From an uncultured Methanosarcinales archaeon (lineage in GTDB: Archaea; Nanobdellota; Nanobdellia; Woesearchaeales; 21-14-0-10-32-9): a stretch of DNA of 64,000 nucleotides. Below, in pieces: positions 1 to 64,000 of this stretch. The stretch lies in assembly GCA_964548665.1 (NCBI GenBank), contig CAZJQL010000001.1, forward strand, positions 5,462-69,461, given 5' to 3'. The notes under the pieces are model-generated. The model saw only the letters and a list, made by a program, of their open reading frames with translations, ran no database searches and was not told the origin of the DNA. Position numbers and translations under genes: made by a program. How positions within the stretch are numbered: the first letter of the stretch is position 1; each line of letters opens with the position of its first letter.

Positions 1-1
1 C

Positions 2-316
2 ATCAGTAATTGTGTGATTAATCTTTCTCCTGATAAATCAAAAGTATTCAAAGAGTCACACAGAGTACTTAGGAATGGAGGGAAGATGTTTATCTCTGAC
101 ATGGTATTGTTAAAAGAATTATCTGAAATACATAAGAATGATCAGGATTTAATTTCAAGCTGTGTAGGTGGAGCTATTCTAAAAAAAGAATATCTTAAAC
201 TTATAAAAGAAGCAGGATTTGAAGTCAAAATATTGTCTGAAGACAAAGAAATAAGCGATAGACAATACAAAGGATTTCCAGTCGAGAGTATGAAAGTTGT
301 AGCTCACAAGAAATGA
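2..316 (+). CDS. SAM-dependent methyltransferase, C-terminal fragment (ArsM-like); ORF runs off the 5' window edge
   Basis: Open frame from position 2. The C-terminal region ([13 protein letters not shown]...) resembles arsenite/UbiE-type methyltransferase C-termini. Context: thioredoxin plus ArsP permease downstream. Confidence 0.55.
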
Positions 317-322
317 GGAGGA

Positions 323-562
323 TTGAGATTTATGAAAATCGAAATATTAGGAACGGGATGTCCAAAATGCAAGATGCTTGAAGAGAACACAAAGAAAGCA
401 TTGGCAGAATCAGGAAAAAAAGCAGACATAATCAAAGTGACAGAAATAGACAAGATCATTGAATACGGTGTGATGTCAACACCAGCCATTGTGATTGACG
501 GCGAAGTGAAGGCATACGGCAAAGTATCAACAACTGAAGAAATAAAGAAGTGGTTGAAATGA
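323..562 (+). CDS. small thioredoxin-fold redox-active disulfide protein (CPKC motif)
   Basis: 79 aa with the GTGCPKC motif typical of 'redox-active disulfide protein 2' in arsenic/metal operons. SD-like GAGGAGG upstream. Confidence 0.7.
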   Translation: MRFMKIEILGTGCPKCKMLEENTKKALAESGKKADIIKVTEIDKIIEYGVMSTPAIVIDGEVKAYGKVSTTEEIKKWLK

Positions 563-1020
563 GGAGATCATTAGTAATTATATCAATGGTTTTGCTTGCA
601 GTATTTATTGCAGGCTGCACAGGTCAGGCACAAACAGCAAGCACTACAGGAGACATCATAGCGAATACTGCAACAGCTGATGTTGAGAAAATTGAAGTAT
701 ACCATTTTCATGGAACAAACCAATGCTACTCATGCATCACCGTAGGTGATTATGCTGAAGAAACAATCAACACATATTTTGCTGAAGAACTAAAATCAGG
801 AAAGATAGTTTTTGGCCACATTAATGGAGAACTTGCAGAAAATAGAGAACTTGTCATGAAATATGGCGCAACAGGATCTTCACTATGGATTGGCACATAT
901 GCGAAAGATGGTAAGTTTTCAGCTGAACAAAATGTCAATGTGTGGTATAAGATAAACAATAAAGAAGATTATATGACTTACCTTAAAGGTGTCATAAACC
1001 AGAAACTTGTAGGTAACTAA
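550..1020 (+). CDS. secreted/lipoprotein with CxxC motif, function unknown
   Basis: N-terminal hydrophobic signal plus AGC lipobox-like site; CYSC motif; translationally overlaps the upstream gene. Confidence 0.45.
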   Translation: MVEMRRSLVIISMVLLAVFIAGCTGQAQTASTTGDIIANTATADVEKIEVYHFHGTNQCYSCITVGDYAEETINTYFAEELKSGKIVFGHINGELAENRELVMKYGATGSSLWIGTYAKDGKFSAEQNVNVWYKINNKEDYMTYLKGVINQKLVGN

Positions 1021-1021
1021 A

Positions 1022-1738
1022 ATGGATTTAATGGCATTCATGGAAGCAATGGGAACAAGCAACATTCCTCTGCTTGCAGCATTTTTCATAGGGTTGATGA
1101 CTGCTATAAGTCCCTGCCCATTAGCAACTAATATCACAGCAATAGCTTACGCTTCCAAAAAAATAGATAACAGCAAACATACAACCATTGTGAGTTTGCT
1201 TTATACTCTTGGAAGAATGTTCACATACGTTGCAATAGCATCACTTATTGTCTGGTTTGGCGTGAATGTCCAATCAATATCCTTATTTCTGCAAAAATAT
1301 GGAGAAAGAATTCTCGGACCAGTACTTATAATTATCGGAGTAATAATGCTCGATATCATTAAGATTAATCTATTCAAGTCGAATGCAAAACTTGACTCGT
1401 TAAAAGAGAAGCTTGCAAAGAAAGGATTTCTCGGAGCATTCCTTTTAGGCGTGATTTTTGCTTTAGCATTCTGCCCTTTTAGCGGAGTATTATTTTTTGG
1501 AATGCTCATACCATTGGCAATTAATGCAGGAGATGGACTATTAATTCCATCAGTATTTGCCTTAGCAACAGGTCTTCCAGTCATCATATTATCTCTTATC
1601 TTAGTTTATAGTGTTTCAAAACTTGGAACAATAATGAACAAGATCCAGACCTTTGAAAAATGGATGAGAAAAATAGTCGCAGTGACCTTCATAATTGTAG
1701 GAATTTATTATACAGGAATATTCCTGTTCGGATGGTGA
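1022..1738 (+). CDS. CcdA/DsbD-like integral membrane thiol-disulfide transporter
   Basis: Multi-TM protein with conserved Cys in TM segments (SPCPLATN; AFCPFSG), as in the CcdA/DsbD transmembrane domain. Confidence 0.5.
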   Translation: MDLMAFMEAMGTSNIPLLAAFFIGLMTAISPCPLATNITAIAYASKKIDNSKHTTIVSLLYTLGRMFTYVAIASLIVWFGVNVQSISLFLQKYGERILGPVLIIIGVIMLDIIKINLFKSNAKLDSLKEKLAKKGFLGAFLLGVIFALAFCPFSGVLFFGMLIPLAINAGDGLLIPSVFALATGLPVIILSLILVYSVSKLGTIMNKIQTFEKWMRKIVAVTFIIVGIYYTGIFLFGW

Positions 1739-1744
1739 TTAAAT

Positions 1745-2860
1745 ATGGAAAAGAAAGACTGGACAATACTATCAATAATAATCGCTGTATTTTCAATATT
1801 TTATTTCATACCTTACAATAGCACATGGTTTAATAATTCAGTAATCAGCGGAGTAAACCTTCTTAATGATTATGCAAAACAGCATGTACTAACTTGTCTT
1901 ATCCCTGCATTATTCATTGCAGGAGCGATTATTGTATTCATTCAAAAAGACAAAGTTCTGAAATTTCTTGGACCTGGCGCTAAAAAATATGTATCATATA
2001 GTATTGCATCAGTTTCAGGAGCAATTCTCGCTGTCTGTTCATGCACTATACTTCCATTATTTGCAGGAATAAGGAAAAGAGGAGCAGGACTCGGTCCAGC
2101 AATCACTTTCTTGTTTGCAGGGCCAGCAATCAATATCGCTGCAATATTTCTCACGATGAGTGTGTTAGGATATGAGATGGGGCTTGCACGAATGATAGCT
2201 GCAATAACAATATCTATTCTTGTCGGCGTTACTATGGCTCTTATTTTCCGAGAACAAGTAGAAAAAGGAACATTCTTATCAGAAGAGGCAGATAAATTAA
2301 AACTCTCAAATCTTGTAATAGTAACATTCTTTATTATGATGATTGGTGTTTTGGTAGTTAATGGACTTCAAATTGATAAATTACTCAAATACTCATTAAT
2401 GGGATTATTAACTCTATCAACAGTTATCCTCGTATGGCTTAAATTCGGCAAGGAATTAATCGGCAAATGGATGGAAGAAACATGGACATTCTCAAAAACA
2501 ATACTTCCTTTATTGTTTGCAGGAGTGTTTGTTGCAGGATTCATAATGCCATTACTTCCAGAAACATTGATTACAAATCTTGTCGGACAAAATACGATCT
2601 TAGGAAACCTCATCGCATCAATATTTGGAGCATTCATGTACTTTTCAACATTGACAGAGATTCCTATTGTTCAGGCATTGATTGCTAAGGGAATGGCTTC
2701 AGGACCAGCTCTTGCATTGCTATTAGCAGGACCTTCATTAAGTCTGCCAAATATGCTCGTAATAAGAAAAGTATTGGGGACATCAAAAACAGCAGTATAT
2801 GTCGGACTCGTAATAGTTTATTCGACGGTTGTAGGATTGATATTTGGGATGATTGTCTGA
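1745..2860 (+). CDS. arsP: ArsP-like permease (DUF318/YraQ family)
   Basis: 371 aa, polytopic; VCSCTILP motif matches the TPFcSCS-type cysteine pair of ArsP/DUF318 permeases. Confidence 0.6.
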   Translation: MEKKDWTILSIIIAVFSIFYFIPYNSTWFNNSVISGVNLLNDYAKQHVLTCLIPALFIAGAIIVFIQKDKVLKFLGPGAKKYVSYSIASVSGAILAVCSCTILPLFAGIRKRGAGLGPAITFLFAGPAINIAAIFLTMSVLGYEMGLARMIAAITISILVGVTMALIFREQVEKGTFLSEEADKLKLSNLVIVTFFIMMIGVLVVNGLQIDKLLKYSLMGLLTLSTVILVWLKFGKELIGKWMEETWTFSKTILPLLFAGVFVAGFIMPLLPETLITNLVGQNTILGNLIASIFGAFMYFSTLTEIPIVQALIAKGMASGPALALLLAGPSLSLPNMLVIRKVLGTSKTAVYVGLVIVYSTVVGLIFGMIV

Positions 2861-2978
2861 TATTCACGAATCTAGCCATTGCAAAGGCTACGTTGTTCTA
2901 CGAGGGTGTTTAAATAGGTATTTGAGCATCCATCGACGTGAACATAGGAGGTAATACCAAATGGCAAAGAAAGCAGAC
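2861..2978 (+). promoter_or_regulatory. promoter/leader module copy A: TATA box (tttaaata, 2909-2916) flanked by an imperfect inverted repeat (cgaggg...ccatcg), GGAGGT SD, first 6 codons MAKKAD
   Basis: About 92% identical to 12997-13114 over 118 bp. TATA-to-ATG spacing is 52 bp in both copies. Confidence 0.55.
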
Positions 2979-3116
2979 GCTTCTATACAAGTGAATCATC
3001 TTGCATATCAAAATCATTCTCTTGCTGAAATATTCAAAGAGTTTGGAAAGCAAATTTTGGAAATGAGTATAAATAAAGAAAATCTCAATCTTGTCCTTTT
3101 CATATCAAGAAAATAA
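2961..3116 (+). CDS. small ORF (51 aa) driven by repeat copy A; possibly a gene remnant
   Basis: ATG with strong SD. Shares only MAKKAD with the 13097 gene. Convergent on the groL 3' end. Confidence 0.25.
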   Translation: MAKKADASIQVNHLAYQNHSLAEIFKEFGKQILEMSINKENLNLVLFISRK

Positions 3117-3174
3117 TCCTTAAAAAATTGGTTTATTGAAAAGATTAAATCTAAATTAAAAAATAAATAAAAAA

Positions 3175-4788
<1,614 letters not shown>

Positions 4789-4799
4789 TTTGCTTCACC

Positions 4800-5072
4800 T
4801 CACTCAATTTTTGCGAGAATATCTTTATAGTCTACAAAAATGTGTTTCTTGCCGTCAATTTCAATATCTTCAGAACTGTATCCGCCATATAGCACCTTGT
4901 CTCCTGGCTTTAAAGGCAACTCTTTTCCATCTTTAAAATGTCCCGCAGCTATTACTTCTCCCTCTTTTCGTTCTTCTTTTGCAGATTCTGGAATATAGAT
5001 TCCTCCTGCTGTTTTTTCTTCTTTCTTGTGCTGCTTGATAAGCACTCTTTCACCTAATGGTTTGATTTTCAT
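4800..5072 (-). CDS. groS: GroES co-chaperonin (Hsp10)
   Basis: 90 aa; KPLGERVLIK...GGIYIP mobile-loop and fold signature; immediately upstream of groL. Confidence 0.88.
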   Translation of the reverse strand: MKIKPLGERVLIKQHKKEEKTAGGIYIPESAKEERKEGEVIAAGHFKDGKELPLKPGDKVLYGGYSSEDIEIDGKKHIFVDYKDILAKIE

Positions 5073-5089
5073 TTTTCATACCTCCTGTT

Positions 5090-5455
5090 TCAATTTTGAA
5101 TTTCAATTTTTCGATTAAAAGCAGTTCTTAGCTCTTTTAGTTTTTTAATAGGCATATTGTTGAATGTTTTTAGCATTGCTTTTTCTAATTTTGGATGTTG
5201 GGCTCTACCCAAATAAGATAGTGCATAAAGTCCTACACTTACTGAACAGATTAAATAAAATACTGTGAATAATTTTGTAATATTATTTGTTGGATGTAAA
5301 TCACCGTAACCTACAGTGGTCATTATGGTTGTTGAAAAATATAATGAATCTACAACGCTCCAATTTTCATAGTGATGATAAAATATTGTTCCTGTTCCAA
5401 TCAAGGTTAATACTATTATAAATGAAATTCCTAACTTGTTCATATTAACTCTCAC
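5090..5455 (-). CDS. minimal 2TM potassium channel (pore-only)
   Basis: 121 aa; TM1 - pore helix - TTVGYGD selectivity filter - TM2; no extra domains. Confidence 0.75.
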   Translation of the reverse strand: MRVNMNKLGISFIIVLTLIGTGTIFYHHYENWSVVDSLYFSTTIMTTVGYGDLHPTNNITKLFTVFYLICSVSVGLYALSYLGRAQHPKLEKAMLKTFNNMPIKKLKELRTAFNRKIEIQN

Positions 5456-5486
5456 CTTTTGATTATATTAAAATATTAAAAAAATA

Positions 5487-5609
5487 ATACAATCAGACCA
5501 TAAAGTCTGTGTTAAATACATGCAGCTGTCTTTCGTCTATTTCCCGTGGAGATAGTTCGTCTACTTCTTCTGATGTTAGTAGACGACCATCTTTGTCTTC
5601 AAACATCAT
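5487..5609 (-). CDS. small ORF (40 aa), acidic, hypothetical
   Basis: ATGATG preceded by GGAGGTG SD between hsp20 and the K+ channel gene; not in the ORF track (<60 aa). Confidence 0.2.
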
Positions 5610-5633
5610 AGACTTCACCTCCTACTTTTTTGT

Positions 5634-6131
5634 TTATTTCACATCAATCAGCTTTCTTTTTGATTCTTCTATCTTTAGTTTAGGTATTGTGACTTTCAGA
5701 ACGCCGTCTTTGTATTCTGCATTTGCTTTGTCAGCATTGACGTTGCTTGGCAGGCTGAAGTGCCTATAAAATCCAGAGTAGTTTCTTTCAAACCTGTACA
5801 TCCCTTTTTTCTTGTCTTCATGCTTTACTTCGGCTTTTGTTTCGGCTTTAATCTCTATTCCATCTTTATCTACATGGACTTGGATGTCTTTTCTATCAAT
5901 TCCAGGTATCTCAACTTCGGCAATAACTTCTTTATCTGTTTCATAAATATCAGAAAGCGGTTGTTTATATGAACTTGTTACTAGTTCTCCTTTTTTACCT
6001 GCACTTGGACCTTCTAGCAACATTTGATTTCTATCAATAAATGGATCGTTTGCAAAAAAATTCTCAAACATATTATCCATTTGTTCTTGCATTCTTCTCA
6101 TTTCGTCAAAAATAGTGTATCTTTGTCTCAT
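5634..6131 (-). CDS. small heat-shock protein Hsp20/alpha-crystallin family
   Basis: 165 aa; alpha-crystallin domain with the GVLKVTIPK motif. Confidence 0.88.
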   Translation of the reverse strand: MRQRYTIFDEMRRMQEQMDNMFENFFANDPFIDRNQMLLEGPSAGKKGELVTSSYKQPLSDIYETDKEVIAEVEIPGIDRKDIQVHVDKDGIEIKAETKAEVKHEDKKKGMYRFERNYSGFYRHFSLPSNVNADKANAEYKDGVLKVTIPKLKIEESKRKLIDVK

Positions 6132-6306
6132 TTTCTGGCACCTCCAGGTTTTAATTTAATTTGCCCTTGTTGATTTAAGGTAGACGATGGAAAAGTTTAA
6201 CTAATATTTAAAATTTACGAATTTTAATTAGTTTTAATTATTTAGATTTAAATGATGTCATTAATTTTTAGTAATATTTAAATATAACAACAATAATCTA
6301 ATCAGC

Positions 6307-6714
6307 ATGGCACAACAAATAATCCTTAGAGAACTACAAAAACCACAAGAAATCAATTTATCGCAAGATATAGACTGGCTTGGAGAAAGCTTTGGATTCT
6401 CAGCAAGTAGAGATACAGATAGGATAACCGCTAAACTACTCCAAAACCTCTTAGAAGACATAGGTAGAGATGGATCAACAAGTACAGAAAAATTATCAAA
6501 CAATATGGACATAGAAATTCAAAGAGTGAACTATCATCTAAGAACACTTGTTAATTCAGGATTTATCTGCAGGGAAAAACGCCTAATAGTTTTAAGACAG
6601 GGGAGTGTAAAAGCAGCTGTTGAAGAAATGCGAAAAGACGCAAACAGGATGTTTGATAATCTCTCTGTAATTGCTGAAGAAATAGACAAAAATTTAGGTT
6701 TAAAAAACCGTTAA
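6307..6714 (+). CDS. winged-HTH transcriptional regulator (possible stress/heat-shock regulator)
   Basis: 135 aa with a wHTH-like segment (VNYHLRTLVNSGFI). Divergent from hsp20 across an AT-rich 175-bp intergenic region. Confidence 0.4.
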   Translation: MAQQIILRELQKPQEINLSQDIDWLGESFGFSASRDTDRITAKLLQNLLEDIGRDGSTSTEKLSNNMDIEIQRVNYHLRTLVNSGFICREKRLIVLRQGSVKAAVEEMRKDANRMFDNLSVIAEEIDKNLGLKNR

Positions 6715-6772
6715 AAATTTCTCTCCAAAGCAAAGAACAACACGATACTTAGGAGAATGCGAGGTGTGAAGA

Positions 6773-7759
6773 ATGAACAAAGAAATTCAGGAATTGAATG
6801 CTGTTGCAGAGAAATACTCTGAGAAAATAAATAAAGTGCATTCTGAAATAAGCAAAGTAATCGTGGGGCAAGATGAAACAGTAGAAAAATTACTAATTGC
6901 ATTAATATCCAATGGCCATGTTCTTATTGAAGGAGTCCCAGGGCTAGCAAAAACGTTAATGGTAAAAACACTCTCAGAATGCCTAGATTGCGGATTTGTT
7001 AGACTTCAATTCACACCAGATCTTTTGCCAGCAGATATCACAGGAACAAAAATTTATGACCATAAAAATAGTATCTTTAAAACGGTGCAAGGACCGATAT
7101 TTACAAACTTTGTATTGACAGATGAAATAAACAGGGCACCACCAAAAGTACAGTCAGCACTCCTTGAAGCAATGCAGGAAAAGCAAGTAAGCATACAAGG
7201 AGAAACAATACAACTCCCAAAACCATTCATGGTCTTAGCAACACAAAACCCAATCGAAAGTGAAGGAACCTATAAGCTCCCAGAAGCACAAGTAGATAGA
7301 TTCATGTTCAAACTCTTAATAAAATATCCAGAAAAAAATGATGAAATAGAAATTATCGAGAGATTCACAGAAGGGATGATAATAAACGTATCAAAAATAC
7401 TTTCATCAAAACAAATTATAGAGATGCAGGAATTCAATCAAAAGATCTATGCTGATAAGAAAATTAAGGAATATGTTGCTGAGATAGTTGATGCAACAAG
7501 ACATCCAGAAAAATATAAACTAGATATTAATGGCTACATAGAATACGGAGCATCACCAAGAGCATCACTTTGGCTTATTCTTGCATCAAAAGCCCACGCA
7601 ATGATCAATGGCAGGGGATATGTAAAGCCAGAAGATGTAAAAGCTATAGCACATGATGTGTTGAGGCACAGAGTTTTGTTAACCTATGAAGCTGAGGCAG
7701 AACAAAAAACAAGCGATGAAATCATAACTAAGATACTTAATAAGATCAAAGTTCCATAA
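6773..7759 (+). CDS. moxR: MoxR-family AAA+ ATPase
   Basis: Walker A GVPGLAKT, Walker B VLTDEINRA, sensor motifs; 328 aa, typical MoxR size. Confidence 0.9.
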   Translation: MNKEIQELNAVAEKYSEKINKVHSEISKVIVGQDETVEKLLIALISNGHVLIEGVPGLAKTLMVKTLSECLDCGFVRLQFTPDLLPADITGTKIYDHKNSIFKTVQGPIFTNFVLTDEINRAPPKVQSALLEAMQEKQVSIQGETIQLPKPFMVLATQNPIESEGTYKLPEAQVDRFMFKLLIKYPEKNDEIEIIERFTEGMIINVSKILSSKQIIEMQEFNQKIYADKKIKEYVAEIVDATRHPEKYKLDINGYIEYGASPRASLWLILASKAHAMINGRGYVKPEDVKAIAHDVLRHRVLLTYEAEAEQKTSDEIITKILNKIKVP

Positions 7760-7760
7760 G

Positions 7761-8138
7761 GTGGTTTTTATGGATGAAGAGAAAATGCACGAAGCGCAGT
7801 TTATGCAGCTTGTGATGAGCATGCAAAGCTCTGCGTGGATGATGCTGGGAAAAACAATCAATCCTATCTCAGGGACAATAGAAAAAAATCTTGAAGTGGC
7901 AAAATCAATCATTGACACTTTGCAGATGTTAAAAGCAAAGACCAAAGGCAACCTTTCAAAAACAGAAGATGCCTTCTTGTCAAATACAATACAACAACTG
8001 CAAATAAATTTTGTTGAAGAAATGAATAATTCTGAGAAAGAAAGACCAAAAGAAGAGCAAAAACAAGATGTGGTTGAACAGAATAAAAAAGAGCAAAAAA
8101 AATCCGAAGAATCATCACAAACAATAGCTTCAAAATAA
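7761..8138 (+). CDS. hypothetical protein in MoxR operon (K/E/Q-rich C-terminus)
   Basis: Translationally coupled to moxR (2-bp gap). Confidence 0.4.
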   Translation: MVFMDEEKMHEAQFMQLVMSMQSSAWMMLGKTINPISGTIEKNLEVAKSIIDTLQMLKAKTKGNLSKTEDAFLSNTIQQLQINFVEEMNNSEKERPKEEQKQDVVEQNKKEQKKSEESSQTIASK

Positions 8139-9029
8139 GTGATTACTATGCTAGAAACAAAAGAGGTGCTAAGACAGGTTAAAAAGATAGAGATAGCTAC
8201 AAAACACTTAGTTGATGGAATTATTGCTGGAAACTATCATTCAATTTTCAGAGGGCAAGGGATAGAATTCTCAGAAATAAGGGATTACAAGCCAGGCGAT
8301 GATATTAGAGCAATAGATTGGAAGGTTACAGCAAGATTTAATCACCCATATATCAAAGAATTTATTGAGGAGAGGGATTTGCAGGCATACTTTGTGTTTG
8401 ATTATTCTGCATCAGGGAGCTTTGGAAATCTAGTTGAGAAGCGAAGAAAGGCAATAGAGCTAACGGCAACACTAATGTTCTCAGCAATAAGGAATAATGA
8501 CAATGTAGGATTATTCATATTTACAGATGGCGTTGAGAAGTTTATTCCAGCAAGAAAAGGAAGAAAGCATGTTCTTAAACTTATTAGCAGTTTAGTAATG
8601 CACGAAACTAAATCCAAAAATACTAATTTAAAAAATACGCTTTCAGTTGTGTCAAACATTGTCAAGAAGAGAAGCATAATGTTTATCATCTCAGATTTTT
8701 ATGGGCAGGAGTTTTCCAAAGAATTAAACATGCTTAAAAACAGGCACGATGTTATAGCAATACGAGTAAATGACTCAAGAGAAACAAATCTTCCTAATAT
8801 TGGGCTTATACAGCTCGAAGACGAAGAAACAGGAGAGCAGATCCTAATTGACACATCAGACAAAGAATTCAGAGAAAACTATTCAAAAATATTGAGAATT
8901 GAGAACCAGAGGCTCAACTCAATGTTTAAAAAATACGAGGTAGACTCAGTAAGCATAATTACAGATGAGCCTTATGAAATTCCTCTGAGAAGATTCTTTA
9001 GAACAAGACAGAAAAGGATGGTGACATAA
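8139..9029 (+). CDS. DUF58 protein (MoxR-associated, vWA-like)
   Basis: 296 aa; DUF58 signature region (DIRAIDWKVTAR...); canonical MoxR partner. Confidence 0.8.
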   Translation: MITMLETKEVLRQVKKIEIATKHLVDGIIAGNYHSIFRGQGIEFSEIRDYKPGDDIRAIDWKVTARFNHPYIKEFIEERDLQAYFVFDYSASGSFGNLVEKRRKAIELTATLMFSAIRNNDNVGLFIFTDGVEKFIPARKGRKHVLKLISSLVMHETKSKNTNLKNTLSVVSNIVKKRSIMFIISDFYGQEFSKELNMLKNRHDVIAIRVNDSRETNLPNIGLIQLEDEETGEQILIDTSDKEFRENYSKILRIENQRLNSMFKKYEVDSVSIITDEPYEIPLRRFFRTRQKRMVT

Positions 9030-9031
9030 AA

Positions 9032-9982
9032 ATGGCTGGATTTGAAACACCATCAATACTTTTATTCTTGATAACAATCCCTTTATTGTTCTACATTTAC
9101 AAGAAGATTATTGCCAAGAAAAAGAAAGATGCAATCACATTCAGCAACATTGGATTCATAAAATCCGCTCTTGGTGATAAGAAAAAATCAAAAAGAAATG
9201 ACTTGCTATTCTTCTTATGTCTTCTAATAATAACATTAATGATTATTGGTTTTGCAAATCCACACATCCCTCTTAAACAGACTAGAGAAGGTGTTAATGT
9301 GATTTTAGTTCTTGACGTCTCTGGTAGTATGCAGGCAACAGATTATCAGCCTACAAGGCTTGAAGCTATGAAAAAATCTGCAGAAATACTAATCAAAGAT
9401 CTTAAAGAAAAAGATCATGTGGGTATAGTGACTTTTGAGTCTGGAGCAACTACTGCAGCATATCTAAGCCCGTACAAAGATAAAGTTATTGAAAAACTTC
9501 GAAGCATTTCTCCGCATCAAGGACAGACAGCAATAGGCGATGGGCTTGCAATGGGTGTGGATATGGCGACAAGCATTCCGAATAAGAAAAAAGTCATAAT
9601 CCTGCTCAGTGATGGAGTAAACAATGCAGGAGTAATAAGCCCTCAAGAAGCGATTGCATTTGCAAAAACAAACAACATACAAGTTCATACCATTGGAATG
9701 GGTTCAGAGGGACAAGTAATATTAGGATATGATTGGTTTGGAAGACCTCAATACGCAGAATTCGATGCGGAAACACTCAAAACAATAGCTAAAGAGACTG
9801 GTGGAAAATATTTTCAATCAGTAAATGATAAAACACTTGAAAATATCTATAAAAACTTAAGCAAAGAGATAAAAAGAGAGAAAGAAGAAACAAATATCAA
9901 AGAATATTTCTTCTTAGCAGCACTGATAACATTCATAATCTATCTATACTTAAGATATGGTGATAAGAGGATAATACAATGA
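9032..9982 (+). CDS. von Willebrand factor A domain membrane protein (BatA-like)
   Basis: N-terminal TM helices; vWA MIDAS motif LVLDVSGSM; follows DUF58. Confidence 0.8.
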   Translation: MAGFETPSILLFLITIPLLFYIYKKIIAKKKKDAITFSNIGFIKSALGDKKKSKRNDLLFFLCLLIITLMIIGFANPHIPLKQTREGVNVILVLDVSGSMQATDYQPTRLEAMKKSAEILIKDLKEKDHVGIVTFESGATTAAYLSPYKDKVIEKLRSISPHQGQTAIGDGLAMGVDMATSIPNKKKVIILLSDGVNNAGVISPQEAIAFAKTNNIQVHTIGMGSEGQVILGYDWFGRPQYAEFDAETLKTIAKETGGKYFQSVNDKTLENIYKNLSKEIKREKEETNIKEYFFLAALITFIIYLYLRYGDKRIIQ

Positions 9983-11523
9983 AAAAAATAATCCTACTAC
10001 TAATGGGACTCCTTTTATTAATGCCACTCGTGCATGCTGAAGATATTACCTTATCATTAGACCAAAAAGAATACTATTTCAAAACAGGGGAAAATGCAAT
10101 CATAAACATTCACGCAGAAAACACATACAAGGAAACAATCAATGGAATGCTAAGCTACACAATCACCCAGTTAATAAATCAAGGGAATTTCCAGATGTCG
10201 AGTTCAAACACCAAATCTACCAATTTTCAGATAAAAGAAGGAAAAACAGATAATCAATTAAATTTTGGGACATCAGAAACACCTATATTATTGACAGTTG
10301 GACTCTCATTTCAGTACAATAAGGATGAATCAAGAGTGGTGCAATTAGAAGACATAAAAATACATTTTGTAAGCGAAGAATCACAAAAACAAAACACCCA
10401 AAAAACTGTTTCTAGCAGTTCACAAAAGACAAGCGCCACACAACAAAACGATCCATTTACACAACAAGAACAACGAATGCAACAAATGATAAATCAAATG
10501 TTTGGAGAAGAACCGCAACAACAGCAACAACAATCAGCAACACAGAAACTCCAAAATAACCAATTATCTCAGGACAGTTCAGCATTAAAACAGCAGATGC
10601 AAAAACAATTCCAAGAACAGCAGGCATTAAAAGAAGAATTCCAAAAACAACTATCACAAAATCAAGAATTCCAAAAAGAACATCAAGAACTATTAAGTCA
10701 AGGATATAACATCACAAGCGGAAGTCTAAACCCTATTGCAAATGACACAGGGACATTCGAATTAAATTACCAAAAAAACAACGGAGAACGAGCAACACTT
10801 AAAGGAGAAATGAACAATGGACAAATGCAACATCTTGAAAAAGATACTCCTCAAACAAGACAAGAACTATTAAACCAACTTCAACAAAATAAACAATTCC
10901 AAGAATACCAAAAGCAACTAGAACAGCAAGGATTCTCACAACAAAATACTGAATTCAAAACAACACAAAACCAAACAGATATTCAAGTAAATTATCTAAA
11001 CAAGAAAAATGAAACAGCACAAATAAGTGCTGAGATAATAAACAAAACAATAGAAAAAGTCGAATTAACAAAAAATATTGAAACTAAAAAGAAAAACTAT
11101 TGGTGGATTATCCCTGCATTAATTATTCTTGCAATATTAGTATATTTAGCTTATAAAAAGTTGAACAAAAAGAATAATAATACAAATCACCAAGCTATTC
11201 AAACTGAAGAAAAACCCTTTGATTACAAGAAAGAATCTAAGAAACTATTAGAAGAATCAAAGAAATCATTTGAGGTAAAAGAATACAAAGATGCATACGG
11301 AAAAGCAGGACAAGCACTAAGACTATATTTAAGCTATGAGAATAATCTAAAGAAAGAAATAACTAATGATGAAATAATCATTCACTTAAAAAAACAAAAA
11401 AAAGAATACCAAAAAATAAAAGAATGCTTCGATCTATGTTCGCTAGTAGAATTTGCAAAGTATGAAGCGAATAAAAAAGATTTTTATAAAATAATAACCG
11501 AGATAGAAAAAATAATTGAATGA
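9979..11523 (+). CDS. secreted Q-rich, coiled-coil membrane-anchored protein (BatD-like position in the Bat/MoxR operon)
   Basis: Signal peptide, poly-Q/QQ-rich low-complexity core, TM near residue 370, C-terminal helical/TPR-like tail. Confidence 0.45.
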   Translation: MKKIILLLMGLLLLMPLVHAEDITLSLDQKEYYFKTGENAIINIHAENTYKETINGMLSYTITQLINQGNFQMSSSNTKSTNFQIKEGKTDNQLNFGTSETPILLTVGLSFQYNKDESRVVQLEDIKIHFVSEESQKQNTQKTVSSSSQKTSATQQNDPFTQQEQRMQQMINQMFGEEPQQQQQQSATQKLQNNQLSQDSSALKQQMQKQFQEQQALKEEFQKQLSQNQEFQKEHQELLSQGYNITSGSLNPIANDTGTFELNYQKNNGERATLKGEMNNGQMQHLEKDTPQTRQELLNQLQQNKQFQEYQKQLEQQGFSQQNTEFKTTQNQTDIQVNYLNKKNETAQISAEIINKTIEKVELTKNIETKKKNYWWIIPALIILAILVYLAYKKLNKKNNNTNHQAIQTEEKPFDYKKESKKLLEESKKSFEVKEYKDAYGKAGQALRLYLSYENNLKKEITNDEIIIHLKKQKKEYQKIKECFDLCSLVEFAKYEANKKDFYKIITEIEKIIE

Positions 11524-11708
11524 TTTAATCAAGTAATTAAACAGTTGTAAATTTTAGTAAGATGATTTTAGAGAAACGCATTAAAAAGACTCTAAAGACT
11601 TTTTATCTTTTGTTATCGTAAAGTATTCTTTACAAAAAGAATATATGAACTGTTTACAAAATAAATTTCAGCACATTTAAATATTAACTATTGATTTAAT
11701 CTATCATA

Positions 11709-12938
11709 ATGTTTAATAAGTATTTTAAGAATCTAAGTGTTGAAAAGAAGAATGCCTTGTGGCTCATTATCTTGTTTGGTGTAATCAGTCTTCTAGGGGA
11801 TATTATTTACGAGGGTGCAAGAAGCGTTAATGGTCCCTACTTGAACACATTGGGAGCAAATGCAGCAATCGTCGGCTTGGTTGTAGGTATTGGAGAATTG
11901 CTTGGTTATGCTATACGATTGCTCTCAGGATACTTCTCTGATAAGACTAAAGCGCATTGGTTCTTTACAATATTCGGATATGGCTTGCTTATTTCAGTTC
12001 CACTTCTTGCCTTGTCAAGCTATTGGCAATTTGCAACTATCTTCATAATTTTGGAGAGGATAGGCAAGGGTTTAAGAAGTCCTGCAAAAGACACAATACT
12101 TTCTCATGCTACAAAACAAGTAGGGACGGGAATAGGATTTGGAATAGCAGAATTCTTAGATCAGATCGGTGCAACAATCGGACCACTTATTTTCACATTC
12201 TTTTTTGTCAGTTTAGGATCTGCCCAAAAAACAGTCTCTGATTATCAGCACGGATATGCATTGTTCTGGTTGCCTTTTATCATATTAATGATGGTCTTAT
12301 TTTTTGCATACTTTAAAGTCAAAAATCCAGAAGCACTGGAAAAAGAGGACAAGATAAAAGAATCAAAAGGAATTCCAAAAATATTCTGGACTTATGCAAT
12401 ATTCTCGTTTGTTACAACTATTGGATTCATTAATTTTGCAATAGTAGGATATCATATGAAAGTGAATGGATTATTTTCAGATGCACAAATACCTCTGTTA
12501 TATGCGTTTGCAATGATGGTCGATGCAATTTTTGGTCTAATTGTAGGAAGACTTTATGATAAGATCAAAACAAAGCACAATCACGACCATTCAGGATTAT
12601 TATTGTTAATAGGACTTCCAATAGTTACTGCCCTTATCTTGCCAATGATTTTCTCGTTCACCCTTTCAATGATCCTAATCGGTGTATTCTTGTGGGGTGT
12701 CGTGATGGGCTCACACGAAACCATAATGAAAGCAGCAATCGCAGACATCACTGCAATCAACAAAAGAGGAACAGCCTACGGGGCATTTAATGTAATCTAC
12801 GGAATTGCATTGTTCATTGGAAGCGTGCTTTCAGGATTCTTATATGAGATATCGATTAATTTGATGATAACTGTACTCATGTGCATGCAAGTAATAGCAA
12901 TGATCATATTCTTTAAACTAAAAAAAGATTTGAACTAA
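11709..12938 (+). CDS. MFS transporter
   Basis: 409 aa, about 12 TM, MFS-type loop motifs. Confidence 0.7.
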   Translation: MFNKYFKNLSVEKKNALWLIILFGVISLLGDIIYEGARSVNGPYLNTLGANAAIVGLVVGIGELLGYAIRLLSGYFSDKTKAHWFFTIFGYGLLISVPLLALSSYWQFATIFIILERIGKGLRSPAKDTILSHATKQVGTGIGFGIAEFLDQIGATIGPLIFTFFFVSLGSAQKTVSDYQHGYALFWLPFIILMMVLFFAYFKVKNPEALEKEDKIKESKGIPKIFWTYAIFSFVTTIGFINFAIVGYHMKVNGLFSDAQIPLLYAFAMMVDAIFGLIVGRLYDKIKTKHNHDHSGLLLLIGLPIVTALILPMIFSFTLSMILIGVFLWGVVMGSHETIMKAAIADITAINKRGTAYGAFNVIYGIALFIGSVLSGFLYEISINLMITVLMCMQVIAMIIFFKLKKDLN

Positions 12939-12996
12939 AATTTATCTCTTATTTTGAATCCGCTCTGATTATTCATTTTAAATGATCATCTATTGC

Positions 12997-13114
12997 TATT
13001 CACGAATTTAACCATTCCAATCGCTACGTTGTTCTACGAGGGTGTTTATATAGGTATTTGAGCATCCCTCGACGTGAACATAGGAGGTAAACCACAATGG
13101 CAAAGAAAGCAGAC
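12997..13114 (+). promoter_or_regulatory. promoter/leader module copy B: TATA box tttatata (13045-13052), perfect 6-bp inverted repeat cgaggg(13037-42)/ccctcg(13066-71), SD, MAKKAD
   Basis: Direct repeat of 2861-2978. Confidence 0.55.
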
Positions 13115-13345
13115 AAATCGTTTTACACGTTAGCACAAAAAGTGCTCCAGGAACAAAACAAACCAATGCATTACGCAGACATAACAAAGGAGATCTTAAA
13201 GATCAAGGAAACCAAAGGCAAGACGCCAGAGCGAACAGTAATGGCAGTAATACTAAGAGACAAGCACAATATCTTTACAAGTGTAGGCGAGGGTATCTTT
13301 GGATTAAGCTCGTTTCAAAGTAGCCCAAAAGCTACCAAAGCTTAG
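13097..13345 (+). CDS. HARE-HTH domain protein (RpoE-delta/restriction-associated wHTH)
   Basis: 82 aa; the pattern A..VL......PMHY.DI...IL......GKTPE.TV.AVILRD...F..VGEGIFGL matches the HARE-HTH fold. Confidence 0.6.
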   Translation: MAKKADKSFYTLAQKVLQEQNKPMHYADITKEILKIKETKGKTPERTVMAVILRDKHNIFTSVGEGIFGLSSFQSSPKATKA

Positions 13346-13635
13346 AGAATTACGCTTGCCGCAACTATTCCTTTTTTGCTAAGGTGTGCAGAGAGCATTG
13401 AGTTAAACATTTTATTATGGCTAGAATATCTCAGATGTAAGAGTTCATGAACGATTACTTTGGATCTTGTCTGATAATTCTTATTGAGTAATGCGTATGA
13501 GAATGTGACTCTTCCCTTAGATGAACAGCTCGCCCATTTTCTACTCATTGCCCGTACATGAATTTCTTTAGGCTTCACCCCTATATCTTCTGCCCAATGC
13601 ATCACTTCTCTTTTGAAATCATTGACTGGAATCAT
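13342..13635 (-). CDS. DUF45/YgjP-like zinc metallohydrolase (short form), last gene of the Type I R-M operon
   Basis: SRKWASCSS...VIVHELLHL...HNKMF matches the DUF45 C-terminal catalytic half (HExxH). Start codon lies 2 bp past the hsdR stop. Confidence 0.65.
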   Translation of the reverse strand: MIPVNDFKREVMHWAEDIGVKPKEIHVRAMSRKWASCSSKGRVTFSYALLNKNYQTRSKVIVHELLHLRYSSHNKMFNSMLSAHLSKKGIVAASVIL

Positions 13636-16553
13636 TCGTTTGCACCTTTAAGCATCGTTGTTATCTTAGTGGTCAATTCGACAGTCTTTTTAACGGTTGT
13701 CCCTGATTTTACGAAAACTTTCTGGAGCTCTTGCTTTAATTTCCGCTCATGATCTTCACTTTTCTTCCAATGAGGATATTTTTCGAAAATATTTTTCATA
13801 CTGTTGGCTTTTTCTTCAGCATCACTTAAGCCTTCATCTTTTAATAGCCAATAGACTGAGAAGACGTCAGTGGACATCTTCATTTTCTTTTGTTCTTTTT
13901 TAGCGTGGTTTATCTCGGTAACGAGTTCTTTTAATTCATCAAGTGTTTCTTCAGTATCTTTTTGTCTTTGTTTGTAAAGCATAGAGATTAGCTCTGCTTT
14001 TTGGCCTATTGATACAAGGTATGGATTACTGCTTGCGCCATGCTCGATAGATATTCCGATGCTTCTTAAGAGATTGAATATTTTCTCTGTATCGGAAGAT
14101 TTGTTCTCATCAAGCTTCTTTAAAGTGGTCTCGTTTATCTCGTAAATTTCCAGAGTGGACTTTATCTTTCCGCTGTGGGTGTGTTCTTGGACAAGCTTCG
14201 CTGTTTTTCTTGTGAATTCTTTGTCAACAGATATTCCTGGTTCGTATGCTTCTCTTAATATCTTGAACATTCTTGCTAAGGTGTCAAATTCTTCAATGTA
14301 TGGTCTTAGGAATGCGTCTGGTGATAATATCTCATAGATGTCTGACATCTCTTTGAAGAATTGATAGAAGTCTTGTCTTTTTGTTTCGTCTTTGAAATAA
14401 TCGAGTACTGCTTCAACTGCTTTATCTTTGGTTTTTCCTTTCAGCAGCTTAAGATAATCTTTTCTTGCAGTAGTTATGAGTTCTTCAAATCGTTTCTTTA
14501 AGACTTCAAGATCTTTGACTACTTCAGTCACATCTCCAGAATCAAATGCGAGGGCTTTCTCAAGCTTGTCGAAAATTCCGACGAAGTCAAGAACAAATCC
14601 TGAAGGCTTCTTTCTGCCCTCTTCATCCTCATATGGTCTGTTGACTCTTGCAATTGCCTGCAATAAAACGTGATCTCTCATAGGCTTATCAAGATACATA
14701 CAGTAAAGGATCGGAGCATCAAATCCAGTCAATAATTTCTCAGTAACAATTAATATCTTCGGCTGTTTGTTAGGGCTTCTGAATGCTTTTCTTATTCTCT
14801 TTTCTTTTTCCGTTGTGATATAATATTTCGCTAAGTTTTCCTGGTCGTTATGTGCTGGACTGTAAACAACTTCTGAATATTCTTTTGGAAGATATTTGTC
14901 GATTTCTTCTTTGTATAATGCACACGCCTCTCTATCTACCGCAACGATAAAAGCTTTGTAGCCCATTGGCTCTACATTATTCTTGAAATGGTCTACTATG
15001 AATTTAGTGACTTTCTTTACTCTCTGCTTATTCTTCAGCATATTTTTGAGAGTGACTGCTTTTTCTAGGACCTTGTTTAATGATTCTATGTCACTTATTC
15101 CTTCTGCTTCTGCGAGGTTTAGGAATTCTTTTTCAAGAATTTCTTTCTCAGGTCTTATCTCATTAGGAGCTAATGTATAGTGGAGTTTGACTGTTGTTCC
15201 GTCTTCTATTGATTCTGCAATTCCATATTTGTCAAGATATCCTTTTGGAGGATCATCTCTTCCAAAGACCACAAATGTGCCTTTTCCATGAGAAGTCTTG
15301 TCAATTGGCGTTCCTGTAAATCCGAGATATGTTGCATTAGGTAAAGCTCCCATCAAGTAATTTCCTAAGTCTCCACCTGTTGTCCTATGTGCTTCGTCTA
15401 CAAGGACAATTATGTTTTTTCTGGTATTGATGTTTGCAGGTAATCCTTCAAACTTGTGAATCATAGAAATGATTAATCCTCTTGCGTCTCTTTCCAATAG
15501 ATCTTTCAGATGCTTTTTTGTTTCAGCAACTTCGATATGCTCAATGCCGACTGCAGTAAGATTTCCAAATAGTTGTGTCTCTAACTCATTTCTGTCGACA
15601 AGCATAATTACAGTTGGATTCTCGAAGAGCGGGTTTGCAAGGATTCTCTGGGCTGCAACAATCATGGTGAATGTTTTTCCGCTTCCTTGAGTGTGCCAAA
15701 CCAATGCCCTATTTTTCTTTTTGCTTGAAGCTCTCTCCACAAGCTTTTCAACTGCTCGCATTTGATGAGGTCTTAAGACGACCTTTTGCAGTTCATCATC
15801 TTGCCTTGTAAATAGTATGAAATGCAATAATGTTTTTACAAGCCTTTCCTTATCAAAGAAAGTCTTGACCATCTCTTCATAGTTCTTTGCAAGAGTGTCG
15901 GTCTTCCAATTGAAGACAGATTTCATTGACAACGACCATGTCGATGAATATAAGAAATGAATAATGTTTGTTGCAGTGTAGACTTGAAATAAGGTCATCG
16001 CTTCAGGAGTCTCTTTATGATATCTTCTGACCTGGTCTAATGCTTCTGCAATGATGGAGTCCCTGTTTACTGATCTTCCAATAAATTTAGCGACTGATTT
16101 TGTTTCGACAAAAAGGATAGGGACTCCGTTAATCAAAAACGCTACATCGTAACGATTTGTGTTTGTGCCGTTTGTATATGAGAATTCATCAGTAACTTGG
16201 AAAATGTTTCTTTTCGGGTTCTCATCGACGATTATGACATTTCTTTCTCTCTTTTCATTTTGAACAAATACTGTTTTTAATCCTCTTAAGTATTCCCACG
16301 CTTGAAGATTTCCCTCAATTCTTGCAGGCAATCGCTCAATCTTTTTGATGAGCTCTTCAATCATTATAGAGTCAATAAAATCAGAATTTAGCTTTCCGAC
16401 TTGTTCAGTAAAAACTTCCTTGAATAAAAGCCCAGTCTTTCCACCCCTAAGCCTAATTGCATCCTCTGGCTTGACATATTCCCATCCAATTTCACACGCA
16501 TATTGGATAAGTGTATTTTGGACTGCAGCTCTTTCGTTTCCCAATTTATTCAT
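13632..16553 (-). CDS. hsdR: Type I restriction enzyme R subunit
   Basis: 973 aa; N-terminal nuclease region, SF2 helicase motifs TQGSGKT and DEAHRT, C-terminal helical domain. Confidence 0.9.
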   Translation of the reverse strand: MNKLGNERAAVQNTLIQYACEIGWEYVKPEDAIRLRGGKTGLLFKEVFTEQVGKLNSDFIDSIMIEELIKKIERLPARIEGNLQAWEYLRGLKTVFVQNEKRERNVIIVDENPKRNIFQVTDEFSYTNGTNTNRYDVAFLINGVPILFVETKSVAKFIGRSVNRDSIIAEALDQVRRYHKETPEAMTLFQVYTATNIIHFLYSSTWSLSMKSVFNWKTDTLAKNYEEMVKTFFDKERLVKTLLHFILFTRQDDELQKVVLRPHQMRAVEKLVERASSKKKNRALVWHTQGSGKTFTMIVAAQRILANPLFENPTVIMLVDRNELETQLFGNLTAVGIEHIEVAETKKHLKDLLERDARGLIISMIHKFEGLPANINTRKNIIVLVDEAHRTTGGDLGNYLMGALPNATYLGFTGTPIDKTSHGKGTFVVFGRDDPPKGYLDKYGIAESIEDGTTVKLHYTLAPNEIRPEKEILEKEFLNLAEAEGISDIESLNKVLEKAVTLKNMLKNKQRVKKVTKFIVDHFKNNVEPMGYKAFIVAVDREACALYKEEIDKYLPKEYSEVVYSPAHNDQENLAKYYITTEKEKRIRKAFRSPNKQPKILIVTEKLLTGFDAPILYCMYLDKPMRDHVLLQAIARVNRPYEDEEGRKKPSGFVLDFVGIFDKLEKALAFDSGDVTEVVKDLEVLKKRFEELITTARKDYLKLLKGKTKDKAVEAVLDYFKDETKRQDFYQFFKEMSDIYEILSPDAFLRPYIEEFDTLARMFKILREAYEPGISVDKEFTRKTAKLVQEHTHSGKIKSTLEIYEINETTLKKLDENKSSDTEKIFNLLRSIGISIEHGASSNPYLVSIGQKAELISMLYKQRQKDTEETLDELKELVTEINHAKKEQKKMKMSTDVFSVYWLLKDEGLSDAEEKANSMKNIFEKYPHWKKSEDHERKLKQELQKVFVKSGTTVKKTVELTTKITTMLKGANE

Positions 16554-17083
16554 TTCAAATCCCCTAATAATTTCTCCATCTCAAAAATGAAGTTTTTAGC
16601 TCTCTTCAAAGAAGTAATTGCTTTAGAATGCTTCTCGACAGCAGTTGTTTCATACTGAAGAATGCCTCTTTTATTCCTTTCCTGATCGAATTCCTCAATT
16701 AACGTATCTGCCTTGATTCCAGGAAGGGCTTCATTCTGCGCTTCTTCGTACTCTTCCAATAATCTCTTCTTAAGTTTATTTCTTACATGAACAATAAGCG
16801 CATCAGCTGTAACTTTGTGAGGTATCTTATCCCCTACTTTGTAGCCTATCTTGAATAAGACTGCATTGGCCATATAAAACATCGAGTAATATGATGTGAC
16901 AATAATCCACAAATCTGATTTCTTGTTCTTCGCTAGAAATTCAGCAATCTCAATGCTATCATTGGAATTATTCAATAAGACTGTGATAATTTCTTCCCTG
17001 AATTGATGCTTTTTTAGCATACCTGATTGCAAGTATTCTCGGACATTAGCTTCTGCTTCCTTTATTCTTTTATCATCAAGCAT
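16550..17083 (-). CDS. HEPN-domain protein (putative toxin/RNase) paired with MNT
   Basis: 177 aa; all-alpha HEPN-like core (YYSMFYMANAVLFKIGYKVGDKIPH...). 8-bp overlap with the upstream MNT and 4-bp overlap with hsdR. Confidence 0.55.
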   Translation of the reverse strand: MLDDKRIKEAEANVREYLQSGMLKKHQFREEIITVLLNNSNDSIEIAEFLAKNKKSDLWIIVTSYYSMFYMANAVLFKIGYKVGDKIPHKVTADALIVHVRNKLKKRLLEEYEEAQNEALPGIKADTLIEEFDQERNKRGILQYETTAVEKHSKAITSLKRAKNFIFEMEKLLGDLK

Positions 17084-17642
17084 TGTTCATCAACCTATAA
17101 TAATCCTCTACTCCAAAAAGCACAATATTATGTTTAACTGCTTCAGACACGACGGTAAATTCCTTTGATTTTAGCATTGATTCAAAATTCTCATAAGTAA
17201 TATGAGTTAAGTGAATATTAAGAGGAAGCAAATTAACCTGAGTCTCAATCTTTTTAGAATTACTCGATATAAGCAATAAATCAATATCTGAACCTTTGGT
17301 CTGTTGACCCTTAGAATAAGAACCAAATAATAGCAGAATAAACTGCTCATTAACCTTAGCTAACCGATTATATAATACAAGGAAATTCTTGTCTTTTAAG
17401 AGCTCTTGAAGCCTCGTAAATTCGACTTGAAATACAGAATCATTGAACTTATGATTAAAAGAGCAAATAGTGGTGTTCCCCTGTTTTTTAAGACTAACCA
17501 CGCCTTCTTTCGCAAGATCTTTAAGACTCGTATAAGCGGATTTATAATTGATTTGCCTCTGAATTCCAATCTGCCTAATGCTAAATACTTTCTCCTGATT
17601 CTCGATAAGCAACTTCAATATATTCAAACGTTCATTATCCAT
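17076..17642 (-). CDS. minimal nucleotidyltransferase (MNT) with N-terminal wHTH
   Basis: LLLFGSYSKGQQTKGSDIDLLLI is the pol-beta-type NTase GS...DxD motif; N-terminal wHTH. Confidence 0.7.
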   Translation of the reverse strand: MDNERLNILKLLIENQEKVFSIRQIGIQRQINYKSAYTSLKDLAKEGVVSLKKQGNTTICSFNHKFNDSVFQVEFTRLQELLKDKNFLVLYNRLAKVNEQFILLLFGSYSKGQQTKGSDIDLLLISSNSKKIETQVNLLPLNIHLTHITYENFESMLKSKEFTVVSEAVKHNIVLFGVEDYYRLMNNA

Positions 17643-17682
17643 TGTAACCCATACAACTATGGTTTAAACCCATATATAAACT

Positions 17683-18219
17683 TTACTGTTTACTTTCGTG
17701 ATGTTCTTCCTTTTTCTTCCGCTTAAGCTTCTTAACAATCCAATCAATCACATTCTTCTTAATATCGAAATTAAAGACAGAAGCACTGATTAAATCTCCA
17801 ATAATGATAAAGATAAGAAATATATTGACGATAAAAACAACTTGATAATTGAAATAAAGCTTATTGTAAATAGCTACATAATTATTGTTCACAGTATCAA
17901 ATTTCTGATTGAGAATAGCAACATCATACCTTGAAATGTTAATCTCCTGCTTAAGATCTTCAATATCTTTTTTAGTTACGTTCTCAGTTATGAGACGAGT
18001 ATATTCAGCCCTGCACTGCTGTACATTCTGATCTAATTGACTATTTTGTTGCTTAAGGCCACTAATTTCAGAATCCTTCTGACCAACTTGAGTAATATAA
18101 GGAGCACACTGAGAATCAGTAGCTATCTTAGACAAAGAAGTAAAGACAGGAATCATAGCTAAGATGAACATCAAAGCCAAAAAGCCACCGACAATAACAG
18201 CAACAGGTCCTTCAGCCAT
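17683..18219 (-). CDS. membrane protein: TM - coiled coil - TM, basic tail; unknown function, inside the R-M operon
   Basis: 178 aa; N-terminal TM (AVIVGGFLALMFILAMIPVF), about 90-aa Q/N-rich coiled coil, second TM, KR-rich C-terminus; 1-bp spacing to hsdS. Confidence 0.45.
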   Translation of the reverse strand: MAEGPVAVIVGGFLALMFILAMIPVFTSLSKIATDSQCAPYITQVGQKDSEISGLKQQNSQLDQNVQQCRAEYTRLITENVTKKDIEDLKQEINISRYDVAILNQKFDTVNNNYVAIYNKLYFNYQVVFIVNIFLIFIIIGDLISASVFNFDIKKNVIDWIVKKLKRKKKEEHHESKQ

Positions 18220-18220
18220 C

Positions 18221-19516
18221 TTAAACCACCAAATCCTTCACTCTGACTTTAGCAGTCATAAGATCACGAAGCATAGAATTAAAGAACTCCTCAAGAGAAG
18301 CTTTCTTACGTTCCTCTGCTATGATCTTATCATCTAAAGCAGATAGAATATCTGATATTTGAATTTGAATATTTTTTTGTGGAACACCAATTTCAATATT
18401 ATCAATCAAATCTTTATTCAATCCACTTCTGTCTTCATCTCCTGTAATATTTCTAATTTTATCATAAATATTAGACAAGGCATAATGTAAATACATATAA
18501 TCTACTGATTCATTTGGGATAATGCAAACAACAGATTGATTAGATGTGCAAGGTATCTCCAGTGGTGCTGTTGTTCCTCTTGTTTTTCCTCTGCCAGCTA
18601 ATGCAATAACCACTGATTTAGGAGGTAACCATTTGGCATTTGAATTTTCCAATCCTTTTTTTGAAATAAAAGTATTCATTGATGCAATCTTTCTGCCTTG
18701 AACTTCTCCTGATTTCATCCAGGGGATCTCGGCAGGTTCCCAATACTCTTTTATTTCAGTTTTGGGAGTGCCACCTGCTATTAATTTGGAAAAATTCTTG
18801 ATTTTAAGAATTTTCCATTCGGCAGGAATTTTACCGATATCTGTATCTCGAAGCGTTACAGATTCAGCTTCTTCAGGAGTGGCCATTCCATAAGTGAACA
18901 AATGCTTCATCATGGATTTCTTCAATTCAGACAGTGAACTAATCACAGAATCCGTTTTCTCTTTTGATTCAAGTATGGCTAACAATACTGACGCTATTTT
19001 CTTCTGCTCGTCAATTTGAGGCAATATTGTAAGAAAGTTCTCAACAATTCCTTTGTTAATATTTTTCTGTGTACTCTGAATATTATGCATTGCTAACTGA
19101 GGAGCTAAATATTTCAATACAAAAGCACCAAACTCTACATTTAATTTTTCGTTTGGAATTATAGCGAGAATTGCCTGATTTGTTGCTACAGGAATTTTAT
19201 TTATTGCAGTCTCTCCAATTGTCGCATACATACTTAACAATAATGAATTTGGCGGAACTATCCAAGCACTTGATTCGTCTAATCCCTTTTTTGTGATAGT
19301 TTCTTTTGTTTTATACAAATAAATTCCGCAAGAGGTCATATCCTCTATAAGAACAAAAGGAATATCTCCATTAAAGTATTCCTTATTGCCTCGTTTAGGT
19401 GTTCCACCTGACCGCATCTTAATGGCTAAATCCTTTATTCTAATAAGATTCCAGCTTTCAGGTATCTCTCCCATTTCTGTTTGTTTTGTTCTTTCAAGGA
19501 CAGTTATATTTTTCAT
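18221..19516 (-). CDS. hsdS: Type I R-M specificity subunit
   Basis: 431 aa; two TRDs separated and followed by conserved coiled-coil repeats (LP..DEQKKIA; AEERKK...LL). Confidence 0.85.
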   Translation of the reverse strand: MKNITVLERTKQTEMGEIPESWNLIRIKDLAIKMRSGGTPKRGNKEYFNGDIPFVLIEDMTSCGIYLYKTKETITKKGLDESSAWIVPPNSLLLSMYATIGETAINKIPVATNQAILAIIPNEKLNVEFGAFVLKYLAPQLAMHNIQSTQKNINKGIVENFLTILPQIDEQKKIASVLLAILESKEKTDSVISSLSELKKSMMKHLFTYGMATPEEAESVTLRDTDIGKIPAEWKILKIKNFSKLIAGGTPKTEIKEYWEPAEIPWMKSGEVQGRKIASMNTFISKKGLENSNAKWLPPKSVVIALAGRGKTRGTTAPLEIPCTSNQSVVCIIPNESVDYMYLHYALSNIYDKIRNITGDEDRSGLNKDLIDNIEIGVPQKNIQIQISDILSALDDKIIAEERKKASLEEFFNSMLRDLMTAKVRVKDLVV

Positions 19517-21267
19517 TTTGATTCCTCTAATAAGCTGATGGGTTTCTTTTGATATTTTTCTGCTTTCTTCAAGAATAGTTTTGCTTTGGAAGGCTCGTGC
19601 AATGGTTTAATTGCTGCAGCTTTTATTCTCCATGCATCGCTGTTCTTCTCATTAAATCTGATCACTGCGTCGGCATCTTCTATTGCTTTATTCCATTGAT
19701 GCGTATCCAGGAAAGCTCTTGCTCTGTCCAATAAGAATTCTTCTTTTCTCCAGAGTCTTAATGCCTTATCAAAGTAATTCAATGCTTCTTTTGGTTTCTT
19801 TTTAGCTAATAGCACAACTCCTTTTTTATTTAGTACATAAGCATTTTTTGGAAAGAAGGTGTAGGCCAAATCAATAATTTCTTCTGCTGTTTGTATATTA
19901 CCAGAGTTTAAGAAAACAACAGTCTTATTTGACCAACCTAATGAGAAATTCTTGTCTTTTTCTATTGTTTTCTCAAAACACTCCAGAGCTAAATTAAGAT
20001 ATTTTTCTGTATTTTGATATTTTGAATTCTTCTCGTAAATAACTCCCTTGTTGTTTATTGAATTGACATTATCTGGCTCTTTTTTCAGCAGTTCTTCATT
20101 TAGTTTAAAGGCGTTTTTGAGGTCGATAAGTTCAATGTAAACATCTACTTTTAGGCTCTGTAGAACTGCTGATTTATTTACGTGCTCTTCTTTCTCATCA
20201 AGGAATTTCAAAGCTTCTTCTGATCTATCTAATGCTTTTAGTATCTCTGTCTTTGTTTGAATAGCGACAATAAAGATAGGATCAACTTCTAAAGCCTTTT
20301 CTACATAAGGCAGTGCTTCTTCAGGTTCACCTTGCCTATTTAGATTATGAGCCTTATTGTTTAATGCAAATTTATGTTTGGCATCAATTTCAAGAACAGC
20401 ATCATAGCAGACGGTCGACTCGTCAACCTTATCTATTCTTTCAAGAATAAATCCTTTGTTCAATAGTGCTTCTGTATTTTTAGGTGTTATCTCAAGTGAT
20501 TTATCCAAAAACATTAATGCATCGTCTTCTTTTTGTAATGCGAAGAAGAACATGCTCATTTTGGAGTAAACTAAAGCCTTGAGATTTATCTCAGTATCTT
20601 TCATATTGATTAATGCATTCTTGAGCTCTTCAGCAACTTCATGAGGATTATTCAGATTAATAGTTTTTGTAGTATTGAATTGGAATTGAATACCAAATCT
20701 TTTTCCTAAATCAGTAGACTGTTGAATTGCTGTTTCTGGTTTCTTTATATCGATTAATGGCGGAACTTCCTCGTCAGGAAAATACGCTTTGCATATGTCT
20801 GGAATCTCAAAAAGAAGATCTAAGAACTTTGTTCCTGTCCAATCGTTTATTTCGCACCTGTTCTTTTTATTCCAATTATCCATATCATCTTTGCAGTCAG
20901 GGGTTGAATCGGAATTCGATAGTATAAAGAATCTTTTTATTCCTTGATCTTGGGCTTTTTGAACTTCTGTAGAAAATTGTTTAAAATTAACTCCTGCTTT
21001 TTGTCTCTTGCATTGAAACCAGCATTTCTCACGTTTTTCTTCTTTGGCAATTTTTACAATAAACTCGGCTTCTAAGTCTCTGCCACCATCTCCTCCTTTT
21101 CCTCGAGTAATTGGATTAATAAAGTTATTTCTCTTGATGATATCATAGCAAAGATTCTGGAAATCGTCAGGAGATAATTCATTGAGAAGTTTCTTCCATT
21201 CTTCTCTTTTTTTAATCTCTTTTTGCTTCATATTAACATAACCTCTCCACCCAGAATTTAGCTTCAC
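19513..21267 (-). CDS. Mrr_cat-type PD-(D/E)xK nuclease domain fused to a C-terminal TPR-repeat array
   Basis: N-terminal roughly 170 aa: RGKGGDGGRDLEAE...WFQCKRQ matches the Mrr catalytic core. The rest is about 400 aa of TPR-like repeats. Confidence 0.6.
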   Translation of the reverse strand: MKLNSGWRGYVNMKQKEIKKREEWKKLLNELSPDDFQNLCYDIIKRNNFINPITRGKGGDGGRDLEAEFIVKIAKEEKREKCWFQCKRQKAGVNFKQFSTEVQKAQDQGIKRFFILSNSDSTPDCKDDMDNWNKKNRCEINDWTGTKFLDLLFEIPDICKAYFPDEEVPPLIDIKKPETAIQQSTDLGKRFGIQFQFNTTKTINLNNPHEVAEELKNALINMKDTEINLKALVYSKMSMFFFALQKEDDALMFLDKSLEITPKNTEALLNKGFILERIDKVDESTVCYDAVLEIDAKHKFALNNKAHNLNRQGEPEEALPYVEKALEVDPIFIVAIQTKTEILKALDRSEEALKFLDEKEEHVNKSAVLQSLKVDVYIELIDLKNAFKLNEELLKKEPDNVNSINNKGVIYEKNSKYQNTEKYLNLALECFEKTIEKDKNFSLGWSNKTVVFLNSGNIQTAEEIIDLAYTFFPKNAYVLNKKGVVLLAKKKPKEALNYFDKALRLWRKEEFLLDRARAFLDTHQWNKAIEDADAVIRFNEKNSDAWRIKAAAIKPLHEPSKAKLFLKKAEKYQKKPISLLEESK

Positions 21268-22159
21268 TTATTAGTTGTTTTGAGATTTCTTCAGAATTAT
21301 CAAAATAAGACGATAAAGCTGTTGTAATATTGCTTAACATGGAATCAGTTGCCAAATCTTTTAATGAAGGATTCTTTAAGGTATCTTCTATTTTTTGTTG
21401 ATTATCATGTATTTTTTTAAGATCTTTATCATTCATAAATCGTGATGCCAGAAATCCTATGTCTCCTGCAATGATAGGATCGACAATAGAAATCTGGCTT
21501 AAGGCTAATGCTTCTGAAATAGTCTGTATTGAGAATATATCCTCTATTTCCAGAACTTCTCCTATCGTTTTGTAGTTAGTTTCATAATCATAATCCTTTT
21601 TCCAATAGATATTCTTTAGGTCAATAACTGCAAGAAGACTTATTATGCATTTAGCGTTTTGATATTTCGAATATATCTCTTTTTCAAACCACTCCTCAAG
21701 ATCTTTTCGTGTGCTTAGATTTTTCGGCACTTTAGATGGCGGAATTATGCTTAATGCTCCACCAAGATTCTTAGATCCATAATTTTTCTCTATTTCTGTC
21801 TTTATGAATTTGAAATTCTTGCCATCAACTTTCTGATTGGCATATTGAAAAATGATTATAGGAAGAGGTTTTGAATATTTTTTAACTAAATTCTCTTTAG
21901 ATATTCCTTTTCTTTTTAAGGAAGTTATGACATAGCTATAATCTTTTTCAGTCTTCTCTTTGTCACTCAATGCTTCCTCTATTTTTTTATTCTTCGTCTC
22001 TACATCTTGTTTAAGATTCCTATTTTCTTCAATTAATAAGTCAATAAAACTCTGGTTTTGTATTTCTTGTTTTTTCTTTTTACTAAAAATTGAGATAATC
22101 TTATCTAGGACTTTACTTACAAACCACCCTATTATTGATTCTAACCACATCCTATTCAA
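21233..22159 (-). CDS. hypothetical protein: N-terminal TM helix, coiled coil, unknown C-terminal domain; between hsdM and the Mrr-TPR gene
   Basis: 308 aa; overlaps hsdM by 8 bp and the downstream gene by 35 bp (operonic). Confidence 0.4.
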   Translation of the reverse strand: MNRMWLESIIGWFVSKVLDKIISIFSKKKKQEIQNQSFIDLLIEENRNLKQDVETKNKKIEEALSDKEKTEKDYSYVITSLKRKGISKENLVKKYSKPLPIIIFQYANQKVDGKNFKFIKTEIEKNYGSKNLGGALSIIPPSKVPKNLSTRKDLEEWFEKEIYSKYQNAKCIISLLAVIDLKNIYWKKDYDYETNYKTIGEVLEIEDIFSIQTISEALALSQISIVDPIIAGDIGFLASRFMNDKDLKKIHDNQQKIEDTLKNPSLKDLATDSMLSNITTALSSYFDNSEEISKQLISEAKFWVERLC

Positions 22160-23669
22160 ACCCCATCTGCTCTAGGATTTTCTTGAGTTTTTCGTCAGCT
22201 TGTTTTCTTTCTTCTTCTGCTTCTCTTAACTGAACATATGCATCTTCAAGATCAAGTGTTTCATCAGTGCCATTCTGTGCAACGTATCGTGATGGAGAAA
22301 GGTTGTAGTCGTTCTTTGTTATTTCTTCAGCAGTCACTATTTTGCTTACTCCTTCCTCTTCTTTCCATTTCAAGTAGATTGATGCAATCTTGTCTACTGC
22401 TGAATCTGGCATGAAATTCTTTGGCCTTCCTTTCTCAAATAGCTTAGAGCCATTAATCAATAGAACTTTATTCTTGTGTTTCTTATCTTTATTTATGATA
22501 AGAATTATTCCTGGAGCAGTTGTATTATAGAATAGGTTTTCAGGCAATAATAGAACGGCTTCAATTATATCTGCTTCTATGAACTTCTTTCTTATGTCTC
22601 TTTCTCTGTTTGATCCTGCATTTCCTGAGCCACGAGATACTGCCCCTGTGTCTAAGACTACTGCTATTCTTCCTTTATTCTTTAGGGAAGCGAGCATATG
22701 TTGGACCCAACCCCAGTCTGCACTTGACGTTGTTGGATATCCGTAAATGAATCTTCCATATGCATCATTTTCGTAAGTGCTTTGAGGAAAACTGTCTTGA
22801 TTCCACATTGGATTAGCAACGACAATATCGAATTTACGCAAGTGACTGTCTGCTGTTGTGAATGCTGGCCTATTCATTGTGTCGCCAAGAGCTATATCTG
22901 CTTCCATATCGTGAATAAATGCATTCATTTTAGCCATAGCATAAGTTGTATGTAGGCTTTCTTGACCAAAGAATTTCAATGGTTTTACTTTTGTGTTGTC
23001 TCCATGTTTCTCTCTGAATCTCAAGAAACTCTTAATCAATAGTCCGCCTGATCCTAAGCAGGGATCGTATATTTCCTCTCCTTCTTTTGGGTCGAGAATG
23101 TGTGCCATAAGTATTCCTACTTCTTTTGGCGTATAGAATTCTCCTGCACTTTGCCCTGATCCTTCTGCGAATTTTCTTAAGAGGTACTCGTATGCTCTTC
23201 CTATTAAGTCTGGCTCAACATCTTTCTGACCAAGCCTATGTTTGTTTAATGTATCAATTAATGCTTTGATTTTATCGTCTGTGATTATTCTTTGGCCTGC
23301 AGCTGTTGCGTTGAAATCAACTATGTCTATGACTCCTTGCAGTTTAGGGTTTTCTCTTGCTATTGCTCTGACTGCGTCAGTAAGGTATTCTCCGAGTCTT
23401 GTGCTTTGTTTTATTATGTTTGACCATCTTGCATTTTCAGGAAGATAGAATCTTACGAGTGTGTGATCTTCTTCAACGAATTCTTTTGCAGTCTTTATGT
23501 CTTCATATTCTTCTGATAATTTTTGTATTTCATCGTCGAATACATCGCCAAGTCTTTTCAAGAATATAAGTGGTAAGATATAGTCTTTGTATTTTGGTGC
23601 GTCTATTTCCCCTCTGATTTTACACGCTGCTTCCCAGAGCCATCCTTCGAGTGTTTTGATATCTAGCAT
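22152..23669 (-). CDS. hsdM: Type I R-M N6-adenine DNA methyltransferase subunit
   Basis: 505 aa; HsdM N-terminal domain, SAM-binding motif I, catalytic NPMW (motif IV). Confidence 0.9.
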   Translation of the reverse strand: MLDIKTLEGWLWEAACKIRGEIDAPKYKDYILPLIFLKRLGDVFDDEIQKLSEEYEDIKTAKEFVEEDHTLVRFYLPENARWSNIIKQSTRLGEYLTDAVRAIARENPKLQGVIDIVDFNATAAGQRIITDDKIKALIDTLNKHRLGQKDVEPDLIGRAYEYLLRKFAEGSGQSAGEFYTPKEVGILMAHILDPKEGEEIYDPCLGSGGLLIKSFLRFREKHGDNTKVKPLKFFGQESLHTTYAMAKMNAFIHDMEADIALGDTMNRPAFTTADSHLRKFDIVVANPMWNQDSFPQSTYENDAYGRFIYGYPTTSSADWGWVQHMLASLKNKGRIAVVLDTGAVSRGSGNAGSNRERDIRKKFIEADIIEAVLLLPENLFYNTTAPGIILIINKDKKHKNKVLLINGSKLFEKGRPKNFMPDSAVDKIASIYLKWKEEEGVSKIVTAEEITKNDYNLSPSRYVAQNGTDETLDLEDAYVQLREAEEERKQADEKLKKILEQMGFE

Positions 23670-23681
23670 TTTGATTTACCC

Positions 23682-23819
23682 CTATTTCTTTTTGCGAAGA
23701 TCTTCTTCCATGAGTTTTTCGAATTGTCTTGAAACTATCCATCCTTCTTTTTTACAGAGCTCTCTGTATTTCTCATATAATTCAGAGTTTACCTTCAACG
23801 TGATGTTCTTTGTACTCAT
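23682..23819 (-). CDS. ribbon-helix-helix (CopG/Arc-like) small DNA-binding protein, first gene of the R-M operon (candidate controller)
   Basis: 45 aa MSTKNITLKVNSELYEKYRELCKKEGWIVSRQFEKLMEEDLRKKK: beta-strand then two helices. GAGGGGG SD. Ends 12 bp before the hsdM ATG. Not in the ORF track. Confidence 0.5.
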   Translation of the reverse strand: MSTKNITLKVNSELYEKYRELCKKEGWIVSRQFEKLMEEDLRKKK

Positions 23820-23968
23820 AAAACAACCCCCTCACTGGACATTTACACGCACATACTTATAAATGTTGCTATCGTGTAGAACACATTTCAGAATAAGTCA
23901 GGATTTACTTACCAAAAAGTGTCAATATTTAAGAAAATTTATAGAAGTCATAAGCAAAACATAGGACT

Positions 23969-24460
23969 TTATTCTCTTTTAGGTCCTTTCATTATTGCAT
24001 TACACCCATCACAAACTGGGGCTTGCTTAATTGCTACACTGACTGGAATCAGTTCTCTTTTATTACACCTAACGCATAGGCGATTAATAAGCGATGGATC
24101 TGGAGATCTGCTTTTAGGGAATACCTCATTCATTAATTCAAACGCTTTATCTTTGAAGAATGCATTAAAGCTTGTATGTATGGTTTTTTGTGTTTTATAA
24201 TTGCTCATTGAATCGGTTAGGTTCAAACACATTGGCTTTTTCTCGGCATAGAGTTCTGGCCAGTTCTCACGAAATTTGACATCATCTTCAGCATAAAAGA
24301 CACGAATTAAATCGCTCTCTTTCAATTTTATCGCAGTAGTTTCATCAGTTTTTGATAAATCAATGATTTGCAAGACTGCAATCTCTTTGAATATATTCAA
24401 AACATATCTTATGTGTTCTTCGTTCTTCCCGCCAATAATGGTTATTTTCTCGCTTAACAT
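23969..24460 (-). CDS. hypothetical protein with C-terminal CxxC...CxxC zinc ribbon
   Basis: 163 aa; C-terminal CVRCN...CDGCN; 1-bp gap to the ligase gene. Confidence 0.4.
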   Translation of the reverse strand: MLSEKITIIGGKNEEHIRYVLNIFKEIAVLQIIDLSKTDETTAIKLKESDLIRVFYAEDDVKFRENWPELYAEKKPMCLNLTDSMSNYKTQKTIHTSFNAFFKDKAFELMNEVFPKSRSPDPSLINRLCVRCNKRELIPVSVAIKQAPVCDGCNAIMKGPKRE

Positions 24461-24461
24461 T

Positions 24462-25259
24462 TTATTTGTCCTCCCTCACTCTTATTATTCTCGGAAATCT
24501 TAGTTTCTCAAAATCTCCTTTATTGAAAGATAGCTCAATTGTTGAGCCTATAGAATAATCTGCAGAGCTCATCACAGTCCCTGTTTTCTCGTTTTCTGAA
24601 ATATACTTGTAAACCCATGCTTTGTTGTCTTTTGTCTGTTTTTTCTCTATGATCTTGACGTCAATTGTTCGAATGGGTTTCATTTTAATCCAATTGAAGC
24701 GAGAATTTGGCTTGTAGCTTTCAAGATTCTTTATTACAATACCTTCAAATCCCGATTCTATAAGTTTCTTGTAAAGTCTTTCAACGTCGACGATTGTATT
24801 TGTAAATGTGTTTGGAACAATGTTTAAGCTATCATTCTCCTGGACAAAGAAATTGATGTGCTGTCTTCTTGTTACATAATCGGATTCAATCAAGCTGTTG
24901 CTATCAACTTCTAAGATGTCAAAAACAAAGAAGACAAATCTTTCATCGGAAAACAATTCTTTGGCAATTGCACGATGAGAACCTACAACTTTTCCTTTCT
25001 TTAATACGGCCATTTCACCATCAAGAATAATTCTTTCTGGAAGTATCCCCTTTCTAAGATCTTCTGCAATGGACTTATATCTGCTTGAATAATCCTTGCC
25101 ATTACGTGTAATGAGCTTTATTTCTGTTCCATTCTTTTCAAGAAGAATCCTTACCCCATCTATCTTAGGCTCTAAAGCAACAGCATCATTATTGTAGATA
25201 AAAGTTTCCACCTCTCCCTCTCCAACAAGCTGTGGCTTAAAGCTCGTCACATTTATCAT
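24462..25259 (-). CDS. minimal ATP-dependent DNA ligase (NTase + compact OB, 265 aa)
   Basis: Motif I EPKIDGVR, III LDGEMAV, IV EGIVIK, V WIKMKP, VI RFPRIIRVREDK; no DNA-binding N-terminal domain. Confidence 0.8.
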   Translation of the reverse strand: MINVTSFKPQLVGEGEVETFIYNNDAVALEPKIDGVRILLEKNGTEIKLITRNGKDYSSRYKSIAEDLRKGILPERIILDGEMAVLKKGKVVGSHRAIAKELFSDERFVFFVFDILEVDSNSLIESDYVTRRQHINFFVQENDSLNIVPNTFTNTIVDVERLYKKLIESGFEGIVIKNLESYKPNSRFNWIKMKPIRTIDVKIIEKKQTKDNKAWVYKYISENEKTGTVMSSADYSIGSTIELSFNKGDFEKLRFPRIIRVREDK

Positions 25260-25596
25260 CCTTCCTTACCTCCGACAAATCTGCATTTAATCTCTTGATG
25301 ACCCAACATCCTTGACCTTTAGAACTATGAGAACTCTTGAAGTATACCGCGAGAAGAGGAACAATATTGAACTCAATAGCCTTCTCAATTATTCCATGAA
25401 GGCCAGTCATTCTATAAACTACTTCTCGAGTACTTTTGACTTCCACCAAGAAAACCTCTTTTTTAGAGAATAATACTGCATCGCAGACAGAATATTGCCT
25501 TCTACCAGAAGCTGCAACTCTTTCTGTATGATATCCTTTATCTTTCATCATGTTGCAGAAGTCCCGTTCATATTGGAGATGACTTTTCAATCTCAT
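25237..25596 (-). CDS. hjc: Holliday junction resolvase Hjc (archaeal PD-(D/E)xK)
   Basis: 119 aa; GYHTERVAASG...CDAVLF...LVEVKST matches the Hjc E-D-E-K catalytic arrangement. Confidence 0.75.
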   Translation of the reverse strand: MRLKSHLQYERDFCNMMKDKGYHTERVAASGRRQYSVCDAVLFSKKEVFLVEVKSTREVVYRMTGLHGIIEKAIEFNIVPLLAVYFKSSHSSKGQGCWVIKRLNADLSEVRKDDKCDEL

Positions 25597-27115
25597 CAGA
25601 GATCACCTCCAATTCTTGCTCTGCAATCTCGCCAATCAGTTTAGCAATAGAAGATTTTCCGAGAACAACATCTTCGTGGCCTTTGTATTTTTCAAAGAGT
25701 TCTGTAAATCTTCTGAGTCTATCAAGCTCTAAATCCTTGTCAAACTTTATTCCTGCCTTATTGCAGAATGCTCTAAGAATATCAACTTTCTTCATCCATA
25801 AACAAAGAACACCTGCATGTTTTGCCCATTCGAAAAGCTGTTGTCCATTTGGATGATTCATAATCAAAACAGGCATTAATCTATGAGTTCCTGGAATAGG
25901 TTTCATGTCAAGAGATCTTCCATGAGACAAGCATCCAATCATAGAAGTGATGTATTTCTTTCCTGCACTTCCGAGATATTTTCCTTTCTTATCCCTCTTG
26001 ATTGAAACAGCAAATCCAAATATAGGAACTTTCAGCAATTGATCATAACAGAAAATCAAATAGTCTATTGGCTCAGAATCAAACCTCCAAACATCAACAA
26101 GCCTCTGCTCTTTCTCATTAGTATATCTCTTAATGTCGTTTGGATTAAACCAAGAAGGAATCCTCTTTGGAAAGTCCTTATTGAGTCGAATCTGCAGATT
26201 ATATCTCGAGATGAGATACATTACAAAGTAGAATATGGCTTGTTCTTCGAATCCATTTCCGAGAGTGGTCACATCCAATATACTTTTTACAACTTCTTCC
26301 TTATGCAGTTTAGGAGCCTGTTCGAGAACATAACTTTCAGGCATTGTTCTGTTGAAATAGTATCTTCTCTGCTTGAATGATACAACCTTAATCCAGCCGA
26401 CGCTGATAAACCTTACATCAAACCAACTTTTTATATCGCCATTAGTTACTTTGAATCGGTCCTTCATCATGTCAATATTATAGATATCATTGGACTGAGA
26501 AATGAGCAGGAAAGCACTTCTTACCTCTTTAGGCATAAGCTTCAAGATCTTATTATAGATGGCCAAATCATCTTTTCCGTAGACGTAGCCTGGTTTTCTG
26601 CCATGAATCATAGCATTGCCTGGCATCATAAAAGGACTTCTTTTGATGAGCTGCAACCTGATAAGATCATTCAGGCAGAAGTAAACATGATCATAATTCC
26701 CGTATTCCTTATAATACTCTTTTTCCCTCAATAAATAGAGAACTTCAGCAGTCGTATAGCCTTCTTCTGAAGACATCAACGCATCAAAGATTTCTTTTTT
26801 AATGCCTTGCAAGAACTCTTTCTCATCAGTTTTGCTATTTAGCTTCTGAATCTTCTGGTTGATATCATCCTGGCTCATGCCGTAAACAAAGACAGAACTG
26901 CACTTCCTGGCACTGCTCTGAGCCTTTTTCCTGCTCTTGATGATAAGATTGCCCTGCATGATCTGACGCAGGTAAGAAGAGATGTGGCAGTACCTGATGC
27001 CTCTGTCTTTGAAGGCGTCAAAAATCTCTTTTGTAGTAACTGCCCGTCTTTCCGTTATGAACTTATAAATCTGGAAAGTGATACTATTTTTGTCAAAAGT
27101 GATTTTATCGGCCAA
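25568..27115 (-). CDS. hypothetical 515-aa protein with two N-terminal winged-helix-like domains; candidate replication/initiator-type protein of unknown family
   Basis: No Walker A/B seen. 29-bp overlap with hjc (operonic). Confidence 0.35.
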   Translation of the reverse strand: MADKITFDKNSITFQIYKFITERRAVTTKEIFDAFKDRGIRYCHISSYLRQIMQGNLIIKSRKKAQSSARKCSSVFVYGMSQDDINQKIQKLNSKTDEKEFLQGIKKEIFDALMSSEEGYTTAEVLYLLREKEYYKEYGNYDHVYFCLNDLIRLQLIKRSPFMMPGNAMIHGRKPGYVYGKDDLAIYNKILKLMPKEVRSAFLLISQSNDIYNIDMMKDRFKVTNGDIKSWFDVRFISVGWIKVVSFKQRRYYFNRTMPESYVLEQAPKLHKEEVVKSILDVTTLGNGFEEQAIFYFVMYLISRYNLQIRLNKDFPKRIPSWFNPNDIKRYTNEKEQRLVDVWRFDSEPIDYLIFCYDQLLKVPIFGFAVSIKRDKKGKYLGSAGKKYITSMIGCLSHGRSLDMKPIPGTHRLMPVLIMNHPNGQQLFEWAKHAGVLCLWMKKVDILRAFCNKAGIKFDKDLELDRLRRFTELFEKYKGHEDVVLGKSSIAKLIGEIAEQELEVISDEIEKSSPI

Positions 27116-27244
27116 CGTCTATACCTCCAGAATTAGTAAGGAATAACCAATATAAAGCCCTAATTGGTAAGAAATATAGTAAGCTTAGTAAGAAAAGAAT
27201 AGAAAAAGAATTATAACAGGAAAACGCCCTAAATACCGAAGTAT

Positions 27245-27982
27245 TTAATCGTTATCGACTCTTGGTGCTAATATGAATTGTAGGCTTAACTTATCTTTTT
27301 CTAGGTATTCCAGAATTAAAGGATAGTCGTTGCTGAATTTTATTGTTGCTTTTGTTGCTAATTTTGATCCTTGCATCATTTTTTTTAGGTATTCTATTGA
27401 GTATTTGGATTTTTGTGTTGCTTCTGTTTCTATTTTCACTTGTTCATCTGGTTTTATTATTACTTCTGCTCTGTTTAGATCGCCTATCGAGGATATTATT
27501 AAAGATTCTTTGTCTGATTGTAGTATTACGCTTTCACCTACTATGTCCATGTCTTCTATTGCTTCGTTTAGAGTTGAGGACAATAGTTCTATTTTTGCTT
27601 TGGTTGTTAGTTGGGGTATTCTTTGTTGTCTTTCCTCTAAGTCTATTAGTGGAAGATAGAATGTTCTTGTTGTTTTTTCTTTCATAACTATTTTTAATTT
27701 ATTTTCTGTTTTTTCTATTGTGAGTTTGTCTGTAGGTTTTGTTCTTCTTAGTACTTGTTTTAGGTTATCTAGGTTTATTGCTATTGTTGTGTCTTCTTTT
27801 AATTCATATTCTGAGAACATTGTTGCTGGCATTTTGAATATTACCATTGCAACATTTGCAGGATCCATTGCGATTATTTCTATTTGATCTGGCGTTATTT
27901 TGAATTTTGTTTCTTTTACTAATTCGGAGATTATTGCTATGCTTTCTTTTAGAAATTTTGGTTCTGATAGGGTTAATTTCAT
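27245..27982 (-). CDS. pcn: PCNA sliding clamp
   Basis: 245 aa, two-domain PCNA pattern; N-terminal MKLTLSEPKFLKESIAIISELVKETKFKITPDQIEI. Confidence 0.8.
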   Translation of the reverse strand: MKLTLSEPKFLKESIAIISELVKETKFKITPDQIEIIAMDPANVAMVIFKMPATMFSEYELKEDTTIAINLDNLKQVLRRTKPTDKLTIEKTENKLKIVMKEKTTRTFYLPLIDLEERQQRIPQLTTKAKIELLSSTLNEAIEDMDIVGESVILQSDKESLIISSIGDLNRAEVIIKPDEQVKIETEATQKSKYSIEYLKKMMQGSKLATKATIKFSNDYPLILEYLEKDKLSLQFILAPRVDND

Positions 27983-28043
27983 TTATATCCTCCCTTTTTC
28001 TCTTGAAAAGGAACTTTATTTATATAGTTTTCTTTGATTTCGT

Positions 28044-30830
28044 TTAAAAACCCATCGAGCTGAATAAGTCGGGTTCTGTTTGAAAAGGATCTGCGTCATA
28101 CATTATTTTTAGTGCGGTTCTTTGTTTTTCAGTTATTTTTCTTTTTTCAGTTTCGCTTAGCTTGGTGTATTGTTGTCTGAAGTCATCTATGCCCAATATT
28201 TTTCCTTCAAAAAAGCTTTTGAAAGCTTGTTTTATGAGAGGAATTTTTGGTTTTTGTATGTTTTGGTAGATTTCATATTCTCTGTCGGCAAATATGACTC
28301 CTGCAAACCAATCTTTGTAAGCTACCGCGTTTACTTTTCCAAAATTTATTGCTTCAGAGACAGGATTATTTTCTGATATTATAAATGTGTTTGCTCTGAT
28401 TGCAGGGTTTGCTTTATTTATTTCTTTTAGTTTTTCTTTTAGCTGTTTGCTTTTTTCTGGTATTATTACATTTAAGTTTATTCCGTGCGGTGATTTGATG
28501 AAATAGAATTTTGCTCCATATTGCATAGAAAATATTATGTTTGCTTGATTAAATTCTTCATCTGAAAGAAAATCTATTATGTTTTCTTCTAGTTTCAATC
28601 CGGTTAACTGAGAAGAATTATAGCTTGGTTTTTGTTTGAATATTTTTTGAGCATCTTCTGACGAGAATTTCCAAAAGTTGTATATTTTGTCCAAGTCATA
28701 ATTTTCCCCGAATCTTAGATTTTTAGCTTCCATGTATGTTCTTGCTTTATCTACAGGTATTTGAAGATGATACTCTAGTATTGATAGCAAACTTTCTTTT
28801 ATTAGTAAATTAGTTTCTTTTTTCGATGATTCAAAAATATATTTAGCTACAGCGTTATTTTCTATGGTTTCCCCGAATACATCTAGGATTATTGTAGGAT
28901 ATTGTAAAATTCCTTGTATTTTTCCAGGCTTATAATCTGAATATTTGAAAAGAGAGTTTGTTGTTTCTGTTATTGTTTTTCTATTTTTTAGTCTTTCCAT
29001 GAATCTTTTAAAATTTTGTTCGTGTCTTTTTGAGTATGTTCCTGTCATAATCTCGTAATTTCTATCTCCTGCTTCGTAATGAAGCATGACCGGGTCTGTG
29101 TTAAACACCGTATTTAATGGTTTGTTGACGAGCATGGCTTCCAGAATTGAGTTTCTTAAAAGCAAGTTTGTAGCTTCAGAGCTTTTCTCACCATCTTCCA
29201 AGGTATAATTACAAACTTCTATGAAATTTTCAAATTTGCCTGATTTTATTTTATCATTTATTTCTTGATAAGATAATGATTTTTTGAATCCTGCCAATGT
29301 TGATAATTTAGAGTCTCCGAGAAGAGTTATTCTGTTTTTTGAATAACAATAAGTATCTAGTATTTCTTGCGCGGTTCTTGACCATATTCTCTGAGATTTT
29401 TTTATGCCGTGTTTTATTTTAAAATCATGCAGATCATTTGTTGAGTTTGAATTTTTTTCTTTGTCGAATTTGGTTAGATGTTCTAAATCGTAATCTAAAA
29501 TGTTGTGGCCTAGTATGAATCTGTATTTTTGTGAGTCTTGATTTAATCTCATGACTAACTCAACTTCGTTTTCAACAAAGACAAATTCTATGTTTTTTTC
29601 TGAGAATCTTTGAATTGCTTTTTCTTTCCAAGATTCATTTCTCCATGCTTCTTTAGACACATATAGTTTTTTTTCATTTTTTGAGTCTAGAACAGCCATG
29701 TATATTCTTCCTGACGGAATGTTATTATTATAATCTATAACTTCTAAGTCTATAGAACAGCAGTTTTCCATGAAAACCGAATGTATTTCTTCTAATTTTT
29801 TTTCTATAGAGTCGAACATTATAGGATTTTTTCTCATATTTATTTGTTGAACTAGTTCTTTTTCTGAGTCAAAAACTGTAAATATTGGAAATTTGTTTCT
29901 TAATTGATTTGTTGGGCTATTTAATGTAAATGGATCTTGAAGTGCTTGTCTTGGAAGGAGAGCGGGTTTTCCTGTTTGCGTAGATATTTTTAATATATTG
30001 TATTTTTTTAATTCTTGTTGAACTTCCACTTCATCAGTTGCAGACATCAATATTTTGTATTGCTTGACTTTTCTCTTGTCTAGAGTTTCTACCACCGTAA
30101 ATTTGTCCACTTTTCTTGGAAATGGAAAATTCTCTAATTCTTTTATTAAACGTTCTAAGTCTTTAGCATTTTGTATTTGTTCTGATTCATATCTTTGAAG
30201 TCTAAATTCGTTTAAATCCAAAAACTTCATGTTTTTGTTTTCTGTTCTTATTTCTATTATGTGTCCATCATCTTTCTTCTTTAGACTTATATCCTCTTCA
30301 GGAATAAAACTTGATAAAACAGTTACGTAATTATTATACGCGAGTTTAGCTTCTTCTTCATCTTTGAAAACTATTGATCTTGCTAATGCACTTTTTTCTG
30401 TGTTTGTTATGAATAAAGGATTTTTTTTGGGACCGAATGTGAAGTCTAATTTTTTTCTTAGAGCTCTGTCTTTCATTCTGGCACGTATAATGTAACTATT
30501 ATTTTCATCTATGTTTTCTAATAATTGAAAGTCATTATTTGTTAAAAAATATATTTTGTCTTCTGCAAACACAATTTCTTTTTCTGGAAAAGTTTTTCCC
30601 CCGCCATATCTGTTAACCGAGAAATTGACTTCAGGATATTCTTTTTCTAATTTTTTTATTGTTTCTTGAAGCGAACCGTGTTTTTTTGGTATGAATTCTC
30701 TTGAAGGAACTTCATGGTCGCTAGCCATCTCTGTTTCTAGAAATTGTTTAGTTTCTGTATCTACGTATTCTACAATTACTTTGTTTCCACTAAGTCCTTT
30801 TGGTTTGACTTGGTAAAATAGCTTAACCAT
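28044..30830 (-). CDS. family B DNA polymerase homologue with apparently inactivated polymerase active site (exonuclease motifs retained)
   Basis: Exo I SIDLEV, Exo II GHNILDYDLEHL. Motif A-like ILQYPTII (D>Q), motif B-like YNSS, motif C-like MQYGAKF (DTD lost). Spacing follows canonical PolB order. Confidence 0.55.
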   Translation of the reverse strand: MVKLFYQVKPKGLSGNKVIVEYVDTETKQFLETEMASDHEVPSREFIPKKHGSLQETIKKLEKEYPEVNFSVNRYGGGKTFPEKEIVFAEDKIYFLTNNDFQLLENIDENNSYIIRARMKDRALRKKLDFTFGPKKNPLFITNTEKSALARSIVFKDEEEAKLAYNNYVTVLSSFIPEEDISLKKKDDGHIIEIRTENKNMKFLDLNEFRLQRYESEQIQNAKDLERLIKELENFPFPRKVDKFTVVETLDKRKVKQYKILMSATDEVEVQQELKKYNILKISTQTGKPALLPRQALQDPFTLNSPTNQLRNKFPIFTVFDSEKELVQQINMRKNPIMFDSIEKKLEEIHSVFMENCCSIDLEVIDYNNNIPSGRIYMAVLDSKNEKKLYVSKEAWRNESWKEKAIQRFSEKNIEFVFVENEVELVMRLNQDSQKYRFILGHNILDYDLEHLTKFDKEKNSNSTNDLHDFKIKHGIKKSQRIWSRTAQEILDTYCYSKNRITLLGDSKLSTLAGFKKSLSYQEINDKIKSGKFENFIEVCNYTLEDGEKSSEATNLLLRNSILEAMLVNKPLNTVFNTDPVMLHYEAGDRNYEIMTGTYSKRHEQNFKRFMERLKNRKTITETTNSLFKYSDYKPGKIQGILQYPTIILDVFGETIENNAVAKYIFESSKKETNLLIKESLLSILEYHLQIPVDKARTYMEAKNLRFGENYDLDKIYNFWKFSSEDAQKIFKQKPSYNSSQLTGLKLEENIIDFLSDEEFNQANIIFSMQYGAKFYFIKSPHGINLNVIIPEKSKQLKEKLKEINKANPAIRANTFIISENNPVSEAINFGKVNAVAYKDWFAGVIFADREYEIYQNIQKPKIPLIKQAFKSFFEGKILGIDDFRQQYTKLSETEKRKITEKQRTALKIMYDADPFQTEPDLFSSMGF

Positions 30831-30918
30831 AAACTTGGTTAATTATAATCATAATAAAAATATTTAGTTTTTTCACTGGCGAATGAATACATAGAACGCC
30901 TATGATTGAATAAGATGT

Positions 30919-32235
30919 TTAAACATAAATTTTTGAGAAATTTCTTAGTATGTGTATTTTATTTGGAGAATAACCCATTTCTATTGCCAGACTTTTCTGT
31001 GCTTCAAGCATATCTACTGTTCCGTGTGTTGGAATTATGTGCTCAGGCCTTATTAATTTTATGACTTCTCTATGATCTTCTCTGCACGCGTGGCCTGAAA
31101 CGTGCAAGTCTGTGAAGATTCTTACTTTTTTTTGTTTGAGGTCTTCTTCTAATTTTGCTCTATTAACAAAATTTTCTTCTACAGGAATTATTTTGCAAGA
31201 AAATAGAACTAAATCTTCTTGTTCAAAAGGAAATATTTTGTTTTTTGCCAATCTTGACAAAACTGCTTTAGGCTCTCCTTGGTGTCCTGTAACTATGAAA
31301 AGTTTATCCTTTGTTTTGGTTGTTTTTTTGAAGTATTTCTCTATTGTTGATCCAAATCTTACAAATTCAGCTTTTTTCGAAAAATCAGCTATTCCTGCCA
31401 TTTGTGCTGCATCGAGATATTTTGCAAGAGATCTTCCGACAAATACAGGAGTTCTTTTTAGGGATTTTGATAATTCTACAATTGTGTTTATTCTTGCTAT
31501 GTGGCTAGAAAAAGTTGTAACAATTATATTTTTGCCTTCTGATGATGTTCCTAAAAGTACATCTCTGAGCATCTCTCTAGCTATGCTTTCTGAAGGTGTT
31601 TTTCTGGGATCTAAAGCATACAATGAGTCCACTATAAGTGCTTTTACGTTTTTCAAATTTTTCATAGCTTCATAATTTGGTTTTTCTCCTAACAAAGGGT
31701 TGTTATCTAGTTTAAAGTCATTGGCATAAACTACAGATCCTTCTGGCGTATGAACTACAACCATGACTGTGTGTGGTGTGCTATGAGTCACATGTATAAA
31801 TTCTATACCCATATTTTCTGAAACTTTGAATTTACAGTTTTCTGAATGCGAAATAAGTTGAGAATCTATGCTCTTTTTTTTGTCCTTCAATAGCGCTCGT
31901 AGCACTTCTATTGTGAATTTTGTTCCATGAATTGGTGCTTTTAATTTACTTGTAAAGAACGGAACTGCTCCAACATGATCTAAGTGTGCATGACTAATAC
32001 AAATAGCCTTTAAATACTTTAACTCATCTTGAATTGCGTGTAAATCTGGGACTGCTTGTTCTCTTATAAGAAGTTCCTCAGAAAGCGCGAAATGCGTATC
32101 TTCATCTTCGGTCAGTCTGACATAATTTTCCATCATTAAGCCAAAGTCTAGCATAACTGCTTCTTCTTTCCATTTAACGATAGTGCAGTTTCTGCCTATT
32201 TCGCTAAATCCGCCCACAGGAATTATTTCTATCAT
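30919..32235 (-). CDS. beta-CASP metallo-beta-lactamase RNase (RNase J-like)
   Basis: HAHLDHVGAVP motif II; beta-CASP motifs; 438 aa. Confidence 0.75.
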   Translation of the reverse strand: MIEIIPVGGFSEIGRNCTIVKWKEEAVMLDFGLMMENYVRLTEDEDTHFALSEELLIREQAVPDLHAIQDELKYLKAICISHAHLDHVGAVPFFTSKLKAPIHGTKFTIEVLRALLKDKKKSIDSQLISHSENCKFKVSENMGIEFIHVTHSTPHTVMVVVHTPEGSVVYANDFKLDNNPLLGEKPNYEAMKNLKNVKALIVDSLYALDPRKTPSESIAREMLRDVLLGTSSEGKNIIVTTFSSHIARINTIVELSKSLKRTPVFVGRSLAKYLDAAQMAGIADFSKKAEFVRFGSTIEKYFKKTTKTKDKLFIVTGHQGEPKAVLSRLAKNKIFPFEQEDLVLFSCKIIPVEENFVNRAKLEEDLKQKKVRIFTDLHVSGHACREDHREVIKLIRPEHIIPTHGTVDMLEAQKSLAIEMGYSPNKIHILRNFSKIYV

Positions 32236-32257
32236 TTAGTTTATAGAACAATCATTA

Positions 32258-33085
32258 TTATTTATAGCTTTGCAAATATTCTTCTTTTAGATTTTTAAAA
32301 GTGAAGTAAAAATTTGTTCCGACTGAAGGAGTAGATTCAAAAGATAAGTTTCCTCCAAGCAATCTGGACAAGTCTCTTGATATTTTTAAGCCTATTCCTT
32401 TAGAAGTTATTCTATCGGGATTTTCTTTCAGCAAATAATCTTCTTGTTTAAGTTTTTGTTGTATTTCTTCACTAATTCCTAGTCCGTTGTCTTTTACAAA
32501 TCCTTGATATAAGATTCCTTCAGATGTATAAAGCATTTTTATTCCTAATTCTATTTTGTCTTTTGTAAAATCATTTGCATTTGCTGCTAAATTATAGAAT
32601 AGTCTCATCAGTTTTGTTTTGTCGGTATATATTAAATCATGTTCTTTCCCATAATTTTCGGAAGGTAGATGTGTTTTTATTATATTTACAAATTTTTTTG
32701 AACTTGAAGATGCATTATTTATACCAACATATTCTGAGACTTCATCAACGACATCATTTAGGTGTGTTTGCGATATTTTAAGTTTATTTTTGCCTTCTGC
32801 AGATTCTGCCATCTCTGCAAAATCTTGAGTCATAAAATCTAAATACCGTGCCGCTTTCATAATTATTGCAGAGTATTTTATTATTTCTTCAGAACTCACA
32901 GTTTCACCATTTTTTAAAGCAAATCCTGTTTCTTGTATAATTTCTGCAAAGTTTTGTATCGGCATCAGAGGTTTTCTTAAATCATGTAACAAATCTGAGA
33001 CGTCTTGCAAAGAAACACAGGATTTTAAGAGACTTAATACTTCAGAATCAGCTTTTTTCATATCATTATTAGCTCCGACAACCAT
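32258..33085 (-). CDS. sensorless histidine kinase (HisKA + HATPase_c)
   Basis: H-box LHDLRKPL, N-box NLAANANDF, G-boxes DNGLGI/GIGLKI; no TM or sensor domain; no REC gene nearby. Confidence 0.7.
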   Translation of the reverse strand: MVVGANNDMKKADSEVLSLLKSCVSLQDVSDLLHDLRKPLMPIQNFAEIIQETGFALKNGETVSSEEIIKYSAIIMKAARYLDFMTQDFAEMAESAEGKNKLKISQTHLNDVVDEVSEYVGINNASSSSKKFVNIIKTHLPSENYGKEHDLIYTDKTKLMRLFYNLAANANDFTKDKIELGIKMLYTSEGILYQGFVKDNGLGISEEIQQKLKQEDYLLKENPDRITSKGIGLKISRDLSRLLGGNLSFESTPSVGTNFYFTFKNLKEEYLQSYK

Positions 33086-33156
33086 GTTTCTGAGAATTTA
33101 AGTTCATTTATAAATTTTCCGATAGTTATCACTTTTGAGTAATAAATAAAATAAGT

Positions 33157-33332
33157 GCGGAGGGGGGGATTCGAACCCACGAACCCACTAAGGGACTAGA
33201 TTCCTCAAATCTTGCTTTAAAGCAATAGATTTCATTAGTGGAAAAGCCGGCGATGCAGTAATCACAGCCGGTTAGCTCATCACTCAAATTTCTTGAGTCT
33301 AGCGCATTTGACCAGGCTTTGCTACCTCCGCG
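33157..33332 (-). tRNA. intron-containing class II tRNA, probably tRNA-Leu(CAA); about 90-nt intron next to the anticodon loop
   Basis: 7-bp acceptor stem GCGGAGG/CCUCCGC, discriminator A, T-loop GGUUCGAAUCC, D-loop AGCCUGGUC. Anticodon stem halves CUAGA...UCUAG are split by about 90 nt. 15-nt variable arm CCC-UUAGU-GGG. CCA not encoded. Confidence 0.6.
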
Positions 33333-33365
33333 TAAAACAAAGAAAAAGAGCTTTGTTTAAATTGT

Positions 33366-33773
33366 TTACTGAGAATTTAGTTCTTCTAGTTTTTTTTCTA
33401 ACTTATCTAAAGTGTACTGAAGCCTATCAACATCAGTTATTTTTTTAGTTTTAACATCTTTAGTATGCAAGGTGGAACTTATTTTTTTTCTTTCTTCTTC
33501 ATGTTGTTTTTCCTTTAAAGAAAATGCATATTCATCTTCAATCTCTGCTCTCAAATCAGGATCAGCCATTAAAGGTTCTAACCTTCTAACGAGCTCCTCT
33601 AATTCTTGCAACATATTTTTCAAATCTAAAGTGAGTTCTTTTTTTCTATCCCTCATATTATAAAAATCTTCCATTTTAGTCAGAAGAAGGGCACTATCTC
33701 TAGCAACAGTCATCATCCTTATTCTGAGATTTTTAACATCCGATATTCTTGAAAAATATTCCATTTTAATCAA
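33366..33773 (-). CDS. coiled-coil protein, unknown
   Basis: 135 aa; heptad-rich; 4-bp overlap with the upstream gene. Confidence 0.35.
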   Translation of the reverse strand: MIKMEYFSRISDVKNLRIRMMTVARDSALLLTKMEDFYNMRDRKKELTLDLKNMLQELEELVRRLEPLMADPDLRAEIEDEYAFSLKEKQHEEERKKISSTLHTKDVKTKKITDVDRLQYTLDKLEKKLEELNSQ

Positions 33774-33985
33774 TTTGATTTTAAATAATCTTCTACTTGA
33801 TCTATGCCAGCGTTAACTCTTTGAATACTAGCATCAAATTCATCTAAATCTTGGTGTTCTTGAACTTCTATTTGCCTTATTTCTTTAAGTTTATTTTTTG
33901 CTTCCTCTGTTTTTTGTCGTATCTGAACCAAAAGCTCCCTTATTTCTTCGTGTTGATCTACTTTGACATATATTGAGTTGTCCAT
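33770..33985 (-). CDS. small coiled-coil protein, unknown
   Basis: 71 aa; single long helix predicted. Confidence 0.3.
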   Translation of the reverse strand: MDNSIYVKVDQHEEIRELLVQIRQKTEEAKNKLKEIRQIEVQEHQDLDEFDASIQRVNAGIDQVEDYLKSN

Positions 33986-34998
33986 TATTGTTCACCTTCT
34001 TCAAATATTTTCTTATCAATCTTCAATATGTTTTCTTTTATAAAATCTAGATTTTGACTTAGTTCGTCTGTAAGCTCCTGCATGCTTTCGATTCTTTGCA
34101 TTAGCTTAACATCTATGTCCAACATTGTTTCTACTTCTTCTTTTATCAAATCAGAAACAATAATCATATTTTTGTATTTTCTTTTGTCTATGAAAATATC
34201 TCCTTTTTTATCCACTTCGTTAGGCAACCCGTACTTCTGACTTTTTATTTCAGCTAAAGAAGGAGTTTCAGATTTGCTTTTTGCTTTCAAATATTCTCCA
34301 AATGTTTTATTATTTTTTTGTCTTTCTTTTTCTAAATCCAGAGAAGGTTTTACCTCAAATTTTGGAAGAGCTTCTTCTTTTTTCGGTAAATCTTTTTTCG
34401 CAGAAGCAACTTCTTGTTTTTCTTTTTTAGAATCTTTGGATAAATCCGATAAAGGCATTTCATCTTTGGGAGATTTAGTTAATTCTTTGTCATCTAAATC
34501 CAGATTTGAGAAATCTTCAGTTTCTAATTCTTCAGGAATTAATTCTTGTTTTTTAGAAGATTGATTGGTTTGAATACTTGAACTTTTATCTGACTCCACT
34601 TTAGAATCTGACTTTTTAATACCTTTAGAATCAGCAGTTAACTCACCCACATTTATCACCATTCCTTCGAAGGCATCATTTTTATCTTCATCTTTGTTCT
34701 GCTGAGATAAATCTAATTTGGCTTTAGGAATATTTGCTGTTTGTGACTGTGGCACTTTTAAAGATTTATCAGGACCATCCTTTACTTGAACAAATTCGCT
34801 CAGTCCTAAATCGAAGTTTAAATCTTCTTCATTAAAGTCAGGTATTTCGAAGCTATTTTGCTCATCTTTTATTTTTGTTGAAGGAAGAGTAGAAACGTTC
34901 TGCTTGTTTTGGGCTTGTTGCTGAGTTGCTGTTTGAGAACCAACCCCTGTTTTAGCAGGAACAGAATTGTCTTTTTTTAAAAATCCGAAAAGCCCCAT
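33985..34998 (-). CDS. acidic/K-rich low-complexity protein with conserved C-terminal helical domain
   Basis: 337 aa; disordered D/E/K/S-rich middle; operonic with the two coiled-coil genes. Confidence 0.35.
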   Translation of the reverse strand: MGLFGFLKKDNSVPAKTGVGSQTATQQQAQNKQNVSTLPSTKIKDEQNSFEIPDFNEEDLNFDLGLSEFVQVKDGPDKSLKVPQSQTANIPKAKLDLSQQNKDEDKNDAFEGMVINVGELTADSKGIKKSDSKVESDKSSSIQTNQSSKKQELIPEELETEDFSNLDLDDKELTKSPKDEMPLSDLSKDSKKEKQEVASAKKDLPKKEEALPKFEVKPSLDLEKERQKNNKTFGEYLKAKSKSETPSLAEIKSQKYGLPNEVDKKGDIFIDKRKYKNMIIVSDLIKEEVETMLDIDVKLMQRIESMQELTDELSQNLDFIKENILKIDKKIFEEGEQ

Positions 34999-35138
34999 AT
35001 ATTACCCCTTTTTTAAAGCACGTTAACTCTGCTTTAGAGATAAAATTATGTGTTGAGTATTAAAACTTTTTTCATCACTTTAAAATAGAAAAAACAGTTT
35101 TATTAGAGCGATAGAATAAAATTTTAGTTTTCGAACAA

Positions 35139-36428
35139 CTAAATATCAAACACATCTAACAACTTAGGAGCATAAGTTTGGCCTTTAATGCTTTTTTTGG
35201 CCCAATCATTCAAAGCATATACTGATTCTTCATCGCCGTGTTGAAAAAAAACAGTTTTAGGATTTATTTCTGAGACAAGTTTTTTTATAAAGTCAGAATC
35301 TGTGTGGCCTGAAAAATCATATTTTTCAACTTCACATTTAACTATTGTTTTCCAGCCATCAATATATACAAAACCTTCTTCCAATAATTGTCGTCCGTTG
35401 GTTCTTTTACATTGAAATCCCATGAGCGTTATTTTGTTTTTAGGATCATGCCACAATTCTTTCAAATAATCGAGAACAGGCCCTCCTTGAAGCATTCCGG
35501 AAGTCGTTATAAATATACCTTTATTTTTTATGGCATCCTTTCTTCTTTTTGGACTACTTATCCATTCTACCCTATTATTGAAAAAATCTGCCAATTCTTC
35601 TTTATTACGAACATATTTACTTGCAGTTTCTATTATTTTTCTTGTTATAGTTTTAGCCATACCGTCCACATATATTTTACAGGGAATTTTTTCTCTGGCA
35701 AGCAATAGTATTGCTTCTTGAGCTCTTCCTAAAGCAAATACAGGTACAAGAACAGATCCCCCTTGAGCTATGGTTTTTTTGACAGAAGCAACAAATTTTT
35801 TGGTTAAAATTTTTCTATCAGGCAACGTTCTATTTCCATAAGTTGACTCTGTGATCAATACATCTATGGGCTTACGCTTCATCTCATTTGTAATTATGGC
35901 TTCATACATGAGTTCGGTTTCTCGGTTGTTATAATCTGCTGTATAAAGAACTCTTTTGCCTTCGACTTCTATAAGAATCATTGCGCTTCCGGGTATGTGT
36001 CCTGCATTTATGTACATGAATCTTATATCTTCGTGTTTATACCATTTATCAAATTGAACATATTTTGTTTCTTGAGATATTTCTAAAAGATCTGCCTTAT
36101 TATATGCTGGGTGTAAATGTTTTATTCTTGCTATTTTATAAGAATCTTTCAGCAAGACTTTTGTAAGGGCAAACGTTTGTCTTGTGCAAAATATTGGACA
36201 ATTAAGCTTCTCATGCTCTAAAAAAGGCAATCCTCCTGAATGATCTAGATGTGCGTGACTAAGAAAGACTCCTTTTATTTTTTTTATATCTCCAAGACCT
36301 TCAGGAGTTTGAAAACCGTCTTCCTTGAACTTTATTCCTGCATCAAGTATGTATTTTTTTCCTTTTGTTGTTATGCTTATACAGCTTCTTCCTATCTCTC
36401 TCGCGGCACCGTGAAATTGTATTTTCAT
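35139..36428 (-). CDS. beta-CASP metallo-beta-lactamase (aCPSF2-like RNase without KH domains)
   Basis: HAHLDHSGGLP; beta-CASP motifs; 429 aa. Confidence 0.75.
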   Translation of the reverse strand: MKIQFHGAAREIGRSCISITTKGKKYILDAGIKFKEDGFQTPEGLGDIKKIKGVFLSHAHLDHSGGLPFLEHEKLNCPIFCTRQTFALTKVLLKDSYKIARIKHLHPAYNKADLLEISQETKYVQFDKWYKHEDIRFMYINAGHIPGSAMILIEVEGKRVLYTADYNNRETELMYEAIITNEMKRKPIDVLITESTYGNRTLPDRKILTKKFVASVKKTIAQGGSVLVPVFALGRAQEAILLLAREKIPCKIYVDGMAKTITRKIIETASKYVRNKEELADFFNNRVEWISSPKRRKDAIKNKGIFITTSGMLQGGPVLDYLKELWHDPKNKITLMGFQCKRTNGRQLLEEGFVYIDGWKTIVKCEVEKYDFSGHTDSDFIKKLVSEINPKTVFFQHGDEESVYALNDWAKKSIKGQTYAPKLLDVFDI

Positions 36429-36552
36429 ATAATTAAAATTAACATTTAATTATTTAATTGTATCGTTTGTGAATTTATATGATAATTATTCGCAAATATT
36501 ACGATTTGCAACAGTCATCTTTCGATTTTTGAAGAGAATCTGTTAAATTTAC

Positions 36553-38241
36553 ATGATTAATTCTACAGAAATGACCAAAAAAGATTTTATATCGAGAAAT
36601 ACAATTACTTGGTTTTTAGTTTTATCATCAATAATGCTTTTCGATGTTATTTTTATTCAAGTCGTTTGGAGTGATGAATTACAAGAAAACACAGCTATGC
36701 TTAATTTAAACAACAACACAATGAATACAACTTTCATTACAAACAGCACAATTTTTGAAACAGAAAATAAAACAAGAATAGATGTTGCGGGAGAATTTCT
36801 TTTTTTAGACATAAATGATTTCAACAAATCATCCTTTTTGATGGTTAAAAATCTTAATTATTCTAAATACTTGAATTTTACTGTTTTGACAACAATTAAT
36901 TTTGAGCTGAATGAAAGCATCAACAACACAAATAGTTCCAAGCATTGGAAAATAAACAAATCCATAAATTCTTACTCTAAAACTTTTGGAGAAGTTAACA
37001 TGAGCGATAATTTCATTTCATTTTGCGTTTTAATAGAATTGTTGAATGCTGAAGACACAAATATTTCAAATAATCATTTATGTTTTTTGAATGATTCTTA
37101 TTTAAGCAACTCATTTGAAAAAGCAAATGCCTCAGAAAATGTTACAATGATTTATTTTGATGAAAATTTTACTTCTGATTTTAATTTTATTAATTTGAAT
37201 AGCTCTATAAACAATACAAACAACACAAATAATACTAATAACATGAACATTCAAATAAATCCAAATAATATCTCGGCATTCATAAATGATACAAACATTC
37301 AAGAACGCATTCAAACAACTAATGATTCTAATACTTCACAAACATTAAACAAAAATGTTTGTTCATTGAGTTTCGAAACAGACAAATTCATTTATGAAAC
37401 CGGAGAATCCATATTTTTTAAAATAAATGCAAGTAAAGAAGCTTTTCAAAAAGGAATTTATTATTGGATTGAGATTTCTGATGAAACTGTAGTAAAGGCC
37501 AAATTAGAGACAAAAATAGATAGCGCTAAAAAATTTACACCGAAAACAAGCAATAACGAATTATATTTTTTGAAAGGCTACGTTAATGGTTGTAATTCAA
37601 CTCAAGAAAATGTAGTTTTTTTTGTTGGATCTACTGAAGAACAAAAACTGCAGGAAGAAAAAACACAAAATAACTCAATAATTTCAAAAAATTCTTTCAT
37701 AAATATAAAGGAAGCTTATTTTGTAGAACAAACATTCATCATAAAAATTGATGGTTATAGAAACACAACCAATAAAAGAGTTGTTTATGTAATTCTTGAC
37801 GGAGAAAATATAAAAAAAGAAGAGCAGAAATTTAATGCTAGTAATAAAAATTCTTTTTTTTCTTTTGAAAAATATTTTAATCTTTCTTATGTTAATAAAA
37901 CATCGGAATTTAGCGTAAAAATAGAAGGCATAGATGCTCAGTCCGTAATTGAATCTTATTATTTAGAGATAGGAGATGTCTCAACGAGCGAATTTAATAA
38001 AATTGAAGACTCAAATAAAACTTATGAGGAGACAAATAGAATTTATGAAAAATTACTTGATTCGGGTAATTTTTCTGATTTGACAAATATTAACAAAACA
38101 AAAAATGAAGCAGGTTCAATAGTTGTTAAACAAGGTCAGGAACTGAATTACACCCCCGTTTATGCAGTCATTGTGAGTCTGGGAGCGTATATTATATACG
38201 TGTTTGTCAGGCATTTGATTAAAAAACGCAAAATTATATAA
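36553..38241 (+). CDS. N-rich secreted surface glycoprotein with C-terminal TM anchor
   Basis: 562 aa; dozens of N-x-S/T sequons; NNTNNTNNTNN repeat; C-terminal TM plus KKRK tail. Confidence 0.55.
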   Translation: MINSTEMTKKDFISRNTITWFLVLSSIMLFDVIFIQVVWSDELQENTAMLNLNNNTMNTTFITNSTIFETENKTRIDVAGEFLFLDINDFNKSSFLMVKNLNYSKYLNFTVLTTINFELNESINNTNSSKHWKINKSINSYSKTFGEVNMSDNFISFCVLIELLNAEDTNISNNHLCFLNDSYLSNSFEKANASENVTMIYFDENFTSDFNFINLNSSINNTNNTNNTNNMNIQINPNNISAFINDTNIQERIQTTNDSNTSQTLNKNVCSLSFETDKFIYETGESIFFKINASKEAFQKGIYYWIEISDETVVKAKLETKIDSAKKFTPKTSNNELYFLKGYVNGCNSTQENVVFFVGSTEEQKLQEEKTQNNSIISKNSFINIKEAYFVEQTFIIKIDGYRNTTNKRVVYVILDGENIKKEEQKFNASNKNSFFSFEKYFNLSYVNKTSEFSVKIEGIDAQSVIESYYLEIGDVSTSEFNKIEDSNKTYEETNRIYEKLLDSGNFSDLTNINKTKNEAGSIVVKQGQELNYTPVYAVIVSLGAYIIYVFVRHLIKKRKII

Positions 38242-38263
38242 GGAAACGTTTATTCTTGGAAGC

Positions 38264-38869
38264 ATGGTTAAAGAAATAACGTCCAAAGAAATAAAAGAAC
38301 ATGTAGAGAAAGGATATATTCGTGCTAATATTTTGTTTGAAATAGTGGGAAATCCTGAAGAACATGTTTCTAAAACTATGGATGCTTTAATTAAGCATTT
38401 GGAACAACAAAAAGACATAATTTTCATAAACAAAGAAGTTGGAGAACCTGAAGAAACTAAAGATGGTTTATTTGGTAGCTATTGTGAAGCAGATCTTTTG
38501 TTAAAGAATTTTGGCAAACTAACCTGGGTAATATTTAATTTTATGCCTGCCTCTGTAGAAATAATAGACCCTGCAAAATTGACATTGAAGGACAAAGAGC
38601 TTACAGATTTGACAAATGATGTTCTCGCGTTTTTACACGAAACTAACACGAGAGTTATTCAAACAAATTCTTTAAATCAAGGCATGCTGAGAAGCATAAA
38701 TGCTTTGGTTAGAAATTCAATACTTTTGACATTGTTAAATGGATCAAAAACTGCTGAAGAAATATCTAAAATGGCAGGAATTACAACCAAAGATCTTGAA
38801 CCAGTATTTGAAGCAATGATTAAAGAAAAGACCCTTATTAAAAAAGAAGATAAATATTCTAGAGCTTGA
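38264..38869 (+). CDS. hypothetical protein with C-terminal wHTH; candidate ScpA-like kleisin by synteny
   Basis: 201 aa directly upstream of scpB; C-terminal winged-helix-like segment. Confidence 0.3.
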   Translation: MVKEITSKEIKEHVEKGYIRANILFEIVGNPEEHVSKTMDALIKHLEQQKDIIFINKEVGEPEETKDGLFGSYCEADLLLKNFGKLTWVIFNFMPASVEIIDPAKLTLKDKELTDLTNDVLAFLHETNTRVIQTNSLNQGMLRSINALVRNSILLTLLNGSKTAEEISKMAGITTKDLEPVFEAMIKEKTLIKKEDKYSRA

Positions 38870-38912
38870 TTGTTTCAAAACATTTAAAAACAGGGTTTGT
38901 CTTTCTTGTTAT

Positions 38913-39737
38913 ATGAAAGATTGGCAAAAGGTCGAGGCTGTTTTATTTGCTTCTGGAAAGTATTTGACTGAAGATCAGATATCTGATTTGACCGGCGTTG
39001 TAAAAAAAAGTTTGAAAAAAGCATTATCTGATTTAGAAAAACATTATTCTTCTATTGATTCTAGTTTGAAAGTGTTCAGCGAATCAGGCGCTTGGAAATT
39101 GAATGTGAAGGATGAATTCTCCGATATTGTTAAGAAGATTGTTTCGGAAGCAGAGATGCCCAGACCTGTTATGGAGACGCTCGCAATAATTGCATATAAA
39201 AATCCGGTTCTTCAGTCAGAGGTTATTGATACCAGAGGATCTGGAGCTTATGAGCACATTGGTTTGCTTGAAGATAAAGGTTTTGTTGTTAAAGAAAAGC
39301 ATGGAAGAACTTTCAAATTAAAGGTTACTGATAAGTTTTATGAGTACTTTGATGTTGATGGAGATTCAAAATTGTCAGAACTCTTTAAAGGCGTTAAGAA
39401 GCCTGAAACTCTTGGAACCCTTGAAGTTTACACAGAACAAAAAACCGAGGAGAGGGATGATTTTTCAGATAGACTTATTGAAAGAATGAAAAAACTGGAC
39501 TCAAAGCCTGAAGAAACAAAAAACAATCAGGACTTTTTAAAAGACATTGATTCTAAAATAGAGAGTGCTAAAAGCAGAATAGATCTTGAAGAGAATGAAC
39601 TTAAAGAGTTCAGAAGTAAAGAAGATGATGCTCCTGAAGAAGAAAATGTCGAAAAAATTCTAGAAAAAGTGAATAAAGAAATAGATGAGTTGTCTCAAAA
39701 TGATGAGGAAGTAGAGGACTCAAGAGATAAGGCCTAA
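38913..39737 (+). CDS. scpB: segregation and condensation protein B with acidic C-terminal extension
   Basis: VEAVLFASGKYLTEDQISDLTG and ETLAIIAYKNPVLQSEVIDTRG are the two ScpB wH signatures. Confidence 0.8.
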   Translation: MKDWQKVEAVLFASGKYLTEDQISDLTGVVKKSLKKALSDLEKHYSSIDSSLKVFSESGAWKLNVKDEFSDIVKKIVSEAEMPRPVMETLAIIAYKNPVLQSEVIDTRGSGAYEHIGLLEDKGFVVKEKHGRTFKLKVTDKFYEYFDVDGDSKLSELFKGVKKPETLGTLEVYTEQKTEERDDFSDRLIERMKKLDSKPEETKNNQDFLKDIDSKIESAKSRIDLEENELKEFRSKEDDAPEEENVEKILEKVNKEIDELSQNDEEVEDSRDKA

Positions 39738-40589
39738 GTTTTTTCTTATTCTGCAAGCCTTGCAGACTTGTTCTGCACAAGGATCTCCGCAATTTGCACA
39801 AAAATTTGTTTTTTCAGATATTTTTTCTGTTTTCTTTTCAGATAAATATTTTAGAAGTATATTTTTTTTGGTGCCTGGTCTTTGTGATTCTAATCTGTTA
39901 AGTTCGTCTCTCACATGAGCCCTGAATGAGTCTTTTGAGTAAGGACATTCTGTAAAAGGAACATTGAAATTATTTATTAGAGCATAAATCATAACTTCTT
40001 TTTCTTTTAAAAAATATAGAGGCTTTATTTTCTGAGTGAATCCCTCCTTTTTTTGTGTTTTAGGACCTTGTCGTTCATATAGTGTTGTTTGTGCTTTTAA
40101 TAAGTTCATCATTACTGCTTGAGCTTCATCATCTAAGTTATGTCCTGTCGCTATAACATCATAGTCTAGAGTGTGCTTATTCAATAAAGATCTTCTAAAT
40201 GTTCCACAAACAGTGCACGCAGGGTTTCCTAGTTTTATTATAGCGTCAAGTCTTTTTCCAACTTCTTTTTTGAAGGATTTTATGTTTAGTTTTATATTAT
40301 TTTTTTTACAGAATTTTTTTAGAAATAATAGGGTTGTATCCCTATAATTTTTTATTCCTTCGTCTATTGCTAGGGCCTCAACATTATATCCGAATTTGTG
40401 CAATAGATGTAATAAAACTATTGAGTCTTTTCCTCCGGAAACTGCAACACAAATTCTGTCAGATTTTTTAAGTAATTTGTATTTGTTTATCGTGTCTTTT
40501 ACTGTTTTTTCGAAATATTTGTTGAAATGATTTTTACAATATCTTGGGTTATCATGTATTGCTTTTTCTCCACAAGAATCGCATTTCAT
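39720..40589 (-). CDS. ncsA: tRNA thiolation PP-loop ATPase NcsA/TtuA-like
   Basis: N-terminal CxxC...CxxH zinc finger, PP-loop SGGKDS, C-terminal CxxC...CxxC. Confidence 0.8.
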   Translation of the reverse strand: MKCDSCGEKAIHDNPRYCKNHFNKYFEKTVKDTINKYKLLKKSDRICVAVSGGKDSIVLLHLLHKFGYNVEALAIDEGIKNYRDTTLLFLKKFCKKNNIKLNIKSFKKEVGKRLDAIIKLGNPACTVCGTFRRSLLNKHTLDYDVIATGHNLDDEAQAVMMNLLKAQTTLYERQGPKTQKKEGFTQKIKPLYFLKEKEVMIYALINNFNVPFTECPYSKDSFRAHVRDELNRLESQRPGTKKNILLKYLSEKKTEKISEKTNFCANCGDPCAEQVCKACRIRKNLGLIS

Positions 40590-40590
40590 T

Positions 40591-40785
40591 TTATCCTCCA
40601 GAAATTATGCTGATTATTTTTATTCTGTCAGAATCAGTTAATTTTTCTTCTAGAGTTATTAGTTCCTCGTTTTTCAGCATAAGAACCTCTTCTGAGTTGA
40701 CATTTAATTTTTTCAACAAATCCAAACCTGAACCTTGGAATTTTAGGTTTAGTTTTTTATTTTCTTTTTCTATGAATATTTCCAT
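40591..40785 (-). CDS. small archaeal ubiquitin-like modifier/sulfur carrier (SAMP/TtuB-like, C-terminal GG)
   Basis: 64 aa ending ...ISGG; immediately downstream of ncsA (1-bp gap). Confidence 0.7.
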   Translation of the reverse strand: MEIFIEKENKKLNLKFQGSGLDLLKKLNVNSEEVLMLKNEELITLEEKLTDSDRIKIISIISGG

Positions 40786-40855
40786 TGTGTTGGTATTTCT
40801 TGCTTATTTATAATATCTGCGAATAAATATAATAAGAAACTATATAAAGAAGAAA

Positions 40856-41731
40856 TTGGCATTTATTCTCATGGTTTTAGAATCTTTACTTTCTCCGGTG
40901 AGCGCTGAAAATAAAAGCTATAAAGCTTTATTATATGGTTTTTCTCTGGCGATCATTTGTGGTTTTTTGAGCTTGTTTTTGTTAGGAGAAAATGCTAGTA
41001 TGCTTTTGGTTTTTTTCGTTGCATTAGGTGCAACTCCTTTCATATATAATTTACTTAGATATGAGGAGAATAAAGATTTGGAGGAACAGGACGAATTTGC
41101 ACTTCTTAAACAGCACATGAAGGCATTATCTGTTTTTGGTTATTTTTTTGTTGGAACTTTGCTTGCATTTTTGCTTTTGTATGTTGTTCTTCCTCCGGCG
41201 CTTAGCAATATTCTTTTTGATAGCCAGTTTGAGAGTTTGACTGCAATTAGAGGCGCAGTTATTGAAGCGCCAGTCGAGACGGGTTGGGAGGATTTTACAA
41301 GTATTTTTTTGAATAATGTCCGAGTTATGGTGTTGGCAATATTATTTTCTTTTATGTTTGGAGCAGGAGCAATATTTATTTTGACTTGGAATTCTTCAGT
41401 TATAGCTGTTGCAATAGGCAATTATATTAGAGATAAGTTAGCGTTAGTTGCAGGAGCGGTAGGATTTGAAAGTGTATCTAATTATTTTTCAATAATAAGC
41501 ATAGGTTTGTTGAGATATGTTATTCATGGTGTGCCTGAAATTTTAGCTTATTTTTTTGCGGCATTGGCAGGAGGAATTATAAGTGTTGCTGTAATAAAAA
41601 AAGATTATACTTCTAGCAAGTTTGAACACATCTTGATAGATGCGGCCAATCTTTTAGCTATTGCTTTAGGTCTTGTTTTTTTGGCAGCAATTTTAGAAGT
41701 CTGGATCACTCCAGTGATTTTTCCTTTTTGA
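40856..41731 (+). CDS. SpoIIM-like/DUF95 integral membrane protein
   Basis: 291 aa, multi-TM, DUF95-like topology. Confidence 0.5.
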   Translation: MAFILMVLESLLSPVSAENKSYKALLYGFSLAIICGFLSLFLLGENASMLLVFFVALGATPFIYNLLRYEENKDLEEQDEFALLKQHMKALSVFGYFFVGTLLAFLLLYVVLPPALSNILFDSQFESLTAIRGAVIEAPVETGWEDFTSIFLNNVRVMVLAILFSFMFGAGAIFILTWNSSVIAVAIGNYIRDKLALVAGAVGFESVSNYFSIISIGLLRYVIHGVPEILAYFFAALAGGIISVAVIKKDYTSSKFEHILIDAANLLAIALGLVFLAAILEVWITPVIFPF

Positions 41732-41734
41732 GGT

Positions 41735-42385
41735 TCACTCTAGAACTTTAAGTTTGCCTGCTCTGAGTTCAAAAATTTCTCCTTCATTCAAGAGGGCAGT
41801 TATGTATTTTTCTGTATCTTTTATTTTTGATTGTTTTATTACTTCATTTATATCTGCACCTGAGCCTGCATCTAGTTTTTTTATTAGAGTTATAATGTTG
41901 TGTGCGTAATTGTCGATTGGTTCTTCTTCGTATTTTTTCTCTTTTGTTGGTTCATAGCTTTGTGTGGCTGATTGTTCTGTTTCTTTTTTGATTATTTTTT
42001 GAGAATCTGTGAGCATGTTTAGCTCTTGTTTTCGGTAATCGATCCAGCGTTTATCTTCTATTTTTCTTATTATTTCTGGAGCTATGTATCTTTGAGAATT
42101 GTATTCTCTGGGCCTTCCTATTACTAAGATTATGTCTCCTACCGAGATATTTGATGCTGATGTGGAGTCATTGAACAGCATCATGGATATTTGACCTGAG
42201 CCGTCATCTATTAGTATAGAATTATCTTCTCTTGATACTACAATCGCTATTATGTTAACTCGAGATATTTGTTGGTTTCCTAGTTCTATGTAATTAGGAT
42301 CCCAGCCTGTTTTTTGTATATAATTACCTGAAAGAATTTGATTTATTGTACATTTATATGCTGTTTGTCTTTTTATTTCCGGCAT
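41735..42385 (-). CDS. OB-fold ssDNA-binding protein with C-terminal winged helix (RPA32-like)
   Basis: N-terminal OB (VNIIAIVV...GDIILVIGRP), acidic linker, C-terminal wH. Confidence 0.45.
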   Translation of the reverse strand: MPEIKRQTAYKCTINQILSGNYIQKTGWDPNYIELGNQQISRVNIIAIVVSREDNSILIDDGSGQISMMLFNDSTSASNISVGDIILVIGRPREYNSQRYIAPEIIRKIEDKRWIDYRKQELNMLTDSQKIIKKETEQSATQSYEPTKEKKYEEEPIDNYAHNIITLIKKLDAGSGADINEVIKQSKIKDTEKYITALLNEGEIFELRAGKLKVLE

Positions 42386-42482
42386 TTTAGTGTGGAGATG
42401 AATGTTGATTTAAAAGTTTTTTATAAATATTTATTTTCAATATAGAAGTTAATCATCTGAAAAAAAAAGAAAAAGAAGAAAT

Positions 42483-42719
42483 TTACTTTCTTCCTCTAGC
42501 CATCTTTGCTCTTGAAACGTCTCCTGCTTTATCGACAAAATACAAGTATCCTGCTTCTTTTTTGACGCCTACTTTAGCAACTTTTTCTGGTTTTGATTTC
42601 TTTCCTTTCTTTCCGCCGCCTCTAGCCATCATTGCTCTAGAAACGTCTCCTGCTTTATCAACAAAGTAAAGAAAACCTTTAACCTTCTTTACGCCTACTT
42701 TAGCAACTTTTTGAGCCAT
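42483..42719 (-). CDS. small basic protein made of two tandem about 38-aa repeats (KVGVKK..GYLYFVDKAGDVSRA.MARG); likely nucleic-acid binding
   Basis: The internal nucleotide direct repeat of about 114 bp is obvious; repeat copies about 80% identical at protein level. Confidence 0.55.
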   Translation of the reverse strand: MAQKVAKVGVKKVKGFLYFVDKAGDVSRAMMARGGGKKGKKSKPEKVAKVGVKKEAGYLYFVDKAGDVSRAKMARGRK

Positions 42720-42783
42720 GTTCTTTACACCCCCTATTACTAGGTATTATTCTATAGAGAATCCTGCAAAGCCTAATATATAA

Positions 42784-43122
42784 ATGTTTTGTTTTTCTCC
42801 TCGAGAAAAGCATTTTAATAAACTTTTTAATCGTCGCCAGACTCCTTTCAACATGGTTTTCGTTAAACTTATGGGAGCTCTTGATTTAATAACAGGGATA
42901 ACAATAATCCTTTTTCATTATGATCTTATCGGATTACGTTTGTTTCTAACATTCACACTTTATCTTTTATTAAAAGGATTTATGTTCAAAGGGGATTTAG
43001 CTAGCATGGTTGATTTTGCAGTCGGAGCATACATGCTACTTATGCTAATACTTCCAATAACCATATTAACTTATATTTGCGCAATATATCTTTTCCAAAA
43101 AAGCATCTCTTCACTTATTTGA
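42784..43122 (+). CDS. small membrane protein, hypothetical (true start possibly the internal Met MVFVKL)
   Basis: 3 predicted TM. Confidence 0.35.
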   Translation: MFCFSPREKHFNKLFNRRQTPFNMVFVKLMGALDLITGITIILFHYDLIGLRLFLTFTLYLLLKGFMFKGDLASMVDFAVGAYMLLMLILPITILTYICAIYLFQKSISSLI

Positions 43123-43130
43123 GTAAGTGA

Positions 43131-43868
43131 TTAAAGAAATTTGTCTGTAATGAATTTTTTAACAACCCAAACCAACATTAAAGATATGGCCGCAATTATT
43201 ACGTACGCATATATATTCATGGCTCTTACCATGAAAAATGCTATCAGACTGAAAAAGAAGTAGAACACCCAAATTTTTCTGGAGTACAAAAGAACATTTA
43301 TTCCGTTTGTTTTTGGCAAAGGAAGAGAGGTAAATATCAATATCCAACTTACTGCAATTATGAAATCGAATATTAGCGTGCTTTTTGTTAAAAAATAAAT
43401 TGGTTGTAGTATGACTATTAATAATAAAAGCATCATCATGGGTCCTGCCAAACCAACCCACATAAGATCTTTTATGCTGACATATGGTCTAAATCTTCCC
43501 AATCTGTGTTTCATATTTTCTTTTAATTCTACAGAACCTAAATATAGAAAAGGAATTAATCCGAAAGACAGAAATGTTAGAAATATTCCTATTGCTGGGC
43601 CAAATTGCCACAACGTGTACTTGCATTCATAACCCAAGTATTCTGCCATAAATTTTTGTCCCATAATAAATAGAGCATAAATTATGAGAAATATGACTGA
43701 GAATAAAATGAAATTTACTAAACCTGCTGTTGCATCAAAAGAATCTGTGCCCCACCTTCTAAAAGAGAGTATAAACCCGCTAAATACAACTATAAATAAG
43801 AAATTTTTAAGCTCCTCTCCTGAAAAATTAAAAGAGTTTTTTAAAGCATATTTTATTATATTCATCAT
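43131..43868 (-). CDS. polytopic membrane protein, hypothetical
   Basis: 245 aa, about 7 TM. Confidence 0.4.
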   Translation of the reverse strand: MMNIIKYALKNSFNFSGEELKNFLFIVVFSGFILSFRRWGTDSFDATAGLVNFILFSVIFLIIYALFIMGQKFMAEYLGYECKYTLWQFGPAIGIFLTFLSFGLIPFLYLGSVELKENMKHRLGRFRPYVSIKDLMWVGLAGPMMMLLLLIVILQPIYFLTKSTLIFDFIIAVSWILIFTSLPLPKTNGINVLLYSRKIWVFYFFFSLIAFFMVRAMNIYAYVIIAAISLMLVWVVKKFITDKFL

Positions 43869-43904
43869 CTTATAATTTAAGTACTTCTTTAAAAATTTGA
43901 TGTT

Positions 43905-44588
43905 TTAATAAACGTTCGATGCGATAAGACTTTCTAGGTGTTTGCGTATACCTTCTACGTGTCCTGCTCCTACTATCACTAGTATTTTTGCATCAGGCGT
44001 TGTTTTAATGATTGAGTATATTTTTTTCGCCATGTATCTGTTTCTGTCATCGAGCAAAACTTTGTACAATCCTGAATATCTGTGTTTCATTTGTTCTAGA
44101 ATTTTGTTTATTAGTTCTTGCGGAGGAACTTTGCTTATGTCTATTTTGATTTTTTGTTTTGAAAAAGGAGATAAAAGAATGTCAAAGAGTATTTTCATTT
44201 TTTCTGAGAATTTAACTTTTTTGCTCATGTTGCTCAGAGTTATTGCTGCATCTTGATCTATTAATTCTAGACGAATGTTGTTGTTTTTTGCTAAAGTAAA
44301 ACCTAGCAACATATCTTCTCCAGGATTCATCCCCACCAAATTTCCTAATTTTTTTTGTAGTGCTCTCCCTATTACTGCAAATAAGTACCCTGTTATCCCT
44401 ATTTTTTTTATTGCAGTAATTTTTAGTTTCTGGGTTTCTTTATGCGTGAGCGCATATAATCTTTGTTTGTCTAATTCTATTGCTATTATTGATGGTTTGT
44501 ATTCTGTGAATGCTTGTTTTATTTTTTGTTTGGATTCTGGAGATACGTGGCTTGTTCCAATTATCTCATAATTTTTTGAGCTTATCAT
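43905..44588 (-). CDS. TraB/PrgY-family protein
   Basis: IGTSHVS (GTxH) and VIVGAGHVEG motifs. Confidence 0.65.
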   Translation of the reverse strand: MISSKNYEIIGTSHVSPESKQKIKQAFTEYKPSIIAIELDKQRLYALTHKETQKLKITAIKKIGITGYLFAVIGRALQKKLGNLVGMNPGEDMLLGFTLAKNNNIRLELIDQDAAITLSNMSKKVKFSEKMKILFDILLSPFSKQKIKIDISKVPPQELINKILEQMKHRYSGLYKVLLDDRNRYMAKKIYSIIKTTPDAKILVIVGAGHVEGIRKHLESLIASNVY

Positions 44589-44625
44589 TTGATAAAGAAA
44601 AAGATTGTAATTAAAAAAGTTTTAG

Positions 44626-45426
44626 TTATGCTTTCACTTTCAAGTTCTTCCATGCTAATTCAAATAACTGTGATAGTGCTTGTGCAAAGAATTCTGTGTT
44701 TACCCATACTCCTATGTCGTATGTTGGATGTACCTCTTGGTCGTGTGCAAGCATAAACATCACTGATTGTCCATCTATAACGAAGAATCTTGCGTTAAGT
44801 CCTAAGTCTTGTATGTCTGCTACTTTTCTTAGTTCTTTTATTTCTTCTGTTTCTTTTTTAATGGTGGCAGCTATTTTTATTTTTACTCCTCTTTCTTTTG
44901 CTTTTTTTAGAGATTTTATTAGAAACTCTGCCTTTCTTTTTAGACCTTCTTCGGTTGTTGCAATTATAACAGATTCTTGAGCATCTCTTAGCATCATATT
45001 TATATGGTCATATAAATTTTCTCTGCCTTTAACAAAACCTGATCTGTCTGCAGGATCTACCATATCTATTCCTTTTGAATGAAGTGTTACTAAATCATTT
45101 AGAACGTCTGAGTCTTTTAGTTCTTCTAGCATGCTTATTGTTTTGTCGGCATCATCTTTTATGTTTCTTTTTACTCTTTCTACGACTTCTTTTGGTGGTA
45201 CTGCTATGTATTTGATTGGTTTGCCTATTTTCATTACTACGAATCCTTTTTTTTCTAGTGATTCTAGTACGTCGTAGGATCTGCTTCTTGGGACGTTGGC
45301 TATGTCGCTTAGTTCTCCGGCAGTGCTTACTCCTCTAGAAAGTAAAGCAGTCCAAATCTTTGCTTCATAACTATTTATTCCAAAATCTTTGAGTTTTCCT
45401 AAAAAATCTTTTTGTACTATCATCAT
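44626..45426 (-). CDS. TrmB-family transcriptional regulator
   Basis: N-terminal wHTH YEAKIWTALLSRGVSTAGELSDIANVPRSRSYDVLESLEKKGFV plus C-terminal effector domain. Confidence 0.75.
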   Translation of the reverse strand: MMIVQKDFLGKLKDFGINSYEAKIWTALLSRGVSTAGELSDIANVPRSRSYDVLESLEKKGFVVMKIGKPIKYIAVPPKEVVERVKRNIKDDADKTISMLEELKDSDVLNDLVTLHSKGIDMVDPADRSGFVKGRENLYDHINMMLRDAQESVIIATTEEGLKRKAEFLIKSLKKAKERGVKIKIAATIKKETEEIKELRKVADIQDLGLNARFFVIDGQSVMFMLAHDQEVHPTYDIGVWVNTEFFAQALSQLFELAWKNLKVKA

Positions 45427-45516
45427 ATCACCTTAAGTGTAATCAGATAGAGAAATGAATATTTATTTATAAAGTTTGCTATGTGTTACTATTATAAAGT
45501 AAAAAAAATGAAAGAA

Positions 45517-45849
45517 TCATTGTTTTGTGACTTTTTGCTTAGACGATTCGACTACTTTCGATTTTTTAACAATTTTCGTCTTTTTAGGCTTTTCAGAACC
45601 GTTTTTTGCCTTCTTATCAACAATCTCTAAATTCAACGAAGCGAATGCTTTTTTTACATCATCATGAGAAGCTCCTTTAGTTAATTTAAGAACTTTATCA
45701 GTAGGCTCAATATGCTTAACATTACAAGGTTTTCTTCTGGTTTGACCATCAATTAAAACCATAGAATCGTCCAATCTATCAACCACAACACAATATTTGT
45801 TTGCATCTCTGCCTGCTATTTTTAAACACAATCTTCCTATTTCGTACAT
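45517..45849 (-). CDS. rpl14e: ribosomal protein eL14
   Basis: KOW motif EIGRLCLKIAGRDANKYCVVV. Confidence 0.8.
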   Translation of the reverse strand: MYEIGRLCLKIAGRDANKYCVVVDRLDDSMVLIDGQTRRKPCNVKHIEPTDKVLKLTKGASHDDVKKAFASLNLEIVDKKAKNGSEKPKKTKIVKKSKVVESSKQKVTKQ

Positions 45850-45916
45850 TTCACTTTCCTCCTATTTCAAAACCAATCCTGTTAGAACTCCATACATGTC
45901 GCCACATATAGTAGGA

Positions 45917-46189
45917 TTAAAGCTTTGCTTGTCTTGCTCTTTTCTTGAGTTCTTCTCTCGATGCCTCTGAAGATAATACGCCTCCAAAAGGTCTTTGCGG
46001 CCTCTTTGCAGTTTTAGGCATATTCTTCATCTTAGTTGGAAGAGCTCTTGGAACTCCTTTAAGAGTTTGACCTGTAACTGAACAAACACCAACTTTAGGT
46101 TTTCTTCTGACATAAACCTTTTTAGTGCCCGTAACTGTTCTGACTTGTTTTTGTCTGAACGTATTTGATTTAATTTTATGATTTACCAT
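45917..46189 (-). CDS. rpl34e: ribosomal protein eL34 (ORF-track start at 46213 is probably upstream of the true Met)
   Basis: R..RT.TG...V..RKPK...C..TG..L.G pattern. Confidence 0.75.
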   Translation of the reverse strand: MVNHKIKSNTFRQKQVRTVTGTKKVYVRRKPKVGVCSVTGQTLKGVPRALPTKMKNMPKTAKRPQRPFGGVLSSEASREELKKRARQAKL

Positions 46190-46310
46190 AATACAACAGG
46201 AAAGAAGTTTCATTTATAAATGTTATTCTTTGATCATATAAACAAATAGACCTGAATTGTCTCAAGAAATAACAAAAAAATATTAAAAAGAACTAAAGTA
46301 AAAATACGAT

Positions 46311-47477
46311 ATGACTAAAAACATAAAGCTCATTTATGTAATTTCTGCTTTAATGTGGGGTCGTTTCTTTGTACCTGTTTTAGCTCTTTTTTATATAGCT
46401 TCTCAGGTTTCTCTAAAAGAATTTGGAATAATCCTGGGTGTTTTTTCAGCAACAATTATGTTGCTTGAGATACCATCAGGCATTTTGGCAGATAGAATTG
46501 GAAAGAAAAAAACTCTTCTCATTTCCAGATTTTTGTATCTGATAGAAGTAGTTTTGCTCGCATTTACAAACGGATTTTTAATTTTTTTAATTGCAAAGAT
46601 TTTGAGTGGTATCGCAGTAAGTCTTACTAGTGGAACAAGTCAAGCTTTGCTTTATGATTCAGTTAAAAAATATGGACAAGAGCATGAATTCAAAAAAATA
46701 TTTGGAATACAAAAACTCATTTCATACACATCTATGGGTTTTGTTTTTGTGATTGGTTCGTATCTTTTCTCAATAAATTCCAAGCTTCCGGCAATCGCGT
46801 CTCTTCCTTTGCTCTTTCTTGGCTTTATCTTGACTTTTTTTATTGAAGAACCGCATCCTTCAGAAAATAAAAATACTCATATTTTTGAATATTTTAAAAA
46901 AGGAGTTGACTTATTTAGAACTCACCCTCAACTTCTCATACTTTTACTTATCAGCATTCCATCTTTTGTTATCAATGAGGTTATTTTAACAAATTCATCA
47001 GTCTATTTTATTACCATATCAGTTCCGGTTGCTGCAATAGGTTCGATAAATTTTTTTATAAATATTTTCGCTGCACAAAGTTCTAAGCATTCAGAAAATA
47101 TTCTAAGTTTTTTTAACAACAACATTGTTTTTTTGGTTCTTTTTTCTATTTTGATTTGCTTACTTTTAGGATTTTCAATACCTTACTTGGGCGTTTTATT
47201 TTTCTTCATCGTGGCAGGAATTGTTGCTTTATTAGACATATTTTTAGAGGATTCCTTTAATAAAAAAATAGTTTCGAAATACAGAGCCACCAGCCTCAGC
47301 ATAAAAAATATGATCATAAATCTTGGTCTGTTTTTTGGATATATGATATTCGGTTTTTCTTCAATCAATTCACTTGAAACTGGATTTTTTATATTAGCCA
47401 TAATATCTTTTGTTTTTGTATGTGCAGTCTATTTTTTTAACTTTCATCTAAGAAAAAAAGAAAGAGTGTTCAGATAA
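46311..47477 (+). CDS. MFS transporter
   Basis: 388 aa, 12 TM, GILADRIGKKK loop motif. Confidence 0.7.
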   Translation: MTKNIKLIYVISALMWGRFFVPVLALFYIASQVSLKEFGIILGVFSATIMLLEIPSGILADRIGKKKTLLISRFLYLIEVVLLAFTNGFLIFLIAKILSGIAVSLTSGTSQALLYDSVKKYGQEHEFKKIFGIQKLISYTSMGFVFVIGSYLFSINSKLPAIASLPLLFLGFILTFFIEEPHPSENKNTHIFEYFKKGVDLFRTHPQLLILLLISIPSFVINEVILTNSSVYFITISVPVAAIGSINFFINIFAAQSSKHSENILSFFNNNIVFLVLFSILICLLLGFSIPYLGVLFFFIVAGIVALLDIFLEDSFNKKIVSKYRATSLSIKNMIINLGLFFGYMIFGFSSINSLETGFFILAIISFVFVCAVYFFNFHLRKKERVFR

Positions 47478-47907
47478 ACTTTTTTAATATTTTAGGCAAC
47501 ATTAACTTGAGATCTCTTGATAGAAAGTTTTTATTTCCTTCTAGTTCAGAAAGAGAAAAGAATTTTGATTTTTTTTCATCAAATATGTCCTCATTCGGAC
47601 TAAGTTTTCCTTCCACATAAACAATAAATTTGTGTGCAATTATTTCTTTTCCCTTCGGATGAATAAATTTGACTTTACCAAAGTAAGTTAACTCTGAAAT
47701 CTTTTCTATTCCTTTTACTTCTTCCTTGAGCTCTCGTAATGCTGCAATCTTAAGTTCTTCTACAGCAGGATGTGAAACATCTCTACACTCCTCAGAATCT
47801 ATTTTTCCGCCAGGAGTTTCAAACCAAGAATGTTTTTTTCTCCACAGAAGGTAAATTTGGTGGTTAGAATTAAAAACGAAACATCCTGAAATTATTTTTT
47901 TATTCAT
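47470..47907 (-). CDS. NUDIX hydrolase (start moved to internal Met to avoid 98-bp overlap)
   Basis: Nudix box GGKIDSEE...ELKIAALRELKEEVG. Confidence 0.75.
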   Translation of the reverse strand: MNKKIISGCFVFNSNHQIYLLWRKKHSWFETPGGKIDSEECRDVSHPAVEELKIAALRELKEEVKGIEKISELTYFGKVKFIHPKGKEIIAHKFIVYVEGKLSPNEDIFDEKKSKFFSLSELEGNKNFLSRDLKLMLPKILKKFI

Positions 47908-47908
47908 T

Positions 47909-49231
47909 TTAATAAGGTTCTGTAGTGCATCTGAAACCCCAAGAATTTGCACTCCAATGTGGACTTCCTCCAAAATCTGCAGAGTATATTCCTCCATCCA
48001 GACCATTTATGAAATGTCCTCCCCTTAATAGGGCCTTACCTGTAGTGGCGACCGAATATATTCTTCCTACGCCTTGATTTGCATTATAAGCAACAAATGG
48101 TCCGAGCTCGTATTTTTTATCTAAAGAAGAACTTCTGGTGTAACTCGAACGCCATTGACATGCAGACATTCCATCGTTTTCATGAAAACTAAACCAGCCT
48201 GTTCCTGAACATGAATTTCCATCAAGTGACACATAAGGAGATCCTGCTTCCGGTAAATCTGTCCATTCCTTTGCATTTCCCGCAAAATCCCAAATTTCTC
48301 CTCCGTTGCTTAAATATAACGTTCTTCTGTTTATTCCAGTCAAATCGCTTGTGCTGTCTTTTAGTTGCCCACTATCACTATTGCCCCTATATATTTTTCC
48401 AACACCTTTTAGTCCTGAATCCCAATTATAAAGAACTGATTCCATATTTCTTGCAATCGTTAACCATTCTAGATTCGTAATTAAATCATAACCAGCAGCA
48501 TCACAGGCATAGTAAGCATCATAATAAGATATACTGACCCAAGGAAGTCCTGAAGATACACTTATAGGCAAACTTCCATTTCTTCTTGCTTCATAAGTCA
48601 TTACACAAAAATCAGGAACTTCTAGATAAGTACTTCCTGGAACATATGTAAATCCTTGAGGACAATAAATGTGACCATCATAGTTTTCTATTGTTTGCAA
48701 AAACTCATTATATGACTGCTTGGTTGTTGTTTCATATTCCTCGAAATTTTCAACTTTTTGAGAAACACCTGCACTTACAACTTTAGCATAAGCGTCTGAT
48801 CCTGTGGGCGAGTAATACTTGAATGAAACATCTAATTGTTCATTTTTTCCAGCAGATAATTCTCCCGCACATTTTATTGCAAAACTTTCTCCATCAGAAA
48901 CAACACTATCCGTTGTTTCGCAAGATATGTTTTCACCTGTAGATTTTACCGTAGCTGTCGCACCAGTTATTGCAACATCTGTTCCGAGAGTATTTTTAAA
49001 TTTGAAATTTTGAGTTTTGTCAGTTACAACGACTGATTCGCAACCAAAACCTTGTTCAGACGTGCATTTTTTTACGCCAGGCATACTTAGTACTCCAAAA
49101 TGGCTCAATGCGCCTACTAAAACTAGAACTACAAGAAACGCCCAACCATATGTTGTTAGAAACTCTAGTGCGCCTTGTGCTCTTCTATTCATACTGTTTC
49201 TCAGCCCACCTAGTATAAAAAGCTTTCTCAA
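47909..49231 (-). CDS. archaeal type IV pilin-like signal peptide fused to FGE-sulfatase (SUMF1-like) domain
   Basis: N-terminal RRAQGALEFLTTYGWAFLVVLVLV (class III signal). C-terminal ...LRGGHF...SWGFRC is the FGE-sulfatase signature. Confidence 0.55.
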   Translation of the reverse strand: MRKLFILGGLRNSMNRRAQGALEFLTTYGWAFLVVLVLVGALSHFGVLSMPGVKKCTSEQGFGCESVVVTDKTQNFKFKNTLGTDVAITGATATVKSTGENISCETTDSVVSDGESFAIKCAGELSAGKNEQLDVSFKYYSPTGSDAYAKVVSAGVSQKVENFEEYETTTKQSYNEFLQTIENYDGHIYCPQGFTYVPGSTYLEVPDFCVMTYEARRNGSLPISVSSGLPWVSISYYDAYYACDAAGYDLITNLEWLTIARNMESVLYNWDSGLKGVGKIYRGNSDSGQLKDSTSDLTGINRRTLYLSNGGEIWDFAGNAKEWTDLPEAGSPYVSLDGNSCSGTGWFSFHENDGMSACQWRSSYTRSSSLDKKYELGPFVAYNANQGVGRIYSVATTGKALLRGGHFINGLDGGIYSADFGGSPHWSANSWGFRCTTEPY

Positions 49232-49273
49232 AAATAAAACGAGACTTATTAAAAATTATTTAAAAAAAAGTTT

Positions 49274-50059
49274 TTATGCAATGTCTAGAATTTTTCTTAC
49301 AATTATGTTTATGATTATGCTTAAAATTATGTAAACTCCCAGCCATCCTGGTTTCCATCCTAATAAACTGATTTCTCCCAGAGGCCTTACAGAAGCGTAC
49401 CCTACACTTATTTTTAATAATTGACTATCTTTATACTCAGATACAGGAGCCAAATATTTTTTGTTTGAAGTTATTAGTATTTCTTTTGTTTGTTTGAATG
49501 TATCTCCTTCTATTAAAATAGTATACGTTCCTTCCTGAGGTGCAGAAAGCGCCCATTGTATTTCTGTTCCTTTATTTGAAGAAACGGAGTATGACTCATT
49601 TTTCTGACCCATCATAGCAGGCACGCTGGAAAGCTTTATTTCACTTATATTTCCAGAATAATTTGGAGAAATTAAGGCAGTGACATAAAATTCTTGTTCA
49701 GGCATTATTGGCTGATATGAAAGAGAGGCAGTCATCCAAGAAAACAATAAAATTAAAGGTATAAATGTATAAATCATCGATTTGAATGATTGTTTCATCA
49801 TTTCAGAATTCATTTCGAGCATTTGTTTTGTAAGCTCGTTTATTTTTTTTGGATTGTCTTTGTATTTTTTTTGTTTATCTCTTAACTCTTTTAGTTGCTT
49901 TTTTATTTCTTTTAGCCTTTTCTGATCCGTGGTATATTTATAAATTATCGTTGTTAAAATAGTTATTACAATAGCTAAAATCAAAATTATTAGCAAATAA
50001 TCTAAACTCATAAAAGAATCATACAAAGTCGTAAATATGTTTGCCATTTTATTTTTCAC
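49274..50059 (-). CDS. DUF106 (archaeal YidC/Oxa1/EMC3-like insertase) with about 130-aa C-terminal extension
   Basis: TM1 - coiled coil (KRLKEIKKQLKELRDK...MMKQSFKSM) - TM2; adjacent to secY as usual. Confidence 0.65.
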   Translation of the reverse strand: MKNKMANIFTTLYDSFMSLDYLLIILILAIVITILTTIIYKYTTDQKRLKEIKKQLKELRDKQKKYKDNPKKINELTKQMLEMNSEMMKQSFKSMIYTFIPLILLFSWMTASLSYQPIMPEQEFYVTALISPNYSGNISEIKLSSVPAMMGQKNESYSVSSNKGTEIQWALSAPQEGTYTILIEGDTFKQTKEILITSNKKYLAPVSEYKDSQLLKISVGYASVRPLGEISLLGWKPGWLGVYIILSIIINIIVRKILDIA

Positions 50060-50134
50060 ACTTTTTGCTTTTTATCGATGTCTATAATGCCCACGCATTT
50101 ATCACAATAAAAACATGTCGTCAACACATTAACA

Positions 50135-51517
50135 CTAATTCATCGAAATAAACTTTCTCATCATAGGATTCATGTCATACATGTGTTGTTTTGCTATATC
50201 TTCATATAATTTATATATAATCATGACTGTAAGAAGCAAACCTGTTCCTGAACCTATTGCCCCAGTTAATCCAGCAATACTTGCTAGAAGCCCTATTGCA
50301 ATTCCTCCCATAACAGTTAGAGGTAAGATGTATCTGTTCAATAATCTTTCTAAAACTCTTTGATCACGTCTAAATCCTGGAATTTGAAGACCTGATGCAA
50401 CCATTTGTTTTGCTTGACTTGCAGCATCAAGCCCTGATGTTTGTACCCAGAATATACTAAAAACTGTAGCACCTATAACATAAACTATTATGAATGTTAG
50501 CGCTTGGCCAACCATTATCCAATTAAGAGATCCTACTATTGTGGCCTGCAAGATATCAGGTTGGTTCAACCAAAATACAAAACCAGAAACTGGTGTTTGT
50601 CCTGCAAATGTTCCTAAAATAGGATTTCCCATATTTTGCAACAATCTTGCAAAAAGCTGTAAATTAGCGATAAGTGCAGACACTAAAATTATTGGTAAAA
50701 CATTTGCATATAAAAAATTAAGAGGCCATCTTATTCCTTGTCCTGATATTCTTCCGAAGCTTAAAGGTATTTCTACTTTCATTGCTTGAACATAGACAAC
50801 AAATAAGAAGACTGCAATTGTTGCTAAAACCTTAGCTAAATTTAAGCCTATGGTTAGCATATCTGTTTGTCCTGATTGTAAAAACAGCATTTGTATTATT
50901 ACTGGAATTGCTCCGGTCGCTATTTCTGGATTAAGAGGGCTTGGCAATGGGCTTAATAATTGTATGAATATTTGTTGACTTATTCCTGCCGCAATAAATA
51001 GACTTACACCTGACCCGAAACCATATTTGCTTATGATTTCATCCATAAGCATTATGAAGATACCGCCAATTATCAATTGAACGACTAATATTAGCGGACT
51101 GAATCCTGCTTGTGGAGATAGGCCGCCCATATATACGAAAATGAATGCCTCAATTATTACAAATGCAAATGCAAATAATTTTTGTAAGCCTTGGAATCTT
51201 CTTTTGCCTTCTTGAGTTGTAAGATCCATATTTAATATTCCTGAGCCTTGAAGAAGCTGTAAAACTATGGATCCTGTTACAATAGGACCAATACCTAAAC
51301 TTATTATGCTTCCAAAACTGGCTCCGAGTATTGTACTTAGAAAAGTAAATTGTTCTAATGCATTTTGACCTAAACCATATAATGGTATTAATCCTAAAAG
51401 AAAATATAATGATAGAATTACTCCCGTCCATTTGAGTTTTTGTGTAAAAGAAAGTTTTTTCTGTCCTGATGGCTTTACTTCAGGTATGTTTTCTATTATT
51501 TTGTCTAATAAACTCAT
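50135..51517 (-). CDS. secY: preprotein translocase SecY
   Basis: 460 aa, 10 TM, SecY signatures. Confidence 0.9.
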   Translation of the reverse strand: MSLLDKIIENIPEVKPSGQKKLSFTQKLKWTGVILSLYFLLGLIPLYGLGQNALEQFTFLSTILGASFGSIISLGIGPIVTGSIVLQLLQGSGILNMDLTTQEGKRRFQGLQKLFAFAFVIIEAFIFVYMGGLSPQAGFSPLILVVQLIIGGIFIMLMDEIISKYGFGSGVSLFIAAGISQQIFIQLLSPLPSPLNPEIATGAIPVIIQMLFLQSGQTDMLTIGLNLAKVLATIAVFLFVVYVQAMKVEIPLSFGRISGQGIRWPLNFLYANVLPIILVSALIANLQLFARLLQNMGNPILGTFAGQTPVSGFVFWLNQPDILQATIVGSLNWIMVGQALTFIIVYVIGATVFSIFWVQTSGLDAASQAKQMVASGLQIPGFRRDQRVLERLLNRYILPLTVMGGIAIGLLASIAGLTGAIGSGTGLLLTVMIIYKLYEDIAKQHMYDMNPMMRKFISMN

Positions 51518-51525
51518 TTTTCAGC

Positions 51526-52005
51526 TCACGCTTCCTGTGAAGCTTTTTCTTGTTTGTTTTTTAGCAGTATGATTTTTCCACCTGCTTCTGAAACTTTTCT
51601 TATTGCTGATTCTGATGCCTGCTCCACAGTTATTTCGAGTTTAGATAAAACATTACCTGCCCCCAACAATTTGTGTATCTTCAAAGAAGACAAGTTTATT
51701 GAAATCAATTCTTTTTGTTTAGTTGCTTTTCCTTGTTTGATAAGAGTTCCTATCATTGCTTCTAAATGAGCTAAATTGATTGTATTTATTTTTGTTGTCT
51801 TTTGACTCTGTGAAACAAATCCTCTTTTTCCAAAGTAGTTAGGATCTTCCCAGTATCTTGTTTTCTTGGCGTCGCCTTTTTTTCCGGTTCCCGCATTTCC
51901 TCTTCCTCCTCTGTGGCCTGCGCCTCTATGTTTTTTCTTCGCGCCCCAGCCATGAGTCCAAGATCCTCTTTGTCTACTGTTTTTCTTTCTTTTGTTATGA
52001 GTCAT
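51526..52005 (-). CDS. rpl15: ribosomal protein uL15
   Basis: G/R/K-rich N-terminus GRGNAGTGKKG. Confidence 0.85.
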   Translation of the reverse strand: MTHNKRKKNSRQRGSWTHGWGAKKKHRGAGHRGGRGNAGTGKKGDAKKTRYWEDPNYFGKRGFVSQSQKTTKINTINLAHLEAMIGTLIKQGKATKQKELISINLSSLKIHKLLGAGNVLSKLEITVEQASESAIRKVSEAGGKIILLKNKQEKASQEA

Positions 52006-52015
52006 TGATAATCAC

Positions 52016-52387
52016 TTACATCATTTTTTTTATTAAATCATTTATTTTCTCTCCTCTGTAACCGAGAGCTCCTTTTTCAGAGAATGATTTTTTTATTCCT
52101 TTTCTTTCAAATCCTCCTTTTGGCGGATGCATTGAATAAAACTTGTTTTCGGTCGGTCTTTTTTCATTAAGCTCTTTTAATGTTTCTTCTGAAATTTCTC
52201 CATAAGTTATGTAATCTTTACATTTTTGTAACATTCCTTTTGTTACAGGATTATCTTCCACTATTGCTAAAGATAATTTTTTTTGAAGATTTAGCATTCT
52301 TAGAGTATCTCTTATATCTGTATTCATACCAATTAATCCTCTAAGCAAAATAACTGCTATTTTTTTTCCTTGTTTTTTTTCTGCCAT
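52016..52387 (-). CDS. rpl30: ribosomal protein uL30
   Basis: Position and sequence in the archaeal spc cluster. Confidence 0.8.
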   Translation of the reverse strand: MAEKKQGKKIAVILLRGLIGMNTDIRDTLRMLNLQKKLSLAIVEDNPVTKGMLQKCKDYITYGEISEETLKELNEKRPTENKFYSMHPPKGGFERKGIKKSFSEKGALGYRGEKINDLIKKMM

Positions 52388-52388
52388 T

Positions 52389-53198
52389 TTATGCTACCTT
52401 CAATCTTCCTTCTTTTAAAGATAATGATTCTACATCTTTAGCTCTTACTTTTGTAGTTGATAACATTTTAAGTGCTTGCTCACAAGCTTTTATTAAATTA
52501 ATTTTGTTTTTTGTTTGACCTTGTGTTTTTGACCAAACATCTTTTATTCCTGCAAGCGCAAGTATTTTTGCACATTCTTTTTCTACACACAGCCCTTTAC
52601 CTTTAGGTGCAGGCATAAGCTTTATCTCTACAGATCCACATTTTCCTTCTACTGTGAATGGTATTGAGTTAGGTTCCTTAGAGTTAGATTCCCAACTTCC
52701 GCTACCTCTTGTTATTTTAAATAAATTTAATTTAGCGTTTTTTAACGCTTTTTCTCTGGCAGGAACAGTTTCTTTACTTTTTCCTAAGCCCATTCCAACA
52801 TAACCATCTTTATTTCCTATAACTGCAAGTGTTGTGAATTTTGGTTTATTTCCTTCTCTTGTTTTTTTCTGAGTTTGTCTAAATACTCTTCTTTGGCCCC
52901 CACCGAATTTACCTTTTGCTTGACCTATTAGCAATAGTTCCGATTGCATGTCTGGCAATAAAGAATCTATTATTTCTGGTTCCAGCACAGTTAAGCCATT
53001 ATCTAAAATATAATCTATATCTTTTATTTCTCCTGATTGAACTTTTCTTCCTAAATCTGTCTTAGGAACCCAGCTTGAAGGTATTTTTATTTCTATTTTT
53101 GTTGATTCTTCATCAATAGGTTCAAGCACAACTACTTCTTCTTCCTCTATTTTTGCTTGTTTTTTGGTTATTTTTTTGGTTGTTTTTTTTGCTGGCAT
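52389..53198 (-). CDS. rps5: ribosomal protein uS5
   Basis: dsRBD plus S5 C-terminal domain; K/E-rich N-terminal extension. Confidence 0.85.
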   Translation of the reverse strand: MPAKKTTKKITKKQAKIEEEEVVVLEPIDEESTKIEIKIPSSWVPKTDLGRKVQSGEIKDIDYILDNGLTVLEPEIIDSLLPDMQSELLLIGQAKGKFGGGQRRVFRQTQKKTREGNKPKFTTLAVIGNKDGYVGMGLGKSKETVPAREKALKNAKLNLFKITRGSGSWESNSKEPNSIPFTVEGKCGSVEIKLMPAPKGKGLCVEKECAKILALAGIKDVWSKTQGQTKNKINLIKACEQALKMLSTTKVRAKDVESLSLKEGRLKVA

Positions 53199-53207
53199 GA
53201 TTATCCC

Positions 53208-53723
53208 TTAATTTCCTTTAATTTGTTTTTTGAGTTTTTCGAAATCTTGTGTTATTGATTTGTGCTTATCTAAAAATGTGGAAATGTGTTCTCCTTTTAA
53301 TCTTTGCTCTGATGGGAATATGCTTTCATTTACAGGAATATTTAATCCTGCATCTTTTGCTCCTTTTAGAGCAGCAAATATTTTAGAGCCTTTTAGTGGA
53401 GTCACTAAGCCTAAATCCAATATTGCTTCATTTATTTTGAGCTGTGACGCTTTTTTTGCAAGCAACATTCCTGCAAGGTATGCTGCTGGAAGATTTTTAA
53501 AAGAATGCTTCCAATCCATTTTAGACAGTTCCTTTGATCTTACAGTTGTAATTATTTTGTCGCCATCAGGCGCATATTGTGCAACCTGCAAGATTATTTG
53601 GGTGTTGGTTTTTCTTATAATTAATCTTGGCTTTTTGCTTTTTAATAAAACAAGTCTTTTTTTATAATTAGTTTTGCCTTCTCTTTTTCTTCTGAATCTT
53701 ACAGTATATCTTGTTGTTGCCAT
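53208..53723 (-). CDS. rpl18: ribosomal protein uL18
   Basis: RFRRKREGKTNY N-terminus. Confidence 0.85.
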   Translation of the reverse strand: MATTRYTVRFRRKREGKTNYKKRLVLLKSKKPRLIIRKTNTQIILQVAQYAPDGDKIITTVRSKELSKMDWKHSFKNLPAAYLAGMLLAKKASQLKINEAILDLGLVTPLKGSKIFAALKGAKDAGLNIPVNESIFPSEQRLKGEHISTFLDKHKSITQDFEKLKKQIKGN

Positions 53724-54259
53724 TATTTATCACTTTTTGATTTTGATACTTTTTTTGTTACTTTTTTTGTTGTCTGTTTTGGTGATTGAGCCAATTTATT
53801 TTCCTTATTTTCTTCTTCTTTTTGAAACAACTTATTGTCTTCTAAGTAAATTTTTATGTGTCTTGTACTTCTAAAAAATCCGCCCTTACACTTTAAATAT
53901 AATTTTCTGTATGTGTCATTGGATATTAGTTTCTTTTCTCTGAATTCTGCAATCAGATTTCTTTGACTTCTAATTTTATTCATCCATGATTCTTTTCTTG
54001 GAAGTCTAGCTGTGCTTTTTCCTTGTCTTGAACCTTTTCCTTTTCTTTGACCTTTTGATTTTTGAGATTTTATTTTTCTTGCTCTGCCTCTTGAAACTCC
54101 TTTTTCTTGGATTTTAACAATAGCCCCTTCATCTGCAAGTTTTCTTATATCTGATTTTGTTATTGCGGATTTTATGTCTGCTAATCTCTGATTATCGAAC
54201 TTTATTCTCTTTTCTGAGACATTAAAAACTTGAGACGCTAATCTTTTTTGGATTTTCAT
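53723..54259 (-). CDS. rpl19e: ribosomal protein eL19
   Basis: LASQVFNVSEKRIKFD N-terminus. Confidence 0.85.
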   Translation of the reverse strand: MKIQKRLASQVFNVSEKRIKFDNQRLADIKSAITKSDIRKLADEGAIVKIQEKGVSRGRARKIKSQKSKGQRKGKGSRQGKSTARLPRKESWMNKIRSQRNLIAEFREKKLISNDTYRKLYLKCKGGFFRSTRHIKIYLEDNKLFQKEEENKENKLAQSPKQTTKKVTKKVSKSKSDK

Positions 54260-54266
54260 TTTTCAT

Positions 54267-54800
54267 TTACCTGCTTTTTGTTAGGAGCTTATCTTTTTCA
54301 GCCTTTTCGACTTTCTTTTTTTCTTCTTCATTTATTTCTGGCTGTTGAGCTTCTTTTTCTTTATTATCCTCTGATTTTTTTTCTTCTAATTTTGCTTTTT
54401 GAACTTTATCCGCTTTTTTCTTTGCTAATTGCTTTTTACTTTCGAAAAAATCTTTTGCTTTCTCTTCGTATTTCTTTACATTCAAATTAAATAGCTTTAT
54501 TTTTAATGAGGATGCTTCTTTTATGAGCTCTAATTTTTTTTGCTTGCCCATTCTTGCAAGAACAACACACTCAGCCTTAGGATTGATTTTCTTCAATTCA
54601 GCAAGATTGTGAACCAAAATTATCTTGAGACCATCTGCTGTGTTTCTTTGGGATGCTTTTAATCCGTAACCTGGTCTTACATTTGCAGAGTGCCCTTTTC
54701 TATTAAGTCTTTTTTTATTTGTAATTCCATCTGGCTTTCTCCAAGACAGAGGCAATCTTGCTTTTTTGTGTGTATCTTTTCTTTTGAATGTTTTTTTCAT
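54267..54800 (-). CDS. rpl32e: ribosomal protein eL32 with K/E-rich C-terminal tail
   Basis: WRKPDGITNKKRL...NVRPGYG. Confidence 0.8.
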   Translation of the reverse strand: MKKTFKRKDTHKKARLPLSWRKPDGITNKKRLNRKGHSANVRPGYGLKASQRNTADGLKIILVHNLAELKKINPKAECVVLARMGKQKKLELIKEASSLKIKLFNLNVKKYEEKAKDFFESKKQLAKKKADKVQKAKLEEKKSEDNKEKEAQQPEINEEEKKKVEKAEKDKLLTKSR

Positions 54801-54833
54801 TAAATATCACTCATGTTCTATTTTATTTTATAA

Positions 54834-55400
54834 TCAAACCTTTTTTCCATCTTTTTCAATAATATAAATTCCGTCCTGGAATATTCTTTTATCGAATCCT
54901 GGTCTTCTAGTCAGTTTTTCTATTGAAGCGGCAGTTTGACCTGCTATTTCCTTATCATGTGATTGTACAGTTATAATATCTCCTGAAATTTTTACATCTG
55001 CACCTTGTTTTATTTTCAATGTTCTAGGAACTTTTTCTCCTACAAAATTTTTCAATTCGAATGTGTCTCCTTTCATAGCTACAGTCATAGGAAAGTGACC
55101 TGAACAAATTTTCAGAGAATAAGAAAATCCTTCAGTAACTCCCTTAACCATGTTTTTCAAGTGAGCTTTTGTTGTAAATATTTTATTTTTCTCGTTTCTT
55201 GACATTTTTTTATATTCAAGAACTATTTTTTTATCTTGAACAGTTATTTTTATATCTGAATCAGGCAGCATTCTTGTGATTTGTCCTTTTGGTCCTTTTA
55301 CAGTCATTGTTTTTTTATCTACTGTTAATTCGCAACCTGACAATAAATCTACAGTTTCCATTAATTTATCTTGTGTCATTTTATATCCCTTAGTAAGCAT
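54834..55400 (-). CDS. rpl6: ribosomal protein uL6
   Basis: Two-domain L6 pattern. Confidence 0.8.
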   Translation of the reverse strand: MLTKGYKMTQDKLMETVDLLSGCELTVDKKTMTVKGPKGQITRMLPDSDIKITVQDKKIVLEYKKMSRNEKNKIFTTKAHLKNMVKGVTEGFSYSLKICSGHFPMTVAMKGDTFELKNFVGEKVPRTLKIKQGADVKISGDIITVQSHDKEIAGQTAASIEKLTRRPGFDKRIFQDGIYIIEKDGKKV

Positions 55401-55782
55401 AGCTTATTAGTGTTCCTCCAAGGTTTTTTTCTTTTGCTTCTTTGTTAGTCATTAATCCTTGGTTTGTTGAAACAACAAGTATTCCGAAATCCATCGCTGG
55501 AAGGTATCTCTTTTCGTATTTTTCATAATCTTTAACTTGTATTCTAAATCTTGGTTTAATTACGCCGCACTTATTCAATGATCCTATTAAATTTATTTTC
55601 AAAAGGTTACCTTTTCCATCTTCTATTTGTTCATGACTTCCAACGTAGCCTTCTTGTTGCATTATTTTAAGCACTTCCCTTATAATTTTTGAATTACTAT
55701 TTGAAACAACTTCTTTTTTTCCTAATTTCTCATAATTGTTTATATGAGATAATACGCTTGCCAATGAATCGTTTAATGTCAT
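55390..55782 (-). CDS. rps8: ribosomal protein uS8
   Basis: MTLNDSLASVLSHINN. Confidence 0.85.
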   Translation of the reverse strand: MTLNDSLASVLSHINNYEKLGKKEVVSNSNSKIIREVLKIMQQEGYVGSHEQIEDGKGNLLKINLIGSLNKCGVIKPRFRIQVKDYEKYEKRYLPAMDFGILVVSTNQGLMTNKEAKEKNLGGTLISYAY

Positions 55783-55800
55783 TTTTTTCCTCTCATTTGT

Positions 55801-56031
55801 TTATGAATATTTTTTGAATCCTAAATCTATAGCATTATCTCTAAAACAGTGTCTGCAGAGATGAATACCATATTTTGATATGTGTGATCCCGTTCTTCCA
55901 CAAGTTCTACACTTTTTTGTGGATTCTCCGTGTTTTCTGTTTTTAGGAGTGTTATATTTTTTGAATTTTGCTAATTTAGCTGGTTTTTCTTCTATTTGAC
56001 TTAAAGTCTTAGCATAGTGTGATGTAGTCAT
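55801..56031 (-). CDS. rps14: ribosomal protein uS14 (zinc-binding type Z)
   Basis: CRTCGRTGSHISKYGIHLCRHCFR. Confidence 0.85.
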   Translation of the reverse strand: MTTSHYAKTLSQIEEKPAKLAKFKKYNTPKNRKHGESTKKCRTCGRTGSHISKYGIHLCRHCFRDNAIDLGFKKYS

Positions 56032-56543
56032 TCTTCTTCACCCACTCTTATTGAGTATTTTTTTTTCATAAATTCTATGGCTTCTTCTTTTGAAATTCTA
56101 TGATTACTTGGTATTTTTGAAGGCCTTATTTGCCTGTTTTTTACTCTGAATCCCGCTCTTTTCAGAGTTATTGATGCTTGTAAACCCATCATTCCTATTT
56201 CAGTATCGTATTTTGCATCTTTAATGTCGACGTATTCAGGTATTCCGAAACTTATGTTTCCATGTTCATCGAAACACTCTTCAGCAAGAACATTATCTTT
56301 AGCATATAATATTCTTGGAATCAAATTTTCTGCATCGTCATGTCTGAGAGTGATTTTACAGCCAATTGGCAATCCAGGTCTTAGACCCCATCCTTGAATT
56401 CTCTTATTAGTTATTGTTTTTACAGGAGCTATTCCCGTCAAGTTTTTTAATAATTTTAATCCTTTTTCCAAAACTTTTTGGTCTTTTCCTGCACCTACAT
56501 TCAAGGTAACTTTTTCTATTTTGATTTCTTTCATGCTGTTCAT
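56028..56543 (-). CDS. rpl5: ribosomal protein uL5
   Basis: VTLNVGAGK...GLRPGLPIGCKITLR. Confidence 0.85.
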   Translation of the reverse strand: MNSMKEIKIEKVTLNVGAGKDQKVLEKGLKLLKNLTGIAPVKTITNKRIQGWGLRPGLPIGCKITLRHDDAENLIPRILYAKDNVLAEECFDEHGNISFGIPEYVDIKDAKYDTEIGMMGLQASITLKRAGFRVKNRQIRPSKIPSNHRISKEEAIEFMKKKYSIRVGEEE

Positions 56544-56545
56544 TT

Positions 56546-57244
56546 TTAATCAAGCTCTATGATTGGTTTTTCTTTTCCTATTATAATGGAATATTCTTTG
56601 TTTGTTTCAAAGGATTCTGTTTTTGTTTTTATTCTAACGATATTTTGAGTTATTTCTTCAACAATTCCTGTTTTTCCTGAGTGTTTACCCGTATATATTA
56701 ATGCAAACATCCCTTTCTGAACAGATAAATGATTCAATATTTTTTTAGTTGTCAAATCATACACCACACTATCTCCTGTTTTGTATGTTTTTGCTTCTTT
56801 TTGATCAACAAGTATATTCTGTGATTGCATCGTGTTTAATTGAACTTTTCCACCAGTTATTGTAGATTTTCCTGTGATTTTTAGCAATAGTTTGTTTTTG
56901 TCTGATTCGGAAATTTCTTTTGCAAGAAGTTTCCCTTTTTTGTCTATAATTATTCTAAACGTTTTTTTCATACTTGGAACAGACACAACATCTAAAAAGC
57001 CTGTGTGAGCTTTATGATCTCTTTTTCTTTTTCCATTTACCAAAACTTCTTGAGTTGTGAGTAAATTTTTTGTCTCTTTGAGAGTTTTAGTCAAGCCAGA
57101 CATTTCTTTTAGGAATGAATTTAATGATATTGATAAATCTAATTTATGTGCGCCAGGTTTAGGTCTTGAAATAAAAACAGTGTCCTTTCTCAAAATCCTC
57201 CATGTTTTTGGAGCAGCTATTCTTTTTATATGATTTTTAGCCAT
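56546..57244 (-). CDS. rps4e: ribosomal protein eS4
   Basis: MAKNHIKRIAAPKTW. Confidence 0.85.
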   Translation of the reverse strand: MAKNHIKRIAAPKTWRILRKDTVFISRPKPGAHKLDLSISLNSFLKEMSGLTKTLKETKNLLTTQEVLVNGKRKRDHKAHTGFLDVVSVPSMKKTFRIIIDKKGKLLAKEISESDKNKLLLKITGKSTITGGKVQLNTMQSQNILVDQKEAKTYKTGDSVVYDLTTKKILNHLSVQKGMFALIYTGKHSGKTGIVEEITQNIVRIKTKTESFETNKEYSIIIGKEKPIIELD

Positions 57245-57245
57245 T

Positions 57246-57659
57246 TTAATTTGCCTCTGTTTTCTTATTCTCCTTAGATGTTTTCGGAGTCAGATTGGAT
57301 TTTCTTTTTTTGTCTGATAAATTTAATTCTATTATTTGAACATTCGAAGGAGTTATTGGAGCTTTCGTTTTGGAACCATCTCTTTTAGTCATCTCTAATT
57401 TGGAAACATATATTTTGGTGTTCTTAACATCCACTTTTTCTACAGTTCCTGTTTTAGATTTAAATGATCCTCTTAAAACTTTTACTTTATCTCCAACTCT
57501 TACTCTAGTATTTCTTTTTCCATGCTTGGCTCTTAACTCTTTAGATAAGTTTACAGACAGGAATTTAGATTTTACGTTCAGAGTTGCATTATGAATATAC
57601 TTCCTTTGCTTTCTTGGTTGAACGCTTGATTTCCATGTTTTTGAAAATTTGGTTTTCAT
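57246..57659 (-). CDS. rpl24: ribosomal protein uL24
   Basis: KOW VRVGDKVKVLRGSFKSKTGTV. Confidence 0.85.
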   Translation of the reverse strand: MKTKFSKTWKSSVQPRKQRKYIHNATLNVKSKFLSVNLSKELRAKHGKRNTRVRVGDKVKVLRGSFKSKTGTVEKVDVKNTKIYVSKLEMTKRDGSKTKAPITPSNVQIIELNLSDKKRKSNLTPKTSKENKKTEAN

Positions 57660-57690
57660 TTTTTTCCTCTTAATACATTATAATTTATAA

Positions 57691-58092
57691 TCACACGATC
57701 ATACTTGCTACTTTTGCTATACCTGGCCATCTTTCACATGCTTCTTTGGCAATAGGCCCTTTGAATATAGTTCCTTTCGGATTTCCCTTATCATCTTTAA
57801 GCACGACAGCAGCATTATCTTCGAACTTTATTCTTGTTCCATCAAGTCGTTTGTATTCTTTTTTCTGTCTTACTATGATTGCCCAGACAACTGTTTTTCT
57901 CATATCTGGTTTTCCTTTGACTACTGATGCTTGAACAAGATCTCCTACTCTTGCTGAAGGCATTTTTCCTTTTAGTGTTTTATGTCCTTTAACTGAAAAT
58001 ATCTTCAACACTTTTGCTCCACTATTATCACAGGTTTCTACCCTTGCTCCGTGTGGAAGTGATTTTGGAATTGTTGCTTTGATTGATTTCAT
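57691..58092 (-). CDS. rpl14: ribosomal protein uL14
   Basis: GARVETCDNSGAKVLKI. Confidence 0.88.
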   Translation of the reverse strand: MKSIKATIPKSLPHGARVETCDNSGAKVLKIFSVKGHKTLKGKMPSARVGDLVQASVVKGKPDMRKTVVWAIIVRQKKEYKRLDGTRIKFEDNAAVVLKDDKGNPKGTIFKGPIAKEACERWPGIAKVASMIV

Positions 58093-58103
58093 TTTTCATA
58101 CCT

Positions 58104-58385
58104 TCAATTTAAGTTTTGATTGTGTTTCTTTATTATTTCAGTAACGATGAAATTTTTTGTTTTTGATATAGGTCTTGTTTCTTCTATTTTAACTATATCT
58201 CCTTTTTCAGCATTTATTGATTCCGGATTGTGTGCTTTAACTTTTGTTCTTCTTTTTTCATATCTTTCATACTTAGGAATGTATTTAGTTCTGTCCCATT
58301 GCACTGTAACAGTCTTACTCATTTTGTCACTTATGACTTCTCCTATGAATTTTCTTCCTCTCGTTGAAATTTTTGTTTCAGTCAT
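58104..58385 (-). CDS. rps17: ribosomal protein uS17
   Basis: OB-fold S17 pattern. Confidence 0.8.
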   Translation of the reverse strand: MTETKISTRGRKFIGEVISDKMSKTVTVQWDRTKYIPKYERYEKRRTKVKAHNPESINAEKGDIVKIEETRPISKTKNFIVTEIIKKHNQNLN

Positions 58386-58386
58386 T

Positions 58387-58632
58387 TTATTTCTCCTTGA
58401 TTTTGATTCTTTCTTCCGGCCTTTTTGTTATTTTATTTCCATCAATTTTTTGATTGTTTAATTCGAATTGCTTGTCTTTTTTGAATATCATCATTTCTTT
58501 GTTTTTTGTTTGAATTGTGAATGTGTTTTTTGTTTCATCAATAATTAAACCTGTTATTTGTTCTTGTTGTTTATTTTTTGAGCTTATTATTTTGACTTGT
58601 TTTCCGATGAATTCTTGTTGATGTTTGTTCAT
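58387..58632 (-). CDS. rnp1: RNase P protein subunit Rpp29/Pop4
   Basis: Sm-like barrel FIGKQVKIISSKNK...GLIIDETKNTF; canonical position between uS17 and SUI1. Confidence 0.65.
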   Translation of the reverse strand: MNKHQQEFIGKQVKIISSKNKQQEQITGLIIDETKNTFTIQTKNKEMMIFKKDKQFELNNQKIDGNKITKRPEERIKIKEK

Positions 58633-58633
58633 T

Positions 58634-58939
58634 TTATGATTCTATGGAATCAGGACTGAATCCTTGTTTTACAAGTTCTTTTCTCATTTCTTTTGTGTGA
58701 TCCCCTTGAAGTTCAATCATTCCATCCTTTGATGTTCCGCCACACGCAAATCTGCTCTTCAGCTTCTTGGTGAGCTCCTTGATATCCACTTCATGTTTAT
58801 TAATGCCTTCAACAACCGTGTATTTTTTTCCGAATTTCTTCTTGACAAGTTTAACGATTATTTTTTGTCCTTCTTTTGCAATGTTTTCCCAGACGCCCAA
58901 TTCTTTTGGAAGACCGGTGATAGGATCTATTTCTGGCAT
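58634..58939 (-). CDS. translation initiation factor SUI1 (aIF1)
   Basis: SRFACGGT SUI1 signature. Confidence 0.8.
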   Translation of the reverse strand: MPEIDPITGLPKELGVWENIAKEGQKIIVKLVKKKFGKKYTVVEGINKHEVDIKELTKKLKSRFACGGTSKDGMIELQGDHTKEMRKELVKQGFSPDSIES

Positions 58940-58943
58940 TTAG

Positions 58944-59144
58944 CTATTTTTCCTCCACATTTTTTTGATTTTTTATTGTTAATATTTGAGCAATAGTTCT
59001 TTTTATTTGTTTAATCTGTCCTGGACTTTTTGGAGCTGTACCTGTGCTTGCCTGTCCTTTTAATTTTATTAATTCTGAATTTAACTCTGAAAGTTTTTTC
59101 TCTATTTCTTCAGATTTTAATTTTCTCAAATCTTTTATTTTCAT
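58944..59144 (-). CDS. rpl29: ribosomal protein uL29
   Basis: LRKLKSEEIEKKLSELNSEL. Confidence 0.8.
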   Translation of the reverse strand: MKIKDLRKLKSEEIEKKLSELNSELIKLKGQASTGTAPKSPGQIKQIKRTIAQILTIKNQKNVEEK

Positions 59145-59923
59145 TCTTCATCCTTCTTTTCTTGTTTTGTGACTTTCTTCACAGCTTTTTTGGTTGCTGA
59201 TTTTTTTGCAACTTTCTTTTTAGGCGATTTTTCTTTTGACTCTTCTTGTGCAGATTCTTCAACACTCATAGAGTCTAAATTTTTTTGTTCCTGCTGAGCA
59301 CCAACATTTGGTGGTATTGATTGTGTTTGATCTAAAATTTTTACTTTATCTGGCAAAACTGTTGTCCCCGGCATAATTTTTACCTGAACACCGATTATAC
59401 CTGTTTTAGTTTTAGCAACCTGTTTTGCTTCATCTACCCCAGTTATGCTTACATCTCCACATTTTTTTAAGTAACCTTGATAAAATCTCCAAGTTTTTGC
59501 TCTCGAACTAGGTATTTTTCCTGAAATTAAAACTTCTATTCCTAAAGCTCCTGAATCCATTACTGTTCCTAACGCCTTGTGTCCCACTCCCTTGAATCTC
59601 GCGGTGCCGAACTTCTCGAGCGAGTTAGCAATCATTTCAGCAGTTACTGCAGCATTACCTCTCGGATCTTGTAATTCTTCTATTTCTATTTGAGGATTCT
59701 CAAGATTGAATTTTTCCTTTAATACCCTGGTTAATCTTGCAATATTGCTTCCGCCTTTTCCAACAACCAAACCAGGTCTTGATGCCACAACAATTATTTT
59801 TTCTCCCAGAGGAGTTCTTTGCAATTTTACATCACTCAGTCCTACTCTACTTAATTCTTTGAACAAGTAATCTTTAACTAGGAATTCTTTGATGTTTTGC
59901 GATACAAATTTTCTCTCAATCAT
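59141..59923 (-). CDS. rps3: ribosomal protein uS3 (KH domain, K-rich C-terminus)
   Basis: KH GKGGSNI motif. Confidence 0.88.
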   Translation of the reverse strand: MIERKFVSQNIKEFLVKDYLFKELSRVGLSDVKLQRTPLGEKIIVVASRPGLVVGKGGSNIARLTRVLKEKFNLENPQIEIEELQDPRGNAAVTAEMIANSLEKFGTARFKGVGHKALGTVMDSGALGIEVLISGKIPSSRAKTWRFYQGYLKKCGDVSITGVDEAKQVAKTKTGIIGVQVKIMPGTTVLPDKVKILDQTQSIPPNVGAQQEQKNLDSMSVEESAQEESKEKSPKKKVAKKSATKKAVKKVTKQEKKDEE

Positions 59924-60453
59924 TTTTTATCCTCTGGATTAGTTTCTTTTTTTGTTTGAACAGTTTTAGATCCTTTGTTCTCTGTACTCTTTATTGGCTT
60001 TGGTTTTACTTCTTTTTTCTCTAATTCTTCAACAGCTATTTCCAAGTGAGTTCTTTTGAATTTTCTTCTCCTTTGTCTGCCTTGATGAAATGTATTTGAT
60101 GATTTGTTAACTACTAAATGAACTATTTTTAGCTCTTCTGACAAACCTTTTGCCTGAGCGTTAGCTTCAACTTGTTTGATTATTTTTATGAAAGCCTCTG
60201 ATGCTTTTTGGGGAAATCTTCCTTGTCCTATTGCAGTTCCTTTTCTGTGTCCAACACCATCTGTGAATCTTTTGAAAGGTATTGCTTGTTTTTTCTCTAG
60301 GACTCTTTCAAGTATTTGCTTGGCTTTTTTAGTGGTTTTTCCTCTGATGAAATTAGCGATTTCTAAAGATGTTTTGGTTGATACTTCTACATCTTTTGAT
60401 ATAGCTCTAGCCATATTTTCCTTGAATTGCTGTAATGCATATTTGGTTTTCAT
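59920..60453 (-). CDS. rpl22: ribosomal protein uL22
   Basis: Position plus sequence. Confidence 0.8.
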   Translation of the reverse strand: MKTKYALQQFKENMARAISKDVEVSTKTSLEIANFIRGKTTKKAKQILERVLEKKQAIPFKRFTDGVGHRKGTAIGQGRFPQKASEAFIKIIKQVEANAQAKGLSEELKIVHLVVNKSSNTFHQGRQRRRKFKRTHLEIAVEELEKKEVKPKPIKSTENKGSKTVQTKKETNPEDKK

Positions 60454-60478
60454 CTGCTTTCACTTCAAATTATTCTAA

Positions 60479-60859
60479 TTATTTAACTGAAACATTGGAG
60501 GATGATTTTGTCGATCCTACTCCTGGCGAACTGTGTTGTACTTTTCTTCTTGATAAAGCAAGCTCTCCGAGGTAGCAACCGATTGATTCCTCTTGTATAA
60601 TTACTGATTGAAATTCTTTTCCAGTATGTATTTTTATGGTTTTTCCGACCATTGAAGGAAGAACTATCATGTCTCTCAAATGCGTTTTGACATTATCTCC
60701 TACCTTCATATCTTCGATAAATTTTTTCTCAACATCTGAAAGTCCTCTTTTGAGCTTTCTTCTCTGCCTTGATGGAAGTAACTCTGAAAGATCTTTTATT
60801 GAAAGAGCTTTTAGTTCTTCCAATGTTTTTCCCCTGTATGTGAATATTTTTTTTGCCAT
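60479..60859 (-). CDS. rps19: ribosomal protein uS19
   Basis: HLRDMIVLPSMVGKTIKIHTGKEF. Confidence 0.85.
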   Translation of the reverse strand: MAKKIFTYRGKTLEELKALSIKDLSELLPSRQRRKLKRGLSDVEKKFIEDMKVGDNVKTHLRDMIVLPSMVGKTIKIHTGKEFQSVIIQEESIGCYLGELALSRRKVQHSSPGVGSTKSSSNVSVK

Positions 60860-60874
60860 GTTAACTTACCTTGA

Positions 60875-61573
60875 TTATTTGTTTCTTCTTCCCGATCTTC
60901 TTGGTCTTATCATTCCTACTTTTCTACCTGGTGGCGCATTTTTAGGAGCAGGTCTTGCTTTTGATTTTCTTAAAGATCTCTTGTTACCAAATGGATGCGC
61001 TACTGCGTTCATTGCAGATCCAGATACAATCGGATAGTATTTGTTTTTTGATTTTGATATGTGGTGTTTCTTTCCTGCTTTAAGTAATGGTTTTTCTGGT
61101 CTTCCTCCACCAGCAACAATTCCAATCATAGCTCTGCATTCAGGATGAAATAATCTTTGTTTTTTTGATGGTAAAAGAACAGTTATTGCCTTGTCTGTTT
61201 TTGATATTAATTTAGCAGAAGTTCCTGATCCTCTTACAAATTTTCCTCCATCACCTGGAATTGCCTCTATGCTAAATATATCAGTTCCTTCAGGGATGTC
61301 TTTCAAAGGAAGAATTGTTCCTGTTTGAACTGCTTGATTTAAAACTACTGTATCTCCTATTGCAACACCTTCAGGAGCGATGAGTAAACTTGTTGTTTTG
61401 TCATCGTATTCTGCTTCGATTAGAGGAGCTGTGTGACCGGCACATCTAACAAGATTCTTAACAACGTATTGATTCTTACTGAGCATTTTGACTTCGCCTT
61501 TGTATCTGAAATCTGGAGCTCTGAATCTACCTGATCCTTTTCCTCTTCTTTGTTGAATAAGATTTTTTCCCAT
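60875..61573 (-). CDS. rpl2: ribosomal protein uL2
   Basis: GGGRPEKP...HISK; RRSGRRNK C-terminus. Confidence 0.9.
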   Translation of the reverse strand: MGKNLIQQRRGKGSGRFRAPDFRYKGEVKMLSKNQYVVKNLVRCAGHTAPLIEAEYDDKTTSLLIAPEGVAIGDTVVLNQAVQTGTILPLKDIPEGTDIFSIEAIPGDGGKFVRGSGTSAKLISKTDKAITVLLPSKKQRLFHPECRAMIGIVAGGGRPEKPLLKAGKKHHISKSKNKYYPIVSGSAMNAVAHPFGNKRSLRKSKARPAPKNAPPGRKVGMIRPRRSGRRNK

Positions 61574-61600
61574 TTATTACACCTTATGAACTTTACATAT

Positions 61601-61855
61601 CTACATTAAACCTAATTTTGTTGCTACATCGATAGCAGGAGTTTCTTGTGAAAATTTTATGTATGCTTTTTTTCTTCCTTTTGTATCCATCAATGTTTTC
61701 ACGTTAGAGACTTTTGCTTGGAATTCTTTTTCGATTGCTTGTTTTATTTGAATTTTATCTGCTCTTGGGTCAACAACAAAAACTAATTTGTTCTCAGATT
61801 CCATTAATCTTATGCTTTTTTCTGTGGCTAATGGATATAATATTACTTTGTTCAT
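61601..61855 (-). CDS. rpl23: ribosomal protein uL23
   Basis: Pattern plus position. Confidence 0.85.
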   Translation of the reverse strand: MNKVILYPLATEKSIRLMESENKLVFVVDPRADKIQIKQAIEKEFQAKVSNVKTLMDTKGRKKAYIKFSQETPAIDVATKLGLM

Positions 61856-62799
61856 TGTTCATCCCCTTTCGCCTTAGATTTTTTTGAAGTCGCATTTTTA
61901 GTCGTTGTTTTTTTGACTGCGGTTTTGGTTTGTTTAACTTTTTTTTCTTGAGAATCTGCTTTTATTTTTTTTACAGATTCTCCCTTAAAATCTTTAGTGA
62001 ATAGTTTGTTTTCTGAAATTTTCTTTATTGCAGATTCAGTATATAATGTCAATCTTCCTGGTTGAGCTCCAGGTGCAAGTAATTCAACATTTAAAGCTTC
62101 AGGAGTCACCACATCAAATCCTGTAAAATTATTTGCTGATTTTTGCAAATTACAAGATTCTGAAACAACAAAAAGAATTCCTGTTTTTGTTTTGTATTTT
62201 CTTCCTCTTGTTTTTCCTTTACCAGCTCTTATTTTTCTTTCTTCAGTTCTTTTTATTTCTTCTGAAAATCCTGTTTTTTGAAGAATTTTTCTTAATTCTG
62301 ATGTTTTTGATATTTTTTGAAAGTCATCTGATAAAATGAAAGGGTATGCTTCTGGAATTCTATGCCCTCTTTCCGCCACAAGTTTCTTTGACATAGTGGA
62401 GGATAAAGCTGATCTTATTGATTTTCTATTTTCCGTTTCATTTATTTTTTGTTCCCAAACCTTAGATGCTTTTGGTGGATGTGCTCTTCTTCCACCCACT
62501 GTTTGTGGTGCAAATGCCCCTACAAAATAAAATCTCGTTCCGCTCCTATTAAGTATTTTTCTAGGAGTTCTTGATTGACCTATTCCGTATGTTCCTTTAT
62601 AATCTCTTCTTCTCTTTGAAACAAAAGCAGAATATCTTTTACCTGCTTCAGGATGTGAACCGTATTGTTGTCTTTTATTTGCTTGTATTGCAAGCACTGC
62701 TCTTTTAATCAAGTCACTTCTCACAGGTTCATGGAATTGTTCTGGCAAATCTATTGTGCCTTTTTCTGCTCCATCCTTGTTCATTATTTTGAGTTTCAT
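61852..62799 (-). CDS. rpl4: ribosomal protein uL4 with about 60-aa K-rich C-terminal extension
   Basis: L4 core plus KKTTTKNATSKKSKAKG tail. Confidence 0.85.
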   Translation of the reverse strand: MKLKIMNKDGAEKGTIDLPEQFHEPVRSDLIKRAVLAIQANKRQQYGSHPEAGKRYSAFVSKRRRDYKGTYGIGQSRTPRKILNRSGTRFYFVGAFAPQTVGGRRAHPPKASKVWEQKINETENRKSIRSALSSTMSKKLVAERGHRIPEAYPFILSDDFQKISKTSELRKILQKTGFSEEIKRTEERKIRAGKGKTRGRKYKTKTGILFVVSESCNLQKSANNFTGFDVVTPEALNVELLAPGAQPGRLTLYTESAIKKISENKLFTKDFKGESVKKIKADSQEKKVKQTKTAVKKTTTKNATSKKSKAKGDEQ

Positions 62800-62802
62800 T
62801 GT

Positions 62803-63801
62803 TTATCTTCCTTGTTGTGATTCTGTATTGATGTATTTTATTGATTCAGATGTTTGTGATGTCTTCTTCTTGAGTCTTATTGGTTCTGAAAGAAGAACTA
62901 ATCTTTTTTTAGGACCCTGTATTGATCCTTTTATTAGAACATATGATGATTTTACCAAGCCATAGTTTACAAGTCCTCCTTTAGGATTTACTTCCTCTGG
63001 CTTGTCGCTTATTTTTATGATGTTGTTATTATATTGTGTTCTTTGATGGTAACCCATTTGACCTGCATGAGCAACTCTGTACATAACGTGTCCTTGTCCT
63101 GACCAACCACCTAATGAGCCTACAGATCTTACTCCTTTTTCAGATTTATGATTTTTTAAGCCTATTCCAAATCTTTTTACAGGTCCTTGGAATCCTTTTC
63201 CTTTGGTTACTCCATGAGAATCAACAAATTGTCCTTCTTTGAAAACTTGAGAAATTGTTATTAGTTTATCAACATGATTTTTTACAAATTCCAGCTTTTC
63301 TTGTATATTTCCTCCAAGTTCTACTTCGAATAAATCAGGAGTTTTTTTAAGGTCTATTGTTTTCGGAGTTGTATAAACTTGAATAGTTAAATCAGAATAT
63401 TTTGATAAATCAAGTTTTGATAGTTCTTCTGTGTTTTTTATTTTTGAAGAATCTTTTGGAGTGTTAGTTTTTCTGGATAAATCTTTATCAACTTTAAAAT
63501 TTATTTGGTGCTTGACTATAGTTCCTGTTCCTTCTTTAGAATATAATCTTATGCTAGCTATTTTTACAGGAGGACATTCTAGAATTGTTACTGCTTCAAA
63601 CGCATCTATTCCTGAAGTTCTTTTATTTTTATCTGTTCCTGTTATTAATATGTGCGTCATTCCTGCTTTGTATGTTGGAAATGATAATAATTTTGCTTCT
63701 TTTAATTTAGGAACAGATCTTATTCTAGCAACAGTGTTTTTGGCTCTTTTTCTAGGCCAGACACCCATGCTTCCGAATCTTGGTCTTTTTGGTTTTGGCA
63801 T
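62803..63801 (-). CDS. rpl3: ribosomal protein uL3
   Basis: MPKPKRPRFGSMGVWPRKRA. Confidence 0.9.
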   Translation of the reverse strand: MPKPKRPRFGSMGVWPRKRAKNTVARIRSVPKLKEAKLLSFPTYKAGMTHILITGTDKNKRTSGIDAFEAVTILECPPVKIASIRLYSKEGTGTIVKHQINFKVDKDLSRKTNTPKDSSKIKNTEELSKLDLSKYSDLTIQVYTTPKTIDLKKTPDLFEVELGGNIQEKLEFVKNHVDKLITISQVFKEGQFVDSHGVTKGKGFQGPVKRFGIGLKNHKSEKGVRSVGSLGGWSGQGHVMYRVAHAGQMGYHQRTQYNNNIIKISDKPEEVNPKGGLVNYGLVKSSYVLIKGSIQGPKKRLVLLSEPIRLKKKTSQTSESIKYINTESQQGR

Positions 63802-64000
63802 TATTTATACCTTTGTATAACTCTTTTGATTGGTTCACGTAGGGCTACGTAAACTTTTTTTATAAACGCCTATTGTTGAAACCTTTTTTCAGAAAACATC
63901 ATCTGTTTGTCAAAAAAGGCCTCTTTTCAGGCGCAGTTTTTGCGTTGAAATCGTCTAAAACTTCAACTATTACTTTGAGAGGAATACATTTCGATTTAAA

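Follow-up and report, generated by a model that had tools for sequence, protein, structure and literature searches.

Background

The 'immigration control region' of E. coli and the defence-island hot spots of bacteria have conserved flanks around interchangeable restriction or defence cassettes, and PD-(D/E)xK nucleases of mobile DNA include TnsA of Tn7 and homing endonucleases such as I-Ssp6803I. Among PolB proteins, paralogues lacking the polymerase site are represented by the C-terminal half of Pol epsilon and the archaeal PolB2 group, and E. coli Pol II belongs with its Woesearchaeota and Pacearchaeota relatives to group B7 (Kazlauskas et al. 2020, PMC7544198).

We report on a region within a 64-kb stretch of DNA (the window) of a Woesearchaeota (DPANN) chromosome, which probably represents the junction of two unrelated units, a core gene pair and a horizontally exchanged island. 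As in the immigration control region, the differing systems of related strains are located at the same place, but here the flank itself moves between distantly related hosts, and instead of ordinary housekeeping functions it specifies a nuclease-like protein along with a resolvase and a ligase. Like TnsA and I-Ssp6803I, a protein modelled with a restriction-endonuclease fold borders a mobile segment devoid of tyrosine, serine and DDE recombinases; the island, however, has neither a TnsB-like partner nor the setting of an intron or intein, and the putative nuclease (515 aa) is predicted to be joined to three winged helices and forms a coupled unit with Hjc and the ligase. The ligase (265 aa) shares an adenylation domain, a short OB-type tail and all six motifs with the Chlorella virus (298 aa), bacterial Lig E and SPO1-like enzymes; it has no N-terminal DNA-binding domain and is of the same size as the phage enzymes, to which it is ≈27% identical, while sequence searches of the structural database matched it best to archaeal replicative ligases. 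Finally, the PolB-like protein (928 aa) resembles the inactivated PolB paralogues in being a PolB homologue kept without a canonical polymerase site, presumably for another role in the replisome. Its exonuclease site (DEDDy) is fully conserved, in contrast to PolB2, which lacks Exo III and a conserved Exo I. It differs from the inactivated paralogues in that its polymerase half is not recognisable by profile methods, its gene is paired with that of PCNA and no PolB Pfam model is matched directly by its family.

Results

Organization of the region

The six co-oriented minus-strand open reading frames described in the initial annotation are all real (Table 1). The overlaps of 23 bp (ligase/Hjc) and 29 bp (Hjc/515-aa) were also recovered, whereas the 1-bp overlap reported for ZnR and the ligase is in fact a 1-nt gap (position 24461). 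The family assignments were borne out for the ligase, for Hjc (PF01870, 38.2 bits vs a cut-off of 21.1) and for PCNA (TIGR00590, cut-off 99 bits), and neither integrase nor capsid genes are present. Taken as a whole, the observations were confirmed in part and their interpretation is supported in part.

Table 1. Features of the island and the adjoining core gene pair (window coordinates)
Feature	Position	Strand	Remarks
Far-end conserved piece	12973-13345	+	promoter/leader element and HARE-HTH gene
HARE-HTH gene	13097-13345	+	82 aa; L011 counterpart annotated PF05066
Variable cargo	13632-23669	-	Pfam and PADLOC matches
HsdR	13632-16553	-	cargo, first gene in listed order
PDC-M05B-like protein		-	cargo, 177 aa, between HsdR and MNT
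MNT nucleotidyltransferase	17076-17642	-	cargo
178-aa protein		-	cargo, between MNT and HsdS
HsdS	18221-19516	-	cargo
Mrr_cat-TPR fusion	19513-21267	-	cargo
308-aa unknown		-	cargo, between Mrr_cat-TPR and HsdM
HsdM	22152-23669	-	cargo
ZnR	23969-24460	-	163 aa; accessory fourth arm gene; N-terminal domain with motif WPE[LF]YAEKKP, C-terminal CxxC...CxxC zinc ribbon
Minimal ATP-dependent DNA ligase	24462-25259	-	265 aa; PF01068, E=3e-34
Hjc-type Holliday junction resolvase	25237-25596	-	119 aa; PF01870, E=1.4e-9, above cut-off
515-aa protein	25568-27115	-	TTG start; outermost gene of the island arm in every locus
Spacer, PCNA-side island edge	27116-27244	-	129 nt
PCNA sliding clamp	27245-27982	-	245 aa; core gene; PF00705 and PF02747; TIGR00590 117 bits, above cut-off
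928-aa PolB-derived protein	28044-30830	-	core gene; exonuclease domain at residues ≈355-570

The inherited pair: PCNA and the PolB-like protein

Over 12 genes between 27.2 and 41 kb, the window shares its gene order with L001 and L003 (RNase J 83-84% and PCNA 86% identical). This synteny stops at the PCNA stop codon and the content of window positions 1-27 kb is absent from both. The gene order HisK - RNase J - PolB-like - PCNA is kept in relatives at 83-86% RNase J/PCNA identity, the PolB-like gene followed by PCNA is also present in L006, L011 and L034, and in total the two genes adjoin each other in six lineages, with the pairing persisting down to ≈20% identity. Orthologues of both are hence conserved in syntenic position, which the initial annotation had itself named as a mark of a non-mobile core replisome, and they constitute an old, vertically inherited gene pair of the Woesearchaeota lineage.

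The 928-aa protein consists of an N-terminal part (≈350 aa) without family assignment, a PolB exonuclease domain and a C-terminal part (≈370 aa) ending in an LF tail. On its own the sequence gave no Pfam, NCBIfam, PHROG or PDB match, and close homologues were limited to three; an exhaustive search of 1.84e9 proteins returned 34 family representatives. It is solely the 29-member family profile that links the middle part to PolB, with the exonuclease domains of Pfu, KOD and Tgo PolB as PDB matches (E=1.4e-10 for Pfu), and two remote members pass PF03104. The invariant residues are confined to the Exo motifs, i.e. D361/E363 (Exo I), D448 (Exo II) and Y542/D546 (Exo III), which make up an invariant DEDDy set, and the protein keeps an intact PolB-type 3'-5' exonuclease site. 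The C-terminal half gave neither a PF00136 nor a PDB match (hhalign E 0.3), and the family has no conserved acidic residue after D546. The initial annotation was right about the PolB relationship and about the missing conserved polymerase site; that the polymerase aspartates are replaced cannot be stated residue by residue, given that no polymerase domain aligns with the C-terminal 370 aa.

Comparison with E. coli Pol II (residues 151-372) aligned the exonuclease domains (hhalign E=4e-8). The LF tail, present in 16 of the 29 members, has the QxxLF form in eight, as in the terminal QLGLF of Pol II, and by eye 'GIYDGVL..YPS' in some members is similar to Pol II 'GLYDSVLVLDYKSLYPS' minus the segment with the catalytic Asp. 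The statistical likeness is limited to the exonuclease domain, however, and the best PDB matches are Thermococcales PolB. With its tail resembling clamp-binding motifs, we infer that the 928-aa protein is a PCNA-tethered exonuclease acting in trans proofreading or 3'-end processing and not a polymerase. A very divergent active polymerase is also possible, since the AF2 model (pLDDT 41) did not give the fold of the C-terminal part.

An island with exchangeable cargo

Comparison with the contig L011 separates the two units. Backbone proteins of the window are 52% (RNase J), 53% (PCNA) and 31-32% (PolB-like) identical to their L011 counterparts, and those of the island 95.5% (515-aa), 91% (Hjc), 82% (ligase), 81% (ZnR) and 89% (HARE-HTH; 76% at the DNA level for the far-end piece). 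The identity at third codon positions is 63-78% in the arm vs ≈41% in the backbone. In the window, L011 and L015 the PCNA stop codon marks the onset of high identity: the non-coding spacer is 88-95% identical, against 53-65% for the adjoining PCNA proteins. Moreover, L011 has DpnII restriction-modification (R-M) genes and two methyltransferases between near-identical arms, in the slot that in the window harbours a type I R-M system, an MNT/HEPN-like pair and an Mrr-TPR protein. The region is composite, and both horizontal transfer and swapping of the cargo have occurred. The initial suspicion of a mobile element is sustained for four of the six genes, 81-96% identical to a contig with a 31-53% identical backbone: only ZnR, ligase, Hjc and the 515-aa gene are mobile, travelling with the neighbouring defence operon.

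The initial annotation viewed all six genes as one virus- or plasmid-derived module, a machine for replication or repair with its own clamp and dead polymerase. The genes are co-oriented and tightly packed, the ligase matches phage minimal ligases in size, and Hjc and ligase genes exist in viruses (PHROG matches). Since PCNA and the PolB-like gene are syntenic and also found without the other four, they are not part of such a module; the other four in turn occur without them, the identities are incongruent, and neither IMG/VR nor the phage and plasmid collections contain the 515-aa protein, all of which makes a single module extremely unlikely. Nor does anything point to a replication module: the arm, with its resolvase, ligase and nuclease-like protein, has no primase, helicase or initiator ATPase. 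The composition breaks proposed at ≈13 and ≈31 kb were replaced by a single step at ≈27.2 kb, in the interval between the 515-aa gene and PCNA (GC 0.366 vs 0.302), with no step at 13 kb.

The island spans ≈14 kb (≈12973-27244), from the PCNA stop codon to the far end of the HARE-HTH piece, where the boundary was placed to within ≈30 nt because L011 ends there. The spacer contains a hairpin (AAATAC-TTCG-GTATTT) immediately behind the PCNA stop codon, as well as a T-rich tract, the TATA-like TTTATATT and, ahead of the TTG start codon of the 515-aa gene, GGAGGT. The similarity between islands starts at the box TTAGTCNTATTCAA, 124-142 nt upstream of this gene. A search around the island revealed neither terminal repeats nor a target-site duplication, and none of the loci examined has an integrase, transposase or tRNA gene.

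The 515-aa protein, Hjc and the ligase

The 515-aa protein was initially described as a double winged-helix protein. It is instead modelled with three winged helices (residues ≈10-80, 100-180 and 195-255) and a C-terminal restriction-endonuclease-like, PD-(D/E)xK-like domain of predicted alpha-beta-beta-beta-alpha-beta topology, in which E290, P349-x-D351 and S371-x-K373, with D341 and D375, are candidate active-site residues. The catalytic motifs of the other two proteins are intact. In Hjc E10, D39, E52 and K54 are invariant in 13 loci. The ligase, an adenylation domain with a short OB-like tail bearing motif VI, has motifs I, III, IIIa, IV, V and VI invariant in 13 homologues (K32-x-D34-G35-x-R37, D80-G81-E82, F111/F113/D114, E172-G173/K177, W190/K192/K194 and R260/R262), and its best PDB matches are adenylation domains of archaeal ligases (E=9e-22). 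Its 26 homologue clusters (264-278 aa; the best 22 of 26 at 44-98% identity) constitute a separate family, so far named only in Woesearchaeota. ZnR matched no Pfam, NCBIfam, PHROG or PADLOC profile; its two halves are separate ORFs after the ligase in L018 and L019, and it is absent from other loci.

The 515-aa-Hjc-ligase trio recurs in ≈20 Woesearchaeota loci, in all of which the gene order and overlaps are kept; in L032 the genes are still linked at 29-31% identity. Its GC content is ≈0.35 inside backbones of 0.28-0.32, and the histories of its genes are mosaic (515-aa/Hjc/ligase identities of 51/87/46% for the window vs L018 and 82/74/95% for L012 vs L020).

Conceivably, the three genes are a housekeeping operon next to a hot spot, i.e. 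the sole ligase and Hjc of the cell with a lineage-specific recombination factor (the 515-aa protein), where defence genes accumulate alongside and occasional homologous replacement of the locus accounts for the high identity. In keeping with this, DPANN have reduced genomes, the 64-kb window contains no second ligase, Hjc, PCNA or PolB, the trio is under strong purifying selection (for the 515-aa gene, 95.5% protein vs 87% DNA identity to L011) and it adjoins PCNA in three backbones. In other genomes its position differs, however, and PCNA is not followed by the trio in L001 (a 538-kb contig) and L003, the nearest relatives by backbone. With a third-position and non-coding identity far above that of core genes, and a small and shallow family (about 25 clusters at 90% identity), we regard this explanation as quite improbable. 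The location at the PCNA 3' end in several backbones could be due to homologous replacement of an older island rather than to site-specific insertion.

Of 12 distinct loci, nine have R-M or other DNA-cutting defence genes behind the ligase, which would also suit a break-repair kit that travels with R-M cargo and is no mobility device. Once a new R-M system has entered an unmethylated host, or if restriction goes astray, the nuclease-like protein would process the ends, Hjc resolve the intermediates and the ligase reseal cohesive ends, making the island tolerable in repair-poor DPANN cells. The intact ligase and Hjc motifs agree with such a role, as does RadC, a frequent companion of incoming DNA, directly behind the arm in L012, L017 and L018. 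This reading leaves the outermost position of the 515-aa gene and the fixed upstream box unexplained; three loci (L016, L026 and L030) carry the trio without R-M genes or other obvious defence cargo, and no R-M or defence system model in PADLOC includes its proteins. We consider it unlikely, albeit with some chance of being correct. That the trio itself is a defence system, with the winged-helix nuclease as sensor and effector cutting foreign or modified DNA in the manner of Mrr/type IV enzymes while Hjc and the ligase limit damage to the cell's own DNA, is very unlikely: a PADLOC match is absent, the edge position and the conserved box fit the terminus of an element better, and we know of no precedent for a ligase as a defence component.

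Discussion

We infer that the trio is the cut-resolve-seal machinery of an island that has no integrase. The fixed arm is the translationally coupled operon of the three genes, with ZnR added here, the middle of the island replaceable defence cargo and the far end the HARE-HTH gene. With its winged helices the 515-aa protein would recognise DNA, cutting it at the target or the island edge; the recombination joints would be resolved by Hjc and sealed by the ligase, which would permit insertion, or an exchange of cassettes, in hosts whose repair repertoire is minimal. The 265-aa ligase and Hjc may be the only ones of these cells, and the trio may therefore be housekeeping as well as mobile.

Gene content and family assignments

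The six minus-strand ORFs that the initial annotation had described are present exactly where it placed them (see table); the gene overlaps of 23 nt and 29 nt were confirmed, and the reported overlap of the zinc-ribbon (ZnR) and ligase genes is actually a separation of 1 nt. Three of the proposed identities hold at the level of domain profiles: the ATP-dependent DNA ligase (PF01068, E=3e-34), the Hjc resolvase (PF01870, 38.2 bits with a cut-off of 21.1) and PCNA (PF00705 and PF02747; TIGR00590, 117.1 bits with a cut-off of 99.1). The 163-aa, 515-aa and 928-aa proteins gave no family match in Pfam, NCBIfam, PHROG or PADLOC, and single-sequence PDB searches with the latter two returned no significant match. 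The window is part of a chromosome of Woesearchaeota (DPANN), the phylum of all homologues with source names, and it also encodes SecY, RNase J, a thermosome and a series of short ORFs.

Features of the window and of the comparison loci, with identities to L011, a contig of the same local gene order
Feature	Position	Strand	Protein identity, window vs L011 (%)	Third-codon-position identity, window vs L011 (%)
RNase J (backbone)			52	42
PolB-like protein, 928 aa (backbone)	28044-30830	-	31-32	40
PCNA, 245 aa (backbone)	27245-27982	-	53	41
515-aa protein (arm)	25568-27115	-	95.5	68
Hjc, 119 aa (arm)	25237-25596	-	91	78
Ligase, 265 aa (arm)	24462-25259	-	82	63
ZnR, 163 aa (arm)	23969-24460	-	81	66
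308-aa protein	21233-22159	-
Mrr-TPR fusion, 584 aa	19513-21267	-
MNT gene and partner	16550-17642	-
HARE-HTH, 82 aa (island far end)	13097-13345	+	89
94-nt repeat, first copy	2861-2954	+
94-nt repeat, second copy	12997-13090	+
51-aa ORF	2961-3113
514-aa ORF	9979-11523	+
Sensor kinase	32258-33085
562-aa ORF	36553-38241
L007, ribonucleotide reductase	1-2141
L011, 318-aa protein and M3 peptidase	2089-4886
L011, split DpnII endonuclease	11902-12818
L012/L028, cargo	8352-14834
L032, distant arm	620-3337

A core gene pair next to an exchanged island

By comparing related loci we show that the region is the junction between a core gene pair (PCNA and the 928-aa PolB-like protein) and an approximately 14-kb, horizontally exchanged island with interchangeable defence cargo. 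On the core side, 27.2-41 kb of the window is collinear over 12 genes with two comparison contigs, L001 and L003, with identities of 83-84% for RNase J, 86% for PCNA and 50-51% for the PolB-like protein; in both contigs the synteny goes no further than the PCNA stop codon, past which the genes are unrelated. PCNA and the PolB-like gene are thus vertically inherited core genes; syntenic conservation of this kind is what the initial annotation had named as refuting a mobile origin, and for these two genes it holds. The PolB-like protein evolves faster than its neighbours (50% against 83-86% for RNase J and PCNA in this comparison). Low identities to L001 and L003 were also seen for the adjoining sensor kinase (40%) and for a 562-aa ORF (31-47%, partial alignments).

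The local order in L011 (PolB-like - PCNA - 515 - Hjc - ligase - ZnR) is the same as in the window; genes for a 318-aa unknown protein and an M3 peptidase lie between RNase J and the PolB-like gene in L011. Against L011, the backbone and arm proteins form two identity classes (see table), and the PCNA stop codon is the point from which DNA identity is high. In the 129-nt non-coding spacer it amounts to 95% between the window and L011, and to 88-95% when a third backbone, L015, is included. As expected of a genomic island, presence/absence polymorphism (no island after PCNA in L001 and L003) occurs together with phylogenetic incongruence between island and backbone. Since the GC content of the arm (~0.35-0.37) exceeds that of the adjoining backbone (0.28-0.32), the composition step lies at 27.2 kb and not near 31 kb, where a break had been anticipated. 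The two identity classes against L011 and the synteny of the core pair with L001 and L003 rule out that the six genes constitute one unit; what is left of the single-module reading is a mobile part comprising ZnR, ligase, Hjc and the 515-aa gene only, PCNA and the PolB-like gene being syntenic core.

The island's far end carries a conserved HARE-HTH gene. Between this gene and the arm, the window has a type I restriction-modification (R-M) operon including an MNT/HEPN-like pair and an Mrr-TPR protein, and the same slot in L011 has DpnII R-M genes and two methyltransferases; in L011 the gene for the DpnII endonuclease consists of two pieces (242 aa and 49 aa), which probably reflects a frameshift or inactivation. 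In the window operon, two small overlapping genes between hsdR and hsdS, one encoding an MNT-type nucleotidyltransferase (PF18765/PF01909; PADLOC PDC-M05A) and the other matching PDC-M05B, look like a toxin-antitoxin-type pair. A fusion of an Mrr-type restriction nuclease domain to a long TPR array (PADLOC PDC-M58A, E=8.5e-9) is inserted between hsdS and hsdM, together with the gene for a 308-aa protein without family.

A 94-nt direct repeat (92.6% identical copies, 10.1 kb apart) includes a TATA-like box, GGAGGT and the ORF start MAKKAD; its second copy drives the HARE-HTH gene and its first a 51-aa ORF. The same element is carried by L011, the contig of which stops just past it; assemblies tend to end at repeats. 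The element may serve as a promoter used in common, or be what remains of an earlier island end. As a candidate pair of present island ends it was rejected, as the two copies enclose the wrong segment (chaperone and Bat-like genes). A 514-aa ORF without Pfam family ends the MoxR - DUF58 - VWA/BatA operon.

A search of the island ORFs in the window and of annotated flanks at nine other loci detected no tyrosine, serine or DDE recombinase, and no transposase or capsid gene was found at the loci with the 515-aa, Hjc and ligase genes (the trio). Direct or inverted att-like repeats bracketing 12.9-27.3 kb were limited to short AT-rich chance matches, and we found no tRNA gene in the window and none next to the trio in 19 loci. 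Likewise, the capsid, terminase and replication-initiator genes of a provirus or plasmid were not found, PHROG matches being limited to the ligase and Hjc, and the 515-aa family has no match in IMG/VR, INPHARED (phage) or PLSDB (plasmid).

The trio across Woesearchaeota and its possible role

The 515-aa, Hjc and ligase genes are adjacent in that order, and usually overlap, in all of the approximately 20 loci recovered. In a distant arm from L032 (29-31% identity) the 515-like gene comes first, then the ligase and Hjc genes and after these an SMC/AAA_23-type ATPase; because all three genes are kept with Hjc last, their linkage is older than their order. Identities of the 515-aa protein, Hjc and ligase are 51, 87 and 46% between the window and L018, 85, 64 and 73% between the window and L015, and 82, 74 and 95% between L012 and L020, and the gene histories within the trio are mosaic. 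ZnR, an accessory gene, is present in the window and L011, corresponds to two separate ORFs in L018 and L019, and is absent elsewhere.

In 11 distinct loci (L007, L008, L009, L012, L013, L017, L018, L020, L024, L026 and L027), the box TTAGTCNTATTCAA precedes the 515-aa start by 124-142 nt, with a chance expectation of about four matches over all 454 kb searched. Similarity between islands starts at this box and there is no conservation upstream of it; at the PCNA-type junction a variant is present at the same distance. No second copy, direct or inverted, was found in the available flank sequence, including the far end. The box could be an element terminus, the recognition site of the 515-aa protein, or an operator. 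Upstream of the trio locus in L007 is a gene for a ribonucleotide reductase large subunit with a LAGLIDADG-endonuclease intein.

Because no recombinase was found, the 515-aa protein, a winged-helix nuclease candidate, is always outermost, and conservation starts at a fixed adjacent box, we propose that the trio serves the island as its own machinery for insertion or exchange. The 515-aa protein would recognise a site and cleave it, Hjc would carry out the subsequent resolution step, and the ligase would seal.

Alternatively, the trio might mend restriction damage from its cargo: R-M or other defence genes, often accompanied by RadC, follow the ligase in 9 of the 12 distinct loci with enough sequence, and none do in the other three. 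The types represented are type I, MmeI-like, MvaI/BcnI, DpnII, ResIII with DUF2779, TIR/SEFIR, SLATT and a QueC/TGT set. The L012/L028 cargo comprises RadC, a ThsB-like TIR protein, QueC, an Ogg-HhH glycosylase-like protein, a TGT-like protein, SLATT and type I R-M; the combination of QueC and TGT points to a system for 7-deazaguanine modification of DNA. The trio might also itself be a defence system; PADLOC matched the cargo (MNT/PDC-M05, Mrr) and gave no match for the 515-aa protein, ligase or ZnR, and for Hjc only E=0.004 to PDC-M29B. A third possibility is that it represents the cell's housekeeping ligase/Hjc operon next to a hot spot. The gene upstream of the 515-aa gene varies by locus (PCNA in three, elsewhere NUDIX, a Na/H exchanger, YjbQ, RNase T-like or UbiA).

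With respect to the proposed insertion or exchange role, the constant genes of the island have catalytically intact motifs for resolving (Hjc) and sealing (ligase), and the 515-aa protein is predicted to cut DNA. In the ligase, which is among the smallest, motifs I (KxDGxR, with the catalytic lysine), III, IIIa, IV, V and VI are all invariant in 13 homologues (K32/D34/G35/R37, D80-G81-E82, F111/F113/D114, E172/G173/K177, W190/K192/K194 and R260/R262). At 265 aa it is not of the archaeal replicative Lig1 type (N-terminal DNA-binding domain, full OB domain, about 550-600 aa): its match to 2cfm and 3rr5 is limited to the adenylation domain, and its TIGR00574 score of 107 is under the cut-off of 218. 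SPO1-like phage ligases are of comparable size, with 27% identity, and its best PDB matches are to adenylation domains from archaeal replicative ligases; together these matches do not point to one origin. The Hjc catalytic tetrad (E10, D39, E52, K54) is invariant, and since the NCBIfam equivalog cut-off was missed (25 vs 70) we regard Hjc as a divergent member. The model of the 515-aa protein (pLDDT 75) consists of three winged helices with an alpha-beta-beta-beta-alpha-beta domain C-terminal to them, and Foldseek also returned tandem winged-helix proteins and BstEII; the residues E290, P349-x-D351 and S371-x-K373 show no variation. Cfr10I-type enzymes are known to have SxK as a variant of the (D/E)xK motif. 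The family profile gave no match against the PDB, and because sequence searches give no support, the predicted PD-(D/E)xK nuclease assignment is only moderately secure; we infer the nuclease activity from it.

The 928-aa protein resembles a PolB exonuclease

A word-indexed search found only two close relatives of the 928-aa protein, and an exhaustive profile search identified 34 representatives among 1.84 billion proteins. Two remote members passed the Pfam threshold for the PF03104-type PolB exonuclease. Moreover, a 29-sequence family profile matched the PolB exonuclease domains of Pfu, KOD and Tgo (E=1.4e-10; Pfu span 138-357), and hhalign matched the family to E. coli Pol II residues 151-372 (E=4e-8). 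The motifs of a family B 3'-5' exonuclease domain are present, with D361 and E363 in Exo I (DxE), D448 in Exo II (NxxxFD) and Y542 and D546 in Exo III (YxxxD) invariant or near-invariant in the 29 sequences; apart from these, only a few structural positions between them are conserved to this degree. A polymerase domain with the aspartates of motif A (DxxSLYPS) and motif C (DTD) was not found in the 928-aa protein. The earlier description of a "catalytically degenerate" PolB is supported for the family as a whole and not for individual residues. An AlphaFold2 model from a 3-sequence alignment was unusable (pLDDT 41).

The terminus is ...LF in 16 of 29 members, eight of which have QxxLF, the form of the clamp-binding QLGLF at the C-terminal end of E. 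coli Pol II. Furthermore, six lineages (the window, L001, L003, L006, L011 and L034) have the PolB-like gene immediately before PCNA, and L034 keeps the pairing even at ~20% identity; in L035 it is not directly before PCNA. On the basis of the Exo-only conservation, the profile matches, the LF tail and the adjacency to PCNA, we read the 928-aa protein as a putative PolB-derived, PCNA-associated exonuclease, the polymerase half of which has decayed or been replaced.

Discussion

Defence islands in which cassettes can be swapped are a familiar phenomenon, and each arm enzyme belongs to a known superfamily. What appears to be new is an island arm of winged-helix nuclease, Hjc and minimal ligase replacing an integrase, its recurrence at the PCNA 3' end in three diverged backbones, and a PCNA-paired PolB descendant keeping only its proofreading site. 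The trio as such and the 928-aa family are not covered by Pfam, NCBIfam, PHROGs or PADLOC, and we found no description of either in the literature on DPANN, ligase, Hjc, islands and PolB. The PolB survey of Kazlauskas et al. (PMC7544198) lists groups B7 and B9 in Woesearchaeota, and among the parts of its text reached by a term search there is no exonuclease-only form.

It is conceivable, though we consider it rather unlikely, that the 515/Hjc/ligase operon is an undescribed, self-sufficient and integrase-free mobility machine, in which a restriction-fold endonuclease, guided by sequence, opens a specific chromosomal site (here the PCNA 3' end) and its own resolvase and ligase finish the insertion, spreading defence islands among DPANN archaea short of the usual recombination machinery. 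These archaea, very small symbionts, have reduced repair systems, and to our knowledge little is known about how they swap their defence systems. The region also carries a caution, as co-oriented and tightly packed genes may have different histories, revealed here only by comparison with related loci.

If our inferences hold, an island whose constant genes are limited to those for a resolvase, a ligase and a nuclease-like protein would represent a novel mode of DNA mobility, and this compact set of cutting, resolving and sealing enzymes would be worth testing. Finally, the 928-aa family would represent a new fate for a replicative polymerase, with a parallel in the inactive PolB module in Pol epsilon of eukaryotes, and would bear on how the replisome is rebuilt in reduced archaea.

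Follow-up and report, generated by a model that had tools for sequence, protein, structure and literature searches.

The 64-kb stretch of DNA that we analysed (the window) encodes a 265-aa ATP-dependent DNA ligase on its reverse strand, within a compact cassette of four genes next to the gene for the PCNA sliding clamp. The genes, and the domains of the ligase, are as follows.

24462..25259 (-), ATP-dependent DNA ligase, 265 aa (ORF, Pfam PF01068, motifs, AlphaFold2 (AF2) model, Foldseek, dN/dS)
24675-25259 (-), NTase domain of the ligase, aa 1-195
24465-24674 (-), reduced OB domain of the ligase, aa 196-265 (70 aa)
24462-24464 (-), stop codon of the ligase
25237..25596 (-), Hjc-like PD-(D/E)xK Holliday-junction-resolvase homologue, 119 aa, overlapping the ligase start by 23 nt
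25568..27115 (-), P515, a 515-aa protein of no known family, overlapping the Hjc start by 29 nt
23969..24460 (-), accessory gene, 163 aa, with a C-terminal CxxC...CxxC zinc ribbon, starting 1 nt past the ligase stop
27245..27982 (-), PCNA sliding clamp, a housekeeping neighbour outside the exchanged block described below (Pfam PCNA_N, PCNA_C)

The sequence-only reading of this DNA had implied a virus or plasmid setting for so small a ligase. Instead, the window carries a set of housekeeping genes (thermosome, PCNA, RNase J and a ribosomal protein operon with SecY), and its ribosomal protein L3 is closest to that of Woesearchaeota/Nanoarchaeia. Judged by this gene content, the ligase gene is chromosomal in a Woesearchaeota-like DPANN archaeon.

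A complete two-domain ligase

The ligase matched Pfam DNA_ligase_A_M (PF01068) at E=3e-34, with 118.9 bits against a gathering threshold of 26.2, and PHROG 114 (ATP-dependent DNA ligase) at 2.4e-36. All six nucleotidyltransferase motifs had been recognised within the 265 aa from the sequence alone, and an alignment of 26 family members bears this out, as all are intact and conserved. In motif I (EPKIDGVR), K32, D34 and G35 are invariant and R37 occurs in at least 90% of the sequences. Also invariant are D80, G81 and E82 of motif III (LDGEM), F113 and D114 of motif IIIa (FVFDIL), E172, G173 and K177 of motif IV (EGIVIK), K192 and K194 of motif V (WIKMKP), and F255 and R260 of motif VI (LRFPRIIRVREDK), where R262 and K265 occur in at least 90%; R52 is conserved across the family as well. 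Motifs III, IIIa, IV and V appear in order and align to solved ligases, while motif VI pairs with LRFPRFVALRDDK of the P. furiosus ligase (2CFM). The motif VI lysine, whose possible loss had been raised, is present and is the last residue of the protein. In the AF2 model (pLDDT 89.5), the NTase domain leads into an OB barrel of five strands, which lie across aa 198-262, and Foldseek placed the model with archaeal and eukaryal ligase catalytic cores (E ~1e-20).

The ligase has no N-terminal DNA-binding domain, because motif I already lies at K32, and the Pfam search gave no match to PF04675 (DNA_ligase_A_N). The motif alignment and the AF2 model agree with Pfam on an NTase-plus-OB protein with neither a DNA-binding domain nor a latch, as the first reading had proposed. 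That reading had also suggested a search for a PCNA-interacting motif; the canonical PIP pattern (Qxx[ILMV]xx[FYW][FYWL]) is absent from 25/26 family members, the window ligase among them, and a motif scan found no canonical PIP box in P515, the Hjc-like protein or the 163-aa protein; a contact with PCNA of a non-canonical type is conceivable. No hydrophobic stretch occurs in the N-terminus (MINVTSFKPQLVGEGEVE), which enters the NTase domain directly.

Since archaeal ligases are far longer (about 550–570 aa), and since this gene overlaps its upstream neighbour and abuts its downstream one, we considered whether truncation had left a pseudogene, or whether a frameshift had divided a longer ligase between this ORF and its neighbours. 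There are about 25 homologues, of 262–289 aa, and in 24/26 family members the protein ends 0–8 residues past the motif VI lysine; with these lengths, and with nearly all members ending at motif VI, the protein is not a fragment. It cannot be extended upstream, as only two codons separate its ATG from the preceding stop, and a GGAGG Shine-Dalgarno-like motif precedes the start. The ratio dN/dS is 0.09 (against the related MAG contig L010), and AF2 predicts a compact two-domain fold with confidence. Of the neighbours, one is an Hjc homologue and the other lacks both a family match and ligase similarity, and each has its own Shine-Dalgarno motif. In particular, the downstream ORF (23969-24460), which the sequence-only reading had named as a possible continuation of the ligase, is a separate gene, because it lies beyond a 1-nt gap, has its own Shine-Dalgarno motif and no similarity to ligases, and has homologues in only three other loci. 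Given the conserved lengths and termini, purifying selection, separate Shine-Dalgarno motifs and lack of upstream extension, we rejected the fragment and frameshift explanations, which we regard as having next to no probability. The identity, completeness, fold and family conservation of the ligase are established; judged from its sequence, it is a genuine, stripped-down ATP-dependent DNA ligase that would be expected to seal nicks.

DNA also appears to be its substrate. Pfam also returned a second match, to RNA_ligase (PF09414; 1e-7, 32.7 bits against a cut-off of 27); together with the defence genes that adjoin the ligase, this would fit an RNA-repair enzyme that reverses RNA damage caused by the defence nucleases of the adjacent island. 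However, the DNA_ligase_A_M score is far higher, the protein has an OB domain with a DNA-ligase-type motif VI, its partner is a homologue of Holliday junction resolvases, which act on DNA, and the cassette contains no kinase, phosphatase or RtcB-type healing enzyme. We therefore give RNA repair very little weight.

Relationship to other ligases

In both sequence and fold, the closest relatives of the window ligase are archaeal Lig1-type enzymes. The family profile matched the A. fulgidus, P. furiosus and Thermococcus ligases at 1e-33 to 1e-36, and the solved members (A. fulgidus 3GDE, P. furiosus 2CFM, Thermococcus 3RR5/4EQ5) share motifs I–V and the motif VI pattern LRFPR(F/I)xRxRxDK with it. 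They differ in having an N-terminal DNA-binding domain of ~220–240 aa. In addition, the P. furiosus ligase has ~61 residues opposite residues 210–237 of the window ligase, in the OB domain, and ~27 C-terminal residues beyond motif VI that the window ligase lacks. The window ligase scores 107.1 bits against the Lig1-type family TIGR00574 (dnl1), below the NCBIfam cut-off of 217.8, and it misses all other NCBIfam cut-offs as well. Lig1-type enzymes are universal, whereas the window ligase has no PIP motif and belongs to a family that is rare and horizontally exchanged.

In layout, the protein resembles the Lig E enzymes (Psy-Lig, Ame-Lig, Nme-Lig, Hin-Lig), which are of the same size class and likewise consist of NTase and OB domains without a DNA-binding domain or latch. 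A short lysine-bearing loop (KKQTKDNK, aa 204–212) lies between its first two OB strands, and a lysine fork occupies the corresponding place in the Psychromonas enzyme (Psy-Lig; PMC4220977). Lig E ligases carry a periplasmic leader peptide, are proteobacterial and cluster with viral ligases (PMC8455567); the leader has no apparent counterpart in the window ligase, which is archaeal and tied to P515 and Hjc genes. The score against the Lig E-type family (NF006592/PRK09125) is 27.1 bits against a cut-off of 200, so it is not a member. By these comparisons, the window ligase has a Lig E-type minimal scaffold without belonging to Lig E.

Two further groups share its economy. The Chlorella virus ligase (ChVLig, 298 aa) is a minimal, pluripotent two-domain enzyme with the same six motifs, and matched the family profile more weakly (6e-11 to 2e-9). 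Its OB domain bears a 30-aa lysine-rich latch that encircles DNA (PMC4220977), whereas at that position the AF2 model of the window ligase has only ~6–8 residues, between the OB strands at 198–208 and 215–220. The window ligase is 33 aa shorter, as the first reading had noted in calling it the smaller of the two, and is not viral. Bacterial LigC and the LigD ligase domain (M. tuberculosis 1VS0), which act in NHEJ and stationary-phase repair, are accessory repair ligases without a DNA-binding domain whose operon partners supply DNA-end binding and processing, and in this they resemble the window cassette. The window ligase matched NCBIfam NHEJ_ligase_lig at 1e-27 and 1VS0 at 1e-18. The partners differ, being Ku, Prim-Pol and phosphoesterase in those systems and a multi-winged-helix, nuclease-like protein plus an Hjc-like resolvase here.

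The description of the ligase as exceptionally small did not hold up. The mature Psychromonas Lig E has 257 residues and was called the smallest ligase studied structurally (PMC4220977), and a 2021 survey counted 17,011 ligases of 250–370 residues (PMC8455567). We also found ligases of 274–276 aa in Nitrososphaerota MAGs and one of 260 aa in an IMG/VR contig. These consist of an NTase domain and a mini-OB domain ending at motif VI and are 27–30% identical, but their pattern of deletions differs, in that a gap falls between motifs III and IIIa, and no P515 or Hjc homologue was detected at their loci. What is new here is the conserved partner genes and the horizontal exchange; the small size is not unprecedented. 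In the literature on Woesearchaeota and DPANN ligases, on Hjc with a ligase, and on ligases in defence islands, we found no description of this family or cassette.

Partner genes, horizontal exchange and the defence island

The 119-aa protein exceeded the Pfam Hjc cut-off (1.4e-9; 38.2 bits against 21.1) and matched the PHROG Holliday junction resolvase at 1.4e-7. Its D39, E52 and K54 are invariant and E14-R15 are conserved, the catalytic counterparts in P. furiosus being E9, R10, D33, E46 and K48. It scored 25 against the NCBIfam equivalog cut-off of 70, and is thus a divergent member of Hjc. P515 had no match in Pfam, NCBIfam, PADLOC or PHROG, and relaxing the Pfam search to E up to 1 over 22 members yielded nothing informative. 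Its AF2 model (pLDDT 75, pTM 0.41) contains three winged-helix domains (about aa 10–80, 98–180 and 196–255) and a C-terminal PD-(D/E)xK-like alpha/beta domain (aa 338–453; P349-x-D351 ... S371-x-K373), and Foldseek found weak similarity to tandem winged-helix proteins and BstEII (E=2e-3). D341, D346, P349, D351, D358 and K373 are invariant, even in homologues that are 28–29% identical; the family signature is PxD...(S/T/N)xK, from which the canonical middle acidic residue is absent. The 23 homologues are unnamed or annotated as "hypothetical", and those with a named source come from Woesearchaeota. The 163-aa protein had no match in Pfam, NCBIfam, PADLOC or PHROG. Homologues occur only at L010 (1.6e-98) and, for the N-terminal part, at L004 and L007 (about 6e-9), which makes it a variable fourth gene of the cassette. 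In PADLOC-DB 2.0, the ligase, P515 and the 163-aa protein had no match, and the Hjc-like protein had only a marginal one (0.0044).

P515, 500–525 aa long across loci, lies directly upstream of the ligase in 13/13 distinct places, down to ligase identities of about 26–31%, and in 11 of the 13 the Hjc-like gene sits between them. The 23-nt overlap of the Hjc and ligase genes is a conserved feature, and every gene comes with a separate GGAGG motif. Against L010, dN/dS is 0.04 for the Hjc-like gene and 0.0025 for P515, so that the cassette genes are both linked and, like the ligase itself, under purifying selection.

Comparison with L010 also delimited a block of recent exchange. Further along the reverse strand, immediately 3' of the cassette, lies a variable defence island.

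24000..27256 (-), exchanged block: P515, Hjc, ligase, most of the 163-aa gene and the region upstream of P515 (blastn, sliding identity, dS)
13632..23819 (-), variable defence island (Pfam, PADLOC), comprising the seven features below
within 13632..23819 (-), RHH-like 45-aa ORF
22152-23669 (-), HsdM
within 13632..23819 (-), 308-aa protein with no assigned family
19513-21267 (-), Mrr_cat-TPR protein
18221-19516 (-), HsdS
16550-17642 (-), PDC-M05A/B-like genes
13632-16553 (-), HsdR

By blastn and sliding identity, the block is 92–95% identical to L010 at the nucleotide level, and in boundary alignments it ends sharply at the stop codon of PCNA on one side and ~30 nt short of the stop codon of the 163-aa gene on the other. 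Inside the block dS is 0.18–0.47, while in the flanking PCNA and RNase J genes, whose proteins are 60–68% identical (68% for PCNA), it is saturated or 3.1. Low dS in the cassette beside saturated dS in its neighbours indicates a recent horizontal exchange. Among loci whose cassettes are 73–76% identical, homology ends 0–11 nt from the ligase stop on one side and, on the other, at most about 100 nt from the start of P515. One pair of loci is an exception on the ligase side, as it shares the fourth gene.

We found no integrase or target-site duplication delimiting a mobile element. The 5' edge of the cassette (27080-27300) shares no terminal inverted or direct repeats with the far end (12900-13700) or the near end (23650-24000) of the island, where only chance matches of 7–9 nt were seen. 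A conserved 14-nt motif, TTAGTCnTATTCAA, occurs 115–140 nt upstream of P515 in 7 loci; it was rejected as a paired element end, because there is a single copy per locus and it is missing from the window and L010. ARAGORN detected no tRNA that could serve as an integration site in the window or in 7 loci. Visual inspection revealed one intron-containing tRNA at a distance of 6 kb.

An integrated provirus or plasmid that carried the ligase would account for the exchange, and minimal ligases are common in viruses (PMC8455567). One locus, L007, has a D5_N/DUF5906 primase-helicase and many small ORFs just upstream. Yet no capsid, terminase or integrase gene lies near the cassette in the window or the 12 other loci, the closest IMG/VR ligases are just 26–29% identical and come without P515 and Hjc, P515 has no PHROG counterpart, and the flanks are housekeeping genes. 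We consider a provirus or plasmid origin highly unlikely.

The DNA just past the ligase is hypervariable, with restriction-modification (R-M), Shedu, TIR or toxin-antitoxin genes at different loci, and the window island shows no similarity to that of L010 in the same place. Type I R-M genes lie beside the cassette in the window, L001, L003, L004, L009 and L010; Type IIG in L005; Shedu and Type III in L008; TIR, SocA and AHJR in L009; and Mrr in L013. The cassette thus sits next to variable defence genes, an association that could instead reflect a simple recombination hotspot beside a conserved operon.

Proposed role of the cassette

The distribution of the family bears on whether the ligase serves replication. 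It turned up in only 4 of the scanned species genomes. Clustered at 90% identity, its members fall into about 25 groups, while the L3 ribosomal protein from this clade yields more than 120; at 50% identity, the family makes up about 13 clusters within a set of 37,230 representatives of the ligase superfamily. The alternative is that a genome-reduced DPANN archaeon has no other ligase for replication, and that this one seals Okazaki fragments with PCNA, in place of a DNA-binding domain of its own, providing the encirclement of DNA. In keeping with this, PCNA adjoins the cassette in the window and L010 and lies ~6 kb off, in convergent orientation, in L012 and L013, a proximity in four loci that would fit a housekeeping role in replication or repair; the closest sequence relatives are the archaeal replicative Lig1-type enzymes; and the ATP-dependent ligase is normally single-copy in archaea (PMC3914693). 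A phmmer search with the ligase found no second one among all ORFs of the window, but 64 kb is a fraction of the genome, so this says little. Against a replicative role stand the rarity of the family, the recent exchange of the cassette between genomes whose PCNA proteins differ by 32%, the lack of a PIP box in the ligase, Hjc and P515, and the lack of a nearby PCNA gene in most loci. The window ligase is probably not the replicative ligase, and we regard it as clearly unlikely that it is the only one sealing Okazaki fragments.

Considering this evidence together, we think it likely that the ligase is an accessory nick-sealing enzyme of a horizontally exchanged P515-Hjc-ligase recombination/repair module, which borders a hypervariable defence island in some Woesearchaeota-like DPANN archaea. 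Its enzymatic activity, a physical complex with its partners, the nicks that it seals and its biological role are points that we infer, as follows. The ligase may descend from an archaeal Lig1-type ancestor that lost its N-terminal DNA-binding domain, ~33 OB residues and the C-terminal helix, leaving what would be an active, cytoplasmic, two-domain ATP-dependent enzyme. By the chemistry expected of all ligases of the family, K32 would be adenylated by ATP with the help of motif VI in the OB domain, the AMP would pass to the 5'-phosphate of a nick, and attack by the 3'-OH would seal it. The ligase would act as the sealing subunit of a translationally coupled cassette, in which P515 most likely takes on DNA binding and targeting, functions missing from the ligase itself. 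P515, the Hjc-like nuclease or both may introduce cuts or resolve branched intermediates, leaving nicks that the ligase would close.

A bolder proposal is that the cassette is an autonomous "cut-resolve-seal" machine, in which P515 makes sequence-specific breaks, Hjc resolves the intermediates and the ligase seals them, and which spreads by homing, or by capturing or exchanging the defence cargo on its 3' side, without an integrase or transposase. We hold this to be rather unlikely; if true, archaea would possess a kind of mobile or defence-island-building element that has not been described before.

The window ligase would have been minimised independently, from the archaeal Lig1 lineage rather than the viral or Lig E lineage, and its OB domain, at 70 aa and ending exactly at motif VI, is among the shortest complete ones. 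It could therefore test the least scaffold needed for nick sealing and the outsourcing of DNA binding to a partner protein, and is a candidate compact enzyme for biotechnology. DPANN archaea are thought to have pared-down repair repertoires. In these organisms, the coupling of the ligase to nuclease genes, its position at the border of a defence island and its exchange between genomes point to an undescribed accessory recombination/repair module.

A complete minimal ligase related to the archaeal Lig1 type

The genes considered here are as follows (L-numbers denote other loci bearing ligase relatives).

23969-24460, minus strand: 163-aa gene, the variable fourth gene
24462-25259, minus strand: ligase, 265 codons
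25237-25596, minus strand: Hjc-like resolvase homologue
25568-27115, minus strand: 515-aa protein (P515); P515, Hjc-like gene and ligase form the cassette
27245-27982, minus strand: PCNA, neighbour of the cassette

The sequence-only reading had proposed an ATP-dependent DNA ligase with six nucleotidyltransferase motifs, and this was borne out by Pfam DNA_ligase_A_M (E=3e-34, 118.9 bits, gathering score 26.2), an alignment of the window ligase with 25 homologues, an AlphaFold2 model and Foldseek. PHROG 114 (ATP-dependent DNA ligase) also matched (2.4e-36), and the best solved-structure matches were archaeal ligases (P. furiosus 2CFM, 9e-22, using the single sequence; A. fulgidus 3GDE, 1.7e-36, using the family profile). 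The C-terminal LRFPRIIRVREDK aligned to motif VI of 2CFM (LRFPRFVALRDDK), and across all six motifs the catalytic residues vary little or not at all.

Conserved ligase residues, scored on the 26-sequence alignment
Motif I: K32, D34, G35; R37 in at least 90%
Between motifs I and III: R52
Motif III: D80, G81, E82
Motif IIIa: F113, D114
Motif IV: E172, G173, K177
Motif V: K192, K194
Motif VI: F255, R260; R262 and K265 in at least 90%

The model, built from the family alignment, is confident (mean pLDDT 89.5) and has a nucleotidyltransferase domain and, after it, a five-strand barrel (residues 198-262); Foldseek matched it to archaeal, human and viral ligase catalytic cores at E ~1e-20. The identity and predicted chemistry of the enzyme (lysine adenylation, AMP transfer to the 5'-phosphate, sealing) are secure by homology.

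That the gene is a fragment was rejected from family lengths, end-to-end matches, shared termini and a dN/dS of 0.09 relative to its closest relative (L010, MAG contig CAZOPU010000005.1). A word-index search gave 25 relatives of 264-278 aa, and in an exhaustive search covering 1.84 billion representatives, ~13 clusters at 50% identity (262-289 aa, matching end to end) came ahead of canonical ligases of 450-660 aa. The stop falls 0-8 residues past the motif VI lysine in 24/26 family members, this lysine being the last residue in the window ligase. The N-terminus cannot be longer because only two codons separate the ATG from an upstream in-frame stop; a GGAGGT motif precedes the start codon. The downstream ORF 23969-24460, suspected in the sequence-only reading of continuing the ligase, is a separate gene 1 nt after the ligase stop, with its own GGAGG motif, no ligase similarity and homologues detected in only three other loci.

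Of the 265 residues, ~195 form the nucleotidyltransferase domain and 70 the OB domain. Compared with P. furiosus ligase, the window ligase lacks the entire N-terminal DNA-binding domain, ~33 OB residues (query 210-237 faces ~61 P. furiosus residues) and ~27 residues beyond motif VI. OB strands 1-2 are joined by a short lysine-rich loop alone (KKQTKDNK), without a latch; at the equivalent position Psy-Lig has a lysine fork in place of the ChVLig latch (PMC4220977). The P. furiosus alignment and the AlphaFold2 model agree with the earlier claim that DNA-binding domain and latch are absent, and the enzyme is indeed shorter than Chlorella virus ligase (265 vs 298 aa). Neither a canonical PIP box nor a hydrophobic leader was found in it. 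"Exceptionally small", however, was an overstatement: mature Psy-Lig has 257 residues (PMC4220977), other ligases of 260-276 aa exist (nucleotidyltransferase plus mini-OB enzymes of 274-276 aa in Nitrososphaerota MAGs and 260 aa on one IMG/VR contig), and by 2021 the number of catalogued ligases of 250-370 residues stood at 17,011 (PMC8455567).

The distinctive feature of the ligase is its ancestry, not its size. The family profile lies far nearer to the archaeal Lig1 type (1e-33 to 1e-36) than to ChVLig (~1e-10) or T7 ligase (~1e-4), and the Lig E-type NCBIfam model gives just 27 bits. The lineage is archaeal (DPANN), independently reduced from the Lig1 type. As the ligase falls under every curated NCBIfam cut-off, an NCBI homologue of it is named "hypothetical protein". 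Separately, Nitrososphaerota/Thaumarchaeota MAG contigs (L014-L020) carry the 274-276 aa family (for example L015 9947-10774), which ends LRGAFILRVRHDK..., has a deletion between motifs III and IIIa, and showed no detectable P515 or Hjc homologues in its loci; it seems to represent a further minimal archaeal ligase lineage that arose independently.

The P515-Hjc-ligase cassette

Counting every place where a family member was readable with flanking DNA, a P515 homologue lies immediately 5' of the ligase in 13/13 distinct places (the window and 12 loci), down to ligase identities of ~26-31%. The Hjc-like gene (118-135 aa) sits between them in 11/13, being missing in L008 and L049. P515 and Hjc overlap by 29 nt and Hjc and ligase by 23 nt, the latter overlap being kept in all trio loci but the distant L047, and each cassette gene has a GGAGG motif. 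Distant cassette variants occur at L047 2113-2901, L008 185-2567 and L049 3-1095; the 262-aa L047 ligase ends ...HFPRIVRVHY, without the terminal D-K of motif VI.

The Hjc-like protein retains the catalytic E-R...D...E-x-K residues (Pfam 38 bits vs 21). Searches of Pfam, NCBIfam, PADLOC and PHROGs returned nothing for P515; its AlphaFold2 model (pLDDT 75) contains a C-terminal alpha/beta domain in addition to three winged-helix domains, and Foldseek returned weak matches alone, to tandem-winged-helix proteins and the restriction enzyme BstEII (E=2e-3). Its signature P349-x-D351 ... (S/T/N)371-x-K373 and further acidic residues D341, D346 and D358 are invariant even among 28-29% identical homologues, and the signature appears to resemble the PD...SxK variant of the Cfr10I/NgoMIV restriction enzymes. 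Purifying selection on P515 is extreme: relative to L010, dN/dS is 0.0025, with one amino-acid change in 515 residues at 5% nucleotide divergence.

A 14-nt motif, TTAGTCnTATTCAA, occurs once per locus in seven loci, 115-140 nt before P515 starts, and marks the point where conservation sets in (L001 8013-8026; L003 8017-8030; L004 8018-8031; L005 8020-8033; L009 2150-2163; L011 5890-5903; L013 8018-8031). Neither the window nor L010 has it in that form; it may be an operator or recognition site.

Horizontal exchange and a variable, defence-rich flank

L010 is a GTDB MAG contig labelled Methanosarcinales, with RNase J and PCNA recognisably orthologous to those of the window.

Protein identity and dS, window versus L010
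RNase J: 60%; dS 3.1
PCNA: 68%; dS saturated
P515: 99.8%; dS within 0.18-0.47
Hjc: 96.6%; dS within 0.18-0.47
Ligase: 96.6%; dS within 0.18-0.47
163-aa gene: 92-94%; dS within 0.18-0.47

High identity starts abruptly in the last PCNA codons (~27256) and stops ~30 nt short of the 163-aa gene stop (~24000), past which the two genomes have Type I R-M islands that are unrelated and oppositely oriented. A dS gap of this size between adjacent genes requires that this 3.3-kb block was recently transferred or recombined. In five other loci with cassettes 73-76% identical, nucleotide homology is limited to the cassette and ends 0-11 nt from the ligase stop, except in one pair with a common fourth gene. 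The DNA directly 3' of the ligase differs in every genome and is rich in defence genes.

Genes 3' of the ligase
Type I R-M: window, L001, L003, L004, L009, L010
Type IIG MmeI-like enzyme: L005
Shedu and Type III R-M: L008
SocA, AHJR, RadC, TIR: L009
Mrr: L013

In L012 and L013 the cassette and variable region are inverted with respect to PCNA and RNase J. Neither an integrase nor a transposase was found, and terminal repeats and a nearby tRNA were likewise not detected.

The window Type I R-M locus (13632-23819) is broken up by extra genes, listed here together with a small ORF upstream of hsdM.

16550-17083 and 17076-17642: PDC-M05B/PDC-M05A-like pair, respectively
17683-18219: small ORF, weak DndD match
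19513-21267: Mrr_cat nuclease-TPR fusion (PADLOC PDC-M58A, 8.5e-9)
21233-22159: 308-aa protein without assigned family, inside the R-M locus
23682-23819: 45-aa ORF resembling a ribbon-helix-helix protein, just upstream of hsdM; L005 has a weak Pfam RHH_1 match at the matching position

Downstream of the ligase, at a distance that varies, several loci have a RadC-like (JAB) gene (L004 11584-12246; L007 11246-11908; L009 7630-8286; 73-75% nucleotide identity between loci), and L004 11182-11501 is 82% identical to L010 11314-11630, above that pair's cassette identity (70%), which suggests that small genes downstream have been shuffled. Immediately 5' of the L007 cassette, 833-7524 encodes a D5_N/DUF5906 primase-helicase and ~12 small unannotated same-strand ORFs, and resembles what is left of an integrated virus or plasmid, directly next to the cassette.

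Chromosomal setting and candidate roles

The window is archaeal chromosomal DNA, with thermosome, Hsp20, MoxR/VWA, PCNA, two RNase J-like genes and a ribosomal protein operon (L3, L4, S3, S4e, S5 and SecY). Given these housekeeping genes and no viral hallmark genes near the ligase, the viral or plasmid setting implied earlier was not supported; among ligases on IMG/VR contigs, the nearest reach 26-29% identity and have no partner genes beside them. The window L3 shares 62-66% identity with proteins named Candidatus Woesearchaeota or Nanoarchaeia, and named ligase and P515 homologues are likewise Woesearchaeota. The L010 MAG is titled 'uncultured Methanosarcinales archaeon', while it has RNase J, PCNA and the cassette in the order seen in the window, whose L3 is Woesearchaeota/Nanoarchaeia-like; mis-binning or mislabelling of this contig is probable. 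Between RNase J and PCNA the window has a 928-aa ORF (28044-30830, minus strand; unmatched in Pfam, NCBIfam, PADLOC and PHROGs) that is missing from the otherwise collinear L010, where ~800 bp separate these genes. An apparent intron-containing tRNA gene (~33150-33330, minus strand), missed by ARAGORN and by Rfam at gathering threshold, has a 5' half GCGGAGGTAGCAAAGCCTGGTCAAATGCGCTAGACTCAAGA, an insert of ~110 nt and a 3' half ending GGGTTCGAATCCCCCCCTCCGCA; the halves match L010 116-172 and 282-343 at 93% identity, and the insert is unconserved.

The ligase could be pictured as the sole, PCNA-assisted replicative ligase, but this is quite improbable: the family is rare (seen in 4 of the scanned species genomes; it forms ~25 clusters at 90% identity vs >120 for L3 of the same clade), horizontally exchanged and without a PIP box, from which we infer an accessory, not replicative, enzyme. 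The invariant linkage and overlapping genes argue that P515, Hjc and ligase act together. In the most economical scheme, P515 would bind and target DNA through its three winged helices, possibly also cleaving it, the Hjc-like enzyme would convert branched intermediates into nicked duplexes, and the ligase would close the nicks left. That the cassette is an integrase-free cut-resolve-seal mobility module seems rather unlikely.

Minimal ATP-dependent ligases are already known as a kind; new here is an undescribed DPANN ligase lineage with an obligate gene partnership, likewise undescribed to date; no account of the lineage or of its P515/Hjc partners came up in literature searches. A module in which P515 targets, Hjc resolves and the ligase seals could serve in the repair of self-inflicted restriction breaks, in recombination at a defence hotspot, or in its own spread or cargo capture.

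What the first reader, a model, noticed from the sequence alone, without database searches (positions are those of the whole stretch)
28044..30830. PolB-family protein with intact-looking 3'-5' exonuclease motifs but degenerate polymerase motifs
Read by eye, Exo I (SIDLEV) and Exo II (GHNILDYDLEHL) keep the acidic residues. In the Pol domain, motif A reads ILQYPTII with Q where the catalytic Asp should be (DxxSLYPS). Motif B is reduced to YNSS. Motif C reads MQYGAKF instead of YGDTDS. Inter-motif spacing matches canonical PolB when about 210 aa of N-terminal extension are allowed for. Inactivated PolB paralogues are known in archaea, but those typically lose the exonuclease residues too. An exo-proficient, pol-dead PolB next to PCNA is worth a look as a possible proofreading or processing factor.
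Basis: partly seen in the sequence, partly recalled or inferred. Interest (0 to 1): 0.7.

Follow-up and report, generated by a model that had tools for sequence, protein, structure and literature searches.

The report
Exonuclease-only PolB relative beside PCNA
This archaeal gene encodes a protein with the predicted shape of a family-B DNA polymerase that keeps every proofreading-exonuclease catalytic residue but has none of the polymerase ones, and it belongs to a small, unnamed family seen so far only in Woesearchaeota/Nanoarchaeota, nearly always next to the sliding-clamp (PCNA) gene.

Summary
The ORF is real: 28044-30830 on the minus strand, 928 aa.

- **No direct hits.** Alone, the protein matches nothing in Pfam, NCBIfam, PHROGs, PADLOC or PDB sequences.
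- **PolB exonuclease domain.** An exhaustive HMM search found 34 cluster representatives. The profile of 29 near-full-length ones matches archaeal PolB exonuclease domains (E=1.4e-10). D361/E363, N443/D448 and Y542/D546 align to Pfu D141/E143, N210/D215 and Y311/D315. All but N443 (26/29) and D448 (28/29) are invariant.
- **No polymerase active site.** Residues 560-928 hold no family-conserved acidic residue, and nothing matches the Pfam polymerase domain.
- **Still under selection.** dN/dS is about 0.1 in every region.
- **Clamp link.** Fifteen of 29 members have LF within the last 8 residues of a QxxLF-like tail. PCNA lies immediately downstream in seven of nine distinct lineages and one ORF away in an eighth.

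Best reading: a clamp-tethered 3'-5' exonuclease on a polymerase-dead PolB scaffold.

Its motif C is probably about six residues off, and the motif A register is ambiguous.

Verdict: new variant of a known kind.

The parts
28044..30830 (-). Whole gene 'X': 928 codons plus stop. A PolB-derived protein.
29766..30830 (-). N-terminal region, residues 1-355. It is about 220 aa longer than the Pfu N-terminal domain. It ends in the family-conserved D299-P-x-x-L-N-S-P-x-x-Q-L-R-x-x-F-P motif (29886-29939).
   Evidence: D299 is present in 28/29 and L310 in 28/29 members. Modelled with high confidence except the loop at 78-103. By eye it resembles the 'YDIPFAKRYLID' segment that precedes Exo I in Pfu. 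hhalign on this region alone was not significant.
29151..29765 (-). DEDDy 3'-5' exonuclease domain of PolB type, residues 356-560.
   Evidence: Family profile against PDB sequences: Pfu PolB 138-357, E=1.4e-10. hhalign probability 96.9%. Against E. coli Pol II 151-372, probability 94.9%. Three family members pass the Pfam gathering score for DNA_pol_B_exo1.
29739..29756 (-). Exo I, SIDLEV (D361, E363).
   Evidence: Invariant in 29/29. Aligned to Pfu D141/E143.
29475..29510 (-). Exo II, GHNILDYDLEHL (N443, D448).
   Evidence: N443 in 26/29 and D448 in 28/29. Aligned to Pfu N210/D215.
29343..29363 (-). ILDTYCY (D492). This conserved PolB exonuclease-domain segment corresponds to Pfu 'HFDLYH' (D259). 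It is followed by L509 and K517.
   Evidence: D492, L509 and K517 are invariant in 29/29. They align to Pfu D259, L275 and K287, which are invariant in the PolB alignment.
29187..29210 (-). Exo III, NYTLEDGE (Y542, D546).
   Evidence: Invariant in 29/29. Aligned to Pfu Y311/D315.
28086..29150 (-). Residues 561-915: polymerase-like remnant (palm, fingers and a shortened thumb) without catalytic carboxylates.
28887..28910 (-). ILQYPTII (641-648): end of strand 636-645 and start of a helix. It is either the motif A remnant, with Q639 at the Asp position, or the pre-fingers 'GFIPS' equivalent.
   Evidence: Secondary structure. The family block shows G636 in 26/29 and Y644 in 20/29, with a variable residue at the would-be Asp position. 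The alternative register comes from hhalign.
28482..28502 (-). FIKSPHG (777-783): probable motif C hairpin, with K779 and P781 in place of Pfu D541 and D543.
   Evidence: Beta-hairpin 777-779/785-787 flanked by helices 757-771 and 789-807. A weak hhalign alignment pairs Y771-G772 with Pfu F533-G534. The region is unconserved across the family. Tentative.
28047..28073 (-). C-terminal tail PDLFSSMGF: a clamp-binding-like short motif.
   Evidence: pLDDT below 50 for residues 924-928. LF occurs within the last 8 residues in 15/29 members against a background of 0.027. Tails such as DQIGLF, EQLSLFG and EQPTLFDL resemble the E. coli Pol II C-terminus GQLGLF.
27245..27982 (-). PCNA gene, immediately downstream (61-bp gap).
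   Evidence: Pfam PCNA_N and PCNA_C. Immediate adjacency is kept in six other lineages (L001, L003, L011, L013, L008, L014). In L009 one ORF intervenes. L010 has no PCNA nearby.
30919..32235 (-). RNase J-like beta-CASP nuclease gene, immediately upstream (88-bp gap). It is a syntenic neighbour and is not claimed to be part of the function.
   Evidence: Pfam match. Synteny is kept in L001, L003, L009, L011 and L013, and in L008 with two genes between.

Best explanation
X is a strongly diverged paralogue of an archaeal family-B DNA polymerase. It has kept a working DEDDy 3'-5' exonuclease site and lost the polymerase active site.

The remaining N-terminal, palm, fingers and short thumb parts serve as a DNA-binding scaffold. 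They would hold a primer-template in something like a permanent 'editing mode'.

A flexible C-terminal QxxLF-like peptide tethers the protein to PCNA, whose gene lies next door. On the clamp it trims 3' ends. It could proofread in trans for a polymerase that leaves mismatches, or clean up 3' termini during repair or Okazaki-fragment processing.

**Shown here:** PolB-type exonuclease homology, conservation of the catalytic residues, the PolB-like predicted architecture, absence of conserved polymerase carboxylates, purifying selection, synteny with PCNA, and the conserved tail.

**Inferred:** exonuclease activity, lack of polymerase activity, PCNA binding, and the DNA substrate.
For: - **Exonuclease homology.** Family profile against Pfu PolB residues 138-357, E=1.4e-10, with all catalytic residues paired. 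hhalign probability is 96.9% and 94.9% to E. coli Pol II. Three members exceed the Pfam DNA_pol_B_exo1 gathering score.
- **Residue conservation.** D361, E363, D492, L509, K517, Y542 and D546 are invariant, and D448 is present in 28/29.
- **No polymerase site.** No conserved acidic residue lies in 560-928. No Pfam DNA_pol_B hit appears even at E<=1 in the ten most distant members, or at E<=0.1 in all 29.
- **Selection.** dN/dS is 0.10 (N-terminal), 0.064 (exonuclease) and 0.109 (C-terminal) for L003 against L011.
- **Clamp link.** PCNA is adjacent in eight of nine distinct lineages, immediately so in seven, down to 23-31% identity in X. The LF tail is enriched at a nominal P~1e-16 and resembles the Pol II C-terminus.
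Against: - **Nothing enzymatic or physical was tested.**
- **The C-terminal homology rests on a predicted structure.** At sequence level it is not significant (hhalign P=0.034, probability 1.5%). I could not inspect coordinates or superpose the C-terminal part on its own.
- **The window protein's own tail (EPDLFSSMGF) is not a canonical PIP box.**
- **Synteny may be inherited gene order.** All members come from one fairly narrow clade. The 61-bp spacer before PCNA carries its own TATA-like and Shine-Dalgarno-like sequences, so co-transcription is not implied.
- **X evolves about five times faster than its neighbours.** dN/dS is 0.09 against 0.018, and identity is about 50% against about 85%. 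That is unusual for a core replisome part.
- **The polymerase set of these genomes is unknown to me,** so the need for a trans-proofreader is not established.
Confidence: 0.6

Rival explanations
1. X is still a DNA polymerase that uses a rearranged active site. A precedent is PolB2/Dpo2, which was predicted to be inactive but was later shown to work in translesion synthesis.
For: PolB2 was called inactive from its motifs (PMC2527604) and then shown to function as an extender polymerase (PMC8764526). The C-terminal region of X is under purifying selection. A D694-K695 pair is invariant in the 11 closest members. Some members carry D/E at the motif-A-like position.
Against: PolB2 keeps one motif C Asp (PMC7544198). 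The X family has no acidic residue conserved in 24 or more of 29 members anywhere in 560-928. The motif C region is not even alignable across the family. D694 is present in only 17/29 members. No member matches Pfam DNA_pol_B.
Confidence: 0.07
2. X is mainly a non-catalytic scaffold of the replisome, like the inactive C-terminal half of eukaryotic Pol epsilon. The exonuclease motif conservation would then reflect DNA or metal binding rather than turnover.
For: Inactivated PolB modules with structural roles are known (Pol epsilon C-terminal half, PMC2669801 and PMC7544198). X is adjacent to PCNA, and its large non-catalytic N- and C-terminal parts are conserved.
Against: In known scaffold PolBs the exonuclease carboxylates are lost. 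Here all five DEDDy residues are invariant or present in 28/29 members that are otherwise only about 17-54% identical. The exonuclease domain also has the lowest dN/dS, 0.064.
Confidence: 0.12
3. X is a nuclease for another substrate or process, for example RNA 3'-end trimming together with the neighbouring RNase J. It would then not be a clamp-bound DNA editor.
Against: The exonuclease domain matches PolB specifically, not the RNase D/Rrp6 families. The whole PolB DNA-binding architecture is retained. The tail resembles PolB clamp-binding peptides. PCNA adjacency is tighter than RNase J adjacency, since L008 has two genes between RNase J and X. There are no PADLOC or PHROG hits.
Confidence: 0.1
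4. The PolB resemblance is a chance pattern, or the ORF is not a real gene.
For: The single sequence has no hit in Pfam, NCBIfam or PDB sequences.
Confidence: 0.01

Closest known systems
Archaeal replicative/repair family-B polymerases of the Thermococcales type (PolB3; Pfu, KOD, Tgo and P. abyssi PolB)
   Same: They are the best sequence-profile and structure matches. They share the N-terminal and exonuclease architecture, the Exo I/II/III residues, the 'hFDLY...K' segment, a palm/fingers/thumb-like C-terminal part, and a C-terminal clamp-binding peptide.
   Different: X has no motif A or motif C aspartates and no motif B KxxxNSxYG. It has about 220 extra N-terminal residues. The stretch after motif C, which holds the thumb, is about 85 residues shorter. 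X does not reach Pfam DNA_pol_B.
PolB2 / Dpo2, the 'inactivated' archaeal PolB group (Rogozin 2008; Makarova 2014)
   Same: Both are archaeal PolB paralogues with a disrupted canonical polymerase motif C.
   Different: PolB2 also lacks Exo I and Exo III and keeps one motif C Asp (PMC2527604, PMC7544198). It is linked to arCOG07300 and RadA-like genes (PMC4104785). X keeps the full exonuclease site, has no conserved motif C Asp, and is linked to PCNA and RNase J.
C-terminal half of the eukaryotic Pol epsilon catalytic subunit
   Same: Both are PolB-derived modules that have lost polymerase catalysis yet are retained under selection.
   Different: In the Pol epsilon C-terminal half both polymerase and exonuclease are inactivated, and it is fused to an active PolB (PMC2669801, PMC7544198). 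X is a stand-alone protein with an intact exonuclease site.
Pol alpha and Pol zeta catalytic subunits
   Different: They are the mirror image of X: exonuclease dead and polymerase active (PMC7544198).
Bacterial DnaQ (Pol III epsilon subunit)
   Different: Epsilon is a small (about 240 aa) DEDDh enzyme with no polymerase-like scaffold. X is a 928-aa DEDDy enzyme of PolB descent.
B7 (Pol II-like) PolBs of Woesearchaeota and Pacearchaeota
   Same: They occur in the same host clade (PMC7544198). The QxxLF-type C-terminus of many X members resembles the Pol II end GQLGLF.
   Different: B7 proteins are described as nested within bacterial Pol II. The X profile matches E. coli Pol II far more weakly (E=0.026) than Thermococcales PolB (E=1.4e-10), so X is not a B7 member.

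Membership tests
Family-B DNA polymerase (PolB) superfamily | PolB-type 3'-5' exonuclease domain (Pfam DNA_pol_B_exo1) with Exo I DxE, Exo II NxxxFD and Exo III YxxxD | tested here: met
   The window protein alone has no Pfam hit. The family profile hits the Pfu PolB exonuclease domain at E=1.4e-10 with all motif residues paired. hhalign probability is 96.9%. P0024, P0027 and P0033 pass the gathering score.
Family-B DNA polymerase (PolB) superfamily | Overall N-terminal / exonuclease / palm-fingers-thumb architecture | tested here: met
Family-B DNA polymerase (PolB) superfamily | Motif A DxxSLYPS with a catalytic Asp | tested here: not met
   The candidate position is Q639, and it varies across the family (Q/K/S/D/E/N/R). 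The register itself is ambiguous.
Family-B DNA polymerase (PolB) superfamily | Motif B KxxxNSxYG on the fingers helix | tested here: not met
No such motif exists. K678 (23/29) and K695 are the only conserved lysines on helix 675-702.
Family-B DNA polymerase (PolB) superfamily | Motif C YGDTDS with catalytic Asp residues; Pfam DNA_pol_B (PF00136) | tested here: not met
   The probable hairpin reads FIKSPHG. The region is not conserved. No conserved D/E lies in 560-928. There is no PF00136 hit in 29 members at E<=0.1, or at E<=1 in the ten most distant.
Family-B DNA polymerase (PolB) superfamily | Template-directed DNA synthesis | not testable with these tools
   Needs biochemistry.
PolB2 / Dpo2 'inactivated' archaeal PolB group | Exonuclease motifs disrupted (Exo I not conserved, Exo III missing) | tested here: not met
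   Exo I and Exo III are invariant in X, and D448 of Exo II is in 28/29 members. The PolB2 features are taken from PMC2527604 and PMC7544198.
PolB2 / Dpo2 'inactivated' archaeal PolB group | One conserved Asp retained in motif C, plus the group-specific D(K/R) motif | tested here: inconclusive
   No conserved motif C Asp. A D694-K695 pair exists in the closer members, but I could not test whether it is equivalent to the PolB2 D(K/R) loop.
PolB2 / Dpo2 'inactivated' archaeal PolB group | Operon with arCOG07300 and an inactivated RadA | tested here: not met
   The neighbours are RNase J and PCNA in the window and in relatives. No RadA-like gene lies within 10 kb in L001 or L003. A small arCOG07300-like ORF could not have been recognised.
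DEDDy (DnaQ-like) exonuclease superfamily | Four acidic residues plus Tyr in three motifs on an RNase H-like fold | tested here: met
PCNA-interacting proteins (PIP box) | Canonical Qxx[LIM]xx[FY][FY] near a terminus | tested here: not met
   The window protein ends ...QTEPDLFSSMGF, which is not canonical.
PCNA-interacting proteins (PIP box) | A conserved, disordered C-terminal hydrophobic clamp-binding peptide | tested here: met
   LF occurs within the last 8 residues in 15/29 members against a background of 0.027. The tail has pLDDT below 50. It is similar to the Pol II GQLGLF end.
PCNA-interacting proteins (PIP box) | Physical binding to PCNA | not testable with these tools
   No complex prediction or assay was available.

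The most novel reading that the evidence does not exclude
X is a dedicated, clamp-riding 'editing-only' enzyme, built from a PolB locked in editing mode. In these reduced DPANN genomes it would supply proofreading or 3'-end clean-up in trans to a replicative or repair polymerase. That would be an archaeal counterpart of the bacterial epsilon subunit, arising independently from a polymerase.

A still bolder reading is not excluded: X may retain some nucleotidyl-transfer activity through a non-canonical site, as happened with PolB2/Dpo2.
Probability: 0.3. Interest if true: 0.8.

Novelty: new variant of a known kind. Interest (0 to 1): 0.62.

Why it matters
Inactivated PolB modules described so far fall into two kinds. 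Archaeal PolB2 and the Pol epsilon C-terminal half have lost both active sites. Pol alpha and Pol zeta have lost only the exonuclease.

A conserved family with the opposite pattern, exonuclease kept and polymerase lost, would show that a polymerase scaffold can be recycled as a stand-alone, clamp-associated editing nuclease.

It would add an unannotated component to the replication and repair toolkit of DPANN archaea. Every named member is currently labelled 'hypothetical protein', and no Pfam or NCBIfam model recognises this protein or its close relatives.

It would also give a natural system for studying the PolB editing conformation and its coupling to PCNA without competing synthesis.

Tried and rejected
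- **Single-sequence searches gave nothing.** Pfam, NCBIfam, PHROGs, PADLOC and PDB phmmer all returned no meaningful hit. A three-sequence profile against PDB also failed.
- **AF2 with three sequences was useless** (pLDDT 41). Only the 29-sequence alignment gave a confident model.
- **The word-indexed homologue search found only 3 proteins**. The exhaustive HMM search was needed.
- **Sequence-level test of the C-terminal part failed.** hhalign of residues 560-928 against Pfu 350-775 gave a colinear 319-column alignment at P=0.034, probability 1.5%. I use it only as a hint for registers. The N-terminal region alone was also not significant.
- **The PolB reference profile was shallow.** The Pfu-seeded search returned only Thermococcales sequences at 72% identity or more.
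- **afdb50 was not installed**.
- **Locus searches were thin.** With A4 it found only 5 metagenome loci. The genome scan found 1.
- **A conserved KxY motif was considered.** K839-D-W-F fits in the close homologues but is not conserved family-wide, so I dropped it.
- **K678 as the motif B lysine was considered.** Its spacing fits the first part of the fingers better, so this is unresolved.
- **Literature searches found no description of such a family**. The divergent PolB clusters listed in the PolB survey (PMC7544198) do not include one like it.
- **I could not establish which other DNA polymerases these genomes encode.** None lies in the 64-kb window.
Full report
**1. What is at the coordinates**

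- The window carries an ATG-started ORF at 28044-30830 on the minus strand. It encodes 928 aa and I call it X.
- The next gene downstream, after a 61-bp gap, is PCNA (27245-27982). After it come a 515-aa ORF with no detectable family, an Hjc resolvase and a 265-aa ATP-dependent ligase. Upstream, after an 88-bp gap, is an RNase J-type beta-CASP nuclease.
- The rest of the window is an ordinary low-GC (about 33%) archaeal chromosome. It holds a thermosome subunit, ScpB, SecY, ribosomal protein L3 and what looks like its ribosomal-protein operon, and a type I restriction-modification system.
- No other DNA polymerase lies in the 64 kb.

**2. Is it a PolB?**

- Alone, X matches nothing in Pfam, NCBIfam, PHROGs, PADLOC or PDB sequences.
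- The word-indexed protein search found only X itself and two homologues at 50-51% identity.
- An exhaustive profile search of 1.84 billion cluster representatives found 34 proteins, most of them 780-1060 aa.
- Members that carry a name are 'hypothetical protein' from Candidatus Woesearchaeota or Nanoarchaeota MAGs.
- A 29-member alignment has seven invariant columns: D361, E363, D492, L509, K517, Y542 and D546. D448 is present in 28/29.
- The profile of that alignment hits Thermococcales PolB chains in the PDB, with Pfu 3a2f at E=1.4e-10. The match covers Pfu residues 138-357. Residues pair as follows:

| X | Pfu PolB | Motif |
|---|---|---|
| D361 / E363 | D141 / E143 | Exo I |
| N443 / D448 | N210 / D215 | Exo II |
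| D492 | D259 | 'hFDLY' segment |
| K517 | K287 | conserved lysine |
| Y542 / D546 | Y311 / D315 | Exo III |

- hhalign gives 96.9% probability against a Thermococcales plus E. coli Pol II alignment. It gives 94.9% against E. coli Pol II alone.
- Four of the 29 members hit Pfam DNA_pol_B_exo1 at E<=0.1. Three of the most divergent ones pass its gathering score on their own.
- The exonuclease domain is therefore a PolB-type DEDDy domain with a complete, strongly conserved active site.

**3. The rest of the protein**

- AlphaFold2 on three sequences failed (pLDDT 41). On the 29-sequence alignment it gave pLDDT 88.6 and pTM 0.88, with high confidence throughout residues 560-920.
- Foldseek against the PDB returns only family-B polymerases in its top 50. 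E-values reach 3e-13 and alignments span 800-940 columns. The viral library returns almost only viral PolBs.
  - Yeast Pol alpha: 495 aligned residues.
  - Pol epsilon: 526 aligned residues.
  - Fragments holding only the N-terminal and exonuclease domains align 275 residues (T4, 1noy) and 330 residues (Pol2 1-528).
- By the Pfu domain boundaries as I recall them, the N-terminal and exonuclease domains of a Pfu-type PolB total about 368 residues. At least 100 residues of the polymerase domain, and probably 150-200, therefore superpose in the same rigid frame.
- The order of secondary-structure elements after residue 560 follows my recollection of the PolB palm/fingers/palm/thumb order. It runs: strand 636-645, a helical pair 647-671 and 675-702, helix 757-771, hairpin 777-787, helix 789-807, a sheet 811-856, then a few helices.
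- The stretch after motif C, which holds the thumb, is about 85 residues shorter than in Pfu.
- At sequence level this homology is not demonstrable. hhalign of 560-928 against Pfu 350-775 gives a colinear 319-column alignment at P=0.034, probability 1.5%.

**4. The polymerase active site is gone**

- Across the family no acidic residue in 560-928 is conserved in more than 23 of 29 members. The only invariant or near-invariant acidic residues lie in the exonuclease domain and at D299.
- No member matches Pfam DNA_pol_B, at E<=0.1 for all 29 or at E<=1 for the ten most distant.
- *Motif C.* The helix-hairpin-helix context and the weak hhalign register put Y771-G772 opposite Pfu F533-G534. The hairpin F777-I-K-S-P-H-G783 then sits opposite Y539-I-D-T-D-G, so D541 becomes K779 and D543 becomes P781. 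The homologues read VGTPQG or VGTPFN there.
- *Motif A.* Two registers are possible.
The spacing fits: 93 residues from Exo III against 90 in Pfu.
  - In the hhalign register, YP(645) equals the pre-fingers 'GFIPS' motif. The family's NPxxKxDL (674-681) then equals Pfu DPIEKILLD (473-481), and motif A would be deleted.
  - In neither register is there a conserved carboxylate. The would-be Asp position varies (Q, K, S, D, E, N, R).
I reject it.

**5. Is the protein maintained?**

- For the orthologue pair L003/L011 (83% aa identity), NG86 dN/dS is 0.092 overall. By region it is 0.100 (N-terminal), 0.064 (exonuclease) and 0.109 (C-terminal).
- PCNA gives 0.018 and RNase J 0.017 in the same pair. 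dS is about 1, so the values are approximate.
- Against the window, L001 and L003 share 86% (PCNA), 83-84% (RNase J) and only 50-51% (X) identity.
- X is under purifying selection in all parts, including the polymerase-like remnant, but it evolves several times faster than its neighbours.

**6. Link to the sliding clamp**

- PCNA lies immediately downstream of X in the window and in six other distinct lineages (L001, L003, L011, L013, L008, L014). One ORF intervenes in L009, where X is only 23% identical. The most divergent locus, L010, has no PCNA nearby.
- Other flanking genes differ between these loci.
- Fifteen of 29 members have the dipeptide LF within their last eight residues. The background for 8-residue windows in these proteins is 0.027, giving a nominal binomial P~1e-16 that ignores relatedness.
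- Typical tails are DQIGLF, DQYNLF, EQLSLFG, EQPCLF and EQPTLFDL. The window protein ends TEPDLFSSMGF.
- The tail is predicted disordered.
- Canonical PolBs end in the same kind of peptide: E. coli Pol II in GQLGLF and Thermococcales PolB in KQVGLxAWL. That these are the clamp-binding peptides is my own knowledge of those enzymes.
- I infer that X binds PCNA through this tail. This was not tested.
- The X-PCNA spacer holds a TATA-like box and a GGAGG-like sequence, so PCNA may have its own promoter.

**7. Most likely mechanism**

- X most likely works as a PCNA-tethered 3'-5' exonuclease.
- The degenerate palm, fingers and thumb and the enlarged N-terminal region would hold primer-template DNA as an editing-mode PolB does. 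The intact DEDDy site would remove nucleotides from the 3' end.
- Plausible roles are trans-proofreading for a polymerase without efficient editing, or trimming of damaged or mismatched 3' ends in repair or lagging-strand maturation.
- Confidence: about 0.9 that X is a PolB derivative with an intact exonuclease site and no canonical polymerase site, and about 0.6 for the clamp-tethered exonuclease mechanism.
- Rivals:
  - A non-canonical polymerase, by analogy with Dpo2 (PMC8764526). Disfavoured because no carboxylate is conserved.
  - A pure scaffold like the Pol epsilon C-terminal half. Disfavoured by the invariant exonuclease residues and the lowest dN/dS in that domain.
  - A nuclease for RNA or another process, suggested by the RNase J neighbour. 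Disfavoured by the PolB-specific domain, the retained DNA-polymerase architecture and the clamp-type tail.

**8. Comparison with what is known**

- Known inactivated archaeal PolBs (PolB2/Dpo2) lack Exo I and Exo III, keep one motif C Asp, and sit with arCOG07300 and RadA-like genes (PMC2527604, PMC4104785, PMC7544198). X fails those features.
- The Pol epsilon C-terminal half has lost both sites. Pol alpha and Pol zeta have lost only the exonuclease.
- The 2020 PolB survey (PMC7544198) reports B7 (Pol II-like) and B9 PolBs in Woesearchaeota. Its divergent clusters are PhiKZ, PolEpsilonC, PolB_SITDG and PolB_CDTDS, and none resembles X.
- Six literature searches found no description of an exonuclease-intact, polymerase-less PolB family. 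The library searched is incomplete, so prior description cannot be excluded.
- I file X as a new variant of a known kind: within the PolB superfamily by exonuclease domain and fold, but not a member of any described PolB group and not a polymerase by motif criteria.

**9. Limits**

- All functional statements are predictions.
- The C-terminal homology depends on an AlphaFold2 model whose coordinates I could not inspect.
- The other DNA polymerases in these genomes are unknown to me.
- Synteny comes from a phylogenetically narrow set of metagenomic contigs.

Noticed in passing
window 25568-27115 (-): A 515-aa ORF (TTG start) lies between PCNA and the Hjc resolvase. It has no hit in Pfam, NCBIfam, PHROGs or PADLOC. 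It is not found at this position in related loci (L001 and L003 have other genes after PCNA).
   Followed up: partly
window 24462-25259 (-) and 25237-25596 (-): The ATP-dependent DNA ligase here is only 265 aa. It has an adenylation domain and a weak OB-domain match, and no N-terminal DNA-binding domain. Its start overlaps the end of the Hjc resolvase gene by 23 nt. From my own knowledge, cellular archaeal ligases are usually about twice this size.
   Followed up: no
window 28044-30830 versus neighbours; loci L001, L003, L011: X evolves far faster than its syntenic neighbours. Identity to the window is about 50% for X, against 86% for PCNA and 83-84% for RNase J. dN/dS is 0.092 for X, 0.018 for PCNA and 0.017 for RNase J.
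   Followed up: yes
window 28740-28754 (-), residues 693-697 VDKAR: A D694-K695 pair sits on the long helix 675-702. It is invariant in the 11 closest family members and D694 is present in 17/29 overall. Its role is unknown. It recalls, without evidence of equivalence, the D(K/R) motif proposed to rescue catalysis in PolB2.
   Followed up: partly
window 13632-23669 (-): A type I restriction-modification locus (hsdR 13632-16553, hsdS 18221-19516, hsdM 22152-23669) is interrupted by extra genes. These are a Pol-beta-type nucleotidyltransferase (17076-17642), a 178-aa coiled-coil-like ORF, an Mrr_cat nuclease fused to TPR repeats (19513-21267), and a 308-aa ORF with no family.
   Followed up: no
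window 30919-32235 (-) and 35139-36428 (-): Two beta-CASP/RNase J-like paralogues lie within 5 kb of each other. Both are kept in the same order in the related loci L001 and L003. Between them are a soluble histidine kinase (32258-33085) and three small coiled-coil or low-complexity ORFs.
   Followed up: no
window 36553-38241 (+): A 562-aa ORF sits in the lowest-GC stretch of the window (GC 0.27) and has no Pfam hit. An unannotated ORF of 443-490 aa occupies the same syntenic position in L001 and L003.
   Followed up: no
window 1-64000: No tRNA gene and no Rfam family at gathering score were found anywhere in the 64 kb.
   Followed up: no
locus L010 3911-5320: In the most divergent X-bearing locus, which has no PCNA nearby, a Toprim (DnaG-like) gene lies about 2.7 kb upstream of X.
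   Followed up: no
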